From an uncultured Bdellovibrionales bacterium (GTDB lineage Bacteria > Patescibacteriota > Minisyncoccia > Moranbacterales > UBA1568): a stretch of 64,000 nucleotides of DNA. Positions 1-64,000 of this stretch are shown here, piece by piece. The DNA is taken from NCBI GenBank assembly GCA_964612055.1, contig CAZTBI010000002.1:80296-144295 (forward strand), written 5' to 3'. The notes beneath the pieces were generated by a model. It ran no database searches, was not told where the DNA came from, and saw nothing but the letters and a program-made list of their open reading frames with translations. The position numbers were made by a program, and so were the translations under genes. Numbering within the stretch: the stretch's first letter is position 1; each line of letters begins with the position of its first letter.

Positions 1-1153
1 AGGGCTTGAAGGATGATCCTGGCTGACGATCACGGATAGCGACATTCACGTTACCATCGATAGAGTCATCAAAGTAGTCTTTGGAACCAACCATGGCGAG
101 TACCTGACCAGTTTTTGGATCCATAGCTACCAAAGCAGCATTAGAGGCTTTCCATCGGATATTTTTGGCGGCGCCTTCTCGGACAGCTTGTTCAGCAGCC
201 TCTTGTTTTTCCCAGTCGAGGGTGGTGATAACCTTGAGACCGCCCTGTTCTACAGCCTGATCGCCATACTTTTGCTGTAAGTAATCTTTGATATACATGA
301 CAAAATGCGGTGCGGCGATGATGTCTTTTTGAGGGAGGATCTTGTCGAGAGTTGGGGTCTCAATAGCGGTATTGGCTTGTTCTTCAGTGATATACCCGAG
401 CTTCATCATGGTACGAAGTGCGTAGTCTTTACGCCCAACGAGGGCATCGAGGTGAGATCCATAAGGAGAATAGTAAGCTGTGGCCTGAGGAAGGGCAGAA
501 ATAAGAGCCGCCTCATCAAGGGTGAGCTCTCGAGCCGGTTTGCCAAAAAAGGTCTGAGCAGCCGCCTCAATACCATAGGCATTGGAACCGTACGGGATTT
601 CATTTAAGTACATGGCCAAAATTTCGTCCTTGGAGAACTTCGTCTCCATTTCGATAGAGAGAATAACCTCCTTGATCTTGCGCGTGAGAGTTTTTTCGTT
701 GGTGAGGAGAGAGTTTTTGACAAACTGCTGTGTGATGGTCGATCCTCCCTGAGACTTCTCAAGGGTGATAATGTCGTTTAAAATGGATCGAATGATGGAG
801 GTAATCTTGATGCCGTGGTGGCTGTAGAAATCCTGATCCTCGAGGCTAATGGTGGCGTACTTAATAACATCCGGCATGTCAGAAAAAGGGATAATCGTAC
901 GTTTTTCCTCGCCATGCACCTCATAGAGAAGGTGGGTCCCGGTGCGGTCATAGATTTTGGTTGATTCTACGATGGCACGCTTGCTGATTTCGCCGGTATT
1001 CGGGAGATCTTTGGCAATATAGGCAAAGATAGAGCCAACTACCACAAAGCCAATGCCAAAAACGATCATTCCTATTCGGAAGAGTGTTCTCCAGATATGA
1101 TTTTTTGGCTTATCAAGGCCTGGAACTTGGCGTTTTCTGTGAAAAAATTTCAT
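1..1153 (-). CDS. Class A penicillin-binding protein (PBP1A-like); 5' part only, gene runs off the left window edge
   Basis: Minus-strand ATG at 1151-1153 gives MKFFHRKRQVPGLDKPKNHIW, then a TM helix (IGMIVFGIGFVVVGSIFAYIA). GT51 transglycosylase motifs follow: EDQDFYSHHGI, GGSTITQQ, RKIKE. No stop codon within the window. Confidence 0.8.
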   Translation of the reverse strand, partial: MKFFHRKRQVPGLDKPKNHIWRTLFRIGMIVFGIGFVVVGSIFAYIAKDLPNTGEISKRAIVESTKIYDRTGTHLLYEVHGEEKRTIIPFSDMPDVIKYATISLEDQDFYSHHGIKITSIIRSILNDIITLEKSQGGSTITQQFVKNSLLTNEKTLTRKIKEVILSIEMETKFSKDEILAMYLNEIPYGSNAYGIEAAAQTFFGKPARELTLDEAALISALPQATAYYSPYGSHLDALVGRKDYALRTMMKLGYITEEQANTAIETPTLDKILPQKDIIAAPHFVMYIKDYLQQKYGDQAVEQGGLKVITTLDWEKQEAAEQAVREGAAKNIRWKASNAALVAMDPKTGQVLAMVGSKDYFDDSIDGNVNVAIRDRQPGSSFKP

Positions 1154-1246
1154 AGAGTAATCAAGGGAAGTATCTCTATTGTATATCACAAAAAAAGGAA
1201 AATTGGAAGTCTCACTCAGCGAGCACAGGAGAGGCTGAGAGTTTTT

Positions 1247-2254
1247 TTATCGAGTCTTGAGTTTAGGGAAGATGCTTTTAAGAATTTCACTCGAAACATC
1301 GATGCCTTTACCTTCTACGAGCGGCTTCTCGTGCATGTTGTAGAAGGGATTGGGGTTAATTTCAATGATAACGTAGTCACTTTTGGCTGAAGAAATATCA
1401 TGAGCGAAGAAGTCTATGCCCCCATAGGTGAGACCAACAGCTTCAATGGCCCGTGCACATATATCTTTAAAATGAGGATGCATTTCCTTTGTGCGTTCAA
1501 TGGCCCTTCCACCGTCAGACATATTGAGATTGTTTCTGAGTTTGAAGAAATGCCCTTTCGGAAGAACCGATTTGAGAGTCAGTGAATGAAGTCGCAGAGT
1601 CTCTTTTGCAGTTTTATCAAGTTTAATTTCGAAACCAGGAAGTCTTTCAGCATCGAAGCGTTTAATAAGCTCTTCTATAGTAGAAGCTCCATCGCCAGTT
1701 ATCCCTGCAGAAATTTTCTGTACACACGAAAGAACCTTTCCTTGAAACACTAAGACGCGGTATTCATTCGCAACGAACATTTCTTCGATAAGGAATCTGA
1801 CCCGTGGGCGCTTTCCATATGCCCCTTTGGCGTGAGCTATGGCGACACGAAGTTCTTGAGGAGAAGCAATATCCCAGGTCACCCCTTTTGCTAAGGAGCC
1901 ATCAACAGGTTTGCAGATAAGAGGATATTTGAGCTTCCTTTCTTGGACAAGTCTGAGGGCTTCTTGGAGAGAAGTGGCTGTAAGTCCTTTAGGCGTCTTT
2001 ATATTTGAGGCATTGAGAACGGTTTTCGTAACTTCTTTATTTGTTGTGAGGTTTCCCATTCTTTTATAGATAGGAAGATTCCTTTTATAACAAAAAATAG
2101 CTCTTCCTCCATACTCAAGTTTCAGGATAGGGACCCCACCTTCCTCAATCATTTTTATTTGAATACCAAGTTCCACGGTCTTCTTCAGGAATGATTTAAA
2201 CCCTCCGTGCTTGATGTTTCTAATATATTCTTTTACAGTCATACTTTTATTCAA
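1247..2254 (-). CDS. ATP-grasp family ligase (RimK/cyanophycin-synthetase-like)
   Basis: 335 aa. ATP-grasp motifs KPVDGSLAKGV and EINPNP. Last gene of the operon with the two upstream minus-strand genes. Confidence 0.7.
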   Translation of the reverse strand: MNKSMTVKEYIRNIKHGGFKSFLKKTVELGIQIKMIEEGGVPILKLEYGGRAIFCYKRNLPIYKRMGNLTTNKEVTKTVLNASNIKTPKGLTATSLQEALRLVQERKLKYPLICKPVDGSLAKGVTWDIASPQELRVAIAHAKGAYGKRPRVRFLIEEMFVANEYRVLVFQGKVLSCVQKISAGITGDGASTIEELIKRFDAERLPGFEIKLDKTAKETLRLHSLTLKSVLPKGHFFKLRNNLNMSDGGRAIERTKEMHPHFKDICARAIEAVGLTYGGIDFFAHDISSAKSDYVIIEINPNPFYNMHEKPLVEGKGIDVSSEILKSIFPKLKTR

Positions 2255-2302
2255 AAGTTTAAAATCAACTTAGACGGCAGGTGTATAAAAGGGAATGAGA
2301 AA

Positions 2303-3697
2303 TTATTTGTTGATATCAATGAGAAATTTTCTCAAATGTTTTCTTCCTATGATGACAGGATATGTAAGGTGCCCACGGTCAATGCAAGAAACTTTAGCAG
2401 GCATTGTAACAGAATCAATAGTAAGCGTGACGAGAATCACTGGACGATAAGAATGTCCGTGAGACGATTTGACAGAGAAGGTATCTGCAAGATCCGGAAT
2501 ATCTTTAAAAAGTTTTTCACGTTCTTCCTTGGAGAGTTCGTTCACTATATCACGGCCAGCTATTTTTTCTTCGAATGTCTTAAGAACATCTTCAAATCCG
2601 AGCTCCTTTGCTAATGTAATATCGATAGAGGTGGAGTCGGCCCCGGTGTCGATTTTGGCCTCGACTTCAATTTCTTTGCCATCCTTTCCAATTAGCTTTA
2701 CTTTTTCAACGCCTCCAATAACGCGTTTACCAGAAAGCTCCTCGATTTCCTCCTCGATTTCTCCGCCGAAAAGATTTTGTCCCACGCGCATGCCACGTTC
2801 CGTTGACTTGATTTTCAGTCCAGCTACTCGCTTGAGGCGGCTTTTCAGCCCGGCCAAGTTAGCGAGCTGGATGGAGAGTCCTGGCCGAGCGTTGAGCTCC
2901 AAGATAACCGGTCCACGATCGCGGTCGATAGCAATATCGGCGCCAAGAAATCCCAGACCTGAAAGCGTCTGTGCTTCGACGGACATGCGTAAAATTTCTT
3001 TCCAATAGGGGATCTTGATACCAGAGAGCACCAGTCGTGTATCAGGGACATATTCGATCAAGTGACCCTTGCCGATGATGGCAGTCGTAGTAGTACCGGT
3101 AGCAAGGTCGATACCGACACCGATGGCTCCTTGCTGGAGATTAGCTTTGCCATCAGAGGCCTTGGTCGGTAGGCGGAGCATAGCCATGACAGGCACATGA
3201 TTGAAAACGATAACACGGATATCGGGAATACCTTTGTAGCTGTACGGTTTAAAAAGTTTCAAGAGTGTGAGGCGTTCTTCGAAAAAGGCGATATCCGGTG
3301 TGTTGGCCAAAGAAAACGAGCCATCAAGAATGTTTCTAATATGTGATTTCAGGTCTTCGACAGTAATGATAGAGCCATTGGCTTTGACCCAGGCGTCCTC
3401 ACGACCCTTCTTTTTGGCGTAGACAACGATGATGCCCTCACCGCCAAAACCACGGTTTGGTTTCAAGGCAAAACTACTAGGGAGTGAATTCCAATCAAAC
3501 TGCTCGAGCTCCTCATGGGTCTTTATCTTCGCAATGAGGGCTGAGACACCGAGGTTGTTTTTTTTCAGGAGACGTTTGCAGAGCAGCTTGTTGTCAGCGA
3601 TCTCCATCCCGCGCTTGCGGTTATTCGGTCGGATGTACTCCAAATTCCGGGCATTCATGCCGAGGAGCAACCCACTTTTTTTGAGGAAATCGAACAT
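2303..3697 (-). CDS. alpha-L-glutamate-ligase-like ATP-grasp protein fused to a C-terminal retropepsin-like (RimB/PF05618-like) domain
   Basis: 464 aa. N-terminus MNARNLEYIRP...KPNRGFGGEGIIV is a TIGR02291-like ATP-grasp. C-terminal about 110 aa contains IDTGADSTSI, the D-T-G-A aspartic protease motif. Confidence 0.7.
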   Translation of the reverse strand: MFDFLKKSGLLLGMNARNLEYIRPNNRKRGMEIADNKLLCKRLLKKNNLGVSALIAKIKTHEELEQFDWNSLPSSFALKPNRGFGGEGIIVVYAKKKGREDAWVKANGSIITVEDLKSHIRNILDGSFSLANTPDIAFFEERLTLLKLFKPYSYKGIPDIRVIVFNHVPVMAMLRLPTKASDGKANLQQGAIGVGIDLATGTTTTAIIGKGHLIEYVPDTRLVLSGIKIPYWKEILRMSVEAQTLSGLGFLGADIAIDRDRGPVILELNARPGLSIQLANLAGLKSRLKRVAGLKIKSTERGMRVGQNLFGGEIEEEIEELSGKRVIGGVEKVKLIGKDGKEIEVEAKIDTGADSTSIDITLAKELGFEDVLKTFEEKIAGRDIVNELSKEEREKLFKDIPDLADTFSVKSSHGHSYRPVILVTLTIDSVTMPAKVSCIDRGHLTYPVIIGRKHLRKFLIDINK

Positions 3698-3740
3698 ACA
3701 AGACAGAAAACAAAAAAGAAATCAATGGACAAGTGATTGT

Positions 3741-4400
3741 CTATTGAAGGTGACGAATAATTTTCCGGAAGCGGAGAAATTCGGTAATACGGAGACCGGT
3801 CCACTTACCAAGCGAGAAGTTGATAAGAAAAGTGAAAAGAATAATCCATGGGAAATGGAGCACCAGCGTCGTGAGGAAATCCCAACTGATAAGGTAGTAA
3901 CCAACAACGGAGATGATGAGTGTTTCGACAGCGAGAACAAGTGCGATCTTGCTTCCTTTCTCGATCTGAGTCGCGACGAATTTCTCCGCCAGCGTGATCA
4001 TGATGAGGAGCGGAAAGATCGAAACAGCGGCCAGTCCAGTGCGACGATACATACCTCCGATAACGAGGACACCGAGAATAGCGAGTGACACAATAGAAAC
4101 GGTGATGGCGACGCGGGGAAGATAGAGGAGTCGGAACTGTTTCATGAGGAGGCGAGACAGTGTCCCGACGAGGATGACCGAGACGAAGATAGCGATGCCG
4201 TATTTGATGCCATTGGGATCAAAGGCGAGGAGGGCAAAGGTGATGATGGAGGGGGTGTAGATGCCAAAGGCCTTGATCCCAATAACCTGACGAAAAAAAG
4301 CAACCAAGGTCACGACGATGGGTAACATCAAAAGAAGGGCCACGGTTTGGAGTGGTACTCCCTGCTCCACAATAAAGTTGATGAGTGGATGGTAGGACAT
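3741..4400 (-). CDS. Polytopic membrane protein, 7TM_transglut-like (no transglutaminase domain)
   Basis: 219 aa with about 6-7 predicted TM helices. First gene of the ATP-grasp operon. This architecture is characteristic of PF14402 gene neighbourhoods. Confidence 0.55.
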   Translation of the reverse strand: MSYHPLINFIVEQGVPLQTVALLLMLPIVVTLVAFFRQVIGIKAFGIYTPSIITFALLAFDPNGIKYGIAIFVSVILVGTLSRLLMKQFRLLYLPRVAITVSIVSLAILGVLVIGGMYRRTGLAAVSIFPLLIMITLAEKFVATQIEKGSKIALVLAVETLIISVVGYYLISWDFLTTLVLHFPWIILFTFLINFSLGKWTGLRITEFLRFRKIIRHLQ

Positions 4401-4430
4401 AGAGTATGAGTGATAAAAATCACGAAATAA

Positions 4431-4922
4431 CTAGGAGTTTTTGATCGCTTCCATTTTTCTTCGGCTCGCATGACACAGGGCAATGGCGAGGGCATCTGCG
4501 GTGTCGTCTGGTTTTGGTATTGAGGGGAGTTTCAAAAGAGCCTTCACCATCAATTGTACCTGACTCTTATCGGCTCGCCCATAATTTGTCAACGCCTGTT
4601 TCACTTCGAGCGGAGTGTAACCGAAAATACTAACACGTAAATTCTCTAAAGTCAAGAGGATAACGCCGCGAGCTTGGGCAACAGAAATAATGGTTTTTTG
4701 ATTCTTAAAGAAGAACAATTCTTCGACCGCGGCTTCCTCTGGTTTATAGCGTTTGATAATAGCCTTCAGATCGTCGGCAATTTCTGCCAAGCGTTTTTCT
4801 GGCGCTAGTTCTTTGTCGGTACTGATATGTCCAAAAGCAATGGAAGTTGTTTTCCCGCCCACACTCTCTATTACGCCCCAGCCCACCGTTGCGGTGCCGG
4901 GATCAATACCGAGAATTCTCAT
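4431..4922 (-). CDS. ruvC: Holliday junction resolvase RuvC
   Basis: MRILGIDPGTATVGWGVIE catalytic N-terminus. The ORF track's alternative start at 4937 adds 5 aa. Confidence 0.9.
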   Translation of the reverse strand: MRILGIDPGTATVGWGVIESVGGKTTSIAFGHISTDKELAPEKRLAEIADDLKAIIKRYKPEEAAVEELFFFKNQKTIISVAQARGVILLTLENLRVSIFGYTPLEVKQALTNYGRADKSQVQLMVKALLKLPSIPKPDDTADALAIALCHASRRKMEAIKNS

Positions 4923-4949
4923 AAAAGAGTTTTTCAAAAGTCGCCAAGA

Positions 4950-5669
4950 CTAGGCGCGGTTGTCCCAGACGCGCTGAACATCAGGATGATCATCCAAGGT
5001 TTCGAGGAGTTTTTCTAAAGCAGGCAGATCGTTTTCAGCAGGGGTAGCCATTTGTGACGGGACATAGCCAAGCTCGGCACTCTCGCACACAAGATTCTTG
5101 CCGCGGAAGTATTCTTCAACAGACTGGAGCTTATCAATAGCGGTGATGACGACAAACACTTCGTCGGTAGTGAAAAAATCATCAGCACCGGATTCGAGCG
5201 TTTCCGTCTCTAGAGTTTCGGCAGAATGTTTTTCGAGTAAAAAAGTAATGAGGCCAACGCGACGAAACATGAAACTGACAGCGCCGGTGGGAACGAATTT
5301 TCCATTGCCCTTTGTGAGGATACTCTTCACTTCACTGACGGTGCGGTTCTTGTTGTCGGTAGCGGTCTCAATGAGGAGGGCGACTTGGCCGGGACCGTAG
5401 GCTTCGTAGGTGAGCTCCTCGATTTTGGCGCCGTCTTTCAGTTCGCCGGTACCGCGTTTGATAGCCCGATCGATATTGTCTTTGGGCATGTTGACGGCTT
5501 TGGCGGCATCAATAGCCATCTTGAGTGAGTAGTTGTTATCGGGATTTCCGCCACCAGCGGCAGCCGCGATGATGATATTGCGTCCATACTTGGTAAAAAC
5601 AGCAGCGCGTTTGGCATCGTTCAATCCTTTTTGGCGATGGGTAGTAGCCCAGTGTGAGTGTCCTGACAT
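4950..5669 (-). CDS. yebC: YebC/PmpR family DNA-binding transcriptional regulator
   Basis: 239 aa beginning MSGHSHWATTHRQKG, the typical DUF28/YebC N-terminus. Confidence 0.9.
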   Translation of the reverse strand: MSGHSHWATTHRQKGLNDAKRAAVFTKYGRNIIIAAAAGGGNPDNNYSLKMAIDAAKAVNMPKDNIDRAIKRGTGELKDGAKIEELTYEAYGPGQVALLIETATDNKNRTVSEVKSILTKGNGKFVPTGAVSFMFRRVGLITFLLEKHSAETLETETLESGADDFFTTDEVFVVITAIDKLQSVEEYFRGKNLVCESAELGYVPSQMATPAENDLPALEKLLETLDDHPDVQRVWDNRA

Positions 5670-5858
5670 AGTGTTTGTAGCGCCCTTGATTTCTGGCGCA
5701 TTTCTTTGTCAGAGCTTTACGGTGCGCGACACCGTACTTTTATTAGTACGGCTTACTGCGCTCCGCAGCTCTTTCGCGAACTGCATCCAGAAACCAAGGG
5801 CTTGAATGGTGCTTAGATCAAGAAGTATTCTATCGGAATTTTCAAAAAAAGAAAAGAC

Positions 5859-6440
5859 TTACCGTTTTTTGTTGAAGACTGTTGCCATGTCGCGTATGTC
5901 GTCTTGGGCGGCCTGACGAGAAAGCGTCATGACATGATCTTTGACAGCGAAAGGATCGCCGACCTGACGAAAGGTAAAGCGTTCTTCTTCGGCAGCGGTC
6001 TGTACATAGACATCGCCAAAATTGAGGATAGTTGGGATGAGGCCATTGACGGAGCTCGTCACATCTTGGACGCGAGAAAAACGAAGCTCGCTAATACGAC
6101 GAGTGAAAAGTCCTCTTTGCTCAATATTCACAATGCGTTCGTTGGTAATAATCCAGACATCAAAGTAGTAATCAATCCAGACCAAGAAACTGTAGAGCCA
6201 AATAAAAAGAAGAAGAGTATTTTGAACAAAGAGAAAGAACGGCCAATTTTCTTCAGTGAGAGCTTCTGGGAAAAGGGTTGGGAGAAAGGCAATGCTTCCC
6301 ATAAGGAAGAAAGAGAGGAGGAGTACCATCCCAAGATGCATAACAATATTGAACCAGTGACGGTGAATAATCCGGAGGACGGTCTCGTTTTCATGTTGCC
6401 CCTGAAAGTGGTGGCGGCCAAGTGGCGTGGAAGGAGACAT
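5859..6440 (-). CDS. Membrane protein with bacterial PH (YdbT/DUF304-like) domain
   Basis: Two TM helices followed by a PH-like region (ITNERIVNIEQRGLFTRRISELRFSRVQDV). Confidence 0.55.
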   Translation of the reverse strand: MSPSTPLGRHHFQGQHENETVLRIIHRHWFNIVMHLGMVLLLSFFLMGSIAFLPTLFPEALTEENWPFFLFVQNTLLLFIWLYSFLVWIDYYFDVWIITNERIVNIEQRGLFTRRISELRFSRVQDVTSSVNGLIPTILNFGDVYVQTAAEEERFTFRQVGDPFAVKDHVMTLSRQAAQDDIRDMATVFNKKR

Positions 6441-6445
6441 AGTCT

Positions 6446-6670
6446 TTAGAATGACGATTGAAGAGGCAGCATTTCTTCGAGTGGGAGTGAAAAAAAGAGA
6501 AGAGCATTCGTAAACAAAAGTATACCGAGAACGCTCATAAAAAGAAGAGTGCCAAACAGAGCTACCTTACGGTTGAGGGAGTAACGGAGTAAATGAAAAA
6601 CAACAAACAACCCAGTGATGACGAAACTCAAAAAAAGAAACGTATAGAGAAGACCAAAAACAAAACGCAT
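6446..6670 (-). CDS. Small hypothetical membrane protein
   Basis: 74 aa with two hydrophobic helices, tightly packed between ruvB and the PH-domain gene on the same strand. Confidence 0.4.
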   Translation of the reverse strand: MRFVFGLLYTFLFLSFVITGLFVVFHLLRYSLNRKVALFGTLLFMSVLGILLFTNALLFFSLPLEEMLPLQSSF

Positions 6671-6719
6671 AGGGAATATTTTTTGTTGACCTCGTTATTG
6701 TATCATCGCCCGATGATGC

Positions 6720-7751
6720 CTACAATAATTTTTCTTGATGATTTTTTGGCATCGCTATATCGAGATGCTTGTAACCATGTTCTGTGACGACGCGGCCACG
6801 CGGAGTGCGAGCCAGGAATCCGAGCTGGATCAAGTACGGTTCGTAGACGTCTTCGATGGTCTGTATCTCTTCGCCAGTAACGGCCGCGAGTGCCTGGATA
6901 CCGGCGGGACCACCTTTGAACTTATGGATGAGGGTGTGAAGAATGTGACGGTCAGTTGGTTCGAGACCGAGATGGTCAATTTCGTACAGATCGAGCGCTT
7001 CACGGGCAAGGTCCCCGGAAATGGTAGGGACATCTTTTACTTCCGCATAATCGCGGACGCGTTTCAAAATGCGATTCGCCACGCGGGGAGTTTGGCGGCT
7101 ACTTCTGGCAATCTCTTCTGCTCCTGATACATCGAGACCAATACCAAGAATACCCGAGGAGCGCTTTACGATCTTTTCGATATCTTCCGGAGTGTAGAAT
7201 TCTAGTCTGTGAGTCGAGCCAAAGCGATTGCGCAGGGGATTGGAAAGCGATCCCAGTCTGGTAGTGGCACCAATCAGGGTGAAGCGGGGGAGATCAAGCT
7301 GGATGGTTCGGGCGGCTGGTCCTTTGCCGATGATGATATCGAGTTTGTAGTCTTCCATGGCTGGATACAAGACTTCTTCGATCATTTTATTGAGTCGGTG
7401 AATTTCATCAATAAAGAGGACGTCACCGGGTTCGAGATTAGTGAGGATAGAGCCGAGGTCACCTACTTTTTCGATGGCCGGTCCCGAAGTCACCTTGATA
7501 CCGACACCCATTTCTTTGGCGATGATGTGAGCAAGAGTTGTTTTTCCGAGTCCTGCTGGACCATAGAGAAGCACGTGATCAATATTTTCAGAGCGTTTCT
7601 TGGCGGCTTGAATAAAGATATCGAGATGGCGCTTGATCTTGTCCTGGCCAATATATTCTCCGAAATTTTGTGGCCGAAGGGTGTTATCCAGGTTCTGATC
7701 TTCAGCAGCCTTTTCTGGCTCTAGAGGGGAAGAAGTTTCAGCGTGAATCAT
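6720..7751 (-). CDS. ruvB: Holliday junction branch migration ATPase RuvB
   Basis: Walker [12 protein letters not shown], sensor motifs and a RuvB C-terminal domain. Confidence 0.95.
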
Positions 7752-7812
7752 AGGAATAAATGCTTGAATAAGGGAAAAAGTGACGTTTACTACAGTTTCA
7801 GTATAGCACTAG

Positions 7813-7841
7813 TTGACAAAGATTCAAAGACATGCTATTAT
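7813..7841 (+). promoter_or_regulatory. sigma70-type promoter for the candidate sRNA (TTGACA-N17-TATTAT)
   Basis: -35 TTGACA at 7813-7818, 17-nt spacer, -10 TATTAT at 7836-7841. Confidence 0.55.
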
Positions 7842-7846
7842 CAGGG

Positions 7847-8080
7847 GTCGCTTAAAAAACAAGTCCGCCTATTTCGATAGGACTGCTTCACATGTAGACA
7901 ATTGGGGATTTCTATCTTTTATCCTCAATCACGGGAACTGTTGCCAAGATCCGGGTAGGGTGGTTTCGGCTGCGCTATACCTCGACACTTTTCCTTTCCT
8001 CGTGCTCCCATGCTTGAGGATTTGTCTACAGCTGAAGCAGTAGCGATAGAAAAACCCCTCCATCTCGGAGAGGTTTTTTG
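7847..8080 (+). ncRNA. Candidate structured small RNA (rod-like, 6S-like or novel); no protein-coding potential
   Basis: Delimited by the consensus promoter and an intrinsic terminator. 5' GGGGTCGCT (7844-7852) pairs with AGCGA...CCCC (8042-8058). 18-bp helix 7882-7901/8022-8041 with a 2x2 internal loop, coaxial with 8-bp helix 7921-7928/8014-8021. UUCG-tetraloop hairpin at 7868-7881. Confidence 0.45.
8055..8080. terminator. Bidirectional intrinsic terminator
   Basis: Hairpin CCTCC-ATCTC-GGAGAGG followed by T7 on the + strand and preceded by A5. Serves the + sRNA and the minus-strand pilB-like gene ending at 8098. Confidence 0.55.
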
Positions 8081-8097
8081 TTTGGAGATTCCTATTA

Positions 8098-9867
8098 CTA
8101 TTTTCCGCGACCGCCGCTTTTCTCAAGAGTTTCTTGGATACCAACATCGGAAAGGATGTCATCGTAGAGGCTTTGGAGGGATTCTTCTTTGCCGGCGCTG
8201 TTCCAAACCTCATCCATGGTGGTGATACCGTCGATGACTTTCAGTATCCCATCCTGGCTCATCGTGAGCATGCCATCTTCTATCGCTGCTTTGCGAATTT
8301 CGTTTTCGAGCGCTCCATCAGAAATAAGTCCAGCCATTTTTTCATTGACGGGAAAGACTTCAAAAATACCTTTACGGCCTCGGTAACCGTTTAAGTTACA
8401 CTCACTGCACCCCACAGGTTTGTAGAGGGTGGGGATATCATCCGGAACCTTGACTCCTGCCTTTGGCGAAATGAAAGAGAGAATTTTTTTGATAGCATCA
8501 ACGGTTTTTTGGGCCGGAGCATAGGCCACTTTGCACTTGGGGCAGAGGATGCGTACCAAGCGCTGGGCGATAAAGATAGTCACGCCCGTAGCAATGGATG
8601 ATGGTTTCGATCCGAGTTCCAGGAGACGAGCGATCGATGCGGCGGCGCTATTGGTGTGAAGAGTGGAGAAAACTAAGTGACCGGTGAGCGCTGCGTTAAT
8701 CGCGATATCAGCTGTTTCCTCATCACGAATTTCTCCCACCAAGATAACGTCAGGATCCTGACGGACGATAGCGCGCAGTCCTTGCGCGAAGGTGTAGTTT
8801 TTGTCTTTGGAGACTTCTGTCTGAACGATACCGGGAAGCACGTATTCTATCGGATCTTCGATGGTAATAATCTTGAGTGATTTATCATTCACGCTATTCA
8901 AAAGGCTGTAGAGAGTGGTCGTTTTTCCGGAACCCGTTGGTCCGGTATTTAGGATCATGCCAAAAGGCTTTTCGATTTGTCGTTTCACTTCATCGTACGC
9001 CCGACCGCGAAGCCCGAGTTCTTCGACTGGCACAAAGGCTTCTTCGCCAGTGAGGAGCCGCATGTTGATGCTTTCGCCGTTATTGCCAGGAATGATGTTG
9101 ACGCGGATATCGATGTGGTGCTCTCCGAGTTCTGCAGAAAAATGACCATCTTGAGAACGATTGCGAATATTGATTTTCATTTTCGCCATCATCTTCACTC
9201 GGGAAAGCGCTAACTGATAGACGGACTTAGGAAGGTTCCCGACTTCTTGTAAGACGCCATCAATACGGTAGCGCAGACGAACATTTTCTCCGAAAGGCTC
9301 GAAGTGGATATCGCTTGAGCGGAGTTTGTAAGCACCGGCGAGAATGATTTCCAAAATGCGGGAAGTAGGAATGCTGGAAGAATCTTTGTTCAGCTGTAAG
9401 AGGTCTCCGAAATCTTGTTCAAATTTTTCGAGGTCAGGGCCAGAAAGAGAAACGTGCATGAAGTCGAGACTTTCGATCAAAGGTTTCTTTTCGTACTCCA
9501 TCCAAACTTTTTCGAGTGATGGTTGTGAAACAAGAAAGAAGTCAGCTTCTAGGTCATGGCTCTTGGCAAAGGTATCGAAGAACTCCAGGGCCTCAGCATT
9601 CTTTGGATCAGTGATGGCGACACGGAGCTTTGGACGTTCTTTCTGAAAGATGACCGCTCCCAGGCGTTTCGAATCCTCCTCCGAGAGCATGAGCACTGCT
9701 TCTTGGTCAAGAGGGAAGATAGAAAGATCGAGGTAGCGCATGCCAAGCTCGCTTGCAGTACGAGCGGTAGTTTCTTCTATAGACTGCGAACGCATTTTAT
9801 CGAGAACGCCCTGAGTTTTTTCGTCAGAAACGGTATGCGTCGGTTCTTGATGAACAACCTTGACCAT
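8098..9867 (-). CDS. pilB: GspE/PilB-family type II/IV secretion ATPase (copy 1)
   Basis: 589 aa. N-terminal T2SSE_N-like region, Walker A GPTGSGKTTT, and a tetra-Cys motif CPKC...CSEC. Confidence 0.9.
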   Translation of the reverse strand: MVKVVHQEPTHTVSDEKTQGVLDKMRSQSIEETTARTASELGMRYLDLSIFPLDQEAVLMLSEEDSKRLGAVIFQKERPKLRVAITDPKNAEALEFFDTFAKSHDLEADFFLVSQPSLEKVWMEYEKKPLIESLDFMHVSLSGPDLEKFEQDFGDLLQLNKDSSSIPTSRILEIILAGAYKLRSSDIHFEPFGENVRLRYRIDGVLQEVGNLPKSVYQLALSRVKMMAKMKINIRNRSQDGHFSAELGEHHIDIRVNIIPGNNGESINMRLLTGEEAFVPVEELGLRGRAYDEVKRQIEKPFGMILNTGPTGSGKTTTLYSLLNSVNDKSLKIITIEDPIEYVLPGIVQTEVSKDKNYTFAQGLRAIVRQDPDVILVGEIRDEETADIAINAALTGHLVFSTLHTNSAAASIARLLELGSKPSSIATGVTIFIAQRLVRILCPKCKVAYAPAQKTVDAIKKILSFISPKAGVKVPDDIPTLYKPVGCSECNLNGYRGRKGIFEVFPVNEKMAGLISDGALENEIRKAAIEDGMLTMSQDGILKVIDGITTMDEVWNSAGKEESLQSLYDDILSDVGIQETLEKSGGRGK

Positions 9868-9924
9868 ACGAAGAGAGTAAATAGCTTAACTCTTTCTATT
9901 GTAGCGCAATTCTCGATGCGTAAG

Positions 9925-9958
9925 CAAAAAAACTGCCCAGCATCTGTGGGCAGTTTCT
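9925..9958 (-). terminator. Intrinsic terminator after the DHH gene
   Basis: On the minus strand, CTGCCCACAGATGCTGGGCAG hairpin followed by TTTTTTT. Confidence 0.55.
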
Positions 9959-9977
9959 TGGAAATCGTTTCGAAAAT

Positions 9978-11123
9978 CTACTTTGTTATCAAAAGATCTT
10001 GCAATCTGGCAATCGCCAACTGCTCAGCTTCCTCGAGGGTGTTGGCAGGAAGAGTGAATTCGAGTGTATCACCATGGAGAGCTCCTTCTTTGAAACGCTC
10101 GGCGAGGAGTGACAAGCTTTCTCCGTTTGCTGCCTTGATCAAGCCTTTTATCTGGAGGTGGCTTTCTGGGTAGAGAATCATGAAGAAGTTACCCGAAGAG
10201 TAGTTGCTGCGAATCTTTTCCAATACTCGTGGTAGATCAGGAGTGGCTGCTCTTGATTGAACCAGGTCTTCGACAGTGACGAGGGCCCAGATAAGCTTGA
10301 GACTTTCGTTCCATTTGACGCCGGCCATGACACGCCCCCAAAGTTTGAGAAGATGGAGCGGTTGGGTCTTGTAGAGCGAACGGATGATCTTTTGTTGATC
10401 GGCGCCTTTATCCATGAGCCGTGAAGCGATCTGGAGCGCTTTTGGTGTGGTATTTTTTTTCTGAAAACTCTCTGTGGCACTGATGATGCCGGCAAGCAGG
10501 CTCTCGCTCTCCTTCTCTCCCAAGCTCCCGAGAGTATTTTTTTCAAGAATCTCTGCCAAGATTTCGGCAGTGGAGGAGGCGGTGATATCAACCAAGTTTA
10601 TCTGACCAAAGAGTTCGTTGTCGGAATGGTTGTCGATATTGATGATAGGAAGCTCGTAGAAAATATCAGGATTTTCTTCATATACTTTCCCGAGGTGCTC
10701 CTTGTCTGGAGAGCCGATGACGATAGCGAGATCGAATTTGAATTTTGCCGGAATGAAAGAAAAGTCTCGTGGATCGATAGCGCCGTTTTCTGGAGTGAGG
10801 TAAATACGGAGTTCATCAGCGCCGGTCTCGGTCCGGACATTCATGATCTTGTTGCGTGTGGTACTAAACGACAAGACGAAATCTCGAGCCCCAGTAATCG
10901 ATGGCAGGAGATTTTCAGGTTCACCGATAAAGGCGAGCGTTTCTTTGTCTCCCGTAATATTTTCTCCTGCAACGAAGGCTTCTTTCCCGACATTTTTCAG
11001 GAAAAAAGCGAGTGCAAAAGCAGAGGCGACAGCATCGCGGCTCGGGAACTGAGGAAGAATAATCAATGGGGCAGTGGTCTTTTTGAGGAGTTCTTCAAAT
11101 TGCTGGGAGGGGGTGAGGGACAT
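9978..11123 (-). CDS. DHH-family phosphoesterase (NrnA-like oligoribonuclease/pAp phosphatase)
   Basis: DHH motif (NIDNHSDN) and DHHA1-like C-terminus. Start chosen at MSLTPSQ; the ORF track's 11225 start would leave only 14 bp before divergent tsaE. Confidence 0.75.
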   Translation of the reverse strand: MSLTPSQQFEELLKKTTAPLIILPQFPSRDAVASAFALAFFLKNVGKEAFVAGENITGDKETLAFIGEPENLLPSITGARDFVLSFSTTRNKIMNVRTETGADELRIYLTPENGAIDPRDFSFIPAKFKFDLAIVIGSPDKEHLGKVYEENPDIFYELPIINIDNHSDNELFGQINLVDITASSTAEILAEILEKNTLGSLGEKESESLLAGIISATESFQKKNTTPKALQIASRLMDKGADQQKIIRSLYKTQPLHLLKLWGRVMAGVKWNESLKLIWALVTVEDLVQSRAATPDLPRVLEKIRSNYSSGNFFMILYPESHLQIKGLIKAANGESLSLLAERFKEGALHGDTLEFTLPANTLEEAEQLAIARLQDLLITK

Positions 11124-11239
11124 ACTGCCTTCGTTGGTTGAAATTGATAAGTAGTCAAAGGTACCAAAGACTGGGCGTCGTGTCAACTTGAGGGCGCTTT
11201 CTGGCCAAAAGGCCTGATTTGGCATAGGATGAAATCATT

Positions 11240-11683
11240 ATGGATCAGTACTCTACGACGCATTCTGCCGAAGAAACCCGGGCTTTTGGAAAAAAGCTTG
11301 CAGGGGAAATTGTTCCTGGGACGACTCTCTGTTTACAGGGAGATTTGGGCGCGGGCAAGACGACTTTGGTACAGGGCTTGCTTGAGAGCCTTGGTGCCGA
11401 GCGGCCGTATGTCAGTCCGACATTTGTTATCATGAAGCAGTATGATCTGCCTGCGCCAAGCGCGACTGGTATACGGCGTATCTATCATGCTGATGCCTAT
11501 CGGGTAGAGGAAAAAGATTTTCGCGAGATCGGTTTTGCCGAATGGTGCGCTGACGATGAAGGCCTGGTGATTCTTGAGTGGCCGGAACGCATTTCTAATA
11601 TGCTGCCTCAAAAAAGAATCGACGTTACGCTACAATCTCTTTCTGAAACCGAGCGAGAAATTTCTCTGAAAGAAAACTCCTAA
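11240..11683 (+). CDS. tsaE: tRNA threonylcarbamoyladenosine biosynthesis ATPase TsaE
   Basis: 147 aa with P-loop GDLGAGKTT, YjeE family. Confidence 0.85.
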   Translation: MDQYSTTHSAEETRAFGKKLAGEIVPGTTLCLQGDLGAGKTTLVQGLLESLGAERPYVSPTFVIMKQYDLPAPSATGIRRIYHADAYRVEEKDFREIGFAEWCADDEGLVILEWPERISNMLPQKRIDVTLQSLSETEREISLKENS

Positions 11684-11699
11684 AGCACCCTCTTGTTCT

Positions 11700-14312
11700 A
11701 TGGAAAAGAAGAAAAAAATCTTGGTCCTCCTTGATGGGAATGCGCTCATCCACCGGGCCTATCATGCCTTGCCGCCTTTGACGACCAAAAATGGTGAAAC
11801 CGTGCAGGCGGTCTATGGCTTTACCATGACCCTTCTGTCGGTACTGGAAAAGTTTCATCCAGAATATATCGCGGCCACATTCGATTTGAAGGGGCCGACC
11901 TTTCGTGATGACATGTACGCTGACTACAAGGCGACTCGTACCGCCGCACCCGATGATCTCTATGCACAGATTCCACGGGTGAAAGAATTGGTGCAGGCTT
12001 TCAATATCCCGATTTATGAAAAGGAAGGGTATGAAGCAGATGATTGTGTCGGAACACTCGCGAGGCAAGCGGAGAAAGAAGGGGTCCAAGTGATTATTGT
12101 GACCGGTGACAGCGATGAACTACAGTTGGTCACTGAAGATGTTAAAGTCTTCATGCTCCGCAAGGGTATCAAGGATATCGCACTCTACGATGAAGAAGCG
12201 GTACAGAAAAAGTATGGCTTTAGTGCCAAGCAGATTCCGGATTACAAGGGCTTGGCTGGTGATTCATCGGATAACATCCCCGGAGTGACTGGTGTAGGCG
12301 CGAAGACAGCCACTGATCTTTTGCAGAAATTTGGAACCCTTGAGAATATTTATGAACACTTAGACGAAGTCAAAGAATCGGTGCGGAAGAAGCTGATAGC
12401 TGATAAGAAGAATGCTTTTCTTTCGAAGGAGCTTGGTACCATTCATCTTGAAGCGCCGGTACGTTTGGATTTGCTGGCCTGCGTGGCCAAGGATTATGAC
12501 AAGAGCGTGGTGACCAAGATGTTTCAGGAACTCGGGTTTTTTAGCTTGATCAAGCGTCTTTCTGGGAGCGAAGCCGTGGAGAGTAATCACAAAGAGACGA
12601 AGTCGAGGAAGATGAAGGAAAAGGAATTAAAAACGAAAGAAGAGCTTGCGACATTTTTTAAGAACATAGCCGGAAAAAAAGTAGCGCTCTCAGTCAAAAA
12701 GGAAACAGCATCGCTTTTTGGGGTCGGGCTGCAATCACTTCACATTTCTTCTTCGCCAGAAGAAAGCGTGGCGATAATTTGGAATGAGGAGAATAAGAAA
12801 AGTATCCGTACTTTTCTCGAAGATGAGCACCAGCCAAAGGTGGTCTATGATGCCAAAATGCTCATGCATCTTTTTCAGAAAGAGGGGATTGCTTTGCGAG
12901 GAGTCGTTTTCGATGTCATGCTCGCTGCCTACCTTCTCAATTCCGGGAGCAATGTAGAGCTTGATTATCTGGTCTTGGTTGAGTACAGCGAGGAACCGCC
13001 GTATTTTGAGGCGCCATATATTTTCAGACTCGAAGGTCGCTATCAGGAAAAGCTTGACGAGGTAAGTTCGACGCAGAAAAAGGGAAAGACGGTGCGTACC
13101 GTGCTGGAGGAAATTGAAATGCCACTTTTGCCGATACTCTTTGCCATGGAAGAGCGGGGCGTAATCTTGAATACCAAAAAATTCAAAACTCTCTCCGATG
13201 AACTTGGAAAAGAACTCGCTTCGTTGGAAAAGGATATCTACACGTTTTCGGGACGGGAATTCAATATTAATTCACCGAAGCAGCTGTCAGAAATTCTTTT
13301 CAAGGATTTGAACATCCCGACGACCAATATTAAAAAAACGAAGACCGGCATCTCGACCGCCTCTTCCGAATTGCAGAAGTTGCAGGAATATCCCATCGTG
13401 CAGAAGATCGAACACTACCGCGAACTGTTCAAACTAAAGACAACCTACCTTGATGCCTTGCCGACGCTCGTGGATGAACATTCGCGTCTTCACACGACCT
13501 ACTATCAGGCAGTAGCGGCGACCGGACGTCTTTCATCGTCGGATCCGAATTTGCAAAATATTCCAGCCCGCGGGGAGTGGAGCGAGCGCGTGCGCGGCGC
13601 CTTTGAACCAGAACCGGGGTATGTGTTTGTCGGGGCGGATTACTCACAGATCGAGTTACGAGTTATGGCTCATCTAAGCCAAGATAAAGAGCTTCTCATG
13701 GCCTTCAAGAATGGTGAAGATGTACATAAGGCAACGGCCTCGGTGGTTTTCAAAGTGAAGGGAGAAGAAGTGACATCTGATATGCGCCGTCAGGCCAAGG
13801 TCTTTAACTTCGGCATTCTCTACGGCATGGGAGCCTACGGATTGTCGCAAGCAGCCGAGATTGATCAAAAGACGGCCGCGGAATTCATCGTCGAATATTT
13901 CAAGAAGTTTGCTGGTGTGAAAAAATTCATCGAAGAGATGAAAGAAGGGGCGCGCAAGCATCACTATGTAGAAACTGAAGTAGGGCGCCGGCGCTACACG
14001 CCAGAAATCGAGAGTCAGAATTTTCAGGTGGCCCACGCCGCTGAACGGATGGCGATCAATATGCCGGTGCAGGGACTGGCAGCGGATATCATGAAGCTTG
14101 CCATGCTCACGGTGCAAAAATTGATCGAACATGATTTCAAGGAGAGTGTGGTGATGGTGCTGCAAGTGCACGATGAACTGATCTTTGAAGTAAAAGACGG
14201 ACAGGCGGAAAAGTTTGCCGAAGCAGTGAAGAAAGTCATGGCCGAAGCTTATCCGCTCAGCGTCCCGCTTCTTGCTGAAACTGAGATTGGGAAGAGCTGG
14301 GGAGAGATATAG
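11700..14312 (+). CDS. polA: DNA polymerase I
   Basis: 870 aa. 5' nuclease domain (LLDGNALIHRAYHAL) plus family A polymerase motifs (RRQAKVFNFGILYG, VHDELIFEV). Confidence 0.95.
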   Translation: MEKKKKILVLLDGNALIHRAYHALPPLTTKNGETVQAVYGFTMTLLSVLEKFHPEYIAATFDLKGPTFRDDMYADYKATRTAAPDDLYAQIPRVKELVQAFNIPIYEKEGYEADDCVGTLARQAEKEGVQVIIVTGDSDELQLVTEDVKVFMLRKGIKDIALYDEEAVQKKYGFSAKQIPDYKGLAGDSSDNIPGVTGVGAKTATDLLQKFGTLENIYEHLDEVKESVRKKLIADKKNAFLSKELGTIHLEAPVRLDLLACVAKDYDKSVVTKMFQELGFFSLIKRLSGSEAVESNHKETKSRKMKEKELKTKEELATFFKNIAGKKVALSVKKETASLFGVGLQSLHISSSPEESVAIIWNEENKKSIRTFLEDEHQPKVVYDAKMLMHLFQKEGIALRGVVFDVMLAAYLLNSGSNVELDYLVLVEYSEEPPYFEAPYIFRLEGRYQEKLDEVSSTQKKGKTVRTVLEEIEMPLLPILFAMEERGVILNTKKFKTLSDELGKELASLEKDIYTFSGREFNINSPKQLSEILFKDLNIPTTNIKKTKTGISTASSELQKLQEYPIVQKIEHYRELFKLKTTYLDALPTLVDEHSRLHTTYYQAVAATGRLSSSDPNLQNIPARGEWSERVRGAFEPEPGYVFVGADYSQIELRVMAHLSQDKELLMAFKNGEDVHKATASVVFKVKGEEVTSDMRRQAKVFNFGILYGMGAYGLSQAAEIDQKTAAEFIVEYFKKFAGVKKFIEEMKEGARKHHYVETEVGRRRYTPEIESQNFQVAHAAERMAINMPVQGLAADIMKLAMLTVQKLIEHDFKESVVMVLQVHDELIFEVKDGQAEKFAEAVKKVMAEAYPLSVPLLAETEIGKSWGEI

Positions 14313-14320
14313 GGAAACAA

Positions 14321-14352
14321 AAAACCGTCCGCCAGCTGGCGGACGGTTTTAC
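14321..14352. terminator. Bidirectional intrinsic terminator
   Basis: Perfect hairpin CCGTCCGCC-AGCT-GGCGGACGG flanked by A7 and T4. Confidence 0.7.
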
Positions 14353-14360
14353 TTCAGATT

Positions 14361-14651
14361 CTAATGAAGTGTTCCCCTCATAAGCTCTTGAAGTCTTTTG
14401 TGTGCTGCTTCAAGTTTCGCTTTGTAGTCAGGATCATCTCCAAGCTCTGGTTTCTGTAAGACTGCTTCAGAGAGTCTATCCAAAACACCGTCGAGATCCT
14501 CTAGTTCTGCTTCTCCAATTTGACGAACGATTTCTTGGCGCTGCACGTGTGCCGCTAGTCCTGTCGAGTTCTCGGGATCCTGCTTTTTAGGATCAAGATG
14601 AAAATTTTCTCGAGGTTGCTTCCATTCTTCGGTTGGTAGCTCCAAAGACAT
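14361..14651 (-). CDS. Hypothetical small acidic protein
   Basis: 96 aa ORF with clean terminator downstream; no recognisable domain. Confidence 0.4.
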   Translation of the reverse strand: MSLELPTEEWKQPRENFHLDPKKQDPENSTGLAAHVQRQEIVRQIGEAELEDLDGVLDRLSEAVLQKPELGDDPDYKAKLEAAHKRLQELMRGTLH

Positions 14652-14801
14652 ACTTTTTATATTACTGTTTACGTATAAAAAGAAAAAAGAACCGTGTCCA
14701 CCCGGTTCTTTTGCTTCTTTTACTCTCCTAGTATAGCAGAAAAAGAGGTGAAAGTCAATGAAAATACGCTTATGCTATGCTAGAACTATTCAAAGAGTTT
14801 T

Positions 14802-15653
14802 ATGCCAGAATTACCAGAAGTTCAAACTGTCGTATCGCAGCTCGATCGGAAAATTTCCGGGAAGGTGATTATTTCAGTATGGAGTGATTGGCAAAAAAAG
14901 ATCCTTACTCCCTTTGTTGAATTTTCGAAAAGACTCAAAGGTGCCAAAGTGCTCGGTGCGCGCCGTCTCGGGAAACATATTGTCATTGATCTCGATAATG
15001 AGTATTCCATTGTGGCGCATCTCAAGATGACAGGGCACTTTCTTGTCAAAGATAAGAGCAATCGAGAGGATCCTGCTTTCACAGAAGATCCCATTAATGG
15101 CTATATCCATCACATTGTTACTTTTACTGATGGGACGACGCTGGAATTTTCTGATATGCGAAAGTTTGGTTGGTTGCGTCTTGTGGAAACTAAAGAAGTA
15201 GAGAAGCTTAAAAGTATTGCGGAACTGGGGATTGATGCTCTATCACCCAAACTTACCTCTGTTCACTTTCGAGAATTACTTCTGAAACGAAAAAAGCGGC
15301 CAGTGGGAGGAGTATTACTTGAACAAAATCTTATTGCTGGGATCGGCAATATCTACCGGAGCGAAGCGCTCTTTTTAGCTGGGATACTCCCAACTCGGAA
15401 AATTGAGACACTCAAGAAAGAGGAGTGGCAAAAATTGCTTCCAGCCATCAAGAAAGTGCTGCGCCATGCGGTGAAGCTGCGCGGGACGAGTGACGGTGAT
15501 TTCCGTGATACCGATGGCCTCCAAGGACGCTTTAAGCGGGTACTCTATGTCTATGGCCGGACCGGAAAGCCTTGTAAGAAATGTGATACAATAATAGAGC
15601 GTAAAAAGATAGGCAGTCGGAGCATTTTCTTGTGCCCTCACTGCCAGAAGTAA
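14802..15653 (+). CDS. mutM: Formamidopyrimidine-DNA glycosylase (Fpg/MutM family)
   Basis: N-terminal MPELPEV catalytic motif, H2TH region and a C-terminal C4 zinc finger (CKKC...CPHC). Confidence 0.9.
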   Translation: MPELPEVQTVVSQLDRKISGKVIISVWSDWQKKILTPFVEFSKRLKGAKVLGARRLGKHIVIDLDNEYSIVAHLKMTGHFLVKDKSNREDPAFTEDPINGYIHHIVTFTDGTTLEFSDMRKFGWLRLVETKEVEKLKSIAELGIDALSPKLTSVHFRELLLKRKKRPVGGVLLEQNLIAGIGNIYRSEALFLAGILPTRKIETLKKEEWQKLLPAIKKVLRHAVKLRGTSDGDFRDTDGLQGRFKRVLYVYGRTGKPCKKCDTIIERKKIGSRSIFLCPHCQK

Positions 15654-15671
15654 TTTGTTGAATTTTGATGT

Positions 15672-16868
15672 ATGAGTTCGAAACAAAAGCTGGTTATTTT
15701 TCTTGTTGCTGTGGTGCTGACAGGAATTATTGGGTACTTTGTTTTTGGTAATAAAGAGGCGCGCAAGCCGATCGAGCTCAATGGGAAGAACCAATCACTC
15801 CCTGGTACGATCTCAAGTGGCCCAGCCAATACCGGTCCAGTGGGTGCTATCAGTGGTGTCTCCTGTGAAAATTGGAACCGCCGCCCAGTCGCTGTCATGC
15901 AGCCAGTTGATGCTCAGGCGCGTCCAGTCGCTGGTTTTTCTCAGGCCGACATGGTGTTTGAGATGCCTAACCCTGCCGCTGGTATTTTCGTGACCCGTCT
16001 CATGGGTATCTATCAGTGTGGAAGTCCGGAAGAAATTGGATCCATTCGCAGTGCTCGTCATGACTACATCAGCGTAGCCAAGGGCCTGGATGCGATCTTT
16101 GTCGGATGGGGAGGTTCTGCCTTCGCTTTGAAGAAGCTCGATGATGGCATAATCGATAACCTCGACTGTAACGATCAGGGCGGTCATAGCGGCAGCAAGT
16201 ATTGTTTCCGCAAAGAACGCACTGGACTGATGCGTATCGAAGACACCGGCTATATCAAGTTTGCAAAAATTTTGGAAGCCGCCAAAGACTTCGGGTATCG
16301 TACCGAAAGTAAGTTTGCTGGTTATCCGCACCAGGAGGACAAGCCGCTCGATCAGCGTCCTAATGGTGGGCACCTCCGTATCGGCTACCCAGGGATTATG
16401 GAGGCAGAGTATGACTATGATCGTGACAGCAACAGCTACAAGCGTACCTGGGGAAGTGTTCCAGATACTGATCGTACTACCAAAGAGCGCCTGGCTCCGA
16501 AAAATATCGTCGTAGCCATTGCCGAAAACGAACAGATCTTGGCTGAAGTTGATTACAAAGGGCGGGGCGTGCAAGATCCATGGGAGGGTCTGGAGGATTG
16601 GGAAAAGGTTGGGCCAAGAAACATTTCTGGTCGCTACAATAACCTTCAGTTCGGTGATCCATGGTTTGATACCAAGGACAGCGGTAGCGCCTACTTCTAT
16701 ATGAATGGCGAGCAGAAACAAGGGATGTGGCGCAAGGATAAGTCGAGCGCCGAGAGCAAACTTGCCTTCTTCGATGAGGCGAATAACGAAATCAAGTTTG
16801 TGCCTGGTCAGATCTGGGTAGAAGTCATGGTTCCTGGCCAGAAGTTTGAATGGACCCCGGCGCAATAG
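15672..16868 (+). CDS. DUF3048-domain protein (YerB-like), membrane-anchored/secreted
   Basis: N-terminal TM helix. RPVAVMQPVDAQARPVAGFSQADMVFEMP matches the DUF3048 N-terminal signature. Confidence 0.65.
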   Translation: MSSKQKLVIFLVAVVLTGIIGYFVFGNKEARKPIELNGKNQSLPGTISSGPANTGPVGAISGVSCENWNRRPVAVMQPVDAQARPVAGFSQADMVFEMPNPAAGIFVTRLMGIYQCGSPEEIGSIRSARHDYISVAKGLDAIFVGWGGSAFALKKLDDGIIDNLDCNDQGGHSGSKYCFRKERTGLMRIEDTGYIKFAKILEAAKDFGYRTESKFAGYPHQEDKPLDQRPNGGHLRIGYPGIMEAEYDYDRDSNSYKRTWGSVPDTDRTTKERLAPKNIVVAIAENEQILAEVDYKGRGVQDPWEGLEDWEKVGPRNISGRYNNLQFGDPWFDTKDSGSAYFYMNGEQKQGMWRKDKSSAESKLAFFDEANNEIKFVPGQIWVEVMVPGQKFEWTPAQ

Positions 16869-16889
16869 GATTTTCCCATAGAAAAAGCA

Positions 16890-16915
16890 AAAACGGACTC
16901 CCAGTCCGTTTTTTG
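16890..16915 (+). terminator. Intrinsic terminator
   Basis: CGGACTCCCAGTCCG hairpin followed by T6. Confidence 0.6.
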
Positions 16916-16947
16916 TTATACTAGAACTATTCTAGAAATATGAAAGT

Positions 16948-17913
16948 ATGATTCTCTTTCTCCACGGCGAAGATGATTTCCTGATCGGGCGACGCAAACG
17001 CGCGCTTGTTTCAGCTTTTATCAAAAAATACCAAAACGCCGAAGTCTTCACTTTTGATTTTGAGGACCAGGGAACCGCTCAAGATGTGGCGCGGGCGCTC
17101 GCGTCATGCGAGGGCGGGTTGTTTGCCAATGAAAAAATAGTGGTTTTTCTTCACCCCTTTTCACTTGGGGAAGTAGGGGAGAAATTGCTCATTAATTTTC
17201 TCAAAGAACAGGCAGCGGCAATACCAGAACGAACTATCCTCCTCTTTGTGCAGAGTGGCAAGATAAAGAAAACGCATCCAGTGACGAAAGTTCTTCTCTC
17301 AAAAATGGACAAAGAAGAGGTCTACGATATTCTCGACGAACGAGCGCTTCGCACTTTGATCACCAAAGAACTCGCTCTGTTAAACGAAAAAGTTTCTTTT
17401 GAAGCAAACGCACTGCCTCTTTTTCTGACACTGACCGGAGGGAATACAGCCCGCATGATGACTGAGCTTGAGAAGTTAGCGACGTTTAAAAATGAAGGCG
17501 TGATTACAGTAGAGGATATCGAGACACTGTGTGTGTTACCAGGAGAAAATAATATTTGGCATGCTCTTGATACCCTCGGTCGGGGTGATCGTAAACAAGC
17601 GACCCTTCTTTTTCGGAGAGAAACGGAAAAAGGAGAGGGCGTGTATCCGGTTCTTGCCATGTGCGCTTGGCAGGTGCGACGACTCCTTCTCATCCGCGAA
17701 GCCTTTGATCGTGGCATCAGACGTCCCTCTGATATCGCTTCCGCGACCAAGCTCCCGCCTTTTACGGTGCAGAAAGCCATGGCAACGATAGAAGTCCTTT
17801 CTCTTCCACGACTGAAGCATGGTCTCACGCTCCTTTCTGATATCGATACCGCTCTCAAGCAAGGCAAGGCCGACCCAGAAACTTCCCTCGATCTCTTCGT
17901 ATGGAAGTTTTAA
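16948..17913 (+). CDS. holA: DNA polymerase III delta subunit
   Basis: 321 aa with HolA-like N-terminal clamp-loader fold (MILFLHGEDDFLI) and delta C-terminal domain. Confidence 0.7.
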   Translation: MILFLHGEDDFLIGRRKRALVSAFIKKYQNAEVFTFDFEDQGTAQDVARALASCEGGLFANEKIVVFLHPFSLGEVGEKLLINFLKEQAAAIPERTILLFVQSGKIKKTHPVTKVLLSKMDKEEVYDILDERALRTLITKELALLNEKVSFEANALPLFLTLTGGNTARMMTELEKLATFKNEGVITVEDIETLCVLPGENNIWHALDTLGRGDRKQATLLFRRETEKGEGVYPVLAMCAWQVRRLLLIREAFDRGIRRPSDIASATKLPPFTVQKAMATIEVLSLPRLKHGLTLLSDIDTALKQGKADPETSLDLFVWKF

Positions 17914-18002
17914 GTGGGTGTTGGGTGGAGAATTTAAAAAAGGCTTAAAAAAGCAATTTTTTATTATCCTGAGTGAGGGTTAGAACCTGATATACTATTT
18001 GT

Positions 18003-18620
18003 ATGGAAGAAGTTATAAAGAAATTTGGAAAACTATATAGGACTACTCCCGAAACCCTCAAAATGGGCATTCATTACGCGCTCGGAAAAGAAGCGGCAAA
18101 AAGATTTGCTGGCAAGCAAAAAATCGCTGATGTGTGTACGGGGGCTGGTTTTATGGCGGTCTGTTTAGCGGAAGTAGTAAAAGAAATTACTGTTGTAGAT
18201 ATAGATCAGTCGCACTTACAGCTAGCAAAAGAAAATTCGAAAATAGCAGGCTATGATAATAAATTTAGATTTATAGAGGGCGATATAATGGACGATAAGA
18301 TTTTAAATCAACTCGTTGGCGTAGAAGCAATCTATTCAGACCCTGAGTGGGTGTTACCAGGTCACTGGAAGGGAGACCACGTAAGCAGTATCTTTGAAAT
18401 GAGTCCTCCTATCGACAAATTATTCAACCAGTTAGAAAAAATCACAAAGAATATTGCTATACGACTCCCTAAAGAAACAGAAATAAAACAACTTGAGAGC
18501 TTTCCTGCTCATGAAGTAGAAATGGCTTATCTTGACGGGAAACCTAAAGCATACACTGTCTACTTTGGGGATTTGATTAGAAAAGAGGGCATAACAAAGC
18601 TCGAGGTAGAAACTACGTAA
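18003..18620 (+). CDS. Class I SAM-dependent methyltransferase (RNA cap-guanine-N2/Trm-like small MTase)
   Basis: Motif I DVCTGAGFMAVCLA and acidic motif II VVDID. Visibly lower GC than flanking genes. Confidence 0.6.
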   Translation: MEEVIKKFGKLYRTTPETLKMGIHYALGKEAAKRFAGKQKIADVCTGAGFMAVCLAEVVKEITVVDIDQSHLQLAKENSKIAGYDNKFRFIEGDIMDDKILNQLVGVEAIYSDPEWVLPGHWKGDHVSSIFEMSPPIDKLFNQLEKITKNIAIRLPKETEIKQLESFPAHEVEMAYLDGKPKAYTVYFGDLIRKEGITKLEVETT

Positions 18621-18704
18621 ACAAATCAGGAACATAGAAACATTCTTTCTCCTGCATCGCCGTTCGAACTTCATCCAATAGGTGGAGCGCAAAAGTAAAG
18701 GCAC

Positions 18705-18731
18705 AAAAAAAAGAGCCTAGAGGCTCTTTTT
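18705..18731. terminator. Bidirectional intrinsic terminator between the methyltransferase and rpsT
   Basis: AGAGCC-TAGA-GGCTCT hairpin flanked by A7 and T5. Confidence 0.6.
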
Positions 18732-18750
18732 ACATTTCTTCTACTCTAAG

Positions 18751-19023
18751 CTACTTCTTCTCGCTGGCTTTCTTGACGAGAGCGTTGAGACGAGATTTCT
18801 TGCGAGCGGCGGTGTTTTTCTTGATGACCTTTTTCTGAGCGGCTTTGTCGAGAGCCTTGATAGCCTTCTTCAATTGCTCCTGGGCTTCATCAACTTTACC
18901 GGAAGCTACAGCCTCACGGGTTTTTTTAACAGCGCTTTTTACCACACCAGTCACCACTTTGTTGCGGAGGGTGTTCTTGGCAGTGACGCGCATGTACTTC
19001 TTGGCAGCTTTCTTGATTGGCAT
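18751..19023 (-). CDS. rpsT: 30S ribosomal protein S20
   Basis: 90 aa, lysine/alanine-rich, with MPIKKAAKK...RNK motif. Confidence 0.9.
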   Translation of the reverse strand: MPIKKAAKKYMRVTAKNTLRNKVVTGVVKSAVKKTREAVASGKVDEAQEQLKKAIKALDKAAQKKVIKKNTAARKKSRLNALVKKASEKK

Positions 19024-19156
19024 ACGGCTTATTCAAAACTTAAAATTCAAACGAGAGTAAAAACGTGAATCTGAGACCTCTCTTTTGTATCACGGATGCG
19101 GTTTTTTGGCAAGAATGAGCGATAAATGTTAGAATGACGGAACAAAACACTGCTCT

Positions 19157-19729
19157 ATGATTGCTCAATTGGAGGGAAAAATTGCTGGTATCCGGGGAAA
19201 TGCGGTTATTCTCATGGTGGGGGGTGTAGGTTACCAGGTAGCGGTTTCTGCCTACACTTTAGGGAAATTGGCTGGCCGGGAGCAGGTGATGCTCCATATT
19301 CATACCCATGTTAGGGAGGATATGCTGGCGCTCTATGGCTTTCTTGATGAAGAAGAGCTTTATATGTTCGAGCTCCTCATTTCTGTCTCTGGTATCGGAC
19401 CAAAAGTCGGACTCTCCATCTTGTCTATCGCTGATGTCAAAACGATCCGTTTGGCGATCGTGAACAAGGATCCGAACATTTTGACCCGTGTCTCTGGGGT
19501 TGGAAAAAAGACGGCGGAAAAACTCATTGTAGAATTACAGAATAAAGTGACAGCGGTAGCAGGCGACGAAGACGGCGACGCTGCTTCTTCGCAAGATGCC
19601 TTGGAAGCGCTGACATCCCTCGGATATTCGGTCACCCAGGCTCGTGAGGCACTCAAGCTCGTACCGGCAGACGTCACCGATGTCAGTGCTCGGATCCGCG
19701 CTGCTCTCAAAAATCTTGGTAAGAAATAG
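19157..19729 (+). CDS. ruvA: Holliday junction DNA helicase RuvA
   Basis: MIAQLEGK N-terminus, HhH motifs (GIGPKVG, GVGKKTAEK) and C-terminal domain III. Confidence 0.95.
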   Translation: MIAQLEGKIAGIRGNAVILMVGGVGYQVAVSAYTLGKLAGREQVMLHIHTHVREDMLALYGFLDEEELYMFELLISVSGIGPKVGLSILSIADVKTIRLAIVNKDPNILTRVSGVGKKTAEKLIVELQNKVTAVAGDEDGDAASSQDALEALTSLGYSVTQAREALKLVPADVTDVSARIRAALKNLGKK

Positions 19730-19741
19730 GGAAGATATTGT

Positions 19742-20665
19742 ATGGGAGAAAAAAAAGAATTCCTCCAGTCTGAAGACTGGCTTCATTTTCAAGAGGCGGC
19801 CGGGAAAGAAGTCGTCCCTTTTTCAGGTGACGACTTTTCAGCGAATGGTATTGCGCACACTCTCCCTCTCGTAGGGAAGTATCTTTATATTCCCCGTGGG
19901 CCACAAACAATCAACAAAGAGATTATCGAAAAACTAATCGAGACAGCGAAAGAGAGAGGAGCCAAGTGGATTCGTGTGGAGCCAGATAAAGAAATCTTGG
20001 AGGAAATAAAGAAGAGTACTTCATACACCGTGGTGAGAGCACCGCATGATATGCAGCCGCGTGAGATCTTCAAGATTGATATTACACTCTCGGAAGAAGT
20101 GCTCCTTGCCAACATGAAATCAAAAACTCGCTACAATATTCGTCTGGCCGAAAAGCGTGGCGTCAAGATTTTTACCACCCGGGAGGAAAAATACAGACAG
20201 GCATTTCTTGATCTTATTACAGCGACTTCTGGCCGCAAGGGGATCACTTCGCATCCGAGAGGATACTACGAAACATTTTTTAGTGTTTTTCCAGAGGAAG
20301 TGTGTCGTCTCTTTGTCGCTGAATATGAGGGTCAGGTTCTGGCAGCTAATCTCGTTATATTCTACGGTGACACGGTGATGTATTTGCACGGTGGATCAAG
20401 CGATCTCCATCGTGATACCATGGCACCATTCCTCCTTCAGTGGGAAACCATCGAGCAAGCCAAAAACGAAGGCTATCATTTTTATGATTTTGGTGGCGTG
20501 AAAACAGAATCACCAGACTCCTCATGGGCGGGTATTACGCGTTTCAAGACAGGCTTTTCCCCGAAGACGGAGCCGACTCTCTATCTTGGCACCTACGATA
20601 TTGTCCTTGCTCCGTTTTCGTATACCCTGTATCGTATGCTTCAGAAGTTGAAAAGTTATCTCTGA
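19742..20665 (+). CDS. FemAB-family aminoacyltransferase (peptidoglycan interpeptide bridge formation)
   Basis: 307 aa FemX/MurM-like: YNIRLAEKRGVK, LHGGSS. Confidence 0.75.
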   Translation: MGEKKEFLQSEDWLHFQEAAGKEVVPFSGDDFSANGIAHTLPLVGKYLYIPRGPQTINKEIIEKLIETAKERGAKWIRVEPDKEILEEIKKSTSYTVVRAPHDMQPREIFKIDITLSEEVLLANMKSKTRYNIRLAEKRGVKIFTTREEKYRQAFLDLITATSGRKGITSHPRGYYETFFSVFPEEVCRLFVAEYEGQVLAANLVIFYGDTVMYLHGGSSDLHRDTMAPFLLQWETIEQAKNEGYHFYDFGGVKTESPDSSWAGITRFKTGFSPKTEPTLYLGTYDIVLAPFSYTLYRMLQKLKSYL

Positions 20666-20672
20666 CATTTCC

Positions 20673-21941
20673 ATGAAGCGTTTTCTCTCACAACTCCTGC
20701 CACAGGGAGTAAAAAATGTATACCACCTAGCTCAGGCTATATTTGCCTGTGTAGTCTTTGGTTTTCCTGGAAAAAAATTGCGGGTGATCGGCGTGACCGG
20801 GACAAATGGAAAAACCACGACCTCGCAGTTTATCGCGCGTATCCTCTCTGCTTCTGGGAAAAAAGTGGCGCTTGCTTCGACCATTAATTTTCAGATTGGC
20901 GAAAGAGTCTGGGTGAACAGTTCGAAGTTCACGACTATGTCGCCGTGGAAACTCCAGAAATTTTTGCGTGAAGCGGTAAGCGAGGGTTGTGAGTACGCTG
21001 TGATCGAAACTTCGTCGCACGCTCTTGATCAAAACCGAGTGTGGGGAATTCCTTATGAGATCGCCGTCATGACCAATGTGACGCGTGAGCATCTGGATTA
21101 TCATGAGACCATGGAGCGTTACCGTGAAGCCAAGTGTCGACTCTTTCGGCGCGCCAAGAAAGCAGTAGTTAATCTCGACATGGAGGAACCAGCCTATTTC
21201 TGTGGTACGGAAGAGAAGGCGTTGACTTATAGTACCAAAAATCCTCAAGCTCATCTGTTAGCAATTGATGTCACTCTTGATTTCAAAGGCACAGAATTCA
21301 CGATTGATGAAAGACGTTTCCATCTCCAGATTCCCGGACTCTTCAATATCGAAAACGCCCTGGCAGCGCTCGGAGTAGCGCGCTTGCTTGAGATTGATTT
21401 TGAAATTGCGAAAGAAGCCTTGGCAAGTGTGGTTGGTGTCTCGGGACGTATGGAATTGGTGCCGAACCATATTAATGCCGATATCCTGATTGATTACGCC
21501 GTGACGCCTGATGCTTTTGAAAAACTTTACGCTTCGATCCTTCCGCTTAAGATTCCTGGCAGCCAGATCATCCATGTTTTTGGCGCCTGCGGGGAACGTG
21601 ATCGGGGCAAGCGGCCGCACATGGGAGAAATTGCCAGCTCCTATGCTGATATTATTATTCTGACCAACGAAGATCCGTATCATGAAAACCCCGAGCAGAT
21701 CATCGATGATATCGAGCAGGGTGTCAGTAAGAAAAAAGATAAAACCTATTTCCGTATTTTTGATCGCCGTGAAGCGATTCACAAAGCGCTCTCTATGGCT
21801 GAAATCGGTGATATCGTGCTCATCACCGGCAAGGGTGCCGAAGTGACGATGGCTTTCGGAGACCAGCGTGTCCCGTGGAGCGAGCGTCAAGTAATCGAAG
21901 AAGAATTACAAACGTTACAAAAGAAAAACGCGGCCGTGTAA
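20673..21941 (+). CDS. murE: UDP-N-acetylmuramoyl-tripeptide synthetase MurE
   Basis: Mur ligase P-loop GVTGTNGKTTT, central and C-terminal domains. Confidence 0.9.
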   Translation: MKRFLSQLLPQGVKNVYHLAQAIFACVVFGFPGKKLRVIGVTGTNGKTTTSQFIARILSASGKKVALASTINFQIGERVWVNSSKFTTMSPWKLQKFLREAVSEGCEYAVIETSSHALDQNRVWGIPYEIAVMTNVTREHLDYHETMERYREAKCRLFRRAKKAVVNLDMEEPAYFCGTEEKALTYSTKNPQAHLLAIDVTLDFKGTEFTIDERRFHLQIPGLFNIENALAALGVARLLEIDFEIAKEALASVVGVSGRMELVPNHINADILIDYAVTPDAFEKLYASILPLKIPGSQIIHVFGACGERDRGKRPHMGEIASSYADIIILTNEDPYHENPEQIIDDIEQGVSKKKDKTYFRIFDRREAIHKALSMAEIGDIVLITGKGAEVTMAFGDQRVPWSERQVIEEELQTLQKKNAAV

Positions 21942-21974
21942 GGGTCGCGCTTGTTGGCAGGTTCTGCCGCTGGT

Positions 21975-22406
21975 TTACGCAAAGAGTCCAACCGCGTACC
22001 ACTGGGGTTCCTGCAGATCGTCCCAGGAGAGTTTTTGATTGGTCGGGATGTCTCCTTTAGTCCAGCCACCAAAGTCAGGGTGTCCGGTTCCCTGGTCGTT
22101 TGGGTCCTTGTACTCATAGACCCAAACGAACATCTGGTCCCCTTGCTTTTTGGTTGCTCGAAGCCATTGAGTACGGACTCCTGTTCCGCATGTATAGCGA
22201 ACGGGATGTAGCCGGTACAACTTGACGTTGTCTACGTTCCAAACCGGCGGCAGTTCATCGGGAGTGGTAGTCGAGTCAGTGATGAGGCGCCACACGTACC
22301 CGCGCTCTGGCCAGAAACCGATGATCAGTGTTGCCGCGAGTATGCACCAGGTGATCCAGTCGATACTTGAAACAATATGAAATGCTGTCTCCATGATGTC
22401 CTCCAA
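21975..22406 (-). CDS. Hypothetical membrane-anchored protein (GC-rich orphan)
   Basis: 143 aa with an N-terminal TM helix. Higher GC than surroundings. Preceded by promoter module P3. Confidence 0.45.
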   Translation of the reverse strand: MEDIMETAFHIVSSIDWITWCILAATLIIGFWPERGYVWRLITDSTTTPDELPPVWNVDNVKLYRLHPVRYTCGTGVRTQWLRATKKQGDQMFVWVYEYKDPNDQGTGHPDFGGWTKGDIPTNQKLSWDDLQEPQWYAVGLFA

Positions 22407-22466
22407 AAGAGGGGTTGTGGGGCGGGGTCGGTGAAAACGAAAACAGTTGTAAAACTACGATTTATA

Positions 22467-22495
22467 ATTATACACCTAAAGGTGTGAAATGTCAA
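22467..22495 (-). promoter_or_regulatory. Promoter module P3 (TTGACA-N9-TTTAGGTG-TATAAT)
   Basis: Minus strand: -35 TTGACA (22490-22495), 17-nt spacer ending TTTAGGTG, -10 TATAAT (22467-22472). Confidence 0.55.
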
Positions 22496-22512
22496 CCTCA
22501 GAAAGGATCTTC

Positions 22513-22977
22513 TTACAACTGAGGAATGGAGAGCTCGGGAGAGAAAATTCGAATGAGGAGGAGGGTGAGGAAGAGACCGACGAAAGCGCCGCCGATCACT
22601 TCACTGATGCGGTGCCCGACACGTTCTTTCAAACGAGGAAACTGTTCTTTAGGGATCTTCAATTGTTCTACGAGCATGTTCAAGTAGCGCCCCTGATCGC
22701 CTAGGTACATACGGATACGAGCGGCGTCATCGATCACGATGAAGGCGAGGACGGCCGAGAGAGCAAAAGCACCGGAATGGATGCCCTCGTAGTAGGCGAC
22801 GCTGGTCAAGAGTGAAACCACGAGACTGGTGTGGGCACTCGGCATGTGGCCGTGGGTGAAAGCGTACTCAATGTTGAAACCGTGTTTGTACGTGTAGAGA
22901 GCAAATTTGATGACCTGAGTCAGGACACCGACGGTAATCGGAATGAGAAACACCAGATAAGATTGAAGCGCTTCCAT
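22513..22977 (-). CDS. Divergent PAP2-family (acid phosphatase/vanadium haloperoxidase-related, DUF212/YuiD-like) membrane protein
   Basis: 154 aa, 4 TM helices, motif HGHMPSAHTS. Confidence 0.7.
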   Translation of the reverse strand: MEALQSYLVFLIPITVGVLTQVIKFALYTYKHGFNIEYAFTHGHMPSAHTSLVVSLLTSVAYYEGIHSGAFALSAVLAFIVIDDAARIRMYLGDQGRYLNMLVEQLKIPKEQFPRLKERVGHRISEVIGGAFVGLFLTLLLIRIFSPELSIPQL

Positions 22978-23116
22978 AGGATTGGCTTATAATTTAGAAA
23001 AAGGCTTTTTCTTACCGAAAGTATAGCACATATTTGCAGGAAATCTGAGATTTTGGCGAGTTGCAAAATCCCCCAGATTTGCTACCGTAAAGAGGTAAAC
23101 CTTTGAATACAAAGCT

Positions 23117-23668
23117 ATGAGTGTGCCGCTGATCCTTTTAGTGGTTGTTGGAATTGCCGTGTTGTATGTAGTAGCAGTCTACAATGGTCTAGTACGTTTG
23201 CGGAATCGTGTGAGTGAAGCCTGGAGCGATATTGATGTCCAGCTCAAGCGTCGGTATGATCTCATTCCGAATTTGGTGAGTACGGTAAAGGGGTATGCGG
23301 CTCACGAAAGTGGAGTGTTCCAAAAAGTGACCGAGGCTCGCGCCAACGCGATGCAGGCTGGATCGACCCAGGCCAAGGCGCAGGCCGAGAATATGCTGTC
23401 GGAAACCTTGAAGAGTCTGTTTGCGGTAGCTGAAGCCTATCCAGATCTCAAGGCGAATCAGAATTTCTTGGAATTGCAGCGTGAACTTTCTGACACGGAG
23501 AACAAGATTCAGGCCTCACGTCGTTTCTACAACGGTAATGTCCTGGAACTGAACAACAAGATCGATATGTTCCCGTCAAACATCATTGCCGGCGCCTTCA
23601 ACTTTGGGAAGAAGGAATTCTTCGAAGTCGCTGAGGCGGAAAAAGAACCGGTCAAAGTGCAGTTCTAG
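23117..23668 (+). CDS. lemA: LemA family protein
   Basis: N-terminal TM helix then [27 protein letters not shown], the LemA signature. Confidence 0.9.
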
Positions 23669-23749
23669 TCCCTGTACCGAAGGTCAAAAAACTGCTATAC
23701 TCGTGGCGCGTCCAAGACAATCGGTCGCGCCACTTTATTTCTCAAAACT

Positions 23750-24643
23750 ATGGCAACGCTCTACGCGGAACATGATAAAAATATTCGCCTGACGTGGGTG
23801 TACATCACGCTTTTTCTGGTACTGGTTATCGGTGTGGGGTATGTGTTTGCTGGCGCTTATGGTGACAGTACCATTCTCTATGTAGCGGTGGCGTTTTCAG
23901 TGCTCATGAGCGTCGCGTCGTACTGGTGGAGCGACAAGATTGTGCTTTCCATGAGCAATGCCCACGAACTGTCGTTTGCAGAAAACAAAGAGATCTACCG
24001 CTTGGTAGAAAACCTCTGTATTACTGCCGGACTGCCGCTGCCGAAAATTTACATCATCGACGATAGCGCCTTAAATGCTTTTGCTACCGGCCGTGATCCA
24101 AAGCACGGTGTCATCGCTCTCACTACTGGCATCATTTCCCATTTGGAGAAATCAGAACTCGAGGGCGTGATTGCTCACGAACTCTCTCATATTGGCAATC
24201 GTGACACGCTCGTTTCGACGGTGGTGGTGATCTTGGTTGGTTTCATTGCGCTTCTCGCTGATTGGTTTCGCCACTTTGCTTTTTTTGGTGGCCGCGATCG
24301 TGATGAGCGAGGTGGTCAGGCGCAGGCTATTTTCATGATTCTTGGTATTATCCTTTCGATTCTGGCACCACTGGCCGCACTCCTTATGCAACTCGCTATC
24401 TCTCGGAAGCGCGAGTCGCTGGCCGACGCCTCGGGAGCGCTTCTCACGCGTTACCCCGAAGGACTGGCCCGAGCACTCGAAAAGATTTCACAGGACAAAG
24501 AGCCGCTTGAGGTCGCCAATCGCGCCACCGCACCGCTCTATATTGCCAATCCCTTCAAGGCAAAAAAACTGAGCAAACTGTTTATGACCCATCCGCCAAT
24601 CGAAGAACGCATAGCAGCGCTTCGTGGCATGGAGGTGAAGTAA
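23750..24643 (+). CDS. htpX: Zinc metalloprotease HtpX (M48)
   Basis: HELSH zinc-binding motif, 4 TM helices, C-terminal MTHPPIEERI. Confidence 0.9.
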   Translation: MATLYAEHDKNIRLTWVYITLFLVLVIGVGYVFAGAYGDSTILYVAVAFSVLMSVASYWWSDKIVLSMSNAHELSFAENKEIYRLVENLCITAGLPLPKIYIIDDSALNAFATGRDPKHGVIALTTGIISHLEKSELEGVIAHELSHIGNRDTLVSTVVVILVGFIALLADWFRHFAFFGGRDRDERGGQAQAIFMILGIILSILAPLAALLMQLAISRKRESLADASGALLTRYPEGLARALEKISQDKEPLEVANRATAPLYIANPFKAKKLSKLFMTHPPIEERIAALRGMEVK

Positions 24644-24647
24644 TGCT

Positions 24648-25088
24648 ATGCCCTCTCCGTACCAAGAATTTGTCCGCAAAGCGAAAGAACGCTACGAGGA
24701 GAATAAGAAAAAAAAGCTGCTGCCAAAAGGAGGGATCGAGTTTACGTCGCATGCTCGCTACAAGATGACGCAGTATGGTCTGTCTGAACAGAAGGTGAAA
24801 GGGATTATCAGAAATCCTAAACGGACCGAGAAAGGCATCGCTCCGAAGACCGCAGCCATGATGCAGCCGGTGTCTTCCAAGATGATCGATGGTAAAGAAA
24901 TTTGGAAACAAGAAATTTGGGTCATGTTTGTAAAGAAGAAAGCGAAGATCGGGATGGGGAGTATCGGAGGGGAACAGCTGCGCATCATCAGCGCCTGGCG
25001 GTATCCAGGAGTCAGTCCGAAGCGCAGCCCGATTCCAGAGGAGATTTGGCAGGAGCTTGAGAGTGGGGGTATAATGGAAGCAGAGTAA
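24648..25088 (+). CDS. Hypothetical basic protein
   Basis: 146 aa. Preferred over the low-complexity antisense ORF at 24582-25181. Confidence 0.35.
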   Translation: MPSPYQEFVRKAKERYEENKKKKLLPKGGIEFTSHARYKMTQYGLSEQKVKGIIRNPKRTEKGIAPKTAAMMQPVSSKMIDGKEIWKQEIWVMFVKKKAKIGMGSIGGEQLRIISAWRYPGVSPKRSPIPEEIWQELESGGIMEAE

Positions 25089-25105
25089 ACAAGTAATAAA
25101 AATGT

Positions 25106-25621
25106 ATGGAACAGACAGGTAATACGCAGAATTCGGGAGAGCCATCTGCCCCAGTGGCAGCGTCGACGGAGGGGGGATCAAAGACGGGTTCTGATATGAA
25201 GGGTTTACTCAAGCAGCTAGAAGCTTTCCTCGATGATTGCATGATCAAAAAAGCTCCGTTTCAGATTCCGATGAATGGCAAGGAAATTTTGGTAAAGATT
25301 ACTCCGTACTTGGTGATCCTCGGTATCCTCATGGCTGTTCCAGCTACTCTGCTTGCGCTTATCGTTTCTCCGGTCGCCTTTTTTACTGGGAGTGGATTAT
25401 ATGTAGTGGGAATGTTGTTTGCCCTCGCCGCACTCGTGCTCGAAGCCATCGCCTTGCCGGGTTTGTTCAAGCGAACGCACTCTTCTTGGAATATGCTGTT
25501 CTACGCTTCGGTGGTCAGTGTCATCGGTAACCTGGTGAGTCTGAATCTTGTCGGCGCTGTCATCGGCGCTGTCATCGGTTGGTACATCTTGTTTCAGATC
25601 AAGGAGCTTTACAAGAACTAG
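25106..25621 (+). CDS. Hypothetical integral membrane protein
   Basis: 171 aa with a disordered N-terminus and 3-4 TM helices. Followed by a terminator. Confidence 0.5.
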   Translation: MEQTGNTQNSGEPSAPVAASTEGGSKTGSDMKGLLKQLEAFLDDCMIKKAPFQIPMNGKEILVKITPYLVILGILMAVPATLLALIVSPVAFFTGSGLYVVGMLFALAALVLEAIALPGLFKRTHSSWNMLFYASVVSVIGNLVSLNLVGAVIGAVIGWYILFQIKELYKN

Positions 25622-25640
25622 GGTCCTTCTTAAGAGCCAG

Positions 25641-25670
25641 AAAAACGAGGTTGAAAAGCCTCGTTTTTTG
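25641..25670 (+). terminator. Intrinsic terminator
   Basis: AAAACGAGG-TTGAAAAG-CCTCGTTTT hairpin followed by T6. Confidence 0.65.
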
Positions 25671-25828
25671 TTTTCAAAATGGTTAATTATGCTTTATACA
25701 AGCCAAATATAGGAACAATAATCTTGACCCCGTTAGAGTAATGTCTAAACCTTGCTTTATCTCAGAGAAAGTATCAAGCAAGAAACTGAATAAAGACCTT
25801 ATGTAAGCCATGAAACACTCTAACGGGG

Positions 25829-25857
25829 TTGACAAAAGAGTGTTTTAGGTGTATTAT
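25829..25857 (+). promoter_or_regulatory. Promoter module P1 (TTGACA-N9-TTTAGGTG-TATTAT)
   Basis: -35 at 25829-25834 and -10 at 25852-25857. Abuts one arm of a 12-bp inverted repeat. Confidence 0.55.
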
Positions 25858-25942
25858 GTACTGTTGCAGGTTTGAATAAAACTCTGTGGCACCATTCATA
25901 GTCCGGACTCCGCTGAGTCTATTTCCAACCAGGAGAAAAACC

Positions 25943-26278
25943 ATGAGCCTTGCTCGCGTCACCCGCATTTTCGTCTTATTTGCCATTTTCTTGTGGCTCT
26001 TTTCGCTCCTCGGCTGTGCCGTGGTCAGCGAGACGCGGACCGTCAAGAACCCAGACGGCTCGACCACCACGACCGACTCCAAGCGTGTCGAGTACCGCCC
26101 CAGCTACTCCTATGCCTACGTCGCACCGGTCGTTCCTTACGGCGTGTATGTTCCGCCGGTGTACGTGGCGCCGCAGTATCACTCCGGCCAATGGGCATTG
26201 CCCATCTGGACGAACGGTGTCCCGGTGTGCCGAGGTGGACGAGCCCGACTGATCAATCGTCGGTGCTACTTCTACTGA
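25943..26278 (+). CDS. Hypothetical lipoprotein (GC-rich orphan)
   Basis: Start chosen at MSLARV: SD AGGAG sits 7 nt upstream. Lipobox LLGC. Tyr/Pro/Val-rich mature part. Confidence 0.5.
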   Translation: MSLARVTRIFVLFAIFLWLFSLLGCAVVSETRTVKNPDGSTTTTDSKRVEYRPSYSYAYVAPVVPYGVYVPPVYVAPQYHSGQWALPIWTNGVPVCRGGRARLINRRCYFY

Positions 26279-26412
26279 AGGGCTCACGGCTTCCATCGAA
26301 CGGCCTACTTTGCAATCTTGCGAAGTAGGCCGTTTCACTTTTTTATACGCAGTACCTGAACAAATCCCTTCTTTTCATATATACTGAGGATATATCAAAA
26401 CAAAAACTCTTT

Positions 26413-27840
26413 ATGAAACAAACGAAAATTGTCGCGACTGTTGGTCCAGCTTCAGAATCTAAAGAGATGTTGCGGGCTATGGTACAGGCAGGGATGAATG
26501 TGGTGCGTCTGAATTTTTCTCATGGCGAACATGCTTGGCACCGAGAAATTATCAATCGGGTACGCGAGCTTTCTCATGAACTAGAGGTCCCGATTGGTAT
26601 CTTGGCTGATATGCAGGGACCACGTATTCGAACCGGCGTTGCCGCGGAGCTTCCAGTAAAAGCCGGTGATACGGTACGAGTGAGTGATGTTTCCAAAATA
26701 GAAACGTTGCATGAGATGAAAGAAGCGGTGGTCGTACTCGATATGCCCGGTATTACTTCTGGTCTTCAAACTGGCCACGCTATTTTGATCGAAGATGGAC
26801 TGATTGAGCTGACAGTCACGAAAGTAGAGAAAGGTTTCGTCGAAGCCGAGGCGAAGAACGATGGTATCATCAAAAATCGCAAAGGGGTTATCCTGCCGGA
26901 TTCTGTTTTGAAACTAGCGATTCTCTCAGAAAAAGATTTAAAAGATCTCCATTTTGTCTTGGAAGAAGGCGTGGATTTCGTGGGGCTGTCATTTGTCGGA
27001 TCAGTGGAAGATATAGAGAGTGTCCGGCAAGAGATGAAGAGAATGGTTGGAGAAAAAACGCGCCTGCCACAGATTGTCGCCAAGATCGAACGCAAAGAGG
27101 CGATCAAGAATTTGGCTGCCATCATCAAGGCTACTGATGCTGTGATGGTAGCGCGTGGCGATCTCGGTATTGAAATGCCAGAAAGTGAAATTGCGATTCT
27201 CCAAAAACAGATTATCGCGGAGAGTCTAAGGGGAGCGAAACCAGTGATTGTGGCAACCCAAATGATGAAGTCGATGACCGAGAACCCGCGTCCGACCAGG
27301 GCTGAAGTCAGCGACGTTTCCAATGCGGTCATTGATCATGCTGATGCAGTGATGCTTTCGGAAGAGTCAGCTATGGGAAAGTATCCGGTTGAGACGATTG
27401 CCATGATGGCGGAAATTATTGAGAAAACAGAAGAGTCACCATTTGATGATCTCTACCAGACGCTTGATCTTAATTTCAAGAATGAGTACGCGGTCATGAT
27501 TCGGAGTGTCTATGAACTGGCCAAGAGTTTTCATACCAAAGCCATTGTTCTTCTTTCGATGAGTGGTTTCACGGCGCGCCTGCTCTCACACTTCCGTCCG
27601 GACAGTCGAATTCTCGTCGCAACCAATAGTCGGCAAACCTGGAATGAACTCTCGCTCGTGTGGGGGATTGATCCCTACCTCTTTGAAGGCGATCAGAATC
27701 TCGATCGTTTTGCTGATCGGGTGATGAAAGAAGCGAAGAAAGATGGCAAGCTCGCGAGCGGTGATCAAGTCGTTGCTTTTCATGGTCGTACCCCAGATCA
27801 AGAGACCTTGAAGCTTGTCGGAATCCGGGAAGTCCGCTAG
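26413..27840 (+). CDS. pyk: Pyruvate kinase
   Basis: MKQTKIVATVGPAS N-terminus and MVARGDLGIE active-site region. Confidence 0.95.
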   Translation: MKQTKIVATVGPASESKEMLRAMVQAGMNVVRLNFSHGEHAWHREIINRVRELSHELEVPIGILADMQGPRIRTGVAAELPVKAGDTVRVSDVSKIETLHEMKEAVVVLDMPGITSGLQTGHAILIEDGLIELTVTKVEKGFVEAEAKNDGIIKNRKGVILPDSVLKLAILSEKDLKDLHFVLEEGVDFVGLSFVGSVEDIESVRQEMKRMVGEKTRLPQIVAKIERKEAIKNLAAIIKATDAVMVARGDLGIEMPESEIAILQKQIIAESLRGAKPVIVATQMMKSMTENPRPTRAEVSDVSNAVIDHADAVMLSEESAMGKYPVETIAMMAEIIEKTEESPFDDLYQTLDLNFKNEYAVMIRSVYELAKSFHTKAIVLLSMSGFTARLLSHFRPDSRILVATNSRQTWNELSLVWGIDPYLFEGDQNLDRFADRVMKEAKKDGKLASGDQVVAFHGRTPDQETLKLVGIREVR

Positions 27841-27933
27841 ACTATCCCTTGCTCTCAGAGAGAGCATTTGGTGAGGTGGCCCCAGCCCGAGGCTGGTCCG
27901 CCTTGGGCGGAGAGCGTTAATCGTACTTAAAGC

Positions 27934-28018
27934 GGAAAGGTGGCCGAGTGGCTGAAGGTACTCGCTTGGAAAGCGAGCAACTCGCAAGGGTTCGCGGGTT
28001 CGAATCCCGCCCTTTCCG
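27934..28018 (+). tRNA. tRNA-Ser (anticodon GGA)
   Basis: Acceptor GGAAAGG/CCTTTCC, D-arm GCCGAGTGG, anticodon loop TTGGAAA, long variable arm, T-loop GGTTCGAATCC. No encoded CCA. Confidence 0.85.
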
Positions 28019-28065
28019 CTTTGAGTAGGAAATATAAAGTGTTCGAATCCCTCCTCTTCCGCCAA

Positions 28066-28098
28066 AGAAAAAATGACGTCCTCGTGGCGTCATTTTTG
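28066..28098 (+). terminator. Intrinsic terminator after the tRNA
   Basis: ATGACG-TCCTCGTGG-CGTCAT hairpin followed by T5. Confidence 0.6.
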
Positions 28099-28107
28099 TT
28101 TTACTAC

Positions 28108-28136
28108 TTGACTTTTCTTTGATTTAGGTGTATAAA
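28108..28136 (+). promoter_or_regulatory. Promoter module P2 (TTGACT-N9-TTTAGGTG-TATAAA)
   Basis: -35 at 28108-28113 and -10 at 28131-28136. Confidence 0.55.
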
Positions 28137-28282
28137 ACTACTTCGAGGGGTTGTTTAAAAATATATGGTTTTGCCGTGGTTCCCTGATATTTTCCCTTGT
28201 AAAAGGCTTGATTGCAGGGAACTGTGGCAAAACTCATCCGAGAATTGCTTGAACAGTTCTTTCGGTAGACAGGAGGCGTTTC

Positions 28283-28822
28283 ATGGACAAGTCGACTTTG
28301 GGTGGTATTTCCGGCGGGATCTATCAGGTCATGCCGGTCACCATTGGCGGGGTAGCGAAGAGCGAGTTCCCGGCCTGGGTGCGCTCAGTGTGCGAGCTGA
28401 GCTCTTGCGCTGAGCAGGTGATGAGGAGTTCGCAGTTTGGCGTCCTGCCGAAACGGCAAGAGCGGATGCAGATCCTGCTCTCGGCCCGGCAATTGGGCTG
28501 GATCAGGAATCCGACGCTTACGGAGCTTTTCAGTACGGAGTTCCTCAAGCAGTGGAGTCTGGCCAATCTGGCTGGTCACGACATCAGTCTGAATTCGGCC
28601 GAGGTCGGGCCGCATCTGGCCATCCAGTACCAGGATCAGCCGGTGGTGGGCAGGGTGGCCATTGCCATGGACCCGATCGTCTGGTCCACGCTCAAGTACC
28701 CAGCACTCTTCCTTCTTGAGCGGACGAGCGAGACGACCTTGATGCTCATGGCCGATTGGCTCGATCACGAAGACGATATCCCGCTCGATCTCCCCTTCGC
28801 GTTTTGGCTCAAGTTGCGCTAA
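28283..28822 (+). CDS. Hypothetical protein (GC-rich orphan, about 60% GC)
   Basis: 179 aa. Strong SD AGGAGG 7 nt upstream. Terminator downstream. Confidence 0.5.
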   Translation: MDKSTLGGISGGIYQVMPVTIGGVAKSEFPAWVRSVCELSSCAEQVMRSSQFGVLPKRQERMQILLSARQLGWIRNPTLTELFSTEFLKQWSLANLAGHDISLNSAEVGPHLAIQYQDQPVVGRVAIAMDPIVWSTLKYPALFLLERTSETTLMLMADWLDHEDDIPLDLPFAFWLKLR

Positions 28823-28838
28823 GGCAACAGTGTCTCAT

Positions 28839-28876
28839 CCCGTGCTGGTTCGTAAACCGGCACGGGCTTTTTTTAT
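28839..28876 (+). terminator. Intrinsic terminator
   Basis: CCCGTGCTGG-TTCGTAAA-CCGGCACGGG hairpin followed by T8. Confidence 0.7.
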
Positions 28877-28951
28877 TACCAAATGAAGTGAATGAAGCGA
28901 AAGTTTACTTTCGTTTCTGAGCGAGTGCCGGTAAAAACGGGTGAACACCCG

Positions 28952-29266
28952 TTACAAATGTTTTTCGCCCCAGGTATTCAAAGCGCAGATAAGTGGTGAG
29001 AGACTTTTGCCACGTTTCGAGAGTGTATATTCTACTCGTGGCGGAACTTCCGGATAGACTTTTCGGATCACGAGTTCATCTTTTTCCAGTTCGCGCAGTG
29101 ATTGGATGAGCATCTTTTCGCTGACACCTGGGATAAGCTTTTTCAATTCCCCGTAACGCTTTTTGCCATCCGAGAGATGCCACAGAAGAATGGTTTTCCA
29201 CTTGCCGACAATCATACGGAGGGTCTTTTCGATCGCGCACGATGCTTTATCTTTGGCTTTTTTCAT
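28952..29266 (-). CDS. HxlR-family (MarR-like wHTH) transcriptional regulator
   Basis: 104 aa: CAIEKTLRMIVGKWKTILLWHL...PPRVEYTLSKRG. Confidence 0.85.
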   Translation of the reverse strand: MKKAKDKASCAIEKTLRMIVGKWKTILLWHLSDGKKRYGELKKLIPGVSEKMLIQSLRELEKDELVIRKVYPEVPPRVEYTLSKRGKSLSPLICALNTWGEKHL

Positions 29267-29366
29267 AGGATTCTGAGTAATTCTATACTTACTAATATGT
29301 AGGTACTTGCATTTTAGTATGCTTCCGTATAAAATGCAAGAGCATTATTCTTAACTATAAAAATAT

Positions 29367-29939
29367 ATGCTCAAAGTTAAAGTTATCTTAGGCAGTACCC
29401 GCGAGGGACGCCATGGAGAAAAAGTCGGGAACGTTATCAAGAAACTGGCAGAAGTACAGCCGGGGTGGGAGGTGGAATGTTTGGATTTAAAAGCATTGCA
29501 ACTGCCGATGTACGAGGATGCTACCTCGCCAAGCTTCCGAGAAAGTATTGATGGTTTGCCAGAAGTGGTGCAAGAATGGTCACGCAAAATCGATGAAGCT
29601 GATGCCTACATTATTATCACACCGGAGTATAATCATGGGTATCCAGCACCGCTCAAGAATGCTATCGATTGGTTGTTTAAGGAGTGGAACCGTAAACCAG
29701 TTGGCTTCGTGAGTTACGGAGCTATGCTCGGAGGTGGTCGAGCTGTGGAACAATTGCGCCAGGTAGTGGCAGAACTTCATATGACGTCTATTCGTTCACA
29801 AATGTTTTTCCCGATGGTGTGGGAAGCGTTTGAGGAGAATGGTGAACCGAAAGCGGAGGGGACCGCTGAACGAGCCAAGCACTTCTTCGAAGAATTGACC
29901 TGGTGGAGTGAGGCGCTTCAGGTAGCACGAAACAAGTAA
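29367..29939 (+). CDS. NAD(P)H-dependent FMN reductase family oxidoreductase
   Basis: 190 aa PF03358-like: KVILGSTREG, IIITPEYNHGYPAPLKNAIDW. Divergent from the HxlR gene. Confidence 0.8.
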   Translation: MLKVKVILGSTREGRHGEKVGNVIKKLAEVQPGWEVECLDLKALQLPMYEDATSPSFRESIDGLPEVVQEWSRKIDEADAYIIITPEYNHGYPAPLKNAIDWLFKEWNRKPVGFVSYGAMLGGGRAVEQLRQVVAELHMTSIRSQMFFPMVWEAFEENGEPKAEGTAERAKHFFEELTWWSEALQVARNK

Positions 29940-29960
29940 GAAGAGAGAAAGGACAAATAT

Positions 29961-30677
29961 ATGCAAACCGTTTTTCACGAAGCAACATCACGAGGCTATG
30001 CCAAACACGGATGGCTCGAAACCCATCATTCTTTTAGCTTTGCCTCTTACTATGATCCGGCACGCATGGGCTTTGGAGCGCTGCGGGTGTTAAACGATGA
30101 CGCGATTGCACCGGGAGCGGGCTTTGGTGAACACCCTCATGACAACATGGAGATTATCACCATCCCACTCTCTGGTGCTTTGAAGCATCAGGACAGTATG
30201 GGCAATAGCGCCGTCGTGACAGAAGGAGAAGTGCAGGTGATGAGTGCGGGCACTGGTGTGGAGCATGCGGAATTTAATGCCTCGACAACTGATCCATTGA
30301 CGCTCCTCCAGATTTGGATTCTCACTGTCAAGGAAAATGCGACTCCACGTTATGATCAAAAACGTTTTGATTTGGCACAGTTCCGCAATACTTTTTTTCA
30401 GGTGGTGGGAAACATGGAAACGGAAGGGATCCTTGGAATTCATCAAGATGCCCGATTGTCCCTCGGTCGTTTCGAGGCGGGCCAGGAAGTCGTTTATCCG
30501 CTTCCTACCTCGGGACACGGGGTGTACTTTTTCGTGATCGATGGCGAGGCGACGATCGCAGGGAAGAAACTTGCGACGAGAGATGCTTTGGGTGTCTGGG
30601 ATACAGAACAAGTCACGGTACAGGCGGAAAAAGAGGTCTTTCTTCTGGCGATTGAGGTACCGCTGAGTGAAGCATGA
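29961..30677 (+). CDS. Pirin family protein (cupin)
   Basis: HPHDNMEIITI metal-binding motif; bicupin length of 238 aa. Confidence 0.85.
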   Translation: MQTVFHEATSRGYAKHGWLETHHSFSFASYYDPARMGFGALRVLNDDAIAPGAGFGEHPHDNMEIITIPLSGALKHQDSMGNSAVVTEGEVQVMSAGTGVEHAEFNASTTDPLTLLQIWILTVKENATPRYDQKRFDLAQFRNTFFQVVGNMETEGILGIHQDARLSLGRFEAGQEVVYPLPTSGHGVYFFVIDGEATIAGKKLATRDALGVWDTEQVTVQAEKEVFLLAIEVPLSEA

Positions 30678-30717
30678 GAAGTGCTATACTGAAAAGGTAA
30701 GTAGTAACCTTTCGCGT

Positions 30718-31029
30718 ATGATGGGATTGGCAGGATTCATGGATTTCATCCGTAAGCAGGGGGTGGTAGGTTTGGCAGTTGGTTTCATTTTAGGAGGTGC
30801 CATTTCCAAGGTAGTAACAGCGCTTGTGACTGATATTATCAATCCACTCCTCTCTGTTTTCTTGGGCGCGGCTGATGGATTGAAGCAAGCACATCTCAGT
30901 GTCGGGGGCGTGGAGATTCTCTGGGGCGATTTCCTCAGTGTCACGATTGATTTCCTGATTATTGCCATGGTGGTGTACTACGGGGTGCGGGTCTTGGGGC
31001 TAGAGCATCTCGATAAGAAGAAAGACTAG
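30718..31029 (+). CDS. mscL: Large-conductance mechanosensitive channel MscL
   Basis: MMGLAGFMDFIRKQGVVGLAVGFILGGA pore-helix signature. Start taken at MMGL (30718). Confidence 0.8.
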   Translation: MMGLAGFMDFIRKQGVVGLAVGFILGGAISKVVTALVTDIINPLLSVFLGAADGLKQAHLSVGGVEILWGDFLSVTIDFLIIAMVVYYGVRVLGLEHLDKKKD

Positions 31030-31095
31030 ACTGTTCAAAACTCTTCCTTTTTTGGGAGAGTTTTTCTGTCTTCAAAAATATAATTAAAAACGACT

Positions 31096-32247
31096 ATGGC
31101 ACAGAAAAAGAAAAAAGATATTGGGAAGGCGTCGCTGGCACTGCACAAAAAGCTTCGTGGCAAGGTGAGTATTATGCCGAAAATCCAGGTCAAGAATAAA
31201 CAGACGCTCAGTCTGGTTTATACGCCGGGCGTTGGAGCGGTCTCAACGTACCTCGCTTCGCATAAGGAGAAATTGGCGGAGTACACGATGCAGGGGAATA
31301 CCGTCGCTGTTATTTCTGATGGTTCAGCAGTATTGGGATTGGGGAATATTGGGCCAGAGGGAGCGCTTCCAGTTATGGAAGGGAAGGCTTTACTTTTTAA
31401 AGCGCTTTCTGGAATCGATGCTCTTCCGATTGTGCTTGCCACTCAGGATACCGAGGAGATTATTCAGACGGTGAAAAATATTGCGCCAGTTTTTGGTGGG
31501 ATTAACCTCGAGGACATTGCCGCTCCGCGTTGTTTCGAAATTGAAAGACGTTTACAGGAAGAGCTCGCTATTCCGGTATTGCACGATGACCAGCATGGTA
31601 CAGCGCTGGTTGTTTTGGCTGGACTGATCAATGCCCTGAGAGTTGTGAAGAAACAAGCGAAAAAGATACGTGTTGTCATCGCTGGGGCGGGAGCTGCTGG
31701 GACGGCTATTGCTGAACTCATCATGCTCTTTGGTGTTGGAGATGTCACCATGCTTGATAGTCAGGGAGTTCTTTACCGTGGACGAAAGGGTCTTGATAAA
31801 GAAAAAAAGACGCTGGCAGAGAAAACAAATAAGACCAATATCTCCGGCGGTCTCGACGAAGCGCTGCTCGGAGCTGATGTCTTCATCGGCGTATCAAAGG
31901 GGGATACTGTAACAGCAAAACAGGTGGCCAGTATGGCTCCGAAATCCATTGTCTTTGCTTTGGCAAATCCAGTTCCAGAAATTATGCCGGATATCGCCAA
32001 GCAGGCCGGCGCTTTCGTGGTGGCTACCGGCCGATCGGATTTCGCGAATCAGATCAATAATTCCCTTGGCTTCCCGGGCATCTTCCGTGGCGCTCTTGAT
32101 CATAAAGTGCGCAGGATCACGGACAGCATGCTTATTCAGGCCGCAAAAAATTTGGCTGCTTTGGTGAAACAGCCCACCCCTCTACATATCGTTCCGGATA
32201 CGTTTGATACAAGAGTGGTCAAGGCGGTAGCAAAAGCTATTCGTTAA
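31096..32247 (+). CDS. NAD(P)-dependent malic enzyme (short form)
   Basis: SLVYTPGVGAVS, GAGAAGTAIA Rossmann motif and FALANPVPE. Confidence 0.9.
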   Translation: MAQKKKKDIGKASLALHKKLRGKVSIMPKIQVKNKQTLSLVYTPGVGAVSTYLASHKEKLAEYTMQGNTVAVISDGSAVLGLGNIGPEGALPVMEGKALLFKALSGIDALPIVLATQDTEEIIQTVKNIAPVFGGINLEDIAAPRCFEIERRLQEELAIPVLHDDQHGTALVVLAGLINALRVVKKQAKKIRVVIAGAGAAGTAIAELIMLFGVGDVTMLDSQGVLYRGRKGLDKEKKTLAEKTNKTNISGGLDEALLGADVFIGVSKGDTVTAKQVASMAPKSIVFALANPVPEIMPDIAKQAGAFVVATGRSDFANQINNSLGFPGIFRGALDHKVRRITDSMLIQAAKNLAALVKQPTPLHIVPDTFDTRVVKAVAKAIR

Positions 32248-32332
32248 AGAAATCTTTAGCAAAAGGAAGAAAGGTGTCATGAAAGTGACACCTTTCTGTG
32301 TTATAATGGAAGCATATTTTTAACGGAAGTCT

Positions 32333-32896
32333 ATGGAAAATGTATCTGCTCCCATTCCCCAAGCGAATAGTCCGAAGAAATCAAGTTTTATCAAGTGGTC
32401 CTTGGTGTTTGCTATTGCTATTGTGACCAATCTTTTCATTACGTATGCGGTGCAGGTACTCTACCCGGAGCCTCAGTATGAAGATTTTTGTCCACAAAAA
32501 CAGGTCAACAAGGCCCTTTCTGATGAAGCAACCTGCGTCTCAATGGGTGGACAGTGGAATGAAAATGTCATGAATGAAAAAGCTCCTTTTCCTGAGCCGG
32601 CTGGCTACTGCAACGAGGACTTTACTTGTAGTCAAACGTATCAGGATTCCTACAGTCTCTACAATCGTAATGTTTTCGTCGTCTTTGTTGTTGGGGGTGT
32701 CATTCTTTTAGCAGGGAGCGTCTTTTTGACGGGTTCTTCAGCCGCTTCCCTCGGTCTTTCCTTTGCTGGAGTGCTCGCCCTTATCATTGGTTCGATCCGC
32801 TACTGGTCTGATATGGATGATATTTTGCGAGTCGCGCTTCTCGGCATTGCTTTAGGCTCGCTTCTCGGCATTGCTTGGAAGAAGTTTCGCGATTAA
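32333..32896 (+). CDS. Hypothetical membrane protein with Cys-rich ectodomain
   Basis: 187 aa. TM near the N-terminus, 6 Cys in the extracytoplasmic segment, two C-terminal TM helices. Confidence 0.45.
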   Translation: MENVSAPIPQANSPKKSSFIKWSLVFAIAIVTNLFITYAVQVLYPEPQYEDFCPQKQVNKALSDEATCVSMGGQWNENVMNEKAPFPEPAGYCNEDFTCSQTYQDSYSLYNRNVFVVFVVGGVILLAGSVFLTGSSAASLGLSFAGVLALIIGSIRYWSDMDDILRVALLGIALGSLLGIAWKKFRD

Positions 32897-32906
32897 TCTT
32901 TTCTTT

Positions 32907-33509
32907 ATGGCTGAAAAACAAAATACAGGAGAAGTCGTTAGTATGGAAGAGGGAGAAAAAATCGCCACTGTGAGACCTTCCCGACAGCCGTTTTTTGGAA
33001 CACTTCTTTTTAGTGTTTTGGTTCTTATTATCCTTGTTGCCGTCGGATTACTGAGTTGGTGGGGATATCGTGGCTGGCGTTTTACCGAAGAGAGATCGAC
33101 GCTGCCTTCAATCGCGAGTTTGGAAGTGGTACCGGAAACACAAGAAAACACAGCGCCCGAGGAGGTAGCGAAACCAGTGGAACAGGCGCCAACTGCCTCG
33201 AAAGAGGAAGCTTTGAAAAAGGTTCAGGCGATAGATATAAAGGTAATGAATGGTGGTGCGGCTAAGGGAAGCGCTGGAATACTGGGTGAATCGCTAAAGA
33301 AAGGTGGCTACACCAAGGTTTCCGTGGGCAACACGACAGGAAATTATACAGGAACAGTTATCTATTTTGCTTCGGGCCTCGATCAAGAGGCGGCTACTCT
33401 CAAAGAAACACTCGTGAAGACGTATCCAAAGGTAGAAACGAAAGCAGCCCTTGCTGAAAATAAAGAGACATCCCTTTCGCCGCTCACGGTGATTCTCGGG
33501 AAGGAATAG
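32907..33509 (+). CDS. LytR_C (LytR/CpsA/Psr C-terminal) domain membrane protein
   Basis: N-terminal TM helix. C-terminal IKVMNGGAAKGSAG...TVIYF is typical of the LytR_C domain. Confidence 0.6.
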   Translation: MAEKQNTGEVVSMEEGEKIATVRPSRQPFFGTLLFSVLVLIILVAVGLLSWWGYRGWRFTEERSTLPSIASLEVVPETQENTAPEEVAKPVEQAPTASKEEALKKVQAIDIKVMNGGAAKGSAGILGESLKKGGYTKVSVGNTTGNYTGTVIYFASGLDQEAATLKETLVKTYPKVETKAALAENKETSLSPLTVILGKE

Positions 33510-33544
33510 AAGAAAAAAAGACAAACATCAACACGGTAGTCCGT

Positions 33545-35092
33545 ATGCACATTCGTACCAAGGTATTCCTGTCCGTTGGAGGAACGTTGCTCGTCCTCTT
33601 TTTTGCTGTGTATACTATTTTGTCGTATGTTCTTGAGGCGGACTTTCTTGATTTGGAGAAGCGTTCCGTTGAAGAAAATGTGCGCCGTGTTTCTGACGCG
33701 CTTGATAATAAGGTTGATGATTTGGTAGTGAAGGTCTCTGATTGGGGGCAGTGGGATGATACCTATGCTTTTGTGCAGGATGGCAACCAGGATTATATCG
33801 ACGCTAATCTTCAGGACGTTGCTTTGGAACTCCTCCATATCCAGTTTGTGGTAATTGCTAATGAGGAAGGCGAGATTCTGTTTAAGAAAGAAATTGATCA
33901 GGAAGGGAAAGACGTCCCTTTCTCAAATGATTTCGAACAGTATATCAAGACCCACCCCGTATTGACGACGCATACTGACGGACAGAGTGTGCATCCGGGG
34001 GTCATCACGCTTCCTGAGGGAGTTATTGTGAATGTGGCGCGAGCCGTTACTTCGAGTGACGGCCTCTCTCCGGTAGAGGGGACGATTATGTTTGCTTTTT
34101 TTATCGATGATGAAGTAACTGAAAAGCTTGCTGAACTCACGCACCTCGAGGTAGTGCTGAAACGTTATGAAGAGGCACTTGTTGATCCCGAATTCTCTTT
34201 GGCTGCTGAGAATTTGAAGAGTGAGCAAGAGGTATTCACAGCACCAAGAAAGGAGAGTGACACATTGGTTCGGGGATTTGCGCTGAAAGAGGATATTGAT
34301 GGTAAGAAGGCCTTGATTATTGAGGCGACTATGGAGCGTTCAGTATATGAGCGTGGTAAGCAAAGCCAGGCGCTCTTTGCAAAGATCATGATGGGCGTAA
34401 GTGTAGTGGTTATCGTAGTTGTGATTTCCCTTTTTGAATACCTTGTCTTGCGGCGATTATTTTATCTCGACAAGGCCGTTGAGAACGTGAGTCGGAGTAA
34501 GGGTAACGAAGTACACATTGCTCTTCCAGGGAAAGATGAATTCTCAAGTTTGGCCGACCGTATCAATACCATGCTCGTGACGCTTCGTGAGATGGAGGTA
34601 AAAAAACGAGAGAGTGAAAAACGTTTTCGTACCGTTGCTGACGCGGCACCAGTAATGATTTGGATGTCAGATATCGAAGGAAAGTATACCTACGTCAACC
34701 GTCCTTGGCTTGATTTTACGGGGCACACCCTTGAAGAAGAGTTGGGTTTTGGATGGCAGGCAAGTATTCATCCGGATGGTTTGAAGAATGTGATAGAGGC
34801 GTATCAGGGAGCTTTTGCCAAGCAAGCACCCTATAGTGTTGAATATCGACTGAAGCAAAAAAATGGTACCTATGGCTGGGTCTTTGCTCGGGCTATTCCT
34901 CACTTTGCCCTTGATCAGACCTTTCTCGGGTATATTGGCTCCTGTGTTGATATTACTGAAATTAAGCGAATCGAAGAACAGAAACAAGAGTACATAGAGG
35001 AAATGGAAAGTATGAATCGTATTATGGTGGAGCGGGAACTCAAGATGATAGAGTTGAAGGAGAAAATAAAGAAATTTGAAGATCATGCCTAA
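33545..35092 (+). CDS. Membrane sensor protein with extracytoplasmic domain and a cytoplasmic PAS domain (no kinase core)
   Basis: Two TM helices bracket a roughly 250-aa extracytoplasmic region, followed by a PAS fold (MIWMSDIEGKYTYVNRPWLDFTGH...). Confidence 0.7.
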   Translation: MHIRTKVFLSVGGTLLVLFFAVYTILSYVLEADFLDLEKRSVEENVRRVSDALDNKVDDLVVKVSDWGQWDDTYAFVQDGNQDYIDANLQDVALELLHIQFVVIANEEGEILFKKEIDQEGKDVPFSNDFEQYIKTHPVLTTHTDGQSVHPGVITLPEGVIVNVARAVTSSDGLSPVEGTIMFAFFIDDEVTEKLAELTHLEVVLKRYEEALVDPEFSLAAENLKSEQEVFTAPRKESDTLVRGFALKEDIDGKKALIIEATMERSVYERGKQSQALFAKIMMGVSVVVIVVVISLFEYLVLRRLFYLDKAVENVSRSKGNEVHIALPGKDEFSSLADRINTMLVTLREMEVKKRESEKRFRTVADAAPVMIWMSDIEGKYTYVNRPWLDFTGHTLEEELGFGWQASIHPDGLKNVIEAYQGAFAKQAPYSVEYRLKQKNGTYGWVFARAIPHFALDQTFLGYIGSCVDITEIKRIEEQKQEYIEEMESMNRIMVERELKMIELKEKIKKFEDHA

Positions 35093-36782
35093 GAAAATTT
35101 CTTCCCAGGAGAAGACCGGTGCCACTTCAGAAGAAGTGGTGTTTCCGCTTTCTAGTCCAATTGATGTCGAGGATTTGCAGAAGCGCAATCGCTTTCTCGA
35201 AGATACGAGGCGCGCTGTTTTCAATATTCTGGAAGATGTTTCTTCTTCGGAAAAAGAGTTGGAACGAAAGACAGAGGATCTCCAAAAATTTCGTCAGGCA
35301 GTCGATACGAGTTTTGACCACACGGTTATTACTGATGCCGATGGTCGCGTCTTGTATGCTAACCGCGCTGCTCAGATGATGACGGGGTTTTCTGAAGAAG
35401 AGATGATTGGGGCAACACCAGCACTTTGGGGAAAGCAGATGCCCAAAGAATTCTACGAAACATTTTGGCGTGCTATTAAGACAGAAAAGAATAGTTACGC
35501 TGGCGAGTTAACGAATAAACGTAAAGACGGCACGAAGTATCTTTCGAGCCTCCGTGTGGCACCGGTACTTGATGAAAAGGGAGGGGTGAAATTTTTCGTT
35601 GGCGTAGAACGTGATATTACTGAAGAGCGGAAGTCGCAGCTTCGTATTGTTCGGCATGCTGCCGAGCTTGAAAAAGCCAATGTTCATATCGCTGAAGAAA
35701 AGGAACGTGCCGAAAGCGTCCTTCGTTTTTTGAAATCGATCGGCGAAGGAGTGTTTGCGACTGATGAGAAGCGTCAAATTATTTTCATGAATGAAGCAGC
35801 TGAGCTTATGTCGGGCAGAGTTTTTGAAGGTGTCGGGAAGGGGCTTGTGAGTGATGACCTTGTTTTTACCCACAAAACACACTCTGGATCACAAAAGATA
35901 CATATTGCTAAGCTTGCTCTTGAAAAGAAAAGAACAGTCACCTTTCCCAACAAAACATTCATTCTCCGTGAGGAGAAGGAGATCCCTATTTCTGGAACCT
36001 GCTCCCTGATTCGTGATGAACATCAGGAAATTATCGGTACCATTACGGTTTTTCAGGATATTACCAAGAAGCATGAGCTGGATCAGATGAAAGACAGCTT
36101 TCTTTCGGTAGCGGCGCATCAGCTGCGTACACCGCTTGGAAGTATGCGTTGGAGTATGGAACTCCTCTTAAATGGTGATCTCGGGAAGCTTCCCAAAGAT
36201 GCGCAAGAGGTAGTGCAGCAGATTTATGACAACAGTCAGCGCATGATTCTTTTGGTGAATGACCTCTTGAATGTGGCACGTATGGATCAGAGTAAGGGGC
36301 GAGAGGAGAAGAAGTCTATGGATATAGGTGTCATTCTCGAGGAAGTTGTAAAAACACTGCATCCAGAAGCGGAAAAACGTGGTCTCAAGCTCTCTTTGAA
36401 GAAGCGAAAGAAGTCTTTCCCTGAGGTTGTTGTGCCGCCGAAGCATTTTTATGAGGCGATCGAGAACCTCATTTCGAATAGTATTAAATATAATAAAAAA
36501 GACGGAAGTGTCACGGTAATACTCGAAGAAGAAAAGAATGGCCTTTCGATTACTATTGCTGATACGGGTATTGGTATTCCAAAAGACGCACAATCGAAAA
36601 TGTTCTCTAAGTTTTTCCGCGCCCAGAACGCCGTGCTCAAAGAAACAGAAGGTAGTGGCCTCGGTCTTTCTGTGGTAAAATCGTATCTGGAAGAGGCGGG
36701 AGCTACAATTCGTTTTGAAAGTGAAGAGAACGTTGGCACGACCTTTTTTGTGAAACTCCCTTTTCAGCCGCTGAACTCATAG
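35085..36782 (+). CDS. Cytoplasmic PAS-PAS sensor histidine kinase (HisKA + HATPase_c)
   Basis: H-box SFLSVAAHQLRTPL, N/G-boxes (NSIKYNKKDGSV, DTGIGIP, GSGLGLS). ATG at 35085 overlaps the upstream stop (ATGCCTAA). Confidence 0.8.
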   Translation: MPKKISSQEKTGATSEEVVFPLSSPIDVEDLQKRNRFLEDTRRAVFNILEDVSSSEKELERKTEDLQKFRQAVDTSFDHTVITDADGRVLYANRAAQMMTGFSEEEMIGATPALWGKQMPKEFYETFWRAIKTEKNSYAGELTNKRKDGTKYLSSLRVAPVLDEKGGVKFFVGVERDITEERKSQLRIVRHAAELEKANVHIAEEKERAESVLRFLKSIGEGVFATDEKRQIIFMNEAAELMSGRVFEGVGKGLVSDDLVFTHKTHSGSQKIHIAKLALEKKRTVTFPNKTFILREEKEIPISGTCSLIRDEHQEIIGTITVFQDITKKHELDQMKDSFLSVAAHQLRTPLGSMRWSMELLLNGDLGKLPKDAQEVVQQIYDNSQRMILLVNDLLNVARMDQSKGREEKKSMDIGVILEEVVKTLHPEAEKRGLKLSLKKRKKSFPEVVVPPKHFYEAIENLISNSIKYNKKDGSVTVILEEEKNGLSITIADTGIGIPKDAQSKMFSKFFRAQNAVLKETEGSGLGLSVVKSYLEEAGATIRFESEENVGTTFFVKLPFQPLNS

Positions 36783-36806
36783 TCTTTATTCGTAGATTTT
36801 CTTCTT

Positions 36807-37184
36807 ATGGTAGCAAATAAATATGTTCTTGTTGTTGAGGACGACCCGTTTTACTCAAAGATTTACAAGACCAAGTTGGCCAAGGAAAAGATAGAGTCGC
36901 AAATCGTGAGTAACGGTAATGAGGCCTTGAAAGCGGTGCAAGCTCTTGCGCCAGGCCTTATTTTGCTTGATCTTATTATGCCAGGGAAAGATGGCTTCGA
37001 GACCCTAGCAGAGCTAAAAAGTGATCCAGCGCTTCAGGGCATTCCTGTGATCGTGCTTTCAAACTTGAGTCAGGAGGAAGATATTCAGCGTATTATGGAT
37101 CTTGGAGCGGCAGAATACTTAGTCAAAGCCAATGTTCCGATTCAGGAAGTTATTGATAAAGTGAAGCATAATCTCGGGCTGTAG
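36807..37184 (+). CDS. Single-domain response regulator (CheY-like receiver)
   Basis: 125 aa: VLVVEDD, phospho-acceptor D in LLDLIMPGKDG, K in LVKAN. Confidence 0.85.
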   Translation: MVANKYVLVVEDDPFYSKIYKTKLAKEKIESQIVSNGNEALKAVQALAPGLILLDLIMPGKDGFETLAELKSDPALQGIPVIVLSNLSQEEDIQRIMDLGAAEYLVKANVPIQEVIDKVKHNLGL

Positions 37185-37190
37185 GATTTT

Positions 37191-38888
37191 ATGAAAGATA
37201 TCCTCACGCATGACGAGCTGAAAATGCTCTTGCTCGATGCTGGAGTAGTCGAGGAAAAAGATTTGGAGCTAGCCGAAGAACGGCTCAAAAGTGAAGGGGG
37301 AACATTTTCTCAGGCTGTCTTGTGGTACAACTTAGTCTCAGATGAAGAGCTTGGCAAATTGATAGCTGATGCTCTTCATGTACCTTTTGTTGTCTTGGAG
37401 CAGAAGTTCATTTCCAAAGAAGTACTTGAGATAGTGCCGGAAGTGGTAGCAAGAAAACACCGGGTGATTGCTTTTGCTCTCGATACCGAGGGAGTCCATG
37501 TCGCTATGACTGATCCTCGGAATCTTGAAATGCAGAGTTTTTTGGAAAAAAAGACGGGCCTTCCGGTACGAGTCTATCTGGCCATGGAGCGTGACATGGA
37601 AAATGCCTTTATGTTGTATCGGCAGGAAGTCGCTGAAGCTTTTGAAGAGCTCATCTTGTCCGATATCAAGGAAGCCGGAAAAGAGAGTCATGAGACTGAC
37701 CCGCCTATCATCCGCATTGTTGATACACTGCTCTCGTATGCGTATCAGAATCGCGCCTCGGATATTCATCTTGAGCCTCGGGAGCGCGATATGTTAGTCC
37801 GGTTTCGTATTGATGGTGTGCTCCATGACATCGTCAAGCTTCCGCCCGAACTGCACCCACAAATTATTTCTCGTATCAAAGTACTTTCTAAGCTCCGTAT
37901 TGATGAGCACCAGACACCTCAGGATGGTAAGGTCAGTTTTCCTATCGAAGGAAGTGAGGCGCTTGATGTTCGTGTTTCAATCATTCCAACGACTGAGGGG
38001 GAGAAGGTGGTGCTCCGTCTCCTCTCGGAGCGGTCTCGGCAGTTTTCTTTGACGAATCTTGGCTTTTCTTTTCAAGGGCTTGATCTAGTGAAGGCAGCTT
38101 ACGAGAAACCGTACGGCATGATTCTCGTCACTGGACCAACGGGTTGTGGTAAAACGACAACACTGTACTCTATTTTGAAGCTTTTGAACCGACGCCATGT
38201 GAATATCGTGACTATTGAAGATCCGGTGGAATATGATATGGAGGGCGTCAATCAAATTCAAGTAAATGCCGAAGCAAAGCTGACTTTTGCCACAGGGCTT
38301 CGGAGTATTCTTCGCCAAGATCCCAATGTGATCCTGGTAGGAGAAATTCGTGATAACGAAACAGCGGATATCGCCATTAACCTTGCCATGACGGGACACT
38401 TGGTGCTCTCGACGCTCCATACGAATAATGCTGCCACCGCTATCCCACGACTCATCGACATGGATATCGAACCGTTCCTTATTTCCTCTACCACGAACGT
38501 GATTGTGGCACAACGCCTCGTGCGAAAGATCCACCAGGCCTGTCGTGTCAGTGAAGAGGTGCCGAGTACGGAGCTTGCTCTTCGGGTAGGTGCAGAGATG
38601 TTCGAGAAAGTTTTCGGAAAGCCATCACCAGAAAAAAGCATTCGCCTCTATCATGGCAAGGGGTGCAAAGCGTGCCACGATACTGGTTACGAAGGGCGCA
38701 GTGGTATATTTGAAGTCTTGGTACTGAGTGATGATATTCGTAAGGCTATTGTAGATCGTCGCGATGCCAATATCATCGAGGGGCTCGCGGCAGCATCTGG
38801 AATGCGGACGATGTTTGAGGATGGTCTTATAAAAGTTCAAGAAGGAGCGACAACGATTGATGAAATTTTGCGTGTCACCAAGGAATAA
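37191..38888 (+). CDS. pilB: Type IV pilus assembly ATPase PilB (copy 2)
   Basis: 565 aa, T2SSE_N domain, Walker A GPTGCGKTTT, only 3 of the 4 zinc-motif Cys retained. Confidence 0.9.
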   Translation: MKDILTHDELKMLLLDAGVVEEKDLELAEERLKSEGGTFSQAVLWYNLVSDEELGKLIADALHVPFVVLEQKFISKEVLEIVPEVVARKHRVIAFALDTEGVHVAMTDPRNLEMQSFLEKKTGLPVRVYLAMERDMENAFMLYRQEVAEAFEELILSDIKEAGKESHETDPPIIRIVDTLLSYAYQNRASDIHLEPRERDMLVRFRIDGVLHDIVKLPPELHPQIISRIKVLSKLRIDEHQTPQDGKVSFPIEGSEALDVRVSIIPTTEGEKVVLRLLSERSRQFSLTNLGFSFQGLDLVKAAYEKPYGMILVTGPTGCGKTTTLYSILKLLNRRHVNIVTIEDPVEYDMEGVNQIQVNAEAKLTFATGLRSILRQDPNVILVGEIRDNETADIAINLAMTGHLVLSTLHTNNAATAIPRLIDMDIEPFLISSTTNVIVAQRLVRKIHQACRVSEEVPSTELALRVGAEMFEKVFGKPSPEKSIRLYHGKGCKACHDTGYEGRSGIFEVLVLSDDIRKAIVDRRDANIIEGLAAASGMRTMFEDGLIKVQEGATTIDEILRVTKE

Positions 38889-38908
38889 TTTTTTCGACAT
38901 TCTATAAT

Positions 38909-39952
38909 ATGGTTTCCCATCTTGAGAAGTTGCTCTTCACCAGAGAATTGGCAGTGCTCTTAAAGAGTGGCGTGCCACTCGGAGAAGCGCTCGAATCTTT
39001 GAAAGATAAGACGGGTAGGGGGTCACTCCGTAAGGTTATTGAGGGGCTCTTGGCTGATATAGAGAATGGCCAGTCTTTCTCTCAGGCGCTCGCTCGCTTT
39101 CCGAAAGTTTTCGATGCTCTTTCGGTGAATCTGGTAAAAATTGGTGAAACCTCCGGAACCCTCAAGGAAAATCTTGATTTCTTGGCTCACCAGCAAGAGA
39201 GTTCTTACACACTGCGTAAAAAGATTCAGGCTATTTTACTCTATCCGACCGTTGTTTTTGGTATGGCACTGCTCCTCTCAGCTTTGATTAGTGTTTTTAT
39301 CTTGCCCAAGCTTATTCGTCTTTTTGAATCATTTCATGTGACCTTGCCGTGGACGACGCAGGTATTGCTTGCCGTCGCGCATTTTATGCAGTCTTACGGC
39401 ATCCTCTTTTTCTCAGTGCTCTTTCTTTTCATACTGGTTTTCCGATTTACGGTAGGGCTCTCCTTTGTCCGTCCGTATTGGCACGCGCTTCTCTTGCGTC
39501 TGCCTGTTTCAGGAGAGCTCTCTCGTTATATTGCTATTGCTCACTTCTGTCGCGATGTTGGAACGATGCTAAAGAGCAGCCTTCCTGTTTTGGAAGCTCT
39601 GACAGTTGAGGAGCAGGTCATGGAGAATCGCGCCATGGCTCGTTTGGTGAAGGGGCTTGCTGTAGCTGTTTCTCAAGGGAAAACGCTCTCCGATGAGCTC
39701 ACAAAAGCATCCTACGCTGTTATTCCAGCAATCGCAGTGAAGATGATTGCCTCAGGCGAAAAGACAGGGAAACTTGATGAGACACTCTTGTACCTCGAAA
39801 GTTTTTTTGAAGCAGAGGTTGATCGCAAGATAAAAAATATGACTGTCTTGTTTGAGCCAATACTCCTTCTCGTCATCGGGGGTATTGTGACTTTCCTCGC
39901 CCTCGCTATCTTGACACCCATCTACTCCCTGACAGGATCAGTGAAACGGTAA
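38909..39952 (+). CDS. pilC: Type IV pilus inner-membrane platform protein PilC (GspF family)
   Basis: 347 aa with GspF-repeat organisation and 3 TM segments. Confidence 0.85.
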   Translation: MVSHLEKLLFTRELAVLLKSGVPLGEALESLKDKTGRGSLRKVIEGLLADIENGQSFSQALARFPKVFDALSVNLVKIGETSGTLKENLDFLAHQQESSYTLRKKIQAILLYPTVVFGMALLLSALISVFILPKLIRLFESFHVTLPWTTQVLLAVAHFMQSYGILFFSVLFLFILVFRFTVGLSFVRPYWHALLLRLPVSGELSRYIAIAHFCRDVGTMLKSSLPVLEALTVEEQVMENRAMARLVKGLAVAVSQGKTLSDELTKASYAVIPAIAVKMIASGEKTGKLDETLLYLESFFEAEVDRKIKNMTVLFEPILLLVIGGIVTFLALAILTPIYSLTGSVKR

Positions 39953-39975
39953 GAGAATATTGTCCTTGAGATATT

Positions 39976-40434
39976 ATGAAGCTTTCTGGCTTTACACTGA
40001 TTGAAGTGATCCTTATGATCGCTCTCATGATTTTCATCGGTATCATCGCTTCCCCTTTCTATGGGAACTTTTTGTTTGGACAGGAAGCGGATAGGGCCGC
40101 TACCGAACTTCGGGAAAGTCTCACGAAAGCCCGTTTTTACAGCATGATGGGAAAGGGGAATGATCAGTGGGGCGTAGCGTTTGATACCAATCGCATTATT
40201 CTCTTCAAGGGTAGTTCCTTCGGTGGTCGTGACCCAGTGTTTGACGAATCATATCCACTTCATGATCTGGTGACTTTGACAGGACTCAGTGAAGTTGTTT
40301 TTGATCGAGGGACGGGTGCGTCAAGTAGTCAGCCAACAATCACCATTACTCTGTATGGGAATAGTGACACGCCGACGACGCACACGCACACACTGACAGT
40401 GAATGCCGCTGGCGTTGTTGATGAGACTCTCTAG
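39976..40434 (+). CDS. Prepilin-type (pseudopilin) protein
   Basis: N-terminal class III signal G^FTLIEVIL. Confidence 0.8.
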   Translation: MKLSGFTLIEVILMIALMIFIGIIASPFYGNFLFGQEADRAATELRESLTKARFYSMMGKGNDQWGVAFDTNRIILFKGSSFGGRDPVFDESYPLHDLVTLTGLSEVVFDRGTGASSSQPTITITLYGNSDTPTTHTHTLTVNAAGVVDETL

Positions 40435-40440
40435 CAATAT

Positions 40441-40908
40441 ATGAAAACTTTTTTTCGTGGATTTTCTACACTCGAGATCCTCCTTGCTGGAGCGGTGTTT
40501 TCGGTATTTTCATGGGGAGTGATTGAGGTGACCCTGACCGCTCTTCAGGCAGATCGTTTGGGGCGAGAAACAACAGTAGCAACAGGGTATGCTGTAGAAG
40601 GTCTTGAGGCAGTGCGAGCGATCAAGGAGGAAAATTTCGATGATCTGGTACCAACAGATGCTACCGGCATAGCAAAGCAAGACGGATTCTTTGTTTTTGA
40701 CGGAACGGAGAATGTTTTTGACGGAATATATACTCGGACCATTGTGATCGAAGCTGGGAAGCGAGACGAGGGTGGCAATATCACGGAGGGTGACGGGAGT
40801 GATGATGTCGACACGGTCCGCGTCAGGGTGACGGTATCTTGGCAGCTCAGTCCAACGCGCAACGATTCAGTGGTACTCGAAACGTATTTCACTCGTTGGC
40901 ATATCTAG
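40441..40908 (+). CDS. Prepilin-type minor pilin
   Basis: N-terminal G^FSTLEILLAG. Confidence 0.75.
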   Translation: MKTFFRGFSTLEILLAGAVFSVFSWGVIEVTLTALQADRLGRETTVATGYAVEGLEAVRAIKEENFDDLVPTDATGIAKQDGFFVFDGTENVFDGIYTRTIVIEAGKRDEGGNITEGDGSDDVDTVRVRVTVSWQLSPTRNDSVVLETYFTRWHI

Positions 40909-40911
40909 GGT

Positions 40912-41439
40912 ATGAAAAGTATGAAAAAAAGACTTCGCGGGTTTACCTTTATTGAAGTGATACTGTATATCGGTCTGTTCTCGCTTCTTGGAACGGCACT
41001 CCTTACTTTTGCTTGGGATATCCTCAAACTTTCTCATGAGGGGAACACGGAACGTCTCGTGACAGAAGGGGGGCGCTTTGCGGTAGAGCGTATGAAGTAC
41101 AGTATGAGACAAGCAGCCGGTGTTGATACCGAGGCCTCTGTTTTTGATAGCGCCGATGGAAGGCTGGTCATTAATCAGTTCGGGAGCAGTGATACACTCA
41201 CCTTCGAACTTCAGAATGGGAAAGTAGTGATGCAGGAATCAGGGCAAGATGCTATCGTGCTTCAGCCTCAGAATACTCAGACGACAGCGCTCCTTTTTGA
41301 ACGATCCTCCCCCTCTGATCAATCAGTGGAGTATATTACAGTGACACTCACTCTCGAAACTTTACTTCAGGCGCCGCTCGAGTACGCTTCTAGTACGACT
41401 TTTGAAACAGGGGTGGTCATAAGAAATCTTGGTCTATGA
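40912..41439 (+). CDS. Prepilin-type minor pilin
   Basis: N-terminal RG^FTFIEVILYIGL. Confidence 0.75.
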   Translation: MKSMKKRLRGFTFIEVILYIGLFSLLGTALLTFAWDILKLSHEGNTERLVTEGGRFAVERMKYSMRQAAGVDTEASVFDSADGRLVINQFGSSDTLTFELQNGKVVMQESGQDAIVLQPQNTQTTALLFERSSPSDQSVEYITVTLTLETLLQAPLEYASSTTFETGVVIRNLGL

Positions 41440-41828
41440 AACAGGTACATCTTCGTGGCTATATAGCGATCATGACAGTGCTGGCACTGTTGGTGTTTTC
41501 GCTTTCTCTCTTGATAAGCGTCCCATACCTTTCCATTGGAGGTATTCAGGAGGCAGCTGTTTTTTCGGAGAGCGAGACAGTTTACGCCGCTCTCGAAGGA
41601 TGCGCAGAAGACGCCCTGCTTTTGAGTGTGAGAGACGAAAACTATACAGGCGGTACCTATACGTATCTCGGAGCAACGTGTGAAGTAAGTATTGAAAAAA
41701 ACGATCCATTGTGGACACTCTCTCTTACGGGGAGTAGGTACAGTGTGACACGGGTATTGCGGGTTATCGTAGAGCGTACGCCTGGTACCCCTGGAACACT
41801 GACACTTCAAAGTTGGCTGGAAGAGTGA
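41436..41828 (+). CDS. Minor pilin-like protein (GspK/PilX-like, lacks Glu5)
   Basis: N-terminal RGYIAIMTVLALLV hydrophobic segment. 4-bp overlap with the upstream pilin gene. Confidence 0.5.
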   Translation: MKQVHLRGYIAIMTVLALLVFSLSLLISVPYLSIGGIQEAAVFSESETVYAALEGCAEDALLLSVRDENYTGGTYTYLGATCEVSIEKNDPLWTLSLTGSRYSVTRVLRVIVERTPGTPGTLTLQSWLEE

Positions 41829-41869
41829 AAAACCGGTACAATAGAGGAGCCTATTGAAGATTTTTACGT

Positions 41870-42634
41870 ATGTTTTCAAAAAAACACCCAGCGCTTTTTA
41901 TCAGTAGTGGCTTTATAGAACCAGGAAACGTTACTGTTTCCAAAGAACTTCTTTTTGAGGGGAGCGAGGCGTTGCCATATGACAGAGAAACGTTTCGTCA
42001 GACACTCAGTCAGGCCCTTACTTCTCCTTACAAAAAAGCGCGCCTTGTTCTTTCTGAGGAACTCGTTTATGTAACGACCCTTCTGTTTCCGGTTGGTACG
42101 AAGCTCACTCGAGAACTCGTGAGAAGTCGGGCGGAGGAGACGATCCCGGAGGATCTTCGTGCCACGGCATGGGATTTTCGCACCATGCATTACAAAGAAA
42201 CGATCGGAGAAGCAGGGAGTGTCTTGGTACAGGTAGCGGTAGTAGAAGGGGGATTTTCTGATATTTTAAGCAAAACGTTGGCGGAGCAGGATTTTTCTGT
42301 TGAAGCGATTTTACCGGAATCCTCGGTTCTTGCCTCCCTCGTCGCTGACAAGGAGGGGGTGACAGTGATTGTGGAACAAGATCGTGAACGAATACTCTTT
42401 ATTGCCTGTGAGTCGCATCTCGTTCTTTCTACTCAGACGAAACAAGGAGTATTGGAGTACCCTTCCCTCAAGGCATTCCTCCTCTTTGTTTCCAGTGTCC
42501 TTGAGAAGAAAATAGAGAGTATCATTCTTTCGCATGTTACTGATGCAGAATTGAAAGACAGACTTGAAAAGGATGGGTATATGTACGAAGAGCAGTCGCT
42601 CAATCCTTTCCTTTGCTCGGGGCATTTTTTCTGA
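41870..42634 (+). CDS. Hypothetical pilus-locus protein (possibly PilM-like assembly factor)
   Basis: 254 aa, no TM helix. Position between minor pilins and major pilin. Function inferred from context only. Confidence 0.3.
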   Translation: MFSKKHPALFISSGFIEPGNVTVSKELLFEGSEALPYDRETFRQTLSQALTSPYKKARLVLSEELVYVTTLLFPVGTKLTRELVRSRAEETIPEDLRATAWDFRTMHYKETIGEAGSVLVQVAVVEGGFSDILSKTLAEQDFSVEAILPESSVLASLVADKEGVTVIVEQDRERILFIACESHLVLSTQTKQGVLEYPSLKAFLLFVSSVLEKKIESIILSHVTDAELKDRLEKDGYMYEEQSLNPFLCSGHFF

Positions 42635-42737
42635 AAGTTTCCGGGAAAGATGAGCGAGTGCTCAATTTGAATACTTTTTCCAAGGCTCCAGAGAGATCAT
42701 GGTGGCAGAGAGTCTTCCAAAAAGAGCGCCATAAGGC

Positions 42738-42766
42738 TTAGACAATTCTTGGGAAACTGGTATCAT
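42738..42766 (+). promoter_or_regulatory. Putative promoter of the major pilin gene (TTAGAC-N17-TATCAT)
   Basis: Hexamers at 42738-42743 and 42761-42766. Confidence 0.35.
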
Positions 42767-42794
42767 ACAAATAGGCTTTTCTTTCCGGTTTTTT

Positions 42795-43277
42795 ATGCAG
42801 CACAAAAATATTTTCTCATCCCGCAAGAAGGGTTTCACATTGATTGAAATCCTTTTAGTGATTGGCATCATTGCTGTTTTGGCGACAGTGGTGATTGTTT
42901 CGCTTGATCCGGCCACTCGTTTTCAAAATGCCCGCGACGCCAGGCGTTTAGCCGATATCCAGAGCATTCTTTCTGCGACACAGCAGTATATCGTGGATAA
43001 CAGAGGCTCTCTCCCGAGCGGACTCGACACTACAGAGAAACAGATTGGTACTGGTACCTCGGGCTGTACTCTGACGGATGGTATCTGTAGTGCCAATACT
43101 ACGTACTGTCTTGATTTAGAGACGACGCTAGCGCCTTATTTGAAGGACATGCCCTATGATCCCGAGAACGGTAGTGCCGCTCAAACTCACTACACGGTCG
43201 TTGTTGATAGCAACAATATCGTAACAGTGCGCGCTTGCGATTCTGCCGATACGACTATTGATGAGGTCTCGCGATAG
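42795..43277 (+). CDS. pilA: Type IV major pilin (PilA-like)
   Basis: KG^FTLIEILLVIGIIAVLATVV class III signal with Glu5; C-terminal Cys pair. Confidence 0.85.
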   Translation: MQHKNIFSSRKKGFTLIEILLVIGIIAVLATVVIVSLDPATRFQNARDARRLADIQSILSATQQYIVDNRGSLPSGLDTTEKQIGTGTSGCTLTDGICSANTTYCLDLETTLAPYLKDMPYDPENGSAAQTHYTVVVDSNNIVTVRACDSADTTIDEVSR

Positions 43278-43297
43278 ACATCCCTTGTTTTCATGTC

Positions 43298-44371
43298 ATG
43301 AAGCAGTTACTGCGCCACCTTTCTTTTTTCGGCCGTTACTTCTTTCCGAGGGCTGGTTTATTGCTTTTTTTTGTTTTGCCAGCCAGTACAAATTACCAAC
43401 TCAAGGATTTTGGCTACGGTGGCGGCGGTACGTCGAGTAGTGCTTCGAGTAATTATGCTATCGAGGGCATTGTTGGAGAGCAGGATAGTACAAAACTGAG
43501 TGGCACGACCTACGATCTTGGTCCAGGATTAGAATTTACCAATCAGGCCAATGTGCCTCCAGCTCCGACTTTCACCAATCCGAGTAGCTACTATAATAAA
43601 CTAAAAATAGTTTTGAGTACGGGCAGTAATCCGAGTGATACCAAGTTCGCCATTGCTATCAGTACTGATAGCTTTGTGAGTGATACTCGTTATGTCCAAG
43701 ATGACGATACCGTCGGAAGTGCTCTTGGTGCTGAGGACTATCAAACCTATACCAACTGGGGCGGGGCAAGTGGAGAACTTATTATCGGCCTCCTCTCAAA
43801 TACCACTTACACGGTAAAGGTCAAAGCTATGCAGGGGAGTTTCACGGAGACGGGCTATGGGCCAACGGCATCGGCGGCTACAATTAGTCCAACGCTGACA
43901 TTTGATATTGATGTAGCCGCTACCGATGTCGATAATAGCGTGACGACACTTGATTTGGGGAGTCTCCTTGCTGGTACCGTAGTAGATAGTGCTGAGAAGA
44001 TCTGGGTGGATTTTATAACCAATGGTGAGGGGGGTGGCCGGGTGTATGTGTATGGCAGTAACGCTGGTCTTGCCAGTACTCGCGCGGCCTACACTATTAG
44101 TGCTGTGACGGGGAATCTGACTGCTTTGACGGAAGGATTCGGTGCTCAGGGTTCGACAGCGACTAATGGTCTTTCGGAAGCGACACTTTATGATCAAACA
44201 GGGAATACGGTTGGTACGGTGGATACGGCGATTCGGGAAATATTTACTGCCACGGCTCCCACAACCAGCGGTCGAGGATCATTTCTCCTCAAAGCAAAGT
44301 CTGGAGCGGTGACACCGGCTGCGAATGATTATACTGAAACGTTGACGGTTATTGCTTCTGCGAGTTTCTAG
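43298..44371 (+). CDS. Secreted Thr/Ser/Gly-rich surface protein, WxL-like C-terminus (paralog 1)
   Basis: Signal peptide. Ends ...ANDYTETLTVIASASF, matching the distal WxL motif pattern Y-T-x-T-L-T-W with W replaced by V. Confidence 0.6.
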   Translation: MKQLLRHLSFFGRYFFPRAGLLLFFVLPASTNYQLKDFGYGGGGTSSSASSNYAIEGIVGEQDSTKLSGTTYDLGPGLEFTNQANVPPAPTFTNPSSYYNKLKIVLSTGSNPSDTKFAIAISTDSFVSDTRYVQDDDTVGSALGAEDYQTYTNWGGASGELIIGLLSNTTYTVKVKAMQGSFTETGYGPTASAATISPTLTFDIDVAATDVDNSVTTLDLGSLLAGTVVDSAEKIWVDFITNGEGGGRVYVYGSNAGLASTRAAYTISAVTGNLTALTEGFGAQGSTATNGLSEATLYDQTGNTVGTVDTAIREIFTATAPTTSGRGSFLLKAKSGAVTPAANDYTETLTVIASASF

Positions 44372-44393
44372 TAAAAATTGAATAATCTTTTTG

Positions 44394-44422
44394 ACAGAGG
44401 GCTTTTTTTGTGCTATTATGGA
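44394..44422 (+). promoter_or_regulatory. Consensus promoter (TTGACA-N17-TATTAT) for 44496 gene
   Basis: -35 at 44394-44399 and -10 at 44417-44422. Confidence 0.5.
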
Positions 44423-44495
44423 TAAGTAGGGAAAGAGAGTTTCTGGTTTTTTCTTAGAAAATTTTAGAAAAATAAAAATAAAATAAGCTATCGCT

Positions 44496-45539
44496 ATGGT
44501 ACGAACTGAAATTCAAAGAACAGTCATGCTGGGAATCTTCTCTCTCTTGGTTGTCCTCGCGCTTCCGATATTTTTCATCAACAAGGCCCAGGCAGCAGGC
44601 TTGACTCAGGCCATGGTGCGTCCTGATCGCCTGGCTGCTTCTACCACGACTGGTGGTATGGTATGTGCTAAATCTACGACCACCGCTGTTGAGACAACAG
44701 TCAAAGTGACGTTTCCCACAGGCTTTACCGTAAACAGCACTGCCTCCAACTGGACAGTCACGACGACAGATATCCCTGCCGATGCTACTGCCTGGATTGG
44801 TATCGGGACCGCCTCCCTGGTCTCTGGTCAGGATGTCACGTTTCCGAGTGGTAACATGGTTGTAGGGACACTGTATTGCTTCAACTTTGCTGCCTCAAGT
44901 ACTCTTACGACGAGTACTGCCGGGAATGACAAGACAGGAGTTATTACAACGCAGCTGGCTGGTCCGACGACTATCGATAGTTCGAGTTACGCGCTCTCTA
45001 TTGTTTCGAATGATCAGATTGTTGTGTCGGCTACTGTCCCAGCCACCTTTACTTTCAGCTTGAGTGCCAACACGGACTCCATCGGTACGTTGTCAACAAC
45101 CACCGCCTCTTCTTCTGGTGTGACTGCTACTATCGCGACCAATGCCGCTGCTGGTTGGGTGGCGTGGGCAAAGAGCGCGAACGCTGCTTTGAACTCGGCT
45201 TCAACTGGAGCGACTATTGCGACAGCAGGTACTCTCAATAATGCTCCAACAGATCTCGCCTCCTCTACTGGCTATGTCCTGGATGTGAACGTTACGACAG
45301 ACAGTGGTACCGGTACCGGTACAGTCTCTCAGGCTTCAGATTATGGCGCAGAATACAATGGCACCAACTCGACTTCAGGAGGAACGCTTTCAACTACCTT
45401 TCAGCCGATTGCCGCTTCGAGTGGTACAACCGATGGTGATGTGCTGACTCTCATTGAGCGAGCAAAGATCAGCGCTGTCCAGGCTGCCGCTACCGATTAT
45501 ACCGATACTCTGACAGTTGTTGCTGCCGGTCGTTTCTAA
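44496..45539 (+). CDS. Secreted Thr/Ser/Ala-rich surface protein, WxL-like C-terminus (paralog 2)
   Basis: Signal peptide (cleavage after AQA). Ends ...ATDYTDTLTVVAAGRF; proximal ATFTFSL motif. Confidence 0.6.
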   Translation: MVRTEIQRTVMLGIFSLLVVLALPIFFINKAQAAGLTQAMVRPDRLAASTTTGGMVCAKSTTTAVETTVKVTFPTGFTVNSTASNWTVTTTDIPADATAWIGIGTASLVSGQDVTFPSGNMVVGTLYCFNFAASSTLTTSTAGNDKTGVITTQLAGPTTIDSSSYALSIVSNDQIVVSATVPATFTFSLSANTDSIGTLSTTTASSSGVTATIATNAAAGWVAWAKSANAALNSASTGATIATAGTLNNAPTDLASSTGYVLDVNVTTDSGTGTGTVSQASDYGAEYNGTNSTSGGTLSTTFQPIAASSGTTDGDVLTLIERAKISAVQAAATDYTDTLTVVAAGRF

Positions 45540-45647
45540 AAGGGATTTAAACCGAAAAGATAGGCCTCCTTCCTTATGAAGGAGGTTTTTGTTTTCCCTC
45601 CCAGTAGCCATTTTTTAGAGGAATGCGCTATAATAGAAACATCTTTT

Positions 45648-46730
45648 ATGAAAATCTCCCATTCTTCCTTATTGAATAAGACGGCTTTGCTCGGCCTGTT
45701 TTTTGTCTTCTCTTTCCTCTTGCCACTTCAAGCACGAGCTCAGACGAACCAAGATTCGATCGAAGCGGGTCTCCGCCTTGTGACCTCTCCATTGCCTATC
45801 AGCTTGGTGACCGAGCCAGGGACCTCGATCTCAACTGATCTCAAGATAAAGAATGGTGGTGCAGCAGAAGAGCGTCTCCAGGTGACACTCATGAAATTTC
45901 GGGCCTATGAAGAGTCTGGAAAACCACAGCTTTTAGAGCGAGAAGCTGGAGACGACTTTCTTGATTGGGTTCATTTTTCAGAATCAACCTTTACGCTCGC
46001 TCCGAACGAATGGAAAACAATTACCGCTACCTTTGAGGTGCCACCTACCGCCTCCTTTGGTTACTACTATGCTTTTGTGTTCTCTCGATCCGGGGAAGGG
46101 ACAATGCTCCAGGAAAGAGAAACGGCCATTGTTGGCGGTACGGCCGTTCTCGTGCTCCTCGAGGCTCGTGTTCCCAATGCTCTGAGACAGGTAGAAGTTG
46201 CTGAGTTTTCTCTCGACAAAAAGTTCTACGAGTTTCTTCCAGCGACCTTCTCCGTACTGTTGAAAAACTCTGGTAATGTCCATGTGGCACCTCGGGGCAA
46301 CATCTTCATTGATCAGGGAACAACACATGACGTTGCTATTCTCGAGATTAACCACGAGAAGGGGAGTATTCTTCCTCAATCAAACCGTGCCTTTGAGACA
46401 ACTTGGGAAGATGGTTTTCCGCTCTATGTCGACAAGCTTGAAGATGGAAAAACGGTGCGTGATGAAGAAGGAAATATCATGCAAACTCTCAAGTGGGACT
46501 GGAACAATGCCTCCAAGCTTCGTTTTGGTAAGTACACCGCCAAGATGCTCTTGATCTACGATGACGGACAGCGTGATATCCCGATCGAAGGAGAAGTGTC
46601 TTTCTGGGTGGTGCCTTGGAGGATTATTGGACTGGCTCTCTTCAATATACTGCTCATCGTAGGGTTGATCCTCTACGTGATTCGTCTGCGTCGTAAGTTA
46701 AAGCGTTTGAACTATGAAGAAAAGAAATAA
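45648..46730 (+). CDS. Membrane-anchored cell-surface protein, DUF916/DUF3324-like architecture (copy 1)
   Basis: Start chosen at MKISHSS. Signal peptide ...LPLQARA, a beta-rich ectodomain of about 300 aa, C-terminal TM helix plus basic tail (RLRRKLKR). Confidence 0.65.
   Translation: MKISHSSLLNKTALLGLFFVFSFLLPLQARAQTNQDSIEAGLRLVTSPLPISLVTEPGTSISTDLKIKNGGAAEERLQVTLMKFRAYEESGKPQLLEREAGDDFLDWVHFSESTFTLAPNEWKTITATFEVPPTASFGYYYAFVFSRSGEGTMLQERETAIVGGTAVLVLLEARVPNALRQVEVAEFSLDKKFYEFLPATFSVLLKNSGNVHVAPRGNIFIDQGTTHDVAILEINHEKGSILPQSNRAFETTWEDGFPLYVDKLEDGKTVRDEEGNIMQTLKWDWNNASKLRFGKYTAKMLLIYDDGQRDIPIEGEVSFWVVPWRIIGLALFNILLIVGLILYVIRLRRKLKRLNYEEKK
45704..46628 (+). repeat. Tandem direct repeat copy 1 (925 bp, 100% identical to copy 2)
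   Basis: Identical to 46776-47700 at a 1072-bp period. The ORF track shows identical sub-ORF translations in all frames. Confidence 0.9.
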
Positions 46731-47799
46731 AAATTTCCTTAGAGAGAAAACGATAGGTGCAATTTTTGTGCTTACTGTCTTCTCTTTCCTCTTGCCACTT
46801 CAAGCACGAGCTCAGACGAACCAAGATTCGATCGAAGCGGGTCTCCGCCTTGTGACCTCTCCATTGCCTATCAGCTTGGTGACCGAGCCAGGGACCTCGA
46901 TCTCAACTGATCTCAAGATAAAGAATGGTGGTGCAGCAGAAGAGCGTCTCCAGGTGACACTCATGAAATTTCGGGCCTATGAAGAGTCTGGAAAACCACA
47001 GCTTTTAGAGCGAGAAGCTGGAGACGACTTTCTTGATTGGGTTCATTTTTCAGAATCAACCTTTACGCTCGCTCCGAACGAATGGAAAACAATTACCGCT
47101 ACCTTTGAGGTGCCACCTACCGCCTCCTTTGGTTACTACTATGCTTTTGTGTTCTCTCGATCCGGGGAAGGGACAATGCTCCAGGAAAGAGAAACGGCCA
47201 TTGTTGGCGGTACGGCCGTTCTCGTGCTCCTCGAGGCTCGTGTTCCCAATGCTCTGAGACAGGTAGAAGTTGCTGAGTTTTCTCTCGACAAAAAGTTCTA
47301 CGAGTTTCTTCCAGCGACCTTCTCCGTACTGTTGAAAAACTCTGGTAATGTCCATGTGGCACCTCGGGGCAACATCTTCATTGATCAGGGAACAACACAT
47401 GACGTTGCTATTCTCGAGATTAACCACGAGAAGGGGAGTATTCTTCCTCAATCAAACCGTGCCTTTGAGACAACTTGGGAAGATGGTTTTCCGCTCTATG
47501 TCGACAAGCTTGAAGATGGAAAAACGGTGCGTGATGAAGAAGGAAATATCATGCAAACTCTCAAGTGGGACTGGAACAATGCCTCCAAGCTTCGTTTTGG
47601 TAAGTACACCGCCAAGATGCTCTTGATCTACGATGACGGACAGCGTGATATCCCGATCGAAGGAGAAGTGTCTTTCTGGGTGGTGCCTTGGAGGATTATT
47701 CTCGGAACACTCGCACTCGCACTCTTTGCTTTCTTAGGGGTTCGTTCGACACTTCAGAATATCTGGAAGAAAATAGCGAAAAAAGATACGGTATCATGA
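46714..47799 (+). CDS. Membrane-anchored cell-surface protein, DUF916/DUF3324-like (copy 2, different N- and C-termini)
   Basis: Identical central 308 aa. Distinct signal peptide and a distinct C-terminal TM/tail (GTLALALFAFLGVRS...). Confidence 0.65.
   Translation: MKKRNKNFLREKTIGAIFVLTVFSFLLPLQARAQTNQDSIEAGLRLVTSPLPISLVTEPGTSISTDLKIKNGGAAEERLQVTLMKFRAYEESGKPQLLEREAGDDFLDWVHFSESTFTLAPNEWKTITATFEVPPTASFGYYYAFVFSRSGEGTMLQERETAIVGGTAVLVLLEARVPNALRQVEVAEFSLDKKFYEFLPATFSVLLKNSGNVHVAPRGNIFIDQGTTHDVAILEINHEKGSILPQSNRAFETTWEDGFPLYVDKLEDGKTVRDEEGNIMQTLKWDWNNASKLRFGKYTAKMLLIYDDGQRDIPIEGEVSFWVVPWRIILGTLALALFAFLGVRSTLQNIWKKIAKKDTVS
46776..47700 (+). repeat. Tandem direct repeat copy 2
   Basis: See copy 1. 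Confidence 0.9.
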
Positions 47800-48731
47800 A
47801 GTTTTTTTCATTTTTCATTTTTTCATTTTTTGCCCTTACCCTTGTTTCTGTTCCCGGGAAGAGCATTGCTCAGAGTGAGCAAAGAGGTCTTTCGGTGAGC
47901 CCGGTTTTTCAAGAAGTTGTTTTTGGAGCAGAAGATGTCCAGGCTGAATTTTCGGTGACTTTGAAAAACGAGACAAAGGAAGCGGTAACCATGTATCCCT
48001 CGGTCGTTGATTTCGGCTCTTTGGATGAGAGCGGGGGAGTGGCTTTTCTTGGACAATCTGAAAATTTGGAACGCAAGTATTCTTTGGCTTCATGGATGCG
48101 ACCAGAAAAAGACGTGCTGTCTCTCGATCCTGGCGAAACGGAAGAATTGCAGGTAGTGATAGAAAACAGAGAAACGCTCTCACCGGGCGGACACTATGGA
48201 GCGGTACTGTTTAAAATAGGCGATGAAGCTGGTGTTTCAGAAAAAGAGAACCAAGTCGCTGTTCAGCAACTGGTGTCGGTGCTTGTTTTTGCCAAGAAGC
48301 AGGGTGGAGAGGTGTATCACCTTGAACTCGGGGAAAGTACCTGGTCTAAAAATCTCTTTGCCACGCCTTCTCGAGTAGAGCTGCGCTTCCAAAACCCTGG
48401 GAACATTCATGTTGTGCCACGAGGCACAGTGACACTGACGGATCCTTCGGGGAGAAAAGTAGCTAAAGGTGTTATCAATCAAGAATCAGGGTTTTTACTT
48501 CCGGAAACACTCCGTACCTACCCGGTGAAACTCCAAAACCTTTCCCGAGAGTTCATTCCAGGAAAATATACCCTCACCATAGCCTATCGTTACGACGGAA
48601 AAGAGGATGTCGTAGTGAGAGAAATGAGTCGCGTCATTTTCCCTTGGCAGGGATTGGCAGGGATTGCCTGTATATTAGCAATTTTGTATGGGAGACGTCT
48701 CTTGAGAAGAAAGTCTTCCTTTGGAAAGTGA
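47778..48731 (+). CDS. Membrane-anchored cell-surface protein, divergent third DUF916-like paralog
   Basis: Start chosen at MKFFSFFIF. Signal peptide, same domain order (NxxVxxxPRG, KYTxxxxxxYDDG), C-terminal TM plus RRLLRRK tail. Confidence 0.6.
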   Translation, partial: EKRYGIMKFFSFFIFSFFALTLVSVPGKSIAQSEQRGLSVSPVFQEVVFGAEDVQAEFSVTLKNETKEAVTMYPSVVDFGSLDESGGVAFLGQSENLERKYSLASWMRPEKDVLSLDPGETEELQVVIENRETLSPGGHYGAVLFKIGDEAGVSEKENQVAVQQLVSVLVFAKKQGGEVYHLELGESTWSKNLFATPSRVELRFQNPGNIHVVPRGTVTLTDPSGRKVAKGVINQESGFLLPETLRTYPVKLQNLSREFIPGKYTLTIAYRYDGKEDVVVREMSRVIFPWQGLAGIACILAILYGRRLLRRKSSFGK

Positions 48732-48777
48732 ATCACTTTCCAAAGCATCTTTTAGTGAGGGAAAACAAAGAAAAAGC

Positions 48778-49389
48778 ATGTCAAAAAGAGAGAATACTTG
48801 GTTTACAATGATACACGCACAGAAGAAAAGCCTTTGGGGAGGGTTTTTCGTAACGCTCCTCGTAGTCGGACTGTATTTTCTCTGGCACTTCATGAATGAA
48901 AAGGCTACTGGAGTAGTTTATCAGATAGAAAAGGACATATTTTCTTCTGACAAGGAGCAAGAGATAAGGCTCTATAAAGGGAAATATGTTCATTTTTCTT
49001 CTGCCGGGACATACGAAGAAAAGACTCATGAGATACCTGAGAAAGGTCCAATCAAAGAGAGCATTCTCCTTGCAACATCAGGATCAGACTGGAAAAGAAT
49101 AGCGGTAACAGTTGCTTCTCGAGGCACCGATGATCTTTCAAGTGACCCGTCATTTCAGATGCGTGCTCATGCTCCAGGGGAATATGAAAAAAGCTCATTT
49201 TCTCAGTCGCAAGCACCTTTTTCCGGCGTTTTTTTTGAAAAAAACACGCAACCATTCGAAAGAACAGCTTTTTTTGCTTTGGATGAGTATATAGTGAGTA
49301 TTTCAGCGACATCCCTCTTGAGATCTGATGGGTTGGAAACGGAACTCTCCGAAATTATTTCAAGTCTGCAATTTGAATCAGGGCAGTAA
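48778..49389 (+). CDS. Hypothetical membrane-anchored protein
   Basis: 204 aa from MSKREN; single N-terminal TM helix. Confidence 0.4.
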   Translation: MSKRENTWFTMIHAQKKSLWGGFFVTLLVVGLYFLWHFMNEKATGVVYQIEKDIFSSDKEQEIRLYKGKYVHFSSAGTYEEKTHEIPEKGPIKESILLATSGSDWKRIAVTVASRGTDDLSSDPSFQMRAHAPGEYEKSSFSQSQAPFSGVFFEKNTQPFERTAFFALDEYIVSISATSLLRSDGLETELSEIISSLQFESGQ

Positions 49390-49458
49390 GAAAAACCCTC
49401 TTGACTTCAAGAATGTTTCTTTGCGAAAATCGCTTATTCTTGCTATTCTAGAAGCATA

Positions 49459-52400
49459 TTGAGTCGGGGTGAGCCGACGCAGATGTTTTTTTGTATGCCA
49501 TTCTCACCGAGAAATCTCAAAACAAAAAAAATATACAACGGCTACAAGAATTTTTTCTTGCTGCCCCTCTTTTTTACAGGTATTGCTCTTGTAGCGTTTT
49601 TTTCGTCTCCTGATGTTTTCGCCGCTACTGGTATCAACGAGGAAATTAGTTTCCAAGGGAAGGTAGTCAATGATGATGGTACCAATGTTGCCAATGGTAA
49701 CTACGATTTTGTTTTCAAGCTCTACACCGTCTCTTCAGCTGGGACAGCAGTCTGGACCGAAACTCGAACGGGTGGCAATCAGGTGACGGTGACTGACGGT
49801 ATTTTTCAGGTCAATCTTGGTTCGGTGACGACTTTGCCAGGATCAGTTGATTTCAATACCGATAACATCTATCTCGGTATCGAGTTTAATAGCGATGGTG
49901 AAATGTCACCCCGGGTTCATTTTACGGCTGCCCCCTATGCCATGAATGCGGCCAAGGTAGGAGGGCTGACGGTGACTGATACTACGGGTACGCTGACGAT
50001 TCCGAATGGCAAGACGATTTCTTTTGCTGATGATTTTACAACGTCTGGAGCTTTTGCAACGACACTGACTGCGACGGCGACAACTAACGTCACGCTCCCA
50101 ACGACAGGGACACTAGCGACATTGGCAGGGAGCGAAATATTCACGAACAAAACTATTGGTTCTACCGGGCTGGTCTTTTCTGGCGCGACGACGGATATTA
50201 CCACTGCCTCAAACGAAGATCTGACTCTTACGGCAGCTGGTTCAGGAGATATCGTGTTGGTACTTGATTCAGGTACTTTTGTGAATCTGACTGGTGGCGC
50301 TGATGGAACAGCGGCGTTGACACTGGCGGCTGGTGATCTGACGCTCACTGACGGTGATCTCATTGTGACGGCTGGGGATGTGAATTTCACTTTGGATGTT
50401 GCCGATACATTTAATATCGTTAAGTCTGGGGCCAACGCTGGTGATGTCGCCAACATCACTGCCTCGTCGGTCAATGCTCTTGATGGCTTGCAGATTGATC
50501 TCACAGCGACGACTGATTCTGGAGCAGACAATGTCACGGGTCTTGATCTTGCCTGGACAGAATCTGCGGATGCTGATGTCTGGACCGCTCTCAATCTGCC
50601 GAATACCACAACAACGAATTCCTCCACGAGGGCTTTTGTTATAGGGACGGGATATGACACTATTCTTGATACCGCTGCCCTCGATATTTCTGGAGCAGGA
50701 GTGATTTCTGGGGCGACGGGAATTTCGACGACTACTCTTACGGCATCATCCACTATCGCTGCCAATGGCGGTATTACCTTCGATGCTTCCACAGATACGT
50801 TGGGTGCTTTTACAATGGCTGGCACACTCGATGCCAATGCTAATATCCTGACCAATATTGGAAACTCGGGTACGGATTTCGTAGCCTCGACGGGCGCACT
50901 GACCTTGGCTGGAGTCTTGACGGCCAATGGTGGTATTAGTTTGTCGGCCAGTCAGTCTCTCACAGCAGTAGCTCTTTCATACATTGACCTTGGATCTATC
51001 ACTCATGGTACGACTGCGGTGCAGGGTCTGCGTCTCCCTCAAGCGGCTTCGGCTAGTCCGTCGAGCCCGAGTTCGGGCGAGGGCTATCTCGCTTGGGATG
51101 CGAGCGGCAATCAACTCATTTACTATACGGGAAGTGCTTGGTCCACGATTTCAGGTGGCAGTGGCTACAATCTGATCAAGGATGAAGCAAGCAGCCTAAC
51201 CGCTCGAACGACGTTAGCTTTTCTTGGATCAGGAGTGTCCTGTGCCGACAATGCTTCACAGACAGAGTGTACTATTTCTGGCGGTGGTTCGAGTGATTTA
51301 CAAACCACGTATGGCAATGATGCTGATGGATCTGATGCGACGATTTCTCTTACGACGGCTGATGATTCACTTATTTTTACAAACCCAACCTCCTCTGGTA
51401 CCGACAGCGCCTTCCTCCTCCAAATTTCTCAGCAGCACACGACTGCTGGCGTCGTAGCGCTCGATATCACACAGTCATCCAGTGGAGCAAATGGTCTCAA
51501 TCTTACTGCGAATGCTATCGATACCGAGACGGCTCTAGCAGTGACAGCGAATACGCTCACTTCTGGCTTCGGTCTCAGTATCGCTTCCTCATCAGCGGCT
51601 CTTACGGGAGCATTGCAATCGATCACACTTTCCGGTTCCAATGCCAGTAACACGGGTTCGCTCCTCGCCCTTGATAACACGGGCACCTCCAATGCCAATA
51701 CTTCGCTCTACATCAAGCACTATGCGACTGGTACCAACAATCTGGCCTTCCGCATCGATGACGTCTCTGGTGATACCACGCCGTTTGTGGTTGATGGTAC
51801 CGGGGCAGTAGGTATCGGAACGACAGCACCAACGAGTTTGTTCGAACTCTATGGTACTGGAGCGGCTGACATTGTCGGTACCCTGACCGCCCCTGACGCG
51901 ACGTACGATCCCATTTTCAAATTCCGCACCGGTTCGACTCCGGCCGTTATGTTCTCGATGGGTGTTGATAACTCTGATTCAAGTAAATTCAAGATCTATT
52001 CTGGTGATGGCCTAGGAAGTGGTGATGAATTCGTCATTGATGCCGGTGGCGTGACGACTATTGCCAACCTCAATCTTGGAGCTACCAGTTTTGACGAAGA
52101 CGCCGGTATTGTTTCTTGGATGGATATGTCGGTGACTGCATCATCAGCAGTAGACAGTATCCAGAGTTATTCGGCGCTCATTGATGGCAATAGTCTTCTC
52201 ACGGTTTACGCTGAATCTGATGGCGCTGACGGTATTCAGGATAAGCGTATTCAGATTGGTGAGGGCGGAGCTGGCTCGACGGGCCCAACGCTTTTGGCTC
52301 TCGATGTGAAATCAGATACGAGCGATCCAGCGGGTTTCGAGGGTGCCATGTACTACAACACGTTCGATAATGTTTTCCGCTGTTACCAGAATAGTGGCTG

Positions 52401-55400
52401 GACGAACTGTATTGGGTCGGGTGGTTCATCGGATCTTCAGGCAACGTACGGTAATGATGCCGACGGTTCCAACGTCACTATTTCCCTGACCTCGGCGGAT
52501 GACGGCATCGTTTTCAGTAACCCAGCTTCTTCTGGTACTGACAGCGCCTTTACCTTCAAAGTAGAACAGCTGAATACCGGTATCGATAACGACGCTTTGT
52601 ATATCGACAATCGTGGAACAGGGGATGGGCTGCGGATTGATGATGAATCTGGCGATACCACGCCGTTTATTGTCGACAAAGATGGTCGGGTGGGTATCGG
52701 GACGAGTTCCATTAGCGCTGCCGCTGCGACGGAACGTCTCCTTCAGGTTGGGTCAGAAACAAACCGAGGAAATAGTGTGACATACGGTGAAGTGGTAACA
52801 AAAGGTCAGCGCGACATCACGGCGCTTACCAATATTAAGGATATCTATGTGTACGACACCACGGCTGATAGTGATGGTGGTCGCTGGATTGACTGGGCGA
52901 CGACCGATAAATTGTCGTGGTATACGGAGACGCTTGATGATGGCCCGAATGACCCGTGCAATATTGCCTCTGATGATCGCTGTTACAAGGCCTCGTTCCC
53001 GCGCAAGGCTATTTTGGTCGTAACGACCGATGCTCTCTATATTTTCGATGCCCAGGACAACACCTTGTGGATGAAGTTTAGTCAGAACGCCTCTGGATAT
53101 GCGCTTGGTATTGATACTAACAATGATCCTTCGTCAGTGAGCGCTTTGAACGGGGTGATCTATGTGGGAACCAATGGAGTCTCAGCTGGAGGGCTTTATG
53201 CATTTGATTTTACGACAGATCGGATGTGGAAATATGACTCTACCGATCGTAGTCAAGGTGATGTTGGTATAGGAAGTCGCAACAGCGCTGTAACATATAA
53301 TTCTGATAATAATACCCAGTTTGATCTTGGTAATGATACCGGTTGGGATGCTGTGAATGATGTATCAGTTGCTACGATGCAGTTTAGTACCACGGCCATT
53401 GCTATCGGTACTACCACGAACATTGGTCCGGGCAATGGTTCAACGCTCGTGGCTGTGGCTACTGATTCAGGACTGGGAGTTATTAATCTTTCTAGACAAC
53501 GTTATGTCGCTTATTCGGATGCTACGGATGATAACTACAATGCCGTCGTAATTACACGGACCGCTAAACTGTATGGCTTGAATAATACCCTAGACCAAGC
53601 AGAAAAGTGGATTAATATTGATCAGGATCAGGTGAGCGAAGAAAATGGAACGCCTGATAAGGTGTGGGATCAAGCTTCTACGCCTGCGCTTTCTAAAACT
53701 CAGCCTGCAATCAGTAGTGGGGCACCAGATGCGCTCGAGGTAGTGGAGCGTGGCTCGCTTGCGGACGGTGGTTTGCTTTCGACAGCTGCCGCTGCTGGTT
53801 CTTCAGACCTTATCTATGTTGGTACTGACCAGGGTTTGACAGAAATCCATGATCATTCGACCCCAGCTTCTGGTTGGTCAAAATTTTTCAATACTACTAA
53901 GCAGTCAGCGCTCATGCCGGGAACTATCAAGCGTGCCCATATGATGGATGATGCTTCTGGAGATTTGACAGATGATAGTTTCCGAGTAAATACCATGGCG
54001 CCCATTGGGGGCGTAACCTATGGAATCAATGGTGCGCGAGGAAAAGCAGTGACGCTCAATGGTACGAGCGGATTCTTCTGTTCAGATAATGGTGGAGCAA
54101 CTTGTGCTGTAGATACTGATGACAATATGAGCACAACCGCTTGGAATATGCAGATGTGGTTTAAGCATTCTGTAACTCAGGCAGGGACTGATGTTTTGTA
54201 TAGCCGCTGCTACAATACAACCCCGGCTGCTGCCGCTGCCTGTGTAACAGTCTATATGACGAGCACTGGTACTATGGTTGCTGCTTATGATGATGATGCT
54301 ACTTGGACAGCTTACTCCTCGTACGATGCTATGCTCACCTCGACACGGACGTATAATGACAATCAATGGCATCATATGGTTATGGCTCGTGATAACGCCA
54401 ATGACCTCCATTTCTTTATTGATGGCACGCCGATTGTTTCAAATAATGCGACTGGATCGACGCTGACACTTGATGCTAGTCAAATCGTATCGATCGGAGC
54501 GGATTGTAGCGTAGGAGTGGCCTGTGCGACAGGGGCCAATTTCTGGGATGGTTCCATAGATGACTTTACCTTTAGTCAGGGTACGACAACAGTAGATGCG
54601 TTGACGGGAGCGCAGGCACGCCGTCTCTATAATGATGCTCGGCCTCTTTTGAACAAAAAAGTAATCACGGTTACTGATGCTACTACCGCTACCTCTACCA
54701 CGATAGGTGATTCAGGAGAAACATGGATTCCGAATGAATTTTCGAGTCAGATTGTAGAAATTACGAGCGATACCGGAGCGGGTCAGACACGTCGCATCGT
54801 TGCTAATACGACAACAACATTAACTGTTTCCCCAGCCTTTTCGACAGTACCAGACACGACTTCAGATTTCGAAATCAATCCGGAAATTTTGTACGGCGCT
54901 TCGAATACTGTGACAGCCATCGGTGTCACGGGAGAGTCAGCCATGGGCGAAGCGCGTCAGTTGTGTGTAGGTACGAATAGCACGACTGACACGGGTGGTG
55001 TCACGTGTCTTAACCATCAAGCTGGGCCGAACCTGGTAGCTGACATGTATCACGGAGACTCGGAACAGACCGATGATAGTGGTGCGGAATGGACGGGCAC
55101 GGACTATGATGATATCCAATCTATTGATATCTCCGGTCGTGCGATGGTAATTGGCTCCATGGCGCACCTCTGGACAGAAACGGAAGATGTTCGTCTAGGA
55201 CAAGGAATGGATTATCTTTCCAATAAGATATTTGATTTGACTAACGTGGTAAAGAACCTTGGTATGCAGACCCTTGCTGGAAGTGGTAGCATGGAAATTG
55301 GTTTAACCGGTGGCGCTGACTTGGCTGAGCATTATTATTCGAACGAAGTTCTTACTGCGGGAGAGGTGGTAGCGATCGACAAGAGTCTTGTCGCGGGGAT

Positions 55401-56880
55401 CAAAAAAACGACCGGTGCCTATCAAAAAGATGTGCTTGGTATTGTCGCTACCGAACCAGGGATTATTCTTGGTGGAGCAGCTGAGAACTCCTATCCCGTT
55501 ACCCTGGTCGGACGTGTCCCAGTCAAAGTGACCAATGAGAACGGTCCAATCTATGCCGGTGATCGGCTGACATCAAGCGTGCGTCCGGGCTCTGCCATGC
55601 TTGCTACACAGGCTGGTCGAGTGCTTGGTGCGGCTCTGGCTGATGCTGTCGACTGGACAGTCTGTGAAGGGGAAAACCCACAGGATACCAATGCCTTGCT
55701 CTGTACGACTGTTATGGTGTTCATCAATCTGACGGATTATTCTGGTCAGTCGGTGGAACTGGCTATGGCAGAGCGTAATGCTGAATCCGATGGGCTTTCT
55801 GATATGGCAGCGCTCGATAGTATCGAACAAGGGCTCGGATCCGATAGCGCGAGCATCCGTCTCTCAAGAAACATGCCGACCAAGCAGGAAAAAATCCTCG
55901 ATTTCTTGAAGGATCTCGACGCCAAGCAAGTGGCCTCTGGTCAATCACTCTCAGAAGTCTTTACGGGACGAGTGGCCGCTTCTCGTGAGGTGATCACCCC
56001 GACTCTCTATGCCGATCAGATTTTTGCCAAGAGTATCAAGGCTGACTCTATCGAAGGGCTGGAGATCTTCACGAATCAGATCAGTAGTTTGGAAGAAAAA
56101 TATGCTGGTCTCGATGCGAAAGAAAGTGATTCATCAGAAACAACCGATACTGTGAAAGAACAGTTGGCTCTTGCCATGAAGAAACTTTCGGCTGATACAC
56201 TCATACTCAGGCTCGATGGCAGTATCTTGGGTAAACTTTCTGTGAATGGCGCGCTCAAGGTTGGTGAGACAGCAGAGTTTGGTGGAGAGACAGTCTTTGT
56301 GAAGCTTGCCAGTTTCTTGGACAAGACGATTTTCAAGGGAATGGTTTCATTTGAAAGTACACCAACCTTTGCCAGTGATACGGCTGGTTTCGCGGTGATT
56401 GCCAAGGATGCCCGGAGAGTACGCGTGGTATTTGATACACCGTACGAGAAGCAGCCGATCGTAACGGTCTCACTTACCCGCGAAGAGTCGCCACTGCTTT
56501 CTGAAGCCGATGAAGATTTGAAAAAGGATATTGCACTTTTGGAAGAAGAGTATGTAGGAGCTGTCTTCAAAGAAAATGTCCGTTATGTGGTGACGGAAAA
56601 ATCAGCCAACGGATTTACCGTCGTTCTTTCCGAAAAAGCAGCTCGTGACCTCCAGTTCTCTTGGGTAGCGCTCTCAGTGGATAAGGCTAAATCATTTAGT
56701 TCAGAACCGGAAGGGGAGGAAGAGGTGCTGCCACCGGCTGATCCGACAGAAGAGATTCTTCCGGCTGAAGAGGAAGTCGAGGGGACAGAGGAGATCCCGC
56801 CTCTTGAAGAGGAAAAGACCGAAACTTTGCCTTTGCCTGATGTTCCAGAAGCGCCGGCAAAGATCGAAGACTTACCATAG
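49459..56880 (+). CDS. Giant (2473 aa) secreted/surface protein with Thr/Gly/Ser-rich beta-repeat regions, LamG-like (Laminin_G_3) domain and acidic Glu/Pro-rich C-terminal tail
   Basis: N-terminal signal/TM (LLPLFFTGIALVAFF). Repeated module ...GGSSDLQ(T/A)TYGNDADGS... appears twice. LamG_3-like segment (WNMQMWFKH...NQWHHMVMARD...LHFFIDG...FWDGSIDDFTFS). Tail EEEVLPPADPTEEILPAEEEVEG. Confidence 0.75.
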   Translation: MSRGEPTQMFFCMPFSPRNLKTKKIYNGYKNFFLLPLFFTGIALVAFFSSPDVFAATGINEEISFQGKVVNDDGTNVANGNYDFVFKLYTVSSAGTAVWTETRTGGNQVTVTDGIFQVNLGSVTTLPGSVDFNTDNIYLGIEFNSDGEMSPRVHFTAAPYAMNAAKVGGLTVTDTTGTLTIPNGKTISFADDFTTSGAFATTLTATATTNVTLPTTGTLATLAGSEIFTNKTIGSTGLVFSGATTDITTASNEDLTLTAAGSGDIVLVLDSGTFVNLTGGADGTAALTLAAGDLTLTDGDLIVTAGDVNFTLDVADTFNIVKSGANAGDVANITASSVNALDGLQIDLTATTDSGADNVTGLDLAWTESADADVWTALNLPNTTTTNSSTRAFVIGTGYDTILDTAALDISGAGVISGATGISTTTLTASSTIAANGGITFDASTDTLGAFTMAGTLDANANILTNIGNSGTDFVASTGALTLAGVLTANGGISLSASQSLTAVALSYIDLGSITHGTTAVQGLRLPQAASASPSSPSSGEGYLAWDASGNQLIYYTGSAWSTISGGSGYNLIKDEASSLTARTTLAFLGSGVSCADNASQTECTISGGGSSDLQTTYGNDADGSDATISLTTADDSLIFTNPTSSGTDSAFLLQISQQHTTAGVVALDITQSSSGANGLNLTANAIDTETALAVTANTLTSGFGLSIASSSAALTGALQSITLSGSNASNTGSLLALDNTGTSNANTSLYIKHYATGTNNLAFRIDDVSGDTTPFVVDGTGAVGIGTTAPTSLFELYGTGAADIVGTLTAPDATYDPIFKFRTGSTPAVMFSMGVDNSDSSKFKIYSGDGLGSGDEFVIDAGGVTTIANLNLGATSFDEDAGIVSWMDMSVTASSAVDSIQSYSALIDGNSLLTVYAESDGADGIQDKRIQIGEGGAGSTGPTLLALDVKSDTSDPAGFEGAMYYNTFDNVFRCYQNSGWTNCIGSGGSSDLQATYGNDADGSNVTISLTSADDGIVFSNPASSGTDSAFTFKVEQLNTGIDNDALYIDNRGTGDGLRIDDESGDTTPFIVDKDGRVGIGTSSISAAAATERLLQVGSETNRGNSVTYGEVVTKGQRDITALTNIKDIYVYDTTADSDGGRWIDWATTDKLSWYTETLDDGPNDPCNIASDDRCYKASFPRKAILVVTTDALYIFDAQDNTLWMKFSQNASGYALGIDTNNDPSSVSALNGVIYVGTNGVSAGGLYAFDFTTDRMWKYDSTDRSQGDVGIGSRNSAVTYNSDNNTQFDLGNDTGWDAVNDVSVATMQFSTTAIAIGTTTNIGPGNGSTLVAVATDSGLGVINLSRQRYVAYSDATDDNYNAVVITRTAKLYGLNNTLDQAEKWINIDQDQVSEENGTPDKVWDQASTPALSKTQPAISSGAPDALEVVERGSLADGGLLSTAAAAGSSDLIYVGTDQGLTEIHDHSTPASGWSKFFNTTKQSALMPGTIKRAHMMDDASGDLTDDSFRVNTMAPIGGVTYGINGARGKAVTLNGTSGFFCSDNGGATCAVDTDDNMSTTAWNMQMWFKHSVTQAGTDVLYSRCYNTTPAAAAACVTVYMTSTGTMVAAYDDDATWTAYSSYDAMLTSTRTYNDNQWHHMVMARDNANDLHFFIDGTPIVSNNATGSTLTLDASQIVSIGADCSVGVACATGANFWDGSIDDFTFSQGTTTVDALTGAQARRLYNDARPLLNKKVITVTDATTATSTTIGDSGETWIPNEFSSQIVEITSDTGAGQTRRIVANTTTTLTVSPAFSTVPDTTSDFEINPEILYGASNTVTAIGVTGESAMGEARQLCVGTNSTTDTGGVTCLNHQAGPNLVADMYHGDSEQTDDSGAEWTGTDYDDIQSIDISGRAMVIGSMAHLWTETEDVRLGQGMDYLSNKIFDLTNVVKNLGMQTLAGSGSMEIGLTGGADLAEHYYSNEVLTAGEVVAIDKSLVAGIKKTTGAYQKDVLGIVATEPGIILGGAAENSYPVTLVGRVPVKVTNENGPIYAGDRLTSSVRPGSAMLATQAGRVLGAALADAVDWTVCEGENPQDTNALLCTTVMVFINLTDYSGQSVELAMAERNAESDGLSDMAALDSIEQGLGSDSASIRLSRNMPTKQEKILDFLKDLDAKQVASGQSLSEVFTGRVAASREVITPTLYADQIFAKSIKADSIEGLEIFTNQISSLEEKYAGLDAKESDSSETTDTVKEQLALAMKKLSADTLILRLDGSILGKLSVNGALKVGETAEFGGETVFVKLASFLDKTIFKGMVSFESTPTFASDTAGFAVIAKDARRVRVVFDTPYEKQPIVTVSLTREESPLLSEADEDLKKDIALLEEEYVGAVFKENVRYVVTEKSANGFTVVLSEKAARDLQFSWVALSVDKAKSFSSEPEGEEEVLPPADPTEEILPAEEEVEGTEEIPPLEEEKTETLPLPDVPEAPAKIEDLP

Positions 56881-56954
56881 CTACCTCTTGAAAGAAGCCC
56901 CGAAAATGTTCTCGGGGTTTTTCTTTGCAGCGAATATTTACTGATGTTAGAATA

Positions 56955-57941
56955 ATGAGCATGAATAGGCTTCATCTCACCACTTTTCTTATCTTTATTA
57001 CTGGCCTGGCTCTGGGTGTTTTTGTGGCGCCTTTTTTGCCGAAAGAAGCTTCACTTGAAATAGGGTCAAAGCAGGTGCGACAGTTTGGAGGTTATACCTA
57101 CACCAATCCCTTATTGGAGTGTGAAGTAGCCGAAGGCGTGATCGATGCTCGCCAAGAGAACTTTCATCATGACGTCGAGGCATTTGTTACTCATTTGCAG
57201 GAGGAGCAAGGTCTTTCTGATGTGGCAGTATACTTTCGTGATTTAAACAATGGTCCGACGTTTGGTATGCGCCAGGAAGATGAGTTCTTCCCGGCATCAC
57301 TGCTCAAGGTGCCGGTGATGATGGCCTACTATCATTGGTCAGAAGAGGAGCTCACTCTTCTACAGGAGAAAATCCTTTATGAAGCCCCGAAGGACTTCGG
57401 AGTCATGACCACAATCAAGCCGCGCGAGGAATTACGAGAAGGGCAGATGTATACGGTCGAAGAACTTGTCCGACGGATGATCGTGTATTCGGACAATCAA
57501 GCTCTCGGACTCCTGACGAGTCGTCTGCCTTTGGAAAAAATGAAAGATCTTTTTACCATGCTCGGAGTAGGGGATGACGTCCTGTCTGATCCCGATGCCA
57601 AGTTGACGGTCAAAGAATACGCTGCTTTTTTTCGCATCCTCTTTAACAGCTCTTACTTGTCTCGGGAGAATTCAGAAAAAGCGCTGACGCTTCTCGCTTC
57701 TACTGACTACCATGACTCTTTGCCAGCAGGCGTTCCAGAGGGAATTCCGGTGGCGCATAAATTTGGTGAAGCGGGAACAGGGGATGTTGAGCGCCAGCTT
57801 CATGACTGCGGCATTGTCTATTTCCCGAATCATCCCTACTTGGCCTGTATCATGACTCGAGGACATGATACAGAAATGCTCAAAGACGTTATTCAAAGGA
57901 TCTCTCAATTTATGTACGTCAGGATTGACGAGCAATACTAG
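56955..57941 (+). CDS. Class A beta-lactamase-like serine hydrolase, membrane-anchored
   Basis: N-terminal TM helix. S-x-x-K (SLLK) and SDN motifs, plus KFG in place of KTG. Confidence 0.6.
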   Translation: MSMNRLHLTTFLIFITGLALGVFVAPFLPKEASLEIGSKQVRQFGGYTYTNPLLECEVAEGVIDARQENFHHDVEAFVTHLQEEQGLSDVAVYFRDLNNGPTFGMRQEDEFFPASLLKVPVMMAYYHWSEEELTLLQEKILYEAPKDFGVMTTIKPREELREGQMYTVEELVRRMIVYSDNQALGLLTSRLPLEKMKDLFTMLGVGDDVLSDPDAKLTVKEYAAFFRILFNSSYLSRENSEKALTLLASTDYHDSLPAGVPEGIPVAHKFGEAGTGDVERQLHDCGIVYFPNHPYLACIMTRGHDTEMLKDVIQRISQFMYVRIDEQY

Positions 57942-57965
57942 AGACTTTTTTTTGCGACCAGTATC

Positions 57966-58781
57966 GTGTATACTAGAGATACATTTATGCCTCCACGAAC
58001 TGCGCGGACAACTCGTTTGAAAATGACAGCCGAATCAGCGCCTACACCAGGAGTGCCAGTTTCTGTTTCGAGAGAAAAATCTCTTCTCCCGGCTGTCATG
58101 GTACTTTCGACATTGCTGCTCATAGCACTTTCTGTGGCCGGGTATTTCTATTACCAGTATCGTCATTCGGCTCAGGTTGCTGATGCCAAGGAGATTGCCG
58201 ATCTTTCTCAAGAAATCGGTGCTGTCATGATGCTACCAGAAGGAGAGGTACCGACGCTCGCTACGGTGACAGACCGAGAGAAGCTCGCAGAGCAAGCATT
58301 TTTTGAGAAGGCCGAGAACGGTGACAAAGTCTTAATCTATAGTCAAAGTGGCCGGGCTATTCTCTATCGTCCCAGTATCAAAAAAATTATCGATGTGACA
58401 ACGGTCAACGTCAATACGCCGGCACCGGTAGCTGAGAACAGCGCTGTTACCGAGACTGTTCCAGAACCTCAGGTTGAGCCGGAAATACCAGTTATTCCAA
58501 GTATTGTACGGCTGGCGCTTTTTAATGGCTCGACGACACTTGGTATAACCAATGCCAAGGAAAAAGAACTCACCACTGCTTATTCAAATATCGCCGTAGT
58601 TTCCAAGGATGCGGCTAAGAAGAATGATTACGAAAAAACAGTGGTTGTAGATGTTACTGGAAAGAATACTGATATGGCCGCAAAGATAGCAGCCACTTTG
58701 GGTGGCAGTGTCTCGAGCCTTCCAGATGGCGAAGTAGCCCCATCCGATGCCGATATCATGGTCATCATAGGCCAGGAATAA
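57966..58781 (+). CDS. LytR_C-domain membrane protein (paralog of 32907-33509)
   Basis: TM helix, Pro/Glu-rich linker, C-terminal LALFNGSTTLG...VVVD LytR_C-like domain. Confidence 0.55.
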   Translation: MYTRDTFMPPRTARTTRLKMTAESAPTPGVPVSVSREKSLLPAVMVLSTLLLIALSVAGYFYYQYRHSAQVADAKEIADLSQEIGAVMMLPEGEVPTLATVTDREKLAEQAFFEKAENGDKVLIYSQSGRAILYRPSIKKIIDVTTVNVNTPAPVAENSAVTETVPEPQVEPEIPVIPSIVRLALFNGSTTLGITNAKEKELTTAYSNIAVVSKDAAKKNDYEKTVVVDVTGKNTDMAAKIAATLGGSVSSLPDGEVAPSDADIMVIIGQE

Positions 58782-58886
58782 GGGAAGTAATCCAGTTTTT
58801 TACCATCCATCCCCGGTTTTTCCGGGGATTTGCTTTCCCAAGGCATTTAGCGCTACCCTGGAATAAAGACCTATTATAGGAAATGC

Positions 58887-60707
58887 ATGTCAGACTCAAC
58901 CATCGAAGAAATTAAGGCTCGGCTCAATATTGTTGAGCTCATCGGCACCTATGTGCGTCTGGAGAAGTCCGGTGCCCACTACAAGGCTTGCTGTCCGTTT
59001 CATCAGGAACGCACGCCGTCTTTCATGGTGAACGAAGAGAAGAATATGTGGCACTGCTTTGGCTGCGGCAAAGGTGGTGATGCCTTTGCCTTTGTTATGG
59101 AAATCGAAGGACTGAGCTTTCGTGAGGCCCTGACCTTACTTGCGGAAAAGGCAGGCGTGGAACTTCCAAAATACCAGGCTACTGATCCGGAGCAGAAAGA
59201 AAACAAGGATCGACTCTTTGCGCTTTTGGAATTGGCCACCAAGTTTTACGAAAAGCAGCTCTGGGATGGGGCAGGGAAGGAAAAAATCCTGGGCTATTTG
59301 AGGGGACGAGGACTGTCCGATGATAGTATCAAAAGTTTTCGTCTTGGCTATGCCCCAGATGGCTGGCGTCACGGACTCGATTTCTTTACCAGTAAAGGTT
59401 TTTCAGTAGGAGAGATGGAACAAGTCGGACTAGTCCTCAAGCGCGAAGGAGGAAGCGGCCACTATGATCGCTTCCGTGATCGGATCATGTTCCCTATCTT
59501 TGATATCTTTGGTCACGTCATCGGCTATTCAGCGCGGGTGGCTCCGGGCGGCGATGAAACCCAGGCCAAATATATCAATACTCCCGAAACAGCGATTTAT
59601 CACAAGAGTCGGGCACTCTATGGATTGTTTCATGCCAAGCAGGCGATGAAGCAGGCAGGGATGACGGTGATCGTTGAGGGTAATATGGATGTGATTGCCA
59701 TGCATCAGGCCGGGATCGGACATACTGTAGCTGTGTCTGGGACTGCACTCACTGCTGAACAGCTCACCCTCATGAAACGCTATGGCAACGAAGTGCGACT
59801 GTTCTTTGATATGGACGGCGCTGGTCAGAAAGCGGCTCGCAAGAGCGCAGAGCTGGCTTTGGAAAAGGAGCTCCAAGTGTCCGTAGTGGCGCTCCCTTTT
59901 GGGAAAGACGCTGCCGATATGGGAAAAGATGATGCCGAGAAATTGCGAGAAGTGGTGGCTCAGGCGGTGCCAGCACTTGGCTATTTTCTTTCAACAAGTA
60001 TTCAAAAACAGGATATTACTACGGCTACTGGCAAGCGTCAGGTCGTCGATGATTATGCCGAGTTGTTACAATCAGTAAAAAATCCTATCGAACGATCAGA
60101 AGCTATCAAGGCACTGGCTCGGGCACTCGATATGGAAGAGCGTTTGGTAGCGGGAGTGGTCAATAAGCTTTTTCTCGAACAGACACGGCGCGATGGGCCA
60201 GCACCACTTCTAGCGCCAGAAGATCCTTTTCGAGATCAGCATACGTTTGGGAAGCGTTCAGAATTACTTCGTGAAGAGCTGATGGCACTTATGTATGTCG
60301 ATGCGACACTGCGTAAGAATCTTTTGCAACAGATTACCGAAAAAGATCTCCAATTCTTTTTCGAACAGCACCCGCTCTTTTTCTTTCTTGTTCAATCAGG
60401 AAGTGATCATGACCCATTGTCACTGATAGAAGACAAGGAGCTGAAAAGTGAGGCAGCTCGTCTCAACTTTCGTATTCTCGAATCACCGGAAGTTTCTGTG
60501 GCAGAAGGGGAGGAGCGACACAAGATTTTTTCTGACATGGCTGATCGTTATCTGGCCGATCTCTATACCGAGGTAACGAAGCGTGAGAAATTGCTTTCTT
60601 TGGAAAAGGCGTTGGGTGTTGCTCGTGAGAAAAAAGACAAAGAACTTGAAAAAAAGCTTTTGGCTGAATTTTCGGCTATTTCTGGAGGAGGACCTGCCTC
60701 GGTATAG
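58887..60707 (+). CDS. dnaG: DNA primase DnaG
   Basis: Zinc ribbon CCPFHQERTPSF...CFGCG; TOPRIM region (VIVEGNMDV). Confidence 0.95.
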   Translation: MSDSTIEEIKARLNIVELIGTYVRLEKSGAHYKACCPFHQERTPSFMVNEEKNMWHCFGCGKGGDAFAFVMEIEGLSFREALTLLAEKAGVELPKYQATDPEQKENKDRLFALLELATKFYEKQLWDGAGKEKILGYLRGRGLSDDSIKSFRLGYAPDGWRHGLDFFTSKGFSVGEMEQVGLVLKREGGSGHYDRFRDRIMFPIFDIFGHVIGYSARVAPGGDETQAKYINTPETAIYHKSRALYGLFHAKQAMKQAGMTVIVEGNMDVIAMHQAGIGHTVAVSGTALTAEQLTLMKRYGNEVRLFFDMDGAGQKAARKSAELALEKELQVSVVALPFGKDAADMGKDDAEKLREVVAQAVPALGYFLSTSIQKQDITTATGKRQVVDDYAELLQSVKNPIERSEAIKALARALDMEERLVAGVVNKLFLEQTRRDGPAPLLAPEDPFRDQHTFGKRSELLREELMALMYVDATLRKNLLQQITEKDLQFFFEQHPLFFFLVQSGSDHDPLSLIEDKELKSEAARLNFRILESPEVSVAEGEERHKIFSDMADRYLADLYTEVTKREKLLSLEKALGVAREKKDKELEKKLLAEFSAISGGGPASV

Positions 60708-60796
60708 GACGGGTTTACCTCGGCTTTAGACGGGCTTTCCTCGTGAGCCAGGATTTGCTATGATACAATACCTTTAGGAAAAGAGTCGTTCTCGTA

Positions 60797-62173
60797 ATGT
60801 TTTTAATCAGTATGCCTATGGCATCGAAGAAAATGAAGAAACCCATGAAAAAAGCGAAAAAGCCGGCCAAAAAAGCCGTGAAGAAAGCGGTCCACAAGAA
60901 GGCTGTTTCCAAGAAGAAGCCTGTGAAAAAGGTGGTGAAAAAGCCGGCCAAAAAATCTCCTCTTAAGAACAAGAAGAAAGTGGCCAAGAAATCACCTAAA
61001 AAGACAGCTCACAAAAAGGTTGCTCCGAAGAAAAAGGCGGTAAATAAGAAAGATCAAACAGAGGCTAAGAAGAATGCTTTTGACGAGCTTTTGTTTCGTG
61101 GCAAGCAGCGTGGTTTTGTGACAGAAGATGAAATCATTCACATCTTGCCTGATGTCGAGCAGGATTTGGAGAATCTCGAGAATTTGTATGAGCGTCTTGA
61201 AACGTCCGGGATCCGCGTTGTCGGGTCAGAAGAAATGCTCAAGCTTGAGACCGATAAAGTGGCCGAAAATTTTGGTAAGAAAAAAACAACAAAAGCCACC
61301 AAGCCCAAAGATAAGGTTATGGAGATGGGCGATGAAGGGGATGGTACTTCGGACCTGGTACAGATGTACCTGAAAGAAATTGGTCGTGTCGCGCTCCTTA
61401 CCGGTGAAGAAGAAATGCGCTTGGCTCGTTTGATTGAGAAGGGCGATTTGAATGCCAAGCAGCGTCTGACCGAGGCCAACCTACGTCTCGTGGTATCCAT
61501 TGCCAAGAAGTATGTCGGCCGCTCGCATAACCTTTCCTTACTCGATCTTATTCAGGAGGGAAATATTGGACTGTTTCGTGCCGTGGAGAAATTCGACTAC
61601 CGCAAGGGGTTCAAGTTCTCGACCTATGCTACCTGGTGGATTCGCCAAGCGATTACCCGTGCTTTGGCTGATCAGTCACGCACTATTCGTATTCCGGTCC
61701 ACATGGTAGAAACGATCAACAAGTACGCTCAGGTGACTCGTCGTTTGGTGCAGGAGCTGGGTCGCGAGCCATTGGCCGAAGAGATTGCTGCTGAAATGAA
61801 TATGGAAGTGGAAAAGATTCGTCACATCCAAAAAATTTCTCAGGAAACAGTGTCGCTTGAAACTTCTGTTGGAGATAACGAAGACGACAGCGTGCTCGGT
61901 GACTTTATCGAGGATACTGAGACCGTGATGCCAAACCAAGCTGCGTCACGCAAACTGCTGCGCTCTCATATTGCTGATATCTTGAGTGAACTGACGCCTC
62001 GTGAGCAGAAGATTTTGCGCATCCGCTTTGGACTGGAGGATGGCGTGACTCATACCCTCGAAGAAGTAGGGCAAGAATTTGGTGTCACTCGCGAGCGTAT
62101 CCGTCAGATCGAAGCCAAGGCGTTGGAAAAGATTCGCGAACACGAGCACTTGAAGAAATTGAAAGACTACTAG
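60797..62173 (+). CDS. rpoD: RNA polymerase sigma-70 factor RpoD with lysine-rich N-terminal extension
   Basis: Regions 1.2 to 4 are present ([44 protein letters not shown]). The N-terminal roughly 100 aa are a KKA/KKP-rich low-complexity tail. Start codon uncertain. Confidence 0.9.
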
Positions 62174-62208
62174 GGATTGACTTTCTCTTCTCAAATACGC
62201 TATCCTAA

Positions 62209-62237
62209 CTCCTCCCCAATGTGGGAGGAGTTTTCTT
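62209..62237 (+). terminator. Intrinsic terminator after rpoD
   Basis: CTCCTCCC-CAATGT-GGGAGGAG hairpin followed by TTTT. Confidence 0.6.
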
Positions 62238-62252
62238 ACAAACCACCAATCA

Positions 62253-62750
62253 GTGACGGAGGAACTTGAAATGGATCAAGCTATCATTCGCTACCACCGG
62301 ACTTTTTCCTCGGAGGATGCTGTCACCGCGGCGAGCGCCATAAGTGGCATCCGTTTCCTTTTGAAGGGGTATGACCTGAATCGCGAAGAGAGGTATCAAT
62401 GGGAAATAGGGAGGCATGACCGTGTCCTCGAAGTCTTTGAAGTCGGGGGCCCAGAAGCTACCCCAGGGTCGTTTGTGGCCACGCTTCACTATTTGCAGCA
62501 GCAGGGGGTTGTCTCTTGCGTGTCGGTAGTTTTGGCGTTGGATCAAGACCGCATTCAGGGCGCTGACATGCTCCTCAAGGAGTTCGGCTTTTTGAGTGGT
62601 CCACTCATTCCTCATCAAGGGGCATGCTCAGACCGCCTGTACGCCGGCTTCCATGATCTCATTTCCCCGAGCGTTGATTGGTTCAGGATCCGCCTCTGTA
62701 TCGATCCGCCGTCAGATGCACGCCCTGCTGGTGGGACAGCGAAACAGTAG
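62253..62750 (+). CDS. Hypothetical protein (GC-rich)
   Basis: 165 aa ORF ending just before a perfect palindromic terminator. Confidence 0.4.
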   Translation: MTEELEMDQAIIRYHRTFSSEDAVTAASAISGIRFLLKGYDLNREERYQWEIGRHDRVLEVFEVGGPEATPGSFVATLHYLQQQGVVSCVSVVLALDQDRIQGADMLLKEFGFLSGPLIPHQGACSDRLYAGFHDLISPSVDWFRIRLCIDPPSDARPAGGTAKQ

Positions 62751-62767
62751 AAACCAGAACATCTCAA

Positions 62768-62803
62768 GCCTGGGAGCGAATTCGCTCCCAGGCTTCTTTT
62801 TTT
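62768..62803 (+). terminator. Intrinsic terminator
   Basis: GCCTGGGAGCG-AATT-CGCTCCCAGGC hairpin followed by a T-rich run. Confidence 0.7.
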
Positions 62804-62845
62804 ACCCAAGTGCGCTATGATAAGGAAAACTACTCTTTTATATCT

Positions 62846-63328
62846 ATGGCCCATATTCATACCGAACCCGGACAGATTGATTTCACTGCTGATACCTTTG
62901 TCGTTTTTGTGCTGGAAAAACGGGTCTTGATTCGCTATCACGATAAGCATGATATGTGGTTGGTGCCTGGAGGACATATCGAATTGAATGAAACACCACC
63001 AACTGCCGCTCTCCGTGAAGTCAAAGAAGAAACCGGACTCGATGTTATTCTTTGGAAGGGGAATCAGCTTTTTGAATACTCAAACGAGCGCTATACCGAG
63101 CTTATCCCGCCGGTAGCTTCCAGTGTCCACGATATCATGTCAGGGCATCGCCACGTCAGTTTGGTCTATTTCGCCACTTCCTCTACTATGGAGATAGTGG
63201 AGCCTGATGGGGAAGAAAAAAGTCGAGGTTACCTCTGGCTAACCAAGGCAGAGCTTCTGGCTCATCCGGACATCCACGAAACCATAAAATGGTACGGAGT
63301 CAAAGCTCTGGAAACCCTCGCTCCTTAA
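62846..63328 (+). CDS. NUDIX hydrolase
   Basis: Nudix box GGHIELNETPPTAALREVKEETGL. Start taken at MAHIHTE. Confidence 0.8.
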   Translation: MAHIHTEPGQIDFTADTFVVFVLEKRVLIRYHDKHDMWLVPGGHIELNETPPTAALREVKEETGLDVILWKGNQLFEYSNERYTELIPPVASSVHDIMSGHRHVSLVYFATSSTMEIVEPDGEEKSRGYLWLTKAELLAHPDIHETIKWYGVKALETLAP

Positions 63329-63348
63329 CACTCTTGAAGGAGTTCATC

Positions 63349-63954
63349 ATGAACTGGTACTTGCAAGGTCTTGCGAGTGCCACGGAAGAGGCACTCCATC
63401 TGGTTGATAACGCAGTAGCTTTGGGAGATGATTCGAATTTCTCCTGTCCACTCCCTATTCCTCAAGAGGTGCGTGCGAACCTCGTGGTACTGTTGATTGA
63501 ATATATTTCTCTCGATGGAGCGCACCACTTTGGGCAACTAGTAGTCCACAAAGGTATCGAGCGTGCTGTCAGGGAAATCTTTGAAATCCTTCTCTTCCTC
63601 CGTTTCCCTATTGCCAACATGGCGCCCATTTCTTCTTACGGATGGAATGACGAAGCTTCGATGGCGGCGAACAACACCAGTGCTTTTAATTATCGGAACA
63701 TTGGTGGCGGTGACAGGGAGAGGCTCTCTTGGCATGCGTATGGATTAGCCATTGATATCAACCCACTTTTCAATCCTTGCCTGAAAGATGGAACGGCAGT
63801 TCCTTCGGGAGCCTTCTACCAACCACTGCGCCCAGGGACGATCACGGCCAATTCAGATATCGTGGCACTTTTCCGAGCCTATGGGTTTGAATGGGGTGGT
63901 GCCTGGGAAACTCCAAAAGATTACCAACACTTCCAGTTCCCGTATCAATTTTGA
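63349..63954 (+). CDS. Peptidase M15 family (VanY/D-Ala-D-Ala carboxypeptidase-like, LAS metallopeptidase)
   Basis: SWHAYGLAIDIN and DYQHF zinc-ligand motifs. Start at MNWYLQ, with GGAG SD upstream. Confidence 0.7.
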   Translation: MNWYLQGLASATEEALHLVDNAVALGDDSNFSCPLPIPQEVRANLVVLLIEYISLDGAHHFGQLVVHKGIERAVREIFEILLFLRFPIANMAPISSYGWNDEASMAANNTSAFNYRNIGGGDRERLSWHAYGLAIDINPLFNPCLKDGTAVPSGAFYQPLRPGTITANSDIVALFRAYGFEWGGAWETPKDYQHFQFPYQF

Positions 63955-64000
63955 AGGCGATCGTACTTCGGTCGTCTTTTTCTTTTTTTCCTTAGTATTG

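What the first reader, a model, noticed from the sequence alone, without database searches (positions are those of the whole stretch)
1247..4400. Three-gene operon: 7TM membrane protein + ATP-grasp fused to a retropepsin-like domain + second ATP-grasp (predicted peptide/poly-amino-acid ligase system)
Gene content and order on the minus strand: 3741-4400 is a polytopic membrane protein, 2303-3697 is an alpha-L-glutamate-ligase-like ATP-grasp with a C-terminal DTGA retropepsin-like domain, and 1247-2254 is a second ATP-grasp.

This matches the comparative-genomics neighbourhood described for Pfam 7TM_transglut (PF14402) with ATP-grasp and the PF05618 'Zn_protease'/RimB-like domain. That neighbourhood is predicted to ligate amino acids or peptides onto a membrane or extracytoplasmic target, by analogy with RimK poly-Glu tailing of S6.

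No member of the system has been characterised biochemically. This version is also minimal: the 7TM protein lacks the usual inactive transglutaminase domain, and the retropepsin-like domain is fused to a ligase.
Basis: partly seen in the sequence, partly recalled or inferred. Interest (0 to 1): 0.75.

Follow-up and report, generated by a model that had tools for sequence, protein, structure and literature searches.

The report
Minimal fused Rlo-like peptide-ligase system
A candidate-phylum (Moranbacteria) genome carries a stripped-down, fused version of the recently named Rlo system: a membrane protein, an amino-acid ligase joined to a retrovirus-type protease, and a second ligase. This makes it a simple natural model for a system whose chemistry is still unknown.

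Summary
Three minus-strand genes lie at the stated coordinates.

- **3741-4400:** a 219-aa membrane protein (PF14402, E=1.7e-26) without the transglutaminase domain.
- **2303-3697:** a 464-aa RloC-type ATP-grasp ligase (PF14397, 2e-71; TIGR02291, 1e-85) fused to a retropepsin-like domain with an intact DTGA motif (PF05618, 2.3e-9).
- **1247-2242:** a 331-aa ATP-grasp ligase like the G domain of cyanophycin synthetase.

The neighbourhood is the predicted one. The claim that no member is characterised is out of date. It is now the rloABC system of Pseudomonas (2025): the protease RloA cuts poly-glutamate, and loss of RloB or RloC suppresses the defects caused by losing RloA. A RimB-RimK hybrid is also known.

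Across 51 related loci fetched here, the membrane gene and the fusion gene are always adjacent. The third gene is a variable accessory. Relatives carry none to three extra ATP-grasp genes, and some carry Mur-type ligases or MATCAP-like peptidases.

My best reading: a membrane-docked ligase makes an acidic, probably glutamate-rich peptide. The fused protease stimulates and trims it, and the membrane protein passes it to the envelope.

It is a new variant of a known kind. Interest is moderate.

The parts
3741..4400 (-). RloB-like 7TM membrane protein (219 aa) without the inactive transglutaminase domain
   Evidence: PF14402 at E=1.7e-26. NF052267 RloB matches only positions 308-507 of 508. Seven helices in the AF2 model, which has low confidence. 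Always directly upstream of the fusion gene in related loci. 35 residues are at least 95% identical across 41 loci down to 33% identity, including R37, R83, E139, E159 and the C-terminal G202-L203-R204..E207..R210-F211.
2303..3697 (-). Fusion protein (464 aa): RloC-type ATP-grasp ligase, acidic linker and retropepsin-like domain
   Evidence: The N-terminal 30 residues are conserved, so the start at 3697 is right.
2825..3649 (-). ATP-grasp ligase domain (residues 17-291), ATPgrasp_ST / TIGR02291 type
   Evidence: PF14397 at 240.9 bits; TIGR02291 at 287.5 bits (cut-off 314.2). K79, the G83-G88 loop, E140, E141, R161, D254, E267, N269 and R271 are invariant in 33 homologues. Foldseek matches RimK structures 4iwx, 7qyr and 5zct.
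2714..2782 (-). Conserved acidic linker (residues 306-328, GQNLFGGEIEEEIEELSGKRVIG)
   Evidence: G311, G312, E313, E315, E316 and E319 are invariant in close homologues. The linker is conserved in many, but not the most distant, family members. pI 4.2.
2306..2713 (-). Retropepsin-like (RimB/RloA-like, PF05618) domain, residues 329-464. The catalytic DTGA is at residues 350-353 (nt 2639-2650).
   Evidence: PF05618 at E=2.3e-9; RloA3 NF052264 at E=2.5e-10. phmmer hits 9g58 RloA at E=2.6e-4. pLDDT is 80-92, and the top Foldseek hits are 2pma, 9g58 and the Ddi1 retroviral-protease-like domain. K348, D350, R418 and R441 align with RloA K46, D48, R114 and R137 (with PMC12239564).
1247..2242 (-). Accessory ATP-grasp ligase (331 aa) like the G domain of cyanophycin synthetase. 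An alternative TTG start lies at 2254.
   Evidence: TIGR02068 at E=3.4e-56 (190.8 bits, cut-off 850); GshAB C-terminal domain at 2.6e-42. PDB 7lg5 CphA1 residues 216-481 at E=7e-36. Present in this slot in about 20 of the 45 loci tabulated.
1..1153 (-). Context: 5' part of a class A penicillin-binding protein gene (runs off the window), 93 nt downstream of the accessory ligase
   Evidence: The translation shows glycosyltransferase-51 motifs. The identical contig L001 carries the full 844-aa gene with Transgly, Transpeptidase and Big_7 domains. This gene follows the ligase set in most Moranbacteria loci.
4431..4937 (-). Context: ruvC, ending 30 nt upstream of the 7TM gene on the same strand
   Evidence: with PF02075 on the orthologous genes in L048 and L051. 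This synteny is limited to Moranbacteria.

Best explanation
This is a minimal, fused version of the Rlo (RloA/RloB/RloC) system in a Moranbacteria (Patescibacteria) genome.

Proposed mechanism:

1. The N-terminal RloC-type ATP-grasp domain of the 464-aa protein uses ATP to add amino acids, most probably L-glutamate, one at a time to a carboxylate end. This builds an acidic alpha-linked peptide in the cytoplasm.
2. The C-terminal retropepsin-like domain dimerises between two ligase subunits. Like RimB with RimK, it both stimulates the ligase and cuts the acidic chain, which sets its length or recycles it.
3. The 219-aa 7TM protein is the obligate membrane partner. It docks the ligase through its conserved cytoplasmic loops and C-terminal helix, and it hands the product to or across the membrane.
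4. The second ligase, like the cyanophycin synthetase G domain, adds a different residue as a primer, cap or branch. This step varies between relatives.

Shown here: domain identities, intact catalytic and acid-binding residues, strict 7TM-fusion linkage, and a variable accessory slot.

Inferred: the substrate (Glu), the stimulating and trimming role of the protease, export by the 7TM protein, and an envelope-related function.
For: The ligase is RloC-type, not RimK-type: TIGR02291 scores 287.5 bits against 41.3 bits for TIGR00768.

ATP-grasp catalytic residues are invariant. The protease keeps D350-T-G-A. It also keeps K348, R418 and R441, which align with the poly-Glu-binding K46, R114 and R137 of RloA (PMC12239564 section 8). 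Across the family these residues are kept together with DTG (32-34 of 37) and lost together with it (Arg kept in 7 of 66).

The domain has a single Cys and no signal peptide. It follows a cytoplasmic ATP-using domain, so it should be cytosolic like RimB (PMC12239564 section 7).

RimB raises RimK ATPase activity fourfold and is needed for free poly-alpha-Glu of up to 28-36 residues. A RimBK hybrid is protease-active (PMC11957791 sections 5, 8).

In P. aeruginosa, loss of rloB or rloC suppresses the triple rloA deletion. The ligase and the 7TM protein therefore make, or place, what the protease removes (PMC12239564 section 11).

The 7TM gene is adjacent to the fusion gene in every locus with upstream sequence, down to 33% identity. 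Conserved charged residues in the 7TM protein sit in its predicted cytoplasmic loops, in one helix (E159) and in the C-terminal helix.

Divergent homologues of the second ligase sit in the same cluster.
Against: No ligase product is known for any RloC-type enzyme, so glutamate is an analogy only. TIGR02291 falls just below its curated cut-off (287.5 against 314.2).

The second ligase resembles enzymes that add Asp (CphA) or Gly (GshB), so the product may not be poly-Glu.

The 7TM model is poor (pLDDT 57.6). Neither its topology nor a transport role is shown, and it could be only an anchor or the acceptor.

In Pseudomonas the protease works in the periplasm. Moving it to the cytoplasm may change the logic of the system.

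The region that forms the flaps in RloA is a roughly 45-residue helical, acidic insert in this protein, so specificity may differ.
Confidence: 0.45

Rival explanations
1. Cell-wall peptide chemistry. The ATP-grasp ligases add amino acids to a peptidoglycan or other lipid-linked envelope precursor, for example a side branch or cross-bridge as the ATP-grasp D-aspartate ligase of Enterococcus does. The 7TM protein holds them at the membrane. The variable ligase set gives strain-specific wall peptides used by the adjacent class A PBP.
For: A class A PBP gene follows the ligase set on the same strand in most Moranbacteria loci, 93 nt away here with no terminator. The number and type of ligases vary between close relatives, from none to three extra ATP-grasp genes, with one Mur-type ligase and one GT4, as is typical of surface structures. 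Rlo mutants in Pseudomonas have cell-shape and beta-lactam phenotypes (PMC12239564 sections 10-12). The Enterococcus ligase is cited from my own knowledge and was not checked here.
Against: PBP and RuvC linkage disappears in more distant CPR loci that still keep the 7TM-fusion pair. A poly-acid-binding endopeptidase fused to the ligase has no obvious role in precursor synthesis. No Mur or Fem gene occurs in the window operon.
Confidence: 0.15
2. A RimBK-like ribosome modifier. [quoted passage not shown] The 7TM protein only localises or regulates it.
For: The ligase and protease are both cytoplasmic and fused, as in the RimBK hybrid, which is active on glutamylated S6 (PMC11957791 section 5). 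The poly-Glu-binding residues are kept. Foldseek matches RimK.
Against: The ligase scores 41.3 bits on the RimK family model against a cut-off of 143.4, but 287.5 bits on the RloC-type model. The domain order is the reverse of RimBK. The strict pairing with a 7TM gene is not a feature of rim loci. No rpsF lies in the window, so the S6 tail could not be checked.
Confidence: 0.1
3. Amidation of a surface polysaccharide. As the Pfam name 'sugar-transfer associated ATP-grasp' suggests, the ligases attach amino acids to uronic-acid carboxylates of a glycan that the 7TM protein helps to export.
For: This is the Pfam family name and NCBI's product name. A GT4 glycosyltransferase sits in the accessory slot of four loci.
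Against: The window operon and most loci contain no glycosyltransferase or sugar-nucleotide gene. The recurrent partners are peptidases (retropepsin, MATCAP-like, M29), which points to a peptide product.
Confidence: 0.08
4. A cyanophycin-like storage polymer made by the second ligase, with the fusion protein remodelling it.
For: The best match of the 331-aa protein is the cyanophycin synthetase G domain. Some sources annotate homologues as cyanophycin synthetase. One locus (L026) has a separate Mur-type ligase, the other catalytic module of cyanophycin synthetase.
Against: The N domain and the Arg-adding M domain are absent (331 aa; 190.8 bits against a cut-off of 850). The gene is missing from more than half of the related loci, while the core pair persists.
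Confidence: 0.05

Closest known systems
rloABC operon of Pseudomonas aeruginosa (Lormand et al. 2025, mBio, PMC12239564)
   Same: The same three protein families occur together: the 7TM_transglut membrane domain (RloB), a TIGR02291/ATPgrasp_ST ligase (RloC) and a PF05618 retropepsin-like protease (RloA). The catalytic Asp and the K/R/R poly-Glu-binding residues are conserved.
   Different: The 7TM protein lacks the periplasmic inactive transglutaminase domain. The protease is not a separate secreted protein with a signal peptide and a disulfide; it is fused to the C-terminus of the cytoplasmic ligase. An extra ligase like the cyanophycin synthetase G domain is present. The host is a CPR bacterium, whereas RloB was reported as 96% proteobacterial.
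RimK-RimB and the RimBK hybrid (Little et al. 2025, JBC, PMC11957791)
   Same: A cytoplasmic ATP-grasp glutamate-type ligase is physically coupled to a retropepsin-like protease. A natural fusion of the two exists and is protease-active. The protease stimulates polymer synthesis.
   Different: The ligase here is RloC-type, not RimK (41 bits on TIGR00768). The domain order is ligase then protease, the reverse of RimBK. The pairing with a 7TM gene is obligatory here and rim loci have none. The target is unknown rather than ribosomal protein S6.
Cyanophycin synthetase CphA1, G domain (PDB 7lg5), and the ATP-grasp domain of GshAB
   Same: The 331-aa second ligase aligns with the whole G domain (residues 216-481) and with the C-terminal domain of GshAB. 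These enzymes extend a peptide at its C-terminal carboxylate.
   Different: It is a stand-alone domain with no N or M domain, and it is far below the family cut-offs.
Comparative-genomics neighbourhood of Pfam PF14402 / PF14397 / PF05618 (Iyer et al. 2009, Mol Biosyst; the paper could not be read here)
   Different: The fused and transglutaminase-less architecture, and the variable multi-ligase slot in CPR genomes, were established here from loci. I could not check whether that paper already lists them.

Membership tests
RloABC system | RloC: cytoplasmic ATP-grasp of the TIGR02291 / PF14397 type | tested here: met
   PF14397 scores 240.9 bits against a cut-off of 31.4. TIGR02291 has E=1.1e-85 but 287.5 bits, just under the curated cut-off of 314.2. 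This makes it a family member but a distant one.
RloABC system | RloB: 7TM_transglut membrane domain | tested here: met
   PF14402 scores 93.6 bits against a cut-off of 25.
RloABC system | RloB: N-terminal periplasmic inactive transglutaminase domain | tested here: not met
   The protein is 219 aa. It aligns only to positions 308-507 of 508 of NF052267 (78 bits, cut-off 900). No Transglut_core hit was found.
RloABC system | RloA: retropepsin fold with a catalytic D-T-G and the K46/R114/R137 acid-binding residues | tested here: met
   PF05618 scores 37.7 bits against a cut-off of 27. The alignment to 9g58 places D350, K348, R418 and R441 on these residues. Top fold matches are 2pma and 9g58.
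RloABC system | RloA: separate secreted protein with a signal peptide and a conserved disulfide pair | tested here: not met
   The domain is the C-terminal part of a 464-aa ORF, after an ATP-grasp domain. It has one Cys only. The NCBIfam RloA1-3 models score 27-40 bits against cut-offs of 210-280.
RloABC system | Loss of the ligase or the 7TM protein suppresses the protease-loss phenotype (osmotic, envelope) | not testable with these tools
   This needs genetics, and the organism is uncultured.
RimK-RimB / RimBK | RimK-family alpha-L-glutamate ligase | tested here: not met
   TIGR00768 scores 41.3 bits against a cut-off of 143.4, and PRK10446 scores 14 bits.
RimK-RimB / RimBK | RimB domain at the N-terminus of the ligase (hybrid), or a separate adjacent gene | tested here: not met
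   The protease domain is C-terminal.
RimK-RimB / RimBK | [quoted passage not shown] | not testable with these tools
   No rpsF lies in the window, and no biochemistry is available.
Cyanophycin synthetase (second ligase) | ATP-grasp G domain | tested here: met
   TIGR02068 residues 210-474 at E=3.4e-56. PDB 7lg5 at E=7e-36.
Cyanophycin synthetase (second ligase) | N domain and Mur-ligase-like M domain in the same protein | tested here: not met
   The protein is 331 aa and scores 190.8 bits against a cut-off of 850.
Anti-phage defence systems (PADLOC) | Any match to a defence-system protein model | tested here: not met
   None of the three proteins gave a hit.

The most novel reading that the evidence does not exclude
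The 7TM protein and the ligase-protease fusion are the core of a ribosome-independent peptide assembly line. Relatives carry between one and four ATP-grasp ligases in all, sometimes a Mur-type ligase, and editing peptidases (retropepsin, MATCAP-like, M29). Together these would build a strain-variable heteropeptide, not simple poly-Glu, that is delivered to the cell envelope of these tiny episymbiotic bacteria. The recurrent ATP-grasp and MATCAP pairing would then be a bacterial counterpart, and possibly the source, of the eukaryotic tubulin-tail ligase/peptidase cycle (TTL with MATCAP).
Probability: 0.2. Interest if true: 0.8.

Novelty: new variant of a known kind. Interest (0 to 1): 0.5.

Why it matters
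The Rlo system affects osmotic tolerance, biofilm formation, cell shape and beta-lactam sensitivity in Pseudomonas. What its ligase makes and what its membrane protein does are unknown.

The variant found here reduces the system to two core proteins.

- The fusion argues that the ligase and the protease work in direct physical contact.
- The variant shows that the transglutaminase domain and a periplasmic protease are dispensable, while the 7TM-ligase pair is not.
- It offers a small, cysteine-poor construct for reconstitution.

The system is retained in about 1-Mb CPR genomes (genome size from general knowledge, not measured here). It has a fast-changing set of extra ligases next to a cell-wall synthase gene. 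Both facts suggest an important envelope-related role in a group of bacteria whose surface chemistry is almost unknown.

Tried and rejected
1. **Fold search of the 7TM protein.** The AF2 model was too poor (mean pLDDT 57.6), because the allowed alignment was shallow (at least 75% identity). I did not search with it.
2. **Self-cleavage or pseudosubstrate role for the acidic linker EIEEEIEE.** It has at most three contiguous Glu. RimB needs five to six and RloA needs eight, and bulky residues block cleavage (PMC11957791 section 7; PMC12239564 section 8). The motif also decays in distant homologues. I kept this only as a low-probability idea.
3. **Operon boundaries.** Promoter and terminator scans gave nothing above the shuffle expectation. 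The AG2-PBP spacer does not fold better than shuffles (z=-0.22). No clear Shine-Dalgarno motifs were seen.
4. **Defence-system reading.** PADLOC gave no hit.
5. **Precursor-peptide (RiPP) reading.** The intergenic gaps are 30, 43, 48-60 and 93 nt, which leaves no room for a small ORF.
6. **Other copies or rpsF in the window.** None found.
7. **The 2009 comparative-genomics paper (PMC3268129).** It is not held. Searches for the Pfam names, for Patescibacteria with RimK, and for MATCAP with ATP-grasp found nothing relevant.
8. **A flaw in my own flank query.** My tblastn query for the PBP flank was translated one base out of frame. The PBP assignment therefore rests.
Full report
**What is there**

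The first (3741-4400, 219 aa) matches Pfam 7TM_transglut at E=1.7e-26. It matches only the last 200 of 508 positions of the NCBIfam RloB model. It is therefore the membrane domain alone, without the transglutaminase-like domain. A low-confidence AF2 model shows seven helices plus a C-terminal amphipathic helix. By the positive-inside rule the N-terminus is outside and the C-terminus inside (inference).

The second (2303-3697, 464 aa) has two domains.
- The N-terminal ATP-grasp domain is of the ATPgrasp_ST / TIGR02291 type (E=2e-71 and 1.1e-85).
- The C-terminal domain is of the PF05618 type (E=2.3e-9), with DTGA at residues 350-353.

The C-terminal domain hits the RloA crystal structures 9G58 and 9G59 by sequence. 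It is the well-modelled part of the AF2 model (pLDDT 80-92). Foldseek ranks Lpg0085 (2pma), RloA (9g58) and the retroviral-protease-like domain of Ddi1 first, followed by RimK for the N-terminal domain.

The third (1247-2242, 331 aa, with a possible TTG start at 2254) is an ATP-grasp. Its best relatives are the G domain of cyanophycin synthetase (E=3.4e-56; PDB 7lg5, E=7e-36) and the ligase domain of GshAB.

**Organism and conservation**

Close homologues are annotated as Candidatus Moranbacteria/Moraniibacteriota, in the Patescibacteria.

The fusion is a single ORF in more than 100 sequence clusters at 72% identity or more. It is also a single ORF in 45 species-representative genome loci.

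The 7TM gene lies immediately upstream of the fusion gene in every locus that has upstream sequence. This holds down to 33% identity. It also holds in loci labelled Paceibacteria and Parcubacteria, and in three loci (L043, L045, L046) whose records name other phyla or none.

The second ligase is not conserved in the same way.
- It fills the slot after the fusion gene in about 20 loci.
- About as many loci carry a different ATP-grasp type instead (GSH-S/RimK-like, often two in tandem or a 600-aa double).
- Six loci have both types.
- Some add MATCAP-like metallopeptidases, HExxH-motif proteins with no Pfam match, a GT4 glycosyltransferase or a Mur-type ligase.
- A few have no accessory ligase at all.

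The reverse test gives the same picture. Two divergent homologues of the second ligase (53% identity) again sit inside RuvC / 7TM / fusion / ATP-grasp / PBP clusters. One of these clusters has four ATP-grasp genes in a row.

RuvC upstream and a class A PBP downstream are conserved only within Moranbacteria. In the window the gaps are 30, 43, 48-60 and 93 nt. No promoter or terminator signal rises above chance, so the transcription unit may be larger than three genes.

**The wider family**

I ran an exhaustive search of 1.84 billion representative proteins with the fusion protein. It gave 2292 relatives at E<0.001 and 438 at E<1e-30. Among the 150 best matches listed, the recurrent architectures are these.
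- Stand-alone ligases of about 300-330 aa.
- Fusions of about 460-500 aa, like the one here.
- Proteins of about 780-820 aa in which a MATCAP (PF08014) metallopeptidase domain follows the retropepsin-like domain.

Of 50 MATCAP-bearing representatives, 46 have lost the D-T/S-G motif. Of 30 fusions in the 441-520 aa range, 23 keep it.

The residues that align with the poly-glutamate-binding K46, R114 and R137 of RloA are K348, R418 and R441 here. They are kept in 32-34 of 37 DTG-positive proteins. The two arginines are kept in only 7 of 66 DTG-negative ones.

The window protein is therefore of the catalytically competent, acid-binding kind. The retropepsin fold is retained even where catalysis is lost, which suggests that it also has a non-catalytic role.

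**What is known**

The neighbourhood is now the rloABC operon of P. aeruginosa (PMC12239564).
- RloA proteases are secreted dimeric retropepsins that cut runs of eight or more glutamates in vitro.
- The triple rloA mutant cannot grow in low-salt medium, and it has biofilm, antibiotic and shape defects.
- Deleting rloB (transglutaminase-7TM) or rloC (ATP-grasp) suppresses these defects.
- The product of RloC and the role of RloB are unknown.

In the related Rim system, RimB cuts poly-glutamate tails and raises RimK ATPase activity fourfold. RimB is needed for free poly-alpha-glutamate. [quoted passage not shown] A transposon study in Shewanella linked the transglutaminase-7TM gene to membrane-vesicle production (PMC12096838).

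The core chemistry is still open.

**How it most likely works**

I propose that the ligase domain builds an acidic, probably glutamate-rich, alpha-linked peptide in the cytoplasm. The fused protease domain, paired across two subunits, both stimulates and trims the peptide, as RimB does for RimK. The 7TM protein docks the enzyme and passes the product to or through the membrane. The second ligase adds a different residue.

Shown here:
- the domain identities;
- invariant ATP-grasp residues (K79, E140, E141, D254, E267, N269, R271);
- the intact protease and acid-binding residues;
- the strict 7TM-fusion pairing;
- the variable accessory slot.

Inferred by analogy: the amino acid used, the stimulation, the export step and the envelope role.

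A cytoplasmic location for the protease follows from three facts. It sits after an ATP-dependent domain. It has no signal peptide. It lacks the cysteine pair found in periplasmic RloA proteins (PMC12239564).

This fits an organism that I take, from general knowledge, to lack an outer membrane. Both periplasmic parts of the Pseudomonas system, the transglutaminase domain and the secreted protease, are missing or relocated.

**Rivals**

I considered four rivals.
- Modification of a peptidoglycan or lipid-linked precursor. The PBP linkage and the strain-variable ligases support it. Loss of that linkage in distant loci weakens it.
- A RimBK-like modifier of ribosomal protein S6. The ligase type, the domain order and the obligatory 7TM partner argue against it.
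- Amino-acid decoration of a polysaccharide. This is the Pfam name, but glycosyltransferases are rare in these loci and peptidases are common.
- A cyanophycin-like polymer. The N and M domains are absent, and the gene is dispensable.

**Comparison and novelty**

By domain content this works like Rlo and like RimBK. It fails defining features of each: no transglutaminase domain, no secreted protease, a ligase that is not RimK-type, and reversed domain order.

It is best described as a new variant of a known kind. The core is a two-gene 'RloB-minimal plus RloC-RloA fusion', with a variable ligase and peptidase slot, and it is widespread in Moranbacteria and present in other Patescibacteria. I found no paper describing it. 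I could not read the 2009 comparative-genomics paper that first predicted the neighbourhood.

**Dead ends**
- The 7TM structure model was too weak for a fold search.
- The conserved acidic linker (GGEIEEEIEEL) does not meet the known cleavage rules, and it decays in distant relatives.
- PADLOC gave no defence-system match.
- The window holds no second copy of any of these genes and no rpsF.

Noticed in passing
Related proteins P0249, P0243, P0258, P0261 and others (not in the window): About 800-aa triple fusions join an ATPgrasp_ST ligase, a retropepsin-like domain and a MATCAP (PF08014, tubulin detyrosinase family) metallopeptidase. 46 of 50 have lost the D-T/S-G catalytic motif of the middle domain. 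The pairing of an ATP-grasp ligase with a MATCAP peptidase recalls the eukaryotic TTL/MATCAP tubulin-tail cycle.
   Followed up: partly
L004-L047, L048-L052, downstream of the fusion gene: The slot between the fusion gene and the PBP gene is highly variable between related genomes. It holds none to three extra ATP-grasp genes of at least three types, MATCAP-like genes, HExxH-motif proteins with no Pfam hit, a GT4 glycosyltransferase (L020-L022, L041) or a Mur-type ligase (L026).
   Followed up: partly
window 1-1153 (-) and 4431-5669 (-): The cluster is flanked on the same strand by yebC and ruvC upstream and by a class A penicillin-binding protein gene downstream. This synteny is conserved across Moranbacteria but not in more distant CPR loci.
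   Followed up: partly
L043 3176-5179 and 6989-7990; L045 3494-5371, 6959-7993 and 12848-14050: In these distant loci the 7TM protein has an unassigned N-terminal extension of about 130 aa, and a separate Transglut_core protein lies two genes upstream. This looks like an intermediate between the RloB architecture and the minimal one. L045 also has an M29 aminopeptidase in the cluster.
   Followed up: partly
Record titles of L005, L010, L011, L014, L016, L017, L019 and others: Many TPA_asm MAG records are titled 'uncultured Bdellovibrionales bacterium'. Their loci are nevertheless 70-88% identical in protein sequence, and syntenic, to Moranbacteria genomes. The taxonomic labels are probably wrong.
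   Followed up: no
window 2001-2500: GC content drops to 0.36 here against 0.44-0.50 in the surrounding region. The stretch covers the 3' end of the fusion gene and the 5' end of the second ligase gene.
   Followed up: no
window 8098-9867 (-) and 5859-6440 (-): From the translations alone, the 589-aa ORF looks like a PilB/GspE-type secretion ATPase (it has a GPTGSGKTT Walker A motif), and the 193-aa ORF looks like a small membrane protein. Neither was checked with profiles.
   Followed up: no
window 2469-3008 (+) and 3429-4088 (+): Long antisense ORFs (179 and 219 aa) overlap the fusion gene and the 7TM gene. Their translations are low-complexity and nothing supports them, so they are most likely spurious.
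   Followed up: no

What the first reader, a model, noticed from the sequence alone, without database searches (positions are those of the whole stretch)
2303..2800. Retropepsin-like aspartyl protease domain fused in cis to an ATP-grasp ligase
The last roughly 110 aa of the 464-aa protein contain IDTGADSTSIDITLAKELG, the D-T/S-G-A catalytic motif of the retropepsin-like fold. In RimK systems this domain (RimB) is a separate protein. A covalent ligase-protease fusion suggests coupled synthesis and processing of the product or target.
Basis: partly seen in the sequence, partly recalled or inferred. Interest (0 to 1): 0.55.

Follow-up and report, generated by a model that had tools for sequence, protein, structure and literature searches.

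The report
Glutamate-ligase-like enzyme fused to retropepsin protease
A candidate-phylum (Moranbacteria) gene joins a peptide-building ATP-grasp ligase to a small HIV-protease-like peptidase in one chain, next to a seven-helix membrane partner; it is a fused, cytoplasmic version of the recently described Pseudomonas Rlo/Rim ligase-protease systems.

Summary
ORF 2303..3697(-) encodes a 464-aa protein with three parts:
- aa 1-310: an intact RloC-type ATP-grasp ligase (PF14397, E 2e-71).
- aa 311-324: a conserved acidic linker, GGEIEEEIEELSGK.
- aa 325-464: a retropepsin-like domain (PF05618, above Pfam's cut-off) carrying D350-T-G-A.

The fusion is not an artefact. It recurs in more than 120 protein clusters and in 45 species-level loci of Moranbacteria and other Patescibacteria. 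An RloB-like 7TM gene always lies directly upstream, and one or two further ATP-grasp ligase genes lie downstream.

The interpretation needs correcting. The ligase is RloC-like, not RimK. A RimB-RimK hybrid with the opposite domain order ("RimBK") was already published in 2025.

Best reading: a membrane-associated module that makes an acidic peptide with the ligase and trims it with the protease. It is a new variant of a known kind. It adds gene-fusion evidence that the RloC product is the substrate of the Rlo protease. No biochemistry was done here, so substrate and product are inferred.

The parts
2303..3697 (-). CDS of the 464-aa fusion protein: RloC-type ATP-grasp ligase, acidic linker, retropepsin-like peptidase. 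The range includes the stop codon.
   Evidence: It is 100% identical to NCBI MBP7899032.1. The full-length AF2 model has pLDDT 89.9.
2825..3649 (-). ATP-grasp ligase domain (aa 17-291; the conserved RloC-like body runs from aa 1 to about 310).
   Evidence: PF14397 E 2e-71. TIGR02291 287.5 bits. Foldseek best matches are ArgX/LysX, RimK and CphA1. The ATP/Mg-site residues K79, D254, E267 and N269 are invariant; their role as ATP-grasp site residues is assigned from general knowledge of the fold.
2726..2773 (-). Junction LFGGEIEEEIEELSGK (aa 309-324). The acidic linker begins where unfused RloC-like proteins end.
   Evidence: Translation. Invariant in 14 sequences of 45-79% identity. Among the ten most conserved 12-mers across 44 diverse fusions. 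pLDDT about 55. Unfused relatives have no such tail.
2306..2725 (-). Retropepsin-like aspartic peptidase domain (aa 325-464), with a helical insert of about 35 aa at aa 360-398.
2639..2650 (-). Catalytic motif D350-T-G-A.
   Evidence: D350, G352 and A353 are invariant and T351 is at least 90% conserved.
3741..4400 (-). Upstream partner: a 219-aa seven-TM protein equivalent to the C-terminal 7TM half of RloB. It has no inactive-transglutaminase domain.
   Evidence: PF14402 E 1.7e-26. It matches positions 308-507 of the 508-position RloB model NF052267. It lies directly upstream of the fusion in every related locus that has enough flank.
1247..2254 (-). Downstream second ATP-grasp ligase (335 aa), most like the ATP-grasp (G) domain of cyanophycin synthetase.
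   Evidence: TIGR02068 positions 210-474, 190.8 bits. All 10 immediately downstream genes sampled were ATP-grasp ligases or GT4 glycosyltransferases.
2..1246 (-). Context only: the 5' part of a class A penicillin-binding protein gene that runs off the window.
   Evidence: TIGR02074 314.9 bits. A homologue lies downstream in 28 of 45 loci.

Best explanation
The gene encodes a bifunctional cytoplasmic enzyme of an Rlo-like system adapted to a patescibacterial cell, which has no periplasm.

Proposed mechanism:
1. The N-terminal RloC-type ATP-grasp domain uses ATP to add amino acids, most likely L-glutamate through alpha-peptide bonds, to a carboxylate acceptor. This makes an acidic oligo- or polypeptide, or a peptide tail.
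2. Two chains pair through their C-terminal retropepsin-like domains, each giving one Asp350 to the catalytic dyad.
3. The channel of that dimer is lined by K348, R418 and R441. It binds the acidic chain and cuts it, which sets its length or turnover. It may also stimulate the ligase, as RimB does for RimK.
4. The 7TM protein encoded immediately upstream (the membrane half of RloB) docks the enzyme at the membrane, or passes or senses the product.
5. The one or two further ATP-grasp ligases encoded downstream extend or diversify the peptide.

Shown here: domain identities, the fold, conservation of catalytic and substrate-binding residues, recurrence of the fusion, and the conserved gene neighbourhood.

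Inferred: the glutamate or acidic substrate, dimerisation, coupling of the two activities, and the role of the 7TM protein.
For: Ligase domain:
- PF14397 E 2e-71 and TIGR02291 287.5 bits.
- Structural neighbours are ArgX/LysX, RimK and CphA1, all enzymes that extend a peptide at its C-terminus.
- The ATP-grasp residues K79, D254, E267 and N269 are invariant.

Protease domain:
- PF05618 above its cut-off.
- AF2 pLDDT 92.9.
- By alignment to 9G58 and 9G59, K348-x-D350, R418 (in 'YRPV') and R441 (in 'DRxxL') match the conserved K-x-DTG, 'RPV' and 'DR' motifs of the crystallised RloA proteins. By motif position these correspond to RloA K46, D48, R114 and R137, which coordinate octa-glutamate and are needed for activity in vitro and in vivo (PMC12239564). 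The residue-number mapping is my inference.
- Among 50%-identity representatives, domains with an intact DTG keep these residues (33, 31 and 31 of 36). Degenerate domains lose R418 and R441 (7 of 63 each) and keep K/R348 in only 28 of 63.

Recurrence:
- The best 120 of 7684 hits, all at least 72% identical, have the same length; all but about five have both domains in the precomputed Pfam list.
- 45 species-level loci, with full-length fusions down to 44-52% identity in other Patescibacteria.

Context:
- The 7TM gene is directly upstream in all loci with flank.
- A natural 7TM_transglut + ATPgrasp_ST fusion exists (P0270), which supports a physical link between RloB and RloC.
- ATP-grasp ligase genes follow the fusion in the sampled loci.

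Precedent:
- RimB cleaves polyGlu tails and stimulates polyGlu synthesis by RimK, and the RimBK hybrid is active (PMC11957791).
- Mutations in rloB and rloC suppress the loss of the RloA proteases (PMC12239564).
Against: - No biochemical data exist for this protein or for any RloC. Glutamate specificity is extrapolated from RimK and from the basic residues of the protease channel.
- All equivalog-level models fall below their cut-offs: TIGR02291 287.5 against 314.2; RloA3, RloA2 and RloA1 at 40, 29 and 27 bits against 210-280.
- The domain carries a helical insert of about 35 aa (aa 360-398) that is absent from RloA and RimB and could change access or specificity.
- Dimerisation could not be modelled. 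The full-length pTM of 0.67 leaves the relative position of the two domains open.
- Many relatives have a degenerate protease domain (63 of 99 representatives), so the domain can also serve a non-catalytic role.
- Pfam describes PF14397 as associated with sugar transfer, and glycosyltransferase genes sit in some loci. The acceptor could therefore be a surface glycopolymer rather than a free peptide or a protein.
Confidence: 0.6

Rival explanations
1. Self-processing polyprotein. The conserved acidic linker (EIEEEIEE) is a built-in cleavage site. The protease domain cuts itself free, as a retroviral protease cuts itself out of Gag-Pol, and then acts as a separate RimB-like protein. The ligase is left with a Glu-rich C-terminal tail that could even serve as its own primer.
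For: - The linker is as conserved as the catalytic motifs, yet it is predicted with low confidence, which suggests it is flexible (pLDDT about 55).
- It starts exactly where unfused RloC-like proteins end.
- Acid-rich linkers go with an intact DTG: at least 5 acidic residues in 15 of 36 intact domains against 1 of 63 degenerate ones.
- RimB and RloA cleave internal polyGlu stretches placed between two domains (PMC11957791, PMC12239564).
Against: - The characterised enzymes need at least 6 (RimB) or at least 8 (RloA) contiguous Glu, and an interrupting residue in the middle abolishes cleavage. The linker has at most 3 contiguous Glu, interrupted by Ile.
- The linker-DTG correlation is not corrected for phylogeny.
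- Some relatives with a degenerate DTG keep a similar linker (P0138, P0153, P0159).
- The i, i+4, i+7 spacing of Ile/Leu fits an amphipathic helix with a structural role.
Confidence: 0.15
2. The C-terminal domain is mainly a non-catalytic module. It would serve for dimerisation, substrate capture or ligase activation, and the enzyme would in effect be only a ligase.
For: - 63 of 99 related representatives have lost the DTG but keep the domain, often within triple fusions with a MATCAP/DUF1704 metallopeptidase.
- RimB stimulates the ATPase and polyGlu synthesis of RimK. Whether that needs its proteolytic activity was not checked in the paper.
Against: - In this clade D350, G352 and A353 are invariant and T351 nearly so, and K348, R418 and R441 are invariant or nearly so, down to 37% identity. 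That is the pattern expected under selection for catalysis.
- The degenerate relatives lose exactly these residues.
Confidence: 0.12
3. The system decorates a cell-surface glycopolymer or peptidoglycan with peptide side chains. It would not make free polyglutamate or modify a protein. The protease would edit these side chains before export through, or with the help of, the 7TM protein.
For: - Pfam describes PF14397 as a sugar-transfer associated ATP-grasp.
- GT4 glycosyltransferase genes follow the ligases in some loci.
- A class A PBP gene lies downstream in 28 of 45 loci.
- Loss of RloA gives cell-shape, osmotic and cell-wall-antibiotic phenotypes (PMC12239564).
- Loss of the RloB homologue in Shewanella causes hypervesiculation (PMC12096838).
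Against: - The PBP synteny is confined to Moranbacteria and may be mere gene order.
- The glycosyltransferases are present in only some loci.
- No acceptor can be inferred from sequence.
- This rival differs from the best explanation only in the acceptor, not in the ligase-protease logic.
Confidence: 0.1
4. Artefact: two adjacent genes were merged by an assembly or frameshift error, or the DTGA is a chance motif.
For: None found. A D-[TS]-G-A tetrapeptide alone would occur by chance in roughly 1-2% of proteins of this size (my own estimate).
Against: - The same continuous ORF is found in more than 120 independent clusters and 45 species-level genomes.
- There are profile, sequence and structure matches to RloA.
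Confidence: 0.01

Closest known systems
rloABC operon of Pseudomonas (RloA secreted retropepsin-like peptidase, RloB inactive transglutaminase-7TM protein, RloC ATP-grasp protein; Lormand et al., mBio 2025, PMC12239564)
   Same: - The same three protein families sit in one gene cluster: a PF14397/TIGR02291 ligase, a PF05618 peptidase and a PF14402 7TM module.
- The peptidase fold is closest to the RloA2 and RloA crystal structures.
- The Lys and Arg residues that coordinate polyGlu are conserved.
   Different: - Here the peptidase is fused to the C-terminus of the ligase, so it has no signal peptide and must be cytoplasmic. RloA is secreted.
- No disulfide pair is possible: the domain has a single Cys, C438, which is not conserved.
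- The RloB homologue lacks the periplasmic inactive-transglutaminase domain (219 aa, matching only positions 308-507 of the model).
- Extra ATP-grasp ligase genes follow the fusion.
- The peptidase has a helical insert of about 35 aa.
- The host is a patescibacterium, whereas 96% of RloB hits in the paper were from Proteobacteria.
RimB/RimK and the natural RimBK hybrid (Little et al., JBC 2025, PMC11957791)
   Same: - A cytoplasmic retropepsin-like endopeptidase is paired with an alpha-L-glutamate-ligase-type ATP-grasp enzyme.
- A covalent protease-ligase hybrid exists in nature and is proteolytically active.
   Different: - In RimBK the protease is at the N-terminus of a true RimK. Here the order is reversed.
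- The ligase here is not RimK (TIGR00768 41 bits against 143).
- RimBK occurs mainly in Flavobacteriales and Rhodobacterales and has no 7TM partner described.
- The target RpsF is unlikely here, but this was not tested.
Retroviral and retroviral-like aspartic proteases (HIV-1 PR, foamy virus PR, Ddi1 RVP domain, Rickettsia APRc)
   Same: - One DTGA-bearing half-barrel per chain, which implies a homodimeric active site.
   Different: - 15-23% identity.
- A basic rather than hydrophobic substrate channel, inferred from K348, R418 and R441.
- A helical insert.
- Part of a metabolic ligase rather than of a polyprotein or a ubiquitin-shuttle protein.
ATPgrasp_ST + (degenerate) retropepsin-like + MATCAP/DUF1704 triple fusions and ATPgrasp-NTG proteins found here in metagenomes (P0129, P0138, P0157; L041, L044)
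   Same: - The same ligase family and the same 7TM neighbour.
- The same junction after the '...LF' helix.
   Different: - In most of them the aspartic dyad is lost (DTS, NTG, DPx).
- A metallopeptidase of the MATCAP family is fused or adjacent, apparently supplying the peptidase function instead.

Membership tests
PF05618 / RimB-RloA family of bacterial retropepsin-like aspartic peptidases | Profile match above the curated threshold | tested here: met
   PF05618 37.7 bits against a gathering score of 27, aa 327-463.
PF05618 / RimB-RloA family of bacterial retropepsin-like aspartic peptidases | D-T-G-A active-site motif | tested here: met
   D350-T-G-A. D350, G352 and A353 are invariant and T351 is at least 90% conserved in 39 homologues.
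PF05618 / RimB-RloA family of bacterial retropepsin-like aspartic peptidases | Retropepsin fold | tested here: met
PF05618 / RimB-RloA family of bacterial retropepsin-like aspartic peptidases | Basic residues that coordinate polyglutamate (RloA K46, R114, R137) | tested here: met
   K348, R418 and R441 sit in the K-x-DTG, 'RPV' and 'DR' motifs shared with 9g58 and 9g59 in the phmmer alignments, and they are invariant or nearly so. The residues are defined in PMC12239564; the number mapping is by motif position.
PF05618 / RimB-RloA family of bacterial retropepsin-like aspartic peptidases | Homodimer with the two Asp residues at the interface; cleavage of polyGlu | not testable with these tools
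   Only single-chain prediction was available. No biochemistry.
RloA proper (NCBIfam NF052262, NF052263, NF052264) | Equivalog score; N-terminal signal peptide; conserved disulfide pair | tested here: not met
   27-40 bits against cut-offs of 210-280. The domain is internal, following a cytoplasmic ATP-grasp domain. It has a single non-conserved Cys.
RloC / TIGR02291 alpha-L-glutamate ligase-like protein | Score above the curated cut-off over the full model | tested here: not met
   287.5 bits against 314.2, with model positions 6-293 of 317 matched. This is a near miss: same subfamily, different C-terminus. The Pfam family PF14397 is clearly met (E 2e-71).
RimK (TIGR00768; S6--L-glutamate ligase) | Score above the curated cut-off | tested here: not met
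   41.3 bits against 143.4. phmmer against the RimK structure 5zct gives E 0.87. Only the general ATP-grasp fold is shared.
RimBK hybrid (PMC11957791) | RimB domain at the N-terminus of a RimK domain | tested here: not met
   The order here is ligase at the N-terminus and peptidase at the C-terminus, and the ligase is not RimK.
RloB (NF052267; PF14400 + PF14402) | N-terminal inactive transglutaminase domain followed by 7 TM helices | tested here: not met
   The neighbour 3741..4400(-) matches only positions 308-507 of the 508-position model (78 bits against 900). PF14402 is met. There is no room upstream, because ruvC ends at 4431.
ATP-grasp superfamily (catalytically competent) | Conserved ATP-binding Lys and the Mg-binding D/E-E-N residues | tested here: met
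   K79, D254, E267 and N269 are invariant in A1 and A2. Their assignment as ATP-grasp site residues comes from general knowledge of the fold.

The most novel reading that the evidence does not exclude
The invariant acidic linker GGEIEEEIEE is functional. It is not a passive tether. It would act as an intramolecular pseudo-substrate or self-cleavage site for the retropepsin-like domain, making the enzyme an autoregulated or self-processing ligase-protease. After cleavage the ligase would carry a Glu-rich C-terminus that it could extend itself, a self-priming polyglutamylase. This would be a bacterial metabolic counterpart of retroviral polyprotein autoprocessing.
Probability: 0.15. Interest if true: 0.75.

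Novelty: new variant of a known kind. Interest (0 to 1): 0.45.

Why it matters
The physiological substrate of the Rlo proteases, and what RloB and RloC do, are open questions in the 2025 Pseudomonas work. There the genetics show only that loss of rloB or rloC suppresses loss of the proteases.

The fusions described here add evidence of the "Rosetta stone" kind:
- RloC-type ligase and Rlo-type protease are joined in one cytoplasmic chain across many Patescibacteria.
- The 7TM half of RloB is always encoded next door, and is itself fused to the ligase in other lineages.

This argues that the ligase product is the protease substrate and that the 7TM module works with the ligase at the cytoplasmic face of the membrane.

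It also shows that the system is not confined to Proteobacteria. It is retained in bacteria with very small genomes, which suggests an important role, probably related to the envelope or to osmotic stress.

Practical points:
- Current database names for these proteins ('ATP-dependent zinc protease', 'sugar-transfer associated ATP-grasp domain-containing protein') are misleading.
- The soluble two-domain protein would be a convenient single-polypeptide model for studying how the ligase and protease are coupled.

Tried and rejected
- Iyer et al. 2009 (PMC3268129), the original comparative-genomics paper on these amidoligases, is not held. I could not check whether this fusion is mentioned there.
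- Literature searches for the Pfam and TIGRFAM accessions, and for DUF1704 together with ATP-grasp, found no description of a PF14397 + PF05618 fusion.
- The Foldseek search with the full-length model was dominated by the ATP-grasp domain. A separate domain model was therefore made.
- The afdb50 library was not available.
- The promoter and terminator scan of 1000..8200 found no more sites than shuffled sequence. The operon structure therefore rests only on same-strand genes with gaps of 30-50 nt.
- A scan of the whole window in six frames with a profile of the domain found no second retropepsin-like domain. No run of at least 5 acidic residues occurs in any ORF of at least 80 aa, so no encoded substrate candidate lies nearby.
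- Rejected, zinc protease (the Pfam and NCBI name): there is no HExxH motif in the sequence, and the fold is that of an aspartic protease.
- Rejected, RimK identity.
- Rejected, merged-gene artefact.
- A strict link between the acidic linker and an active DTG: only a statistical tendency, with exceptions.
Full report
**1. Observation**

The window carries an ATG-initiated ORF at 2303..3697 on the minus strand that encodes 464 aa.

Pfam finds two domains:
- PF14397 (ATPgrasp_ST), aa 17-291, E 2e-71.
- PF05618 ('Zn_protease', the RimB/RloA retropepsin-like family), aa 327-463, 37.7 bits against a gathering score of 27.

NCBIfam gives TIGR02291 'alpha-L-glutamate ligase-like protein' at 287.5 bits (cut-off 314.2). 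It gives weak hits to the three RloA models at 27-40 bits, far below their cut-offs.

By sequence alone the C-terminal part matches the crystallised RloA (9G58), RloA2 (9G59) and Legionella Lpg0085 (2PMA). The motifs K-x-DTGA, 'RPV' and 'DRxxL.YP.(I/L)(I/L)G' are shared. The PDB codes are assigned to RloA in PMC12239564.

The domain is about 140 aa rather than about 110.

**2. Fold**

A full-length AlphaFold model built on a 39-sequence alignment has mean pLDDT 89.9 and pTM 0.67. Only the inter-domain segment, aa 311-320, is uncertain (pLDDT about 55). Its best PDB matches are ArgX/LysX, RimK and cyanophycin synthetase, all ATP-grasp enzymes that extend a chain at its C-terminus.

A separate model of aa 322-464 has pLDDT 92.9 and pTM 0.84.
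- Foldseek gives the same picture.

Compared with RloA and with shorter fused relatives, the domain has a helical insert of about 35 aa (aa 360-398). It lies between the DTGA strand region and the hairpin that carries R418.

**3. Catalytic competence**

In 39 homologues down to 37% identity, the following are invariant:
- In the peptidase: D350, G352, A353, R418, R441 and G451. T351 and K348 are at least 90% conserved.
- In the ligase: K79, D254, E267 and N269, which I assign as the ATP/Mg-site residues from general knowledge of ATP-grasp enzymes.

In RloA, K46, R114 and R137 together with D48 coordinate an octa-glutamate. R114A and R137A abolish function in vitro and in vivo (PMC12239564). 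By motif position in the alignments to 9G58 and 9G59, these correspond to K348, R418 and R441 here.

Among 50%-identity cluster representatives that have a C-terminal domain of this kind:
- 36 keep D-[TS]-G. Of these, 33, 31 and 31 keep K/R348, R418 and R441.
- 63 have a degenerate motif. Of these, 28 keep K/R348 and only 7 keep each Arg.

The window's protein belongs to the catalytically intact class, and its channel looks built for acidic peptides.

**4. The fusion is real and recurrent**

- The best 120 of 7684 hits are at least 72% identical and of about 464 aa. All but about five have both Pfam domains in the precomputed list. Where named, they are from Candidatus Moranbacteria/Moraniibacteriota.
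- One GenBank protein, MBP7899032.1, is 100% identical and is named 'ATP-dependent zinc protease'. Others are named 'sugar-transfer associated ATP-grasp domain-containing protein'.
- In species-representative genomes there are 45 loci. Full-length fusions extend down to 44-52% identity in Paceibacteria, Parcubacteria and other Patescibacteria.
- Moraniibacteriota belong to the Parcubacteria group of the Patescibacteria.

**5. Neighbourhood**

All the genes below lie on the minus strand, with gaps of 30-50 nt.
- Upstream is ruvC (4431..4937).
- At 3741..4400 is a 219-aa protein with seven hydrophobic segments. It matches PF14402 (E 1.7e-26) and only the last 200 positions of the RloB model. There is no room for the periplasmic inactive-transglutaminase domain of RloB.
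- Then comes the fusion gene.
- At 1247..2254 is a 335-aa ATP-grasp ligase most like the G domain of cyanophycin synthetase (190.8 bits).
- Last is the start of a class A PBP gene (2..1246).

Across the 45 loci:
- The 7TM gene is directly upstream of the fusion wherever flank is available.
- One or two same-strand genes of about 300-340 aa follow the fusion in most loci. About 20 of the 45 loci have a gene similar to the window's second ligase nearby. In the other loci sampled, the genes after the fusion are RimK-like or YheCD-like ATP-grasp ligases, followed in two cases by a GT4 glycosyltransferase.
- The PBP gene is nearby in 28 of 45 loci, all close relatives.

A promoter and terminator scan was uninformative.

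**6. Wider family**

A full HMMER scan of 1.84 billion representatives gave 438 hits below 1e-30. Their architectures show a modular system:
- ATPgrasp_ST + intact retropepsin domain, about 430-500 aa.
- ATPgrasp_ST + degenerate retropepsin-like domain (DTS, NTG, DPx) + MATCAP/DUF1704 metallopeptidase, about 780-800 aa.
- Versions with a further ATP-grasp or a YdjC domain.
- A 7TM_transglut + ATPgrasp_ST fusion (P0270).
- Plain RloC-like proteins of about 300-320 aa.

Loci L041 and L044 show one such arrangement: 7TM, then ATP-grasp-NTG (431 aa), then a QEGLA/MATCAP-like protein, then two CphA-like ligases.

The common logic is: 7TM module, RloC-type ligase, a peptidase (aspartic or metallo), and additional ligases.

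**7. The linker**

The fusion junction lies right after a helix ending in '...LF' (F310). Unfused RloC-like proteins terminate within a few residues of this point and have no acidic tail.

In the fusions the junction is followed by GGEIEEEIEE(L/I)(S/T)G(K/R).
- It is invariant in 14 sequences of 45-79% identity.
- It is among the ten most conserved 12-mers over 44 diverse fusions.
- It is the least confidently modelled segment.
- Acid-rich linkers are associated with an intact DTG: at least 5 acidic residues in 15 of 36 against 1 of 63. The Mann-Whitney p is 1.6e-7, not phylogenetically corrected.

This invites the idea of a built-in substrate or pseudo-substrate. Three points count against simple self-cleavage:
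- RimB needs at least 6 and RloA at least 8 contiguous Glu, whereas the linker has at most three in a row.
- The Ile/Leu spacing fits an amphipathic helix.
- A few relatives with a degenerate DTG keep a similar linker.

I treat self-processing as a minority hypothesis.

**8. Mechanism proposed**

By analogy with the two characterised systems, I propose a cytoplasmic, membrane-associated 'make and trim' enzyme:
- The ATP-grasp domain polymerises or appends acidic residues, probably alpha-linked Glu.
- Two chains pair their retropepsin-like domains to form the Asp350 dyad, which cuts these chains. This controls their length or turnover and may activate the ligase.
- The 7TM protein localises the enzyme, or exports or senses the product.
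- The extra ligases diversify the product.

The analogies are these. RimB trims the polyGlu made by RimK and stimulates RimK, and the RimBK hybrid is active (PMC11957791). Loss of the RloA proteases is suppressed by loss of rloB or rloC (PMC12239564).

Because Patescibacteria lack an outer membrane, relocation of the protease to the cytoplasm and loss of the periplasmic domain of RloB are coherent (inference).

The envelope phenotypes of rlo mutants and of a Shewanella RloB mutant (PMC12096838), together with the PBP synteny, hint at an envelope-related role. This is circumstantial.

Domain identity, fold, residue conservation and gene linkage are shown here. Substrate, product, dimerisation and coupling are inferred.

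**9. Comparison and novelty**

It works like Rim and Rlo, but it fails the membership tests for RimK, RimBK, RloA proper and RloB proper, and it narrowly misses the RloC equivalog threshold.

A ligase-retropepsin fusion is already published (RimBK), so the concept is not new. The following appear not to have been described in the searchable literature:
- an RloC-type ligase in the fusion;
- the reversed domain order;
- the obligatory 7TM neighbour;
- the conserved acidic linker;
- the helical insert;
- the patescibacterial distribution.

I could not read Iyer et al. 2009. The proteins are present in public databases with both Pfam domains detectable.

Verdict: new variant of a known kind. Interest is moderate, mainly because it gives fusion-based evidence on the unresolved substrate relationship within the Rlo system.

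Noticed in passing
window 2..1246 (-): The 5' part of a class A penicillin-binding protein gene (TIGR02074 314.9 bits) lies immediately downstream of the ligase genes and runs off the window. A homologue lies within about 1-5 kb downstream of the fusion in 28 of 45 related loci, all Moranbacteria-like.
   Followed up: partly
L002, L007, L018, L026, L033, L039 (genes just after the fusion): The gene or genes following the fusion vary in family but are nearly always ATP-grasp ligases (RimK-like, YheCD-like, CphA-G-like). In L018 and L039 a GT4 glycosyltransferase follows.
   Followed up: partly
P0129, P0138, P0157 and others (about 780-800 aa); L041:5995-8242, L044:5983-8225: Relatives carry a degenerate retropepsin-like domain (DTS, NTG, DPx). 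It is fused to, or followed by, a MATCAP/DUF1704 (QEGLA) metallopeptidase, as if the aspartic peptidase had been replaced functionally.
   Followed up: partly
P0270 (680 aa): A natural fusion of the 7TM_transglut module (aa 88-292) with the ATPgrasp_ST ligase (aa 376-648). It supports a direct interaction between the RloB-like 7TM protein and the RloC-like ligase.
   Followed up: no
window 2303..3697 (-); L003, L008, L009 and other loci: There are labelling inconsistencies. The identical GenBank protein is assigned to 'Candidatus Gracilibacteria' and named 'ATP-dependent zinc protease', whereas all close relatives are Moranbacteria and the window reads cleanly in code 11. Many related contigs are titled 'uncultured Bdellovibrionales'.
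   Followed up: no
window 49459..56880 (+): A very long ORF of 2473 aa with a TTG start. It was not examined.
   Followed up: no
window about 11225..11700: Long ORFs switch strand here: genes are on the minus strand before about 11.2 kb and almost all on the plus strand after 11.7 kb, a divergent junction. GC skew stays positive on both sides.
   Followed up: no
window 5859..6440 (-): A 193-aa ORF lies between yebC and ruvB. It has two hydrophobic segments and no NCBIfam match at E <= 1e-5.
   Followed up: no

Follow-up and report, generated by a model that had tools for sequence, protein, structure and literature searches.

What is encoded in the 346-bp gap between ruvB (6720-7751, minus strand) and a pilB-like gene (8098-9867, minus strand) in a genome of Candidatus Moranbacteria (Parcubacteria group, CPR/Patescibacteria)? 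The CPR/Patescibacteria account for a large share of bacterial diversity; to our knowledge, their non-coding RNAs are almost unexplored. An earlier note on this DNA had proposed a highly structured orphan transcript with its own promoter and terminator, which might be a rod resembling 6S RNA or represent a new family of sRNA. Positions given below are those of the window, i.e., the whole stretch of 64,000 nt that was analysed. The gap holds an RNA gene at 7813-8083 (plus strand, promoter included), with a predicted transcript of ~235 nt (7847-8083). Its limits, its fold, its relatives and the roles it might play are described in turn.

Gene boundaries and neighbors

The features of the locus are listed here with their coordinates and strands; the helices are numbered P1 to P6.

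6720-7751, minus strand: ruvB, divergent to the RNA gene
7800-7808, minus strand: extended -10 element of the divergent ruvB promoter (TGCTATACT, minus-strand reading), 4 nt from the -35 box of the RNA gene
7813-7841, plus strand: RNA promoter, with -35 box TTGACA (7813-7818), 17-nt spacer, TG (7833-7834) and -10 box TATTAT (7836-7841)
7847-7882, plus strand: variable 5' leader, its start placed near G7847 from the promoter spacing, in a conserved (A/G)GUC
7868-7881, plus strand: leader hairpin with UUCG loop
7883-7890 / 8033-8040, plus strand: P1, closing stem, variable in sequence
7893-7901 / 8022-8030, plus strand: P2, closing stem, with the conserved 5' strand UGUAGACAA
7902-7909 / 7921-7928, plus strand: P3, hairpin with the 11-nt loop UUCUAUCUUUU, which holds the near-invariant CUAUCUUUU
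7933-7938 / 7990-7995, plus strand: P4, double changes in 5/6 pairs
7939-7952 and 7982-7989, plus strand: internal loop between P4 and P5, conserved and asymmetric, CAAGAU opposite UCGACAC
7953-7964 / 7969-7981, plus strand: P5, capped by UUCG (7965-7968), double changes in 6/11 pairs
7998-8005 / 8012-8019, plus strand: P6, hairpin with the loop UCCCAU
8050-8083, plus strand (bidirectional): intrinsic terminator, consisting of an A-tract, the hairpin CCCCUCC/GGAGAGG (~8050-8079) and the tail U6-G-U3 (8074-8083)
8098-9867, minus strand: pilB-like gene for a type II/IV secretion ATPase (Pfam assignment), convergent to the RNA gene, stop codon at 8098

The TTGACA-N17-TATTAT promoter described in the earlier note is present exactly as claimed, and carries in addition the TG of an extended -10 element. 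It scores 11/12 and is the top promoter-like site across positions 6500-10000. Of 87 distinct homologues, 86 have the exact pattern TTGACA-N14-TG-N-TANNNT upstream of the core in the same orientation, the distant homologues at loci L046, L051, L071 and L074 among them; by our arithmetic, the chance expectation of this pattern within 200 nt is ~4e-5. In the alignment of homologues, all three promoter elements (-35, TG and -10) are conserved on the plus strand of the window, and an RGTC consensus was found after the -10 box of the homologous promoter regions.

Between the promoter and the first helix lies a leader of 11-139 nt (median 40, 87 distinct homologues). The UUCG hairpin reported for this leader exists; close relatives keep a hairpin of other sequence in the same place. 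A pairing of the 5' and 3' ends had also been proposed. It forms in the window fold as 7847-7852/8042-8047, is absent in the closest relatives and is specific to this genome.

The hairpin with U-run that was claimed as the terminator was recovered as well. Since an A-tract flanks the hairpin, the terminator is expected to be bidirectional and to end pilB on the minus strand, too. Terminator features were identified in 71/87 distinct homologues, as a separate hairpin with T-run in 45 and as a T-run directly after P1 in 26; in the latter the closing stem thus serves as the terminator. The same holds for L046, L051 and L074, with a perfect 24-bp duplex in L046 and L074. The distance from core to terminator ranges from 0 to ~80 nt among the homologues. 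Both transcript ends are predicted from sequence motifs; with a conserved promoter and terminator of its own on one strand and no ORF, the unit reads as an independent sRNA gene. A cis-acting riboswitch or leader would have a regulated gene downstream on its own strand; here the gene that follows is invariably convergent (pilB/pilT or another).

The minus strand downstream of ruvB encodes a 74-aa membrane ORF, a bPH_2 protein, yebC and ruvC (Pfam). RuvB of the window is 84-92% identical to RuvB of metagenome-assembled genomes labelled Moranbacteria or Moraniibacteriota, and the order nrnA-pilB-RNA-ruvB-orf74-bPH-yebC is kept as a block in the clade. The linkage to ruvB could mean a cis or promoter-level role, or merely reflect a gene order that is generally conserved in the clade. 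The RNA gene is single-copy, as repeat and covariance-model searches of the 64,000-nt window found no second copy. A collection of viral contigs contained no match to it, and the reading as a mobile or multicopy element was dropped on these two results.

A candidate ruvB promoter on the minus strand reads TTGAAT-16-TATACT. In 52/85 distinct promoter regions the motif TGnTAnnnT (minus strand) is found at the fixed distance of 4 nt from the RNA -35 box; the remaining 33/85 lack this fixed ruvB -10 element. With a spacing of 4 nt the polymerase footprints overlap, and the geometry indicates that the two promoters are likely mutually exclusive. The nhmmer alignments of homologues end at ~7801, i.e., the 5'UTR of ruvB is not conserved. 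Antisense action on ruvB is excluded because the two transcripts do not overlap.

Fold, strand and coding potential

Covariation was tested on a covariance-model based alignment of 97 sequences, 90 of them distinct. Pairing cells amount to 95.0%; shuffles gave 78.9%, with 0/500 as high as the real alignment, and slid controls gave 44-48%. Double changes occur in 40/49 pairs and in every helix. Of the 43 pairs that RNAalifold predicted from 30 sequences, 28 show compensatory changes. Structure-blind, APC-corrected mutual information places modelled base pairs at 23 of the top 30 column pairs. The check across homologous intergenic regions that had been suggested in the earlier note thus supports six helices.

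The 18-bp helix proposed for 7882-7901/8022-8041 is a real inverted repeat (18-20 bp). It corresponds to P1 and P2, in which 15/17 pairs show double changes and which contribute to the top mutual-information pairs. What had been taken for a 19-nt single-stranded bulge (7902-7920) turned out to be the 5' strand and loop of P3, a hairpin in which 99.7% of cells pair and 7/8 pairs show double changes. The G-U pair 7905/7925 of P3 is kept in 85/87 sequences, which fixes the strand. The 8-bp helix suggested for 7921-7928/8014-8021 is complementary in the window genome but does not covary, and its bases belong to P3 and P6. P4 was added by eye and then tested for covariation. In P6 all of the modelled pairs (7/7) show double changes, mutual information adds the pair 8002/8015, and the distant homologues retain a loop of the CCCA type.

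A four-way junction, its linkers only 0-5 nt long, connects P2, P3, P4 and P6. P3 is absent from the copies of Staskawiczbacteria, which are three-way junctions; the head is therefore not uniform across the family. The helices vary in sequence, and the single-stranded parts (P3 loop CUAUCUUUU, internal loop between P4 and P5, P6 loop) are near-invariant. GG/CC pairs beside the internal loop of the P4-P5 arm are invariant. Hairpin insertions of 17-125 nt were found, all of them at a single site in the 5' strand of this internal loop. Mutual information gave no convincing pseudoknot or tertiary pairs, with 7943/7986 as a weak candidate; a pairing of the P3 loop with CAAGAU is without covariation because the P3 loop is invariant. 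No convincing fit to a K-turn, loop E or T-loop was seen by eye in the internal loop.

The 239-nt transcript stretch folds with -84.5 kcal/mol (z = -4.5 vs dinucleotide shuffles), in agreement with the highly structured transcript described before. With z = -5.1 the opposite strand is just as well folded, and folding energy alone therefore does not decide between the strands. The good folding of both strands, together with a 76-aa ORF (7813-8043) that spans the region, would fit a locus without an RNA gene, such as a gene for a small protein, an element of the minus strand (3'UTR of pilB or 5'UTR of ruvB) or a chance inverted repeat. A minus-strand RNA was also suggested by the repeat 7921-7936/8006-8021, which has A-C on the plus and G-U on the minus strand, with a slightly better minus-strand fold. 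It was rejected because the repeat helix does not covary, several conserved G-U pairs exist on the plus strand only (they would be A-C on the other), the conserved promoter lies on the plus strand, and the covariance-model score is 169 bits for the plus strand versus 21.6 bits for the minus strand. A minus-strand element of pilB or ruvB fails on the same evidence. The 76-aa ORF begins inside the -35 box, and no conserved ORF was found across the 97 homologues, whose core lengths mod 3 are distributed as 28/45/24, i.e., the length differences are not multiples of three. Plus-strand frames anchored on the conserved loop each contain stop codons in 60-88 of 92 homologues. The earlier statement that there is no credible ORF thus stands. 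The covariation rules out a chance repeat. Altogether, a locus without an RNA gene is very improbable and can be regarded as effectively refuted already.

Homologues and relation to known RNA families

A nhmmer search with 7800-8097 as query against 80 RuvB-anchored genome loci identified the RNA element directly upstream of ruvB in ~40 loci, with E values down to 8e-62; the RuvB identity in loci with the element falls to ~65-70%. Metagenome contigs were scanned with a DNA pattern of invariant RNA positions only, which is blind to the neighbor genes. At least 120 loci match this pattern, and all 120 of those listed carry the RNA element. Wherever the flank suffices, ruvB is the divergent neighbor among these listed loci; the exceptions are contigs ending near the RNA and the loci L081 and L093, which have a GIY-YIG ORF inserted between the RNA and ruvB and in which the RNA is unchanged. 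The neighbor on the terminator side is usually pilB/pilT, with a non-pil gene in L124, L165, L178 and L200. The covariance model matches ~100 loci with E values of 1e-48 to 1e-20. Weaker but significant homologues occur in the same position in two Staskawiczbacteria (L071, L074) and in two other Parcubacteria-like bins (L051, L046). About ten other CPR lineages (Kuenen-, Falkow- and Kerfeldbacteria and others) gave no match upstream of ruvB with the filters off. These matches place the family in Moranbacteria and in some of the related Parcubacteria.

At gathering thresholds, Rfam 15 recognized in the whole window only a tRNA-Ser (27934-28018). A permissive search of 7700-8150 returned only terminator look-alikes with E > 1, and a permissive search (E up to 10) of 20 homologue loci and one Staskawiczbacteria copy returned no relevant family; over these searches, the sub-threshold matches to the element were to terminator look-alikes or miRNA hairpin models. 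ARAGORN found no tmRNA. The earlier note had recognised no RNase P, tmRNA or SRP signature motifs, in agreement with these searches. A full-text literature search retrieved no paper on the RNA beside ruvB, on 6S RNA in CPR or on non-coding RNAs of Moranbacteria. New bacterial RNA motifs are found regularly. Without a match in Rfam 15 and without literature found, this RNA is rated as a new family or class, in line with the new sRNA family that had been considered before and with the promoter-to-terminator unit and covarying fold described above. The novelty is claimed at the level of the RNA family, whose functional class could still prove to be a known one.

The raiA motif and OLE RNAs are comparable cases, being defined by covariation, with conserved junction nucleotides, a narrow phylogenetic range, variable-length insertions at fixed sites and no known function. 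The RNA beside ruvB differs from them in sequence, fold and lineage (CPR/Parcubacteria), their Rfam models do not match, and the back-to-back promoter tie with ruvB is unique to it.

Possible function of the RNA

Judged by its architecture, the RNA beside ruvB may act in trans as a stable and abundant molecule that binds to a protein or a ligand; we assign this reading a probability of roughly 0.5. The variable closing stem, compact head, invariant loops, insertion hot-spot and consensus promoter together give it the look of a housekeeping ribonucleoprotein (RNP) or ligand-binding RNA. Near-invariant loops and junctions combined with sequence-variable helices and a single insertion site are typical of RNP, riboswitch or ribozyme RNAs and not of seed sRNAs. 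The RNA would be made constitutively and abundantly, its base-paired ends (P1/P2) would confer nuclease resistance, and a protein, or possibly a small ligand, would recognize the conserved four-way-junction head, with the RNA acting as a scaffold in trans. It would thereby resemble housekeeping RNAs of the SRP, Y or 6S type and not a base-pairing antisense regulator. The strong RNA promoter probably damps ruvB transcription as a side effect.

The SRP (4.5S) and Y RNAs are similar to it in the long, variable stem formed by the ends, in the small, conserved, structured head, in being single-copy and in likely constitutive expression. The SRP domain IV motifs (GNAR loop, AGCA) are absent from the RNA beside ruvB, however, and no SRP model matches; with respect to Y RNAs, no rsr/Ro gene is located near it. 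In a narrower form of the reading, the RNA would be neither a diverged 6S, SRP nor Y RNA but the subunit of a new Parcubacteria-specific housekeeping ribonucleoprotein, or a ribozyme. This is a tentative idea with a small chance of being right. If true, the particle or ribozyme might compensate for machinery missing in reduced genomes, or be coupled to the RuvABC recombination operon. A Holliday-junction mimic, which a four-way junction beside ruvB might suggest, was dropped because the Staskawiczbacteria copies are three-way junctions.

Sequence conservation of 6S RNA is limited, and divergent phyla needed models of their own. The RNA beside ruvB could be such a divergent 6S-type RNA, i.e., a mimic of an open promoter that binds the sigma-A holoenzyme and is released by pRNA synthesis, with P1/P2 as the downstream closing stem, P4-P5 as the apical stem and P3/P6 as hairpins in the bubble strands. 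The size (~170-240 nt) is right for a stand-alone RNA of this type, the 5' and 3' ends are paired in a long closing stem, an apical arm with internal loops is present, and the promoter is of the consensus housekeeping type. In 6S-1 of B. subtilis, the 3' bubble strand is likewise known to contain a hairpin (PMC8876501), as P6 would be here. The Staskawiczbacteria copies (L071, L074) have 7-8 unpaired nt on the 5' side of the junction.

Against the 6S assignment, searches with the 6S-type Rfam models (6S, 6S-Flavo and related) were negative for the window copy and for 21 homologues, even with E values as high as 10 allowed. Measured by the definition of a rod with a central bubble (PMC8876501), the closing stem and the apical arm are there, but the center is a tight, covarying junction with P3 and P6 instead of an unstructured bubble. 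What would have to act as the template strand is taken up, in the window copy and in every copy from Moranbacteria, by the covarying 8-bp hairpin P3, which stacks directly on P2, so that the 5' bubble strand is not open and only ~4 nt (7929-7932) on the 5' side are unpaired. The rod with bubble drawn in the earlier note does not hold up, as the fold is a branched junction and the proposed bubble rests on the unconserved helix. In the distant homologues, a perfect, bulge-free duplex of 24 bp forms the closing stem and doubles as terminator, and the strong invariance of internal and hairpin loops is atypical of 6S RNA. A divergent 6S RNA is thus considered unlikely.

The near-invariant, pyrimidine-rich 9-nt loop of P3 could equally be a base-pairing seed. 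In this case the RNA would be a trans-acting sRNA that uses CUAUCUUUU, and perhaps the tract UUCCUUUCC, to pair with purine-rich sites of mRNAs. The presentation of the loop on a covarying stem is as expected for such a seed, and promoter and terminator of its own are shared with classical sRNAs. Several results are adverse to this reading, which appears unlikely. P3 is missing from the Staskawiczbacteria homologues. The genes of the window are without Shine-Dalgarno motifs, so a mechanism in which a C/U-rich loop pairs with the Shine-Dalgarno sequence has no target. Complements of the P3 loop show no enrichment: with up to 2 mismatches they number 46 in the window vs 32 expected, and the sole exact one is the gene itself; an apparent target at 45555 was discarded as it lies inside a terminator hairpin. 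In 1.46 Mb of related loci ~25-30 non-self 9-mer matches were counted; this does not exceed the background, and no recurrent match at gene starts was seen. The multi-helix fold, the conserved junctions and the insertion hot-spot exceed the needs of a seed sRNA.

A role in cis would be based on the very strong RNA promoter competing with the weaker ruvB promoter, or on riboswitch-style read-through antisense to the convergent pilB/pilT, with the structured RNA as sensor or by-product. It would account for the fixed 4-nt spacing with overlapping polymerase footprints, for the linkage to ruvB in practically all loci with enough flank, for the downstream gene being always convergent, and for an aptamer-like conserved core followed by a terminator. 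The B12-riboswitch-regulated antisense RNAs are similar in having such a core, an intrinsic terminator and a convergent gene. We consider this role quite unlikely. Promoter competition needs no conserved 165-nt fold, 33 of the 85 promoter regions are without the fixed ruvB -10 element, and in L081 and L093 the GIY-YIG gene separates the two genes without change in the RNA. The convergent gene of the four loci named above is not pil, the downstream gene being inconstant in comparison to the riboswitch-controlled antisense RNAs, and no aptamer model matches. No conserved antiterminator pairing was noticed in an unsystematic look, and the distance to the terminator is variable.

With an invariant promoter, a covarying fold, near-invariant loops and phylum-level conservation in genomes of ~1 Mb, the RNA gene is unlikely to be dispensable. 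For a new motif, the RNA beside ruvB is unusually well supported, and it combines signals of the housekeeping type with a CPR lineage of phylum level. Sequence, structure and covariance model are at hand, which makes it a testable entry point into the non-coding RNAs of these bacteria. What it reveals could be a missing housekeeping function, for instance a CPR analogue of 6S RNA, or else a new RNP.

Variation among homologues of the RNA

Insertions of 17-125 nt, which form hairpins in at least some cases, are all found at a single site in the P4-P5 arm of the structured RNA, after the 5' strand of P4 and before the CAAGAU segment of the internal loop. They are present at L017 (3397-3660), L023 (3479-3732), L026 (3638-3892) and L031 (3501-3793), and also at L010, L013, L015, L016 and L018-L020. 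The position is therefore tolerated and probably solvent-exposed.

The more distant homologues have fold z-scores of about -11.

Distant homologues of the RNA
L074 (Staskawiczbacteria), 2760-2897
L071 (Staskawiczbacteria), 3779-3912
L046 (Parcubacteria-like bin), 1131-1313
L051 (Parcubacteria-like bin), 2239-2395

The RNA begins about 5-10 nt or less from the predicted transcription start in L074, L046 and L051; the exception is L071, with a promoter about 63 nt 5' of the RNA core. The closing stem of L046 and L074 is a perfect 24-bp duplex that runs straight into a U-run and so serves as the terminator too.

Gene neighborhood and labels of the relatives

A pair of T2SSE ATPase genes, pilB and a shorter pilT-like paralogue, separates the DHH-family gene from the RNA in most relatives (L006, L008-L010, L012, L015-L017 and a large number of metagenome loci). 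The window has just one such gene, at 8098-9867, and so do its closest relatives. On the ruvB side, one lineage carries a 101-aa ORF interposed between ruvB and the RNA gene (YVYVLLSKKDGQKYAGYTKNLKLRFEQHNKG...; L081 8255-8557, L093 4087-4389), which looked GIY-YIG-like by eye. About 800 bp thus separate the ruvB and RNA promoters, and despite this the RNA itself is unaltered.

Several MAGs titled "uncultured Bdellovibrionales bacterium" (L001, L002, L004, L011, L013 and others) are clearly Moranbacteria by RuvB and RNA, and are therefore probably mislabelled bins. L041, L046 and L061, titled "Candidatus Saccharibacteria", are probably mislabelled as well.

Other features of the window

The promoter pattern of the RNA gene, TTGACA-N14-TGnTAnnnT, has a second and a third exact match in the window, the second about 75 nt 5' of ORF 44496-45539.

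Promoter-pattern matches and tRNA
44391-44419, +, second exact match, TTGACAGAGGGCTTTTTTTGTGCTATTAT
11158-11186, -, third exact match, internal to the DHH-family gene
27934-28019, +, tRNA-Ser(GGA), the sole tRNA in the window

A strong bidirectional terminator-like hairpin (GGCCTCCTTCCTTATGAAGGAGGTTTTTG) occupies 45545-45595. The listed ATG of ORF 45576-46730 falls inside it, and the true start of this ORF is probably further downstream. An ORF of 2473 aa is located at 49459-56880 (+).

Translation starts

Neither GGAGG nor AGGAG (Shine-Dalgarno-like) was found within 30 nt 5' of the start codon at the 26 gene starts surveyed in the window (among them 11700, 14802, 19742, 31096, 7751- and 9867-), and in most of these genes a T immediately precedes the ATG. 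This suggests that initiation in this organism is SD-independent.
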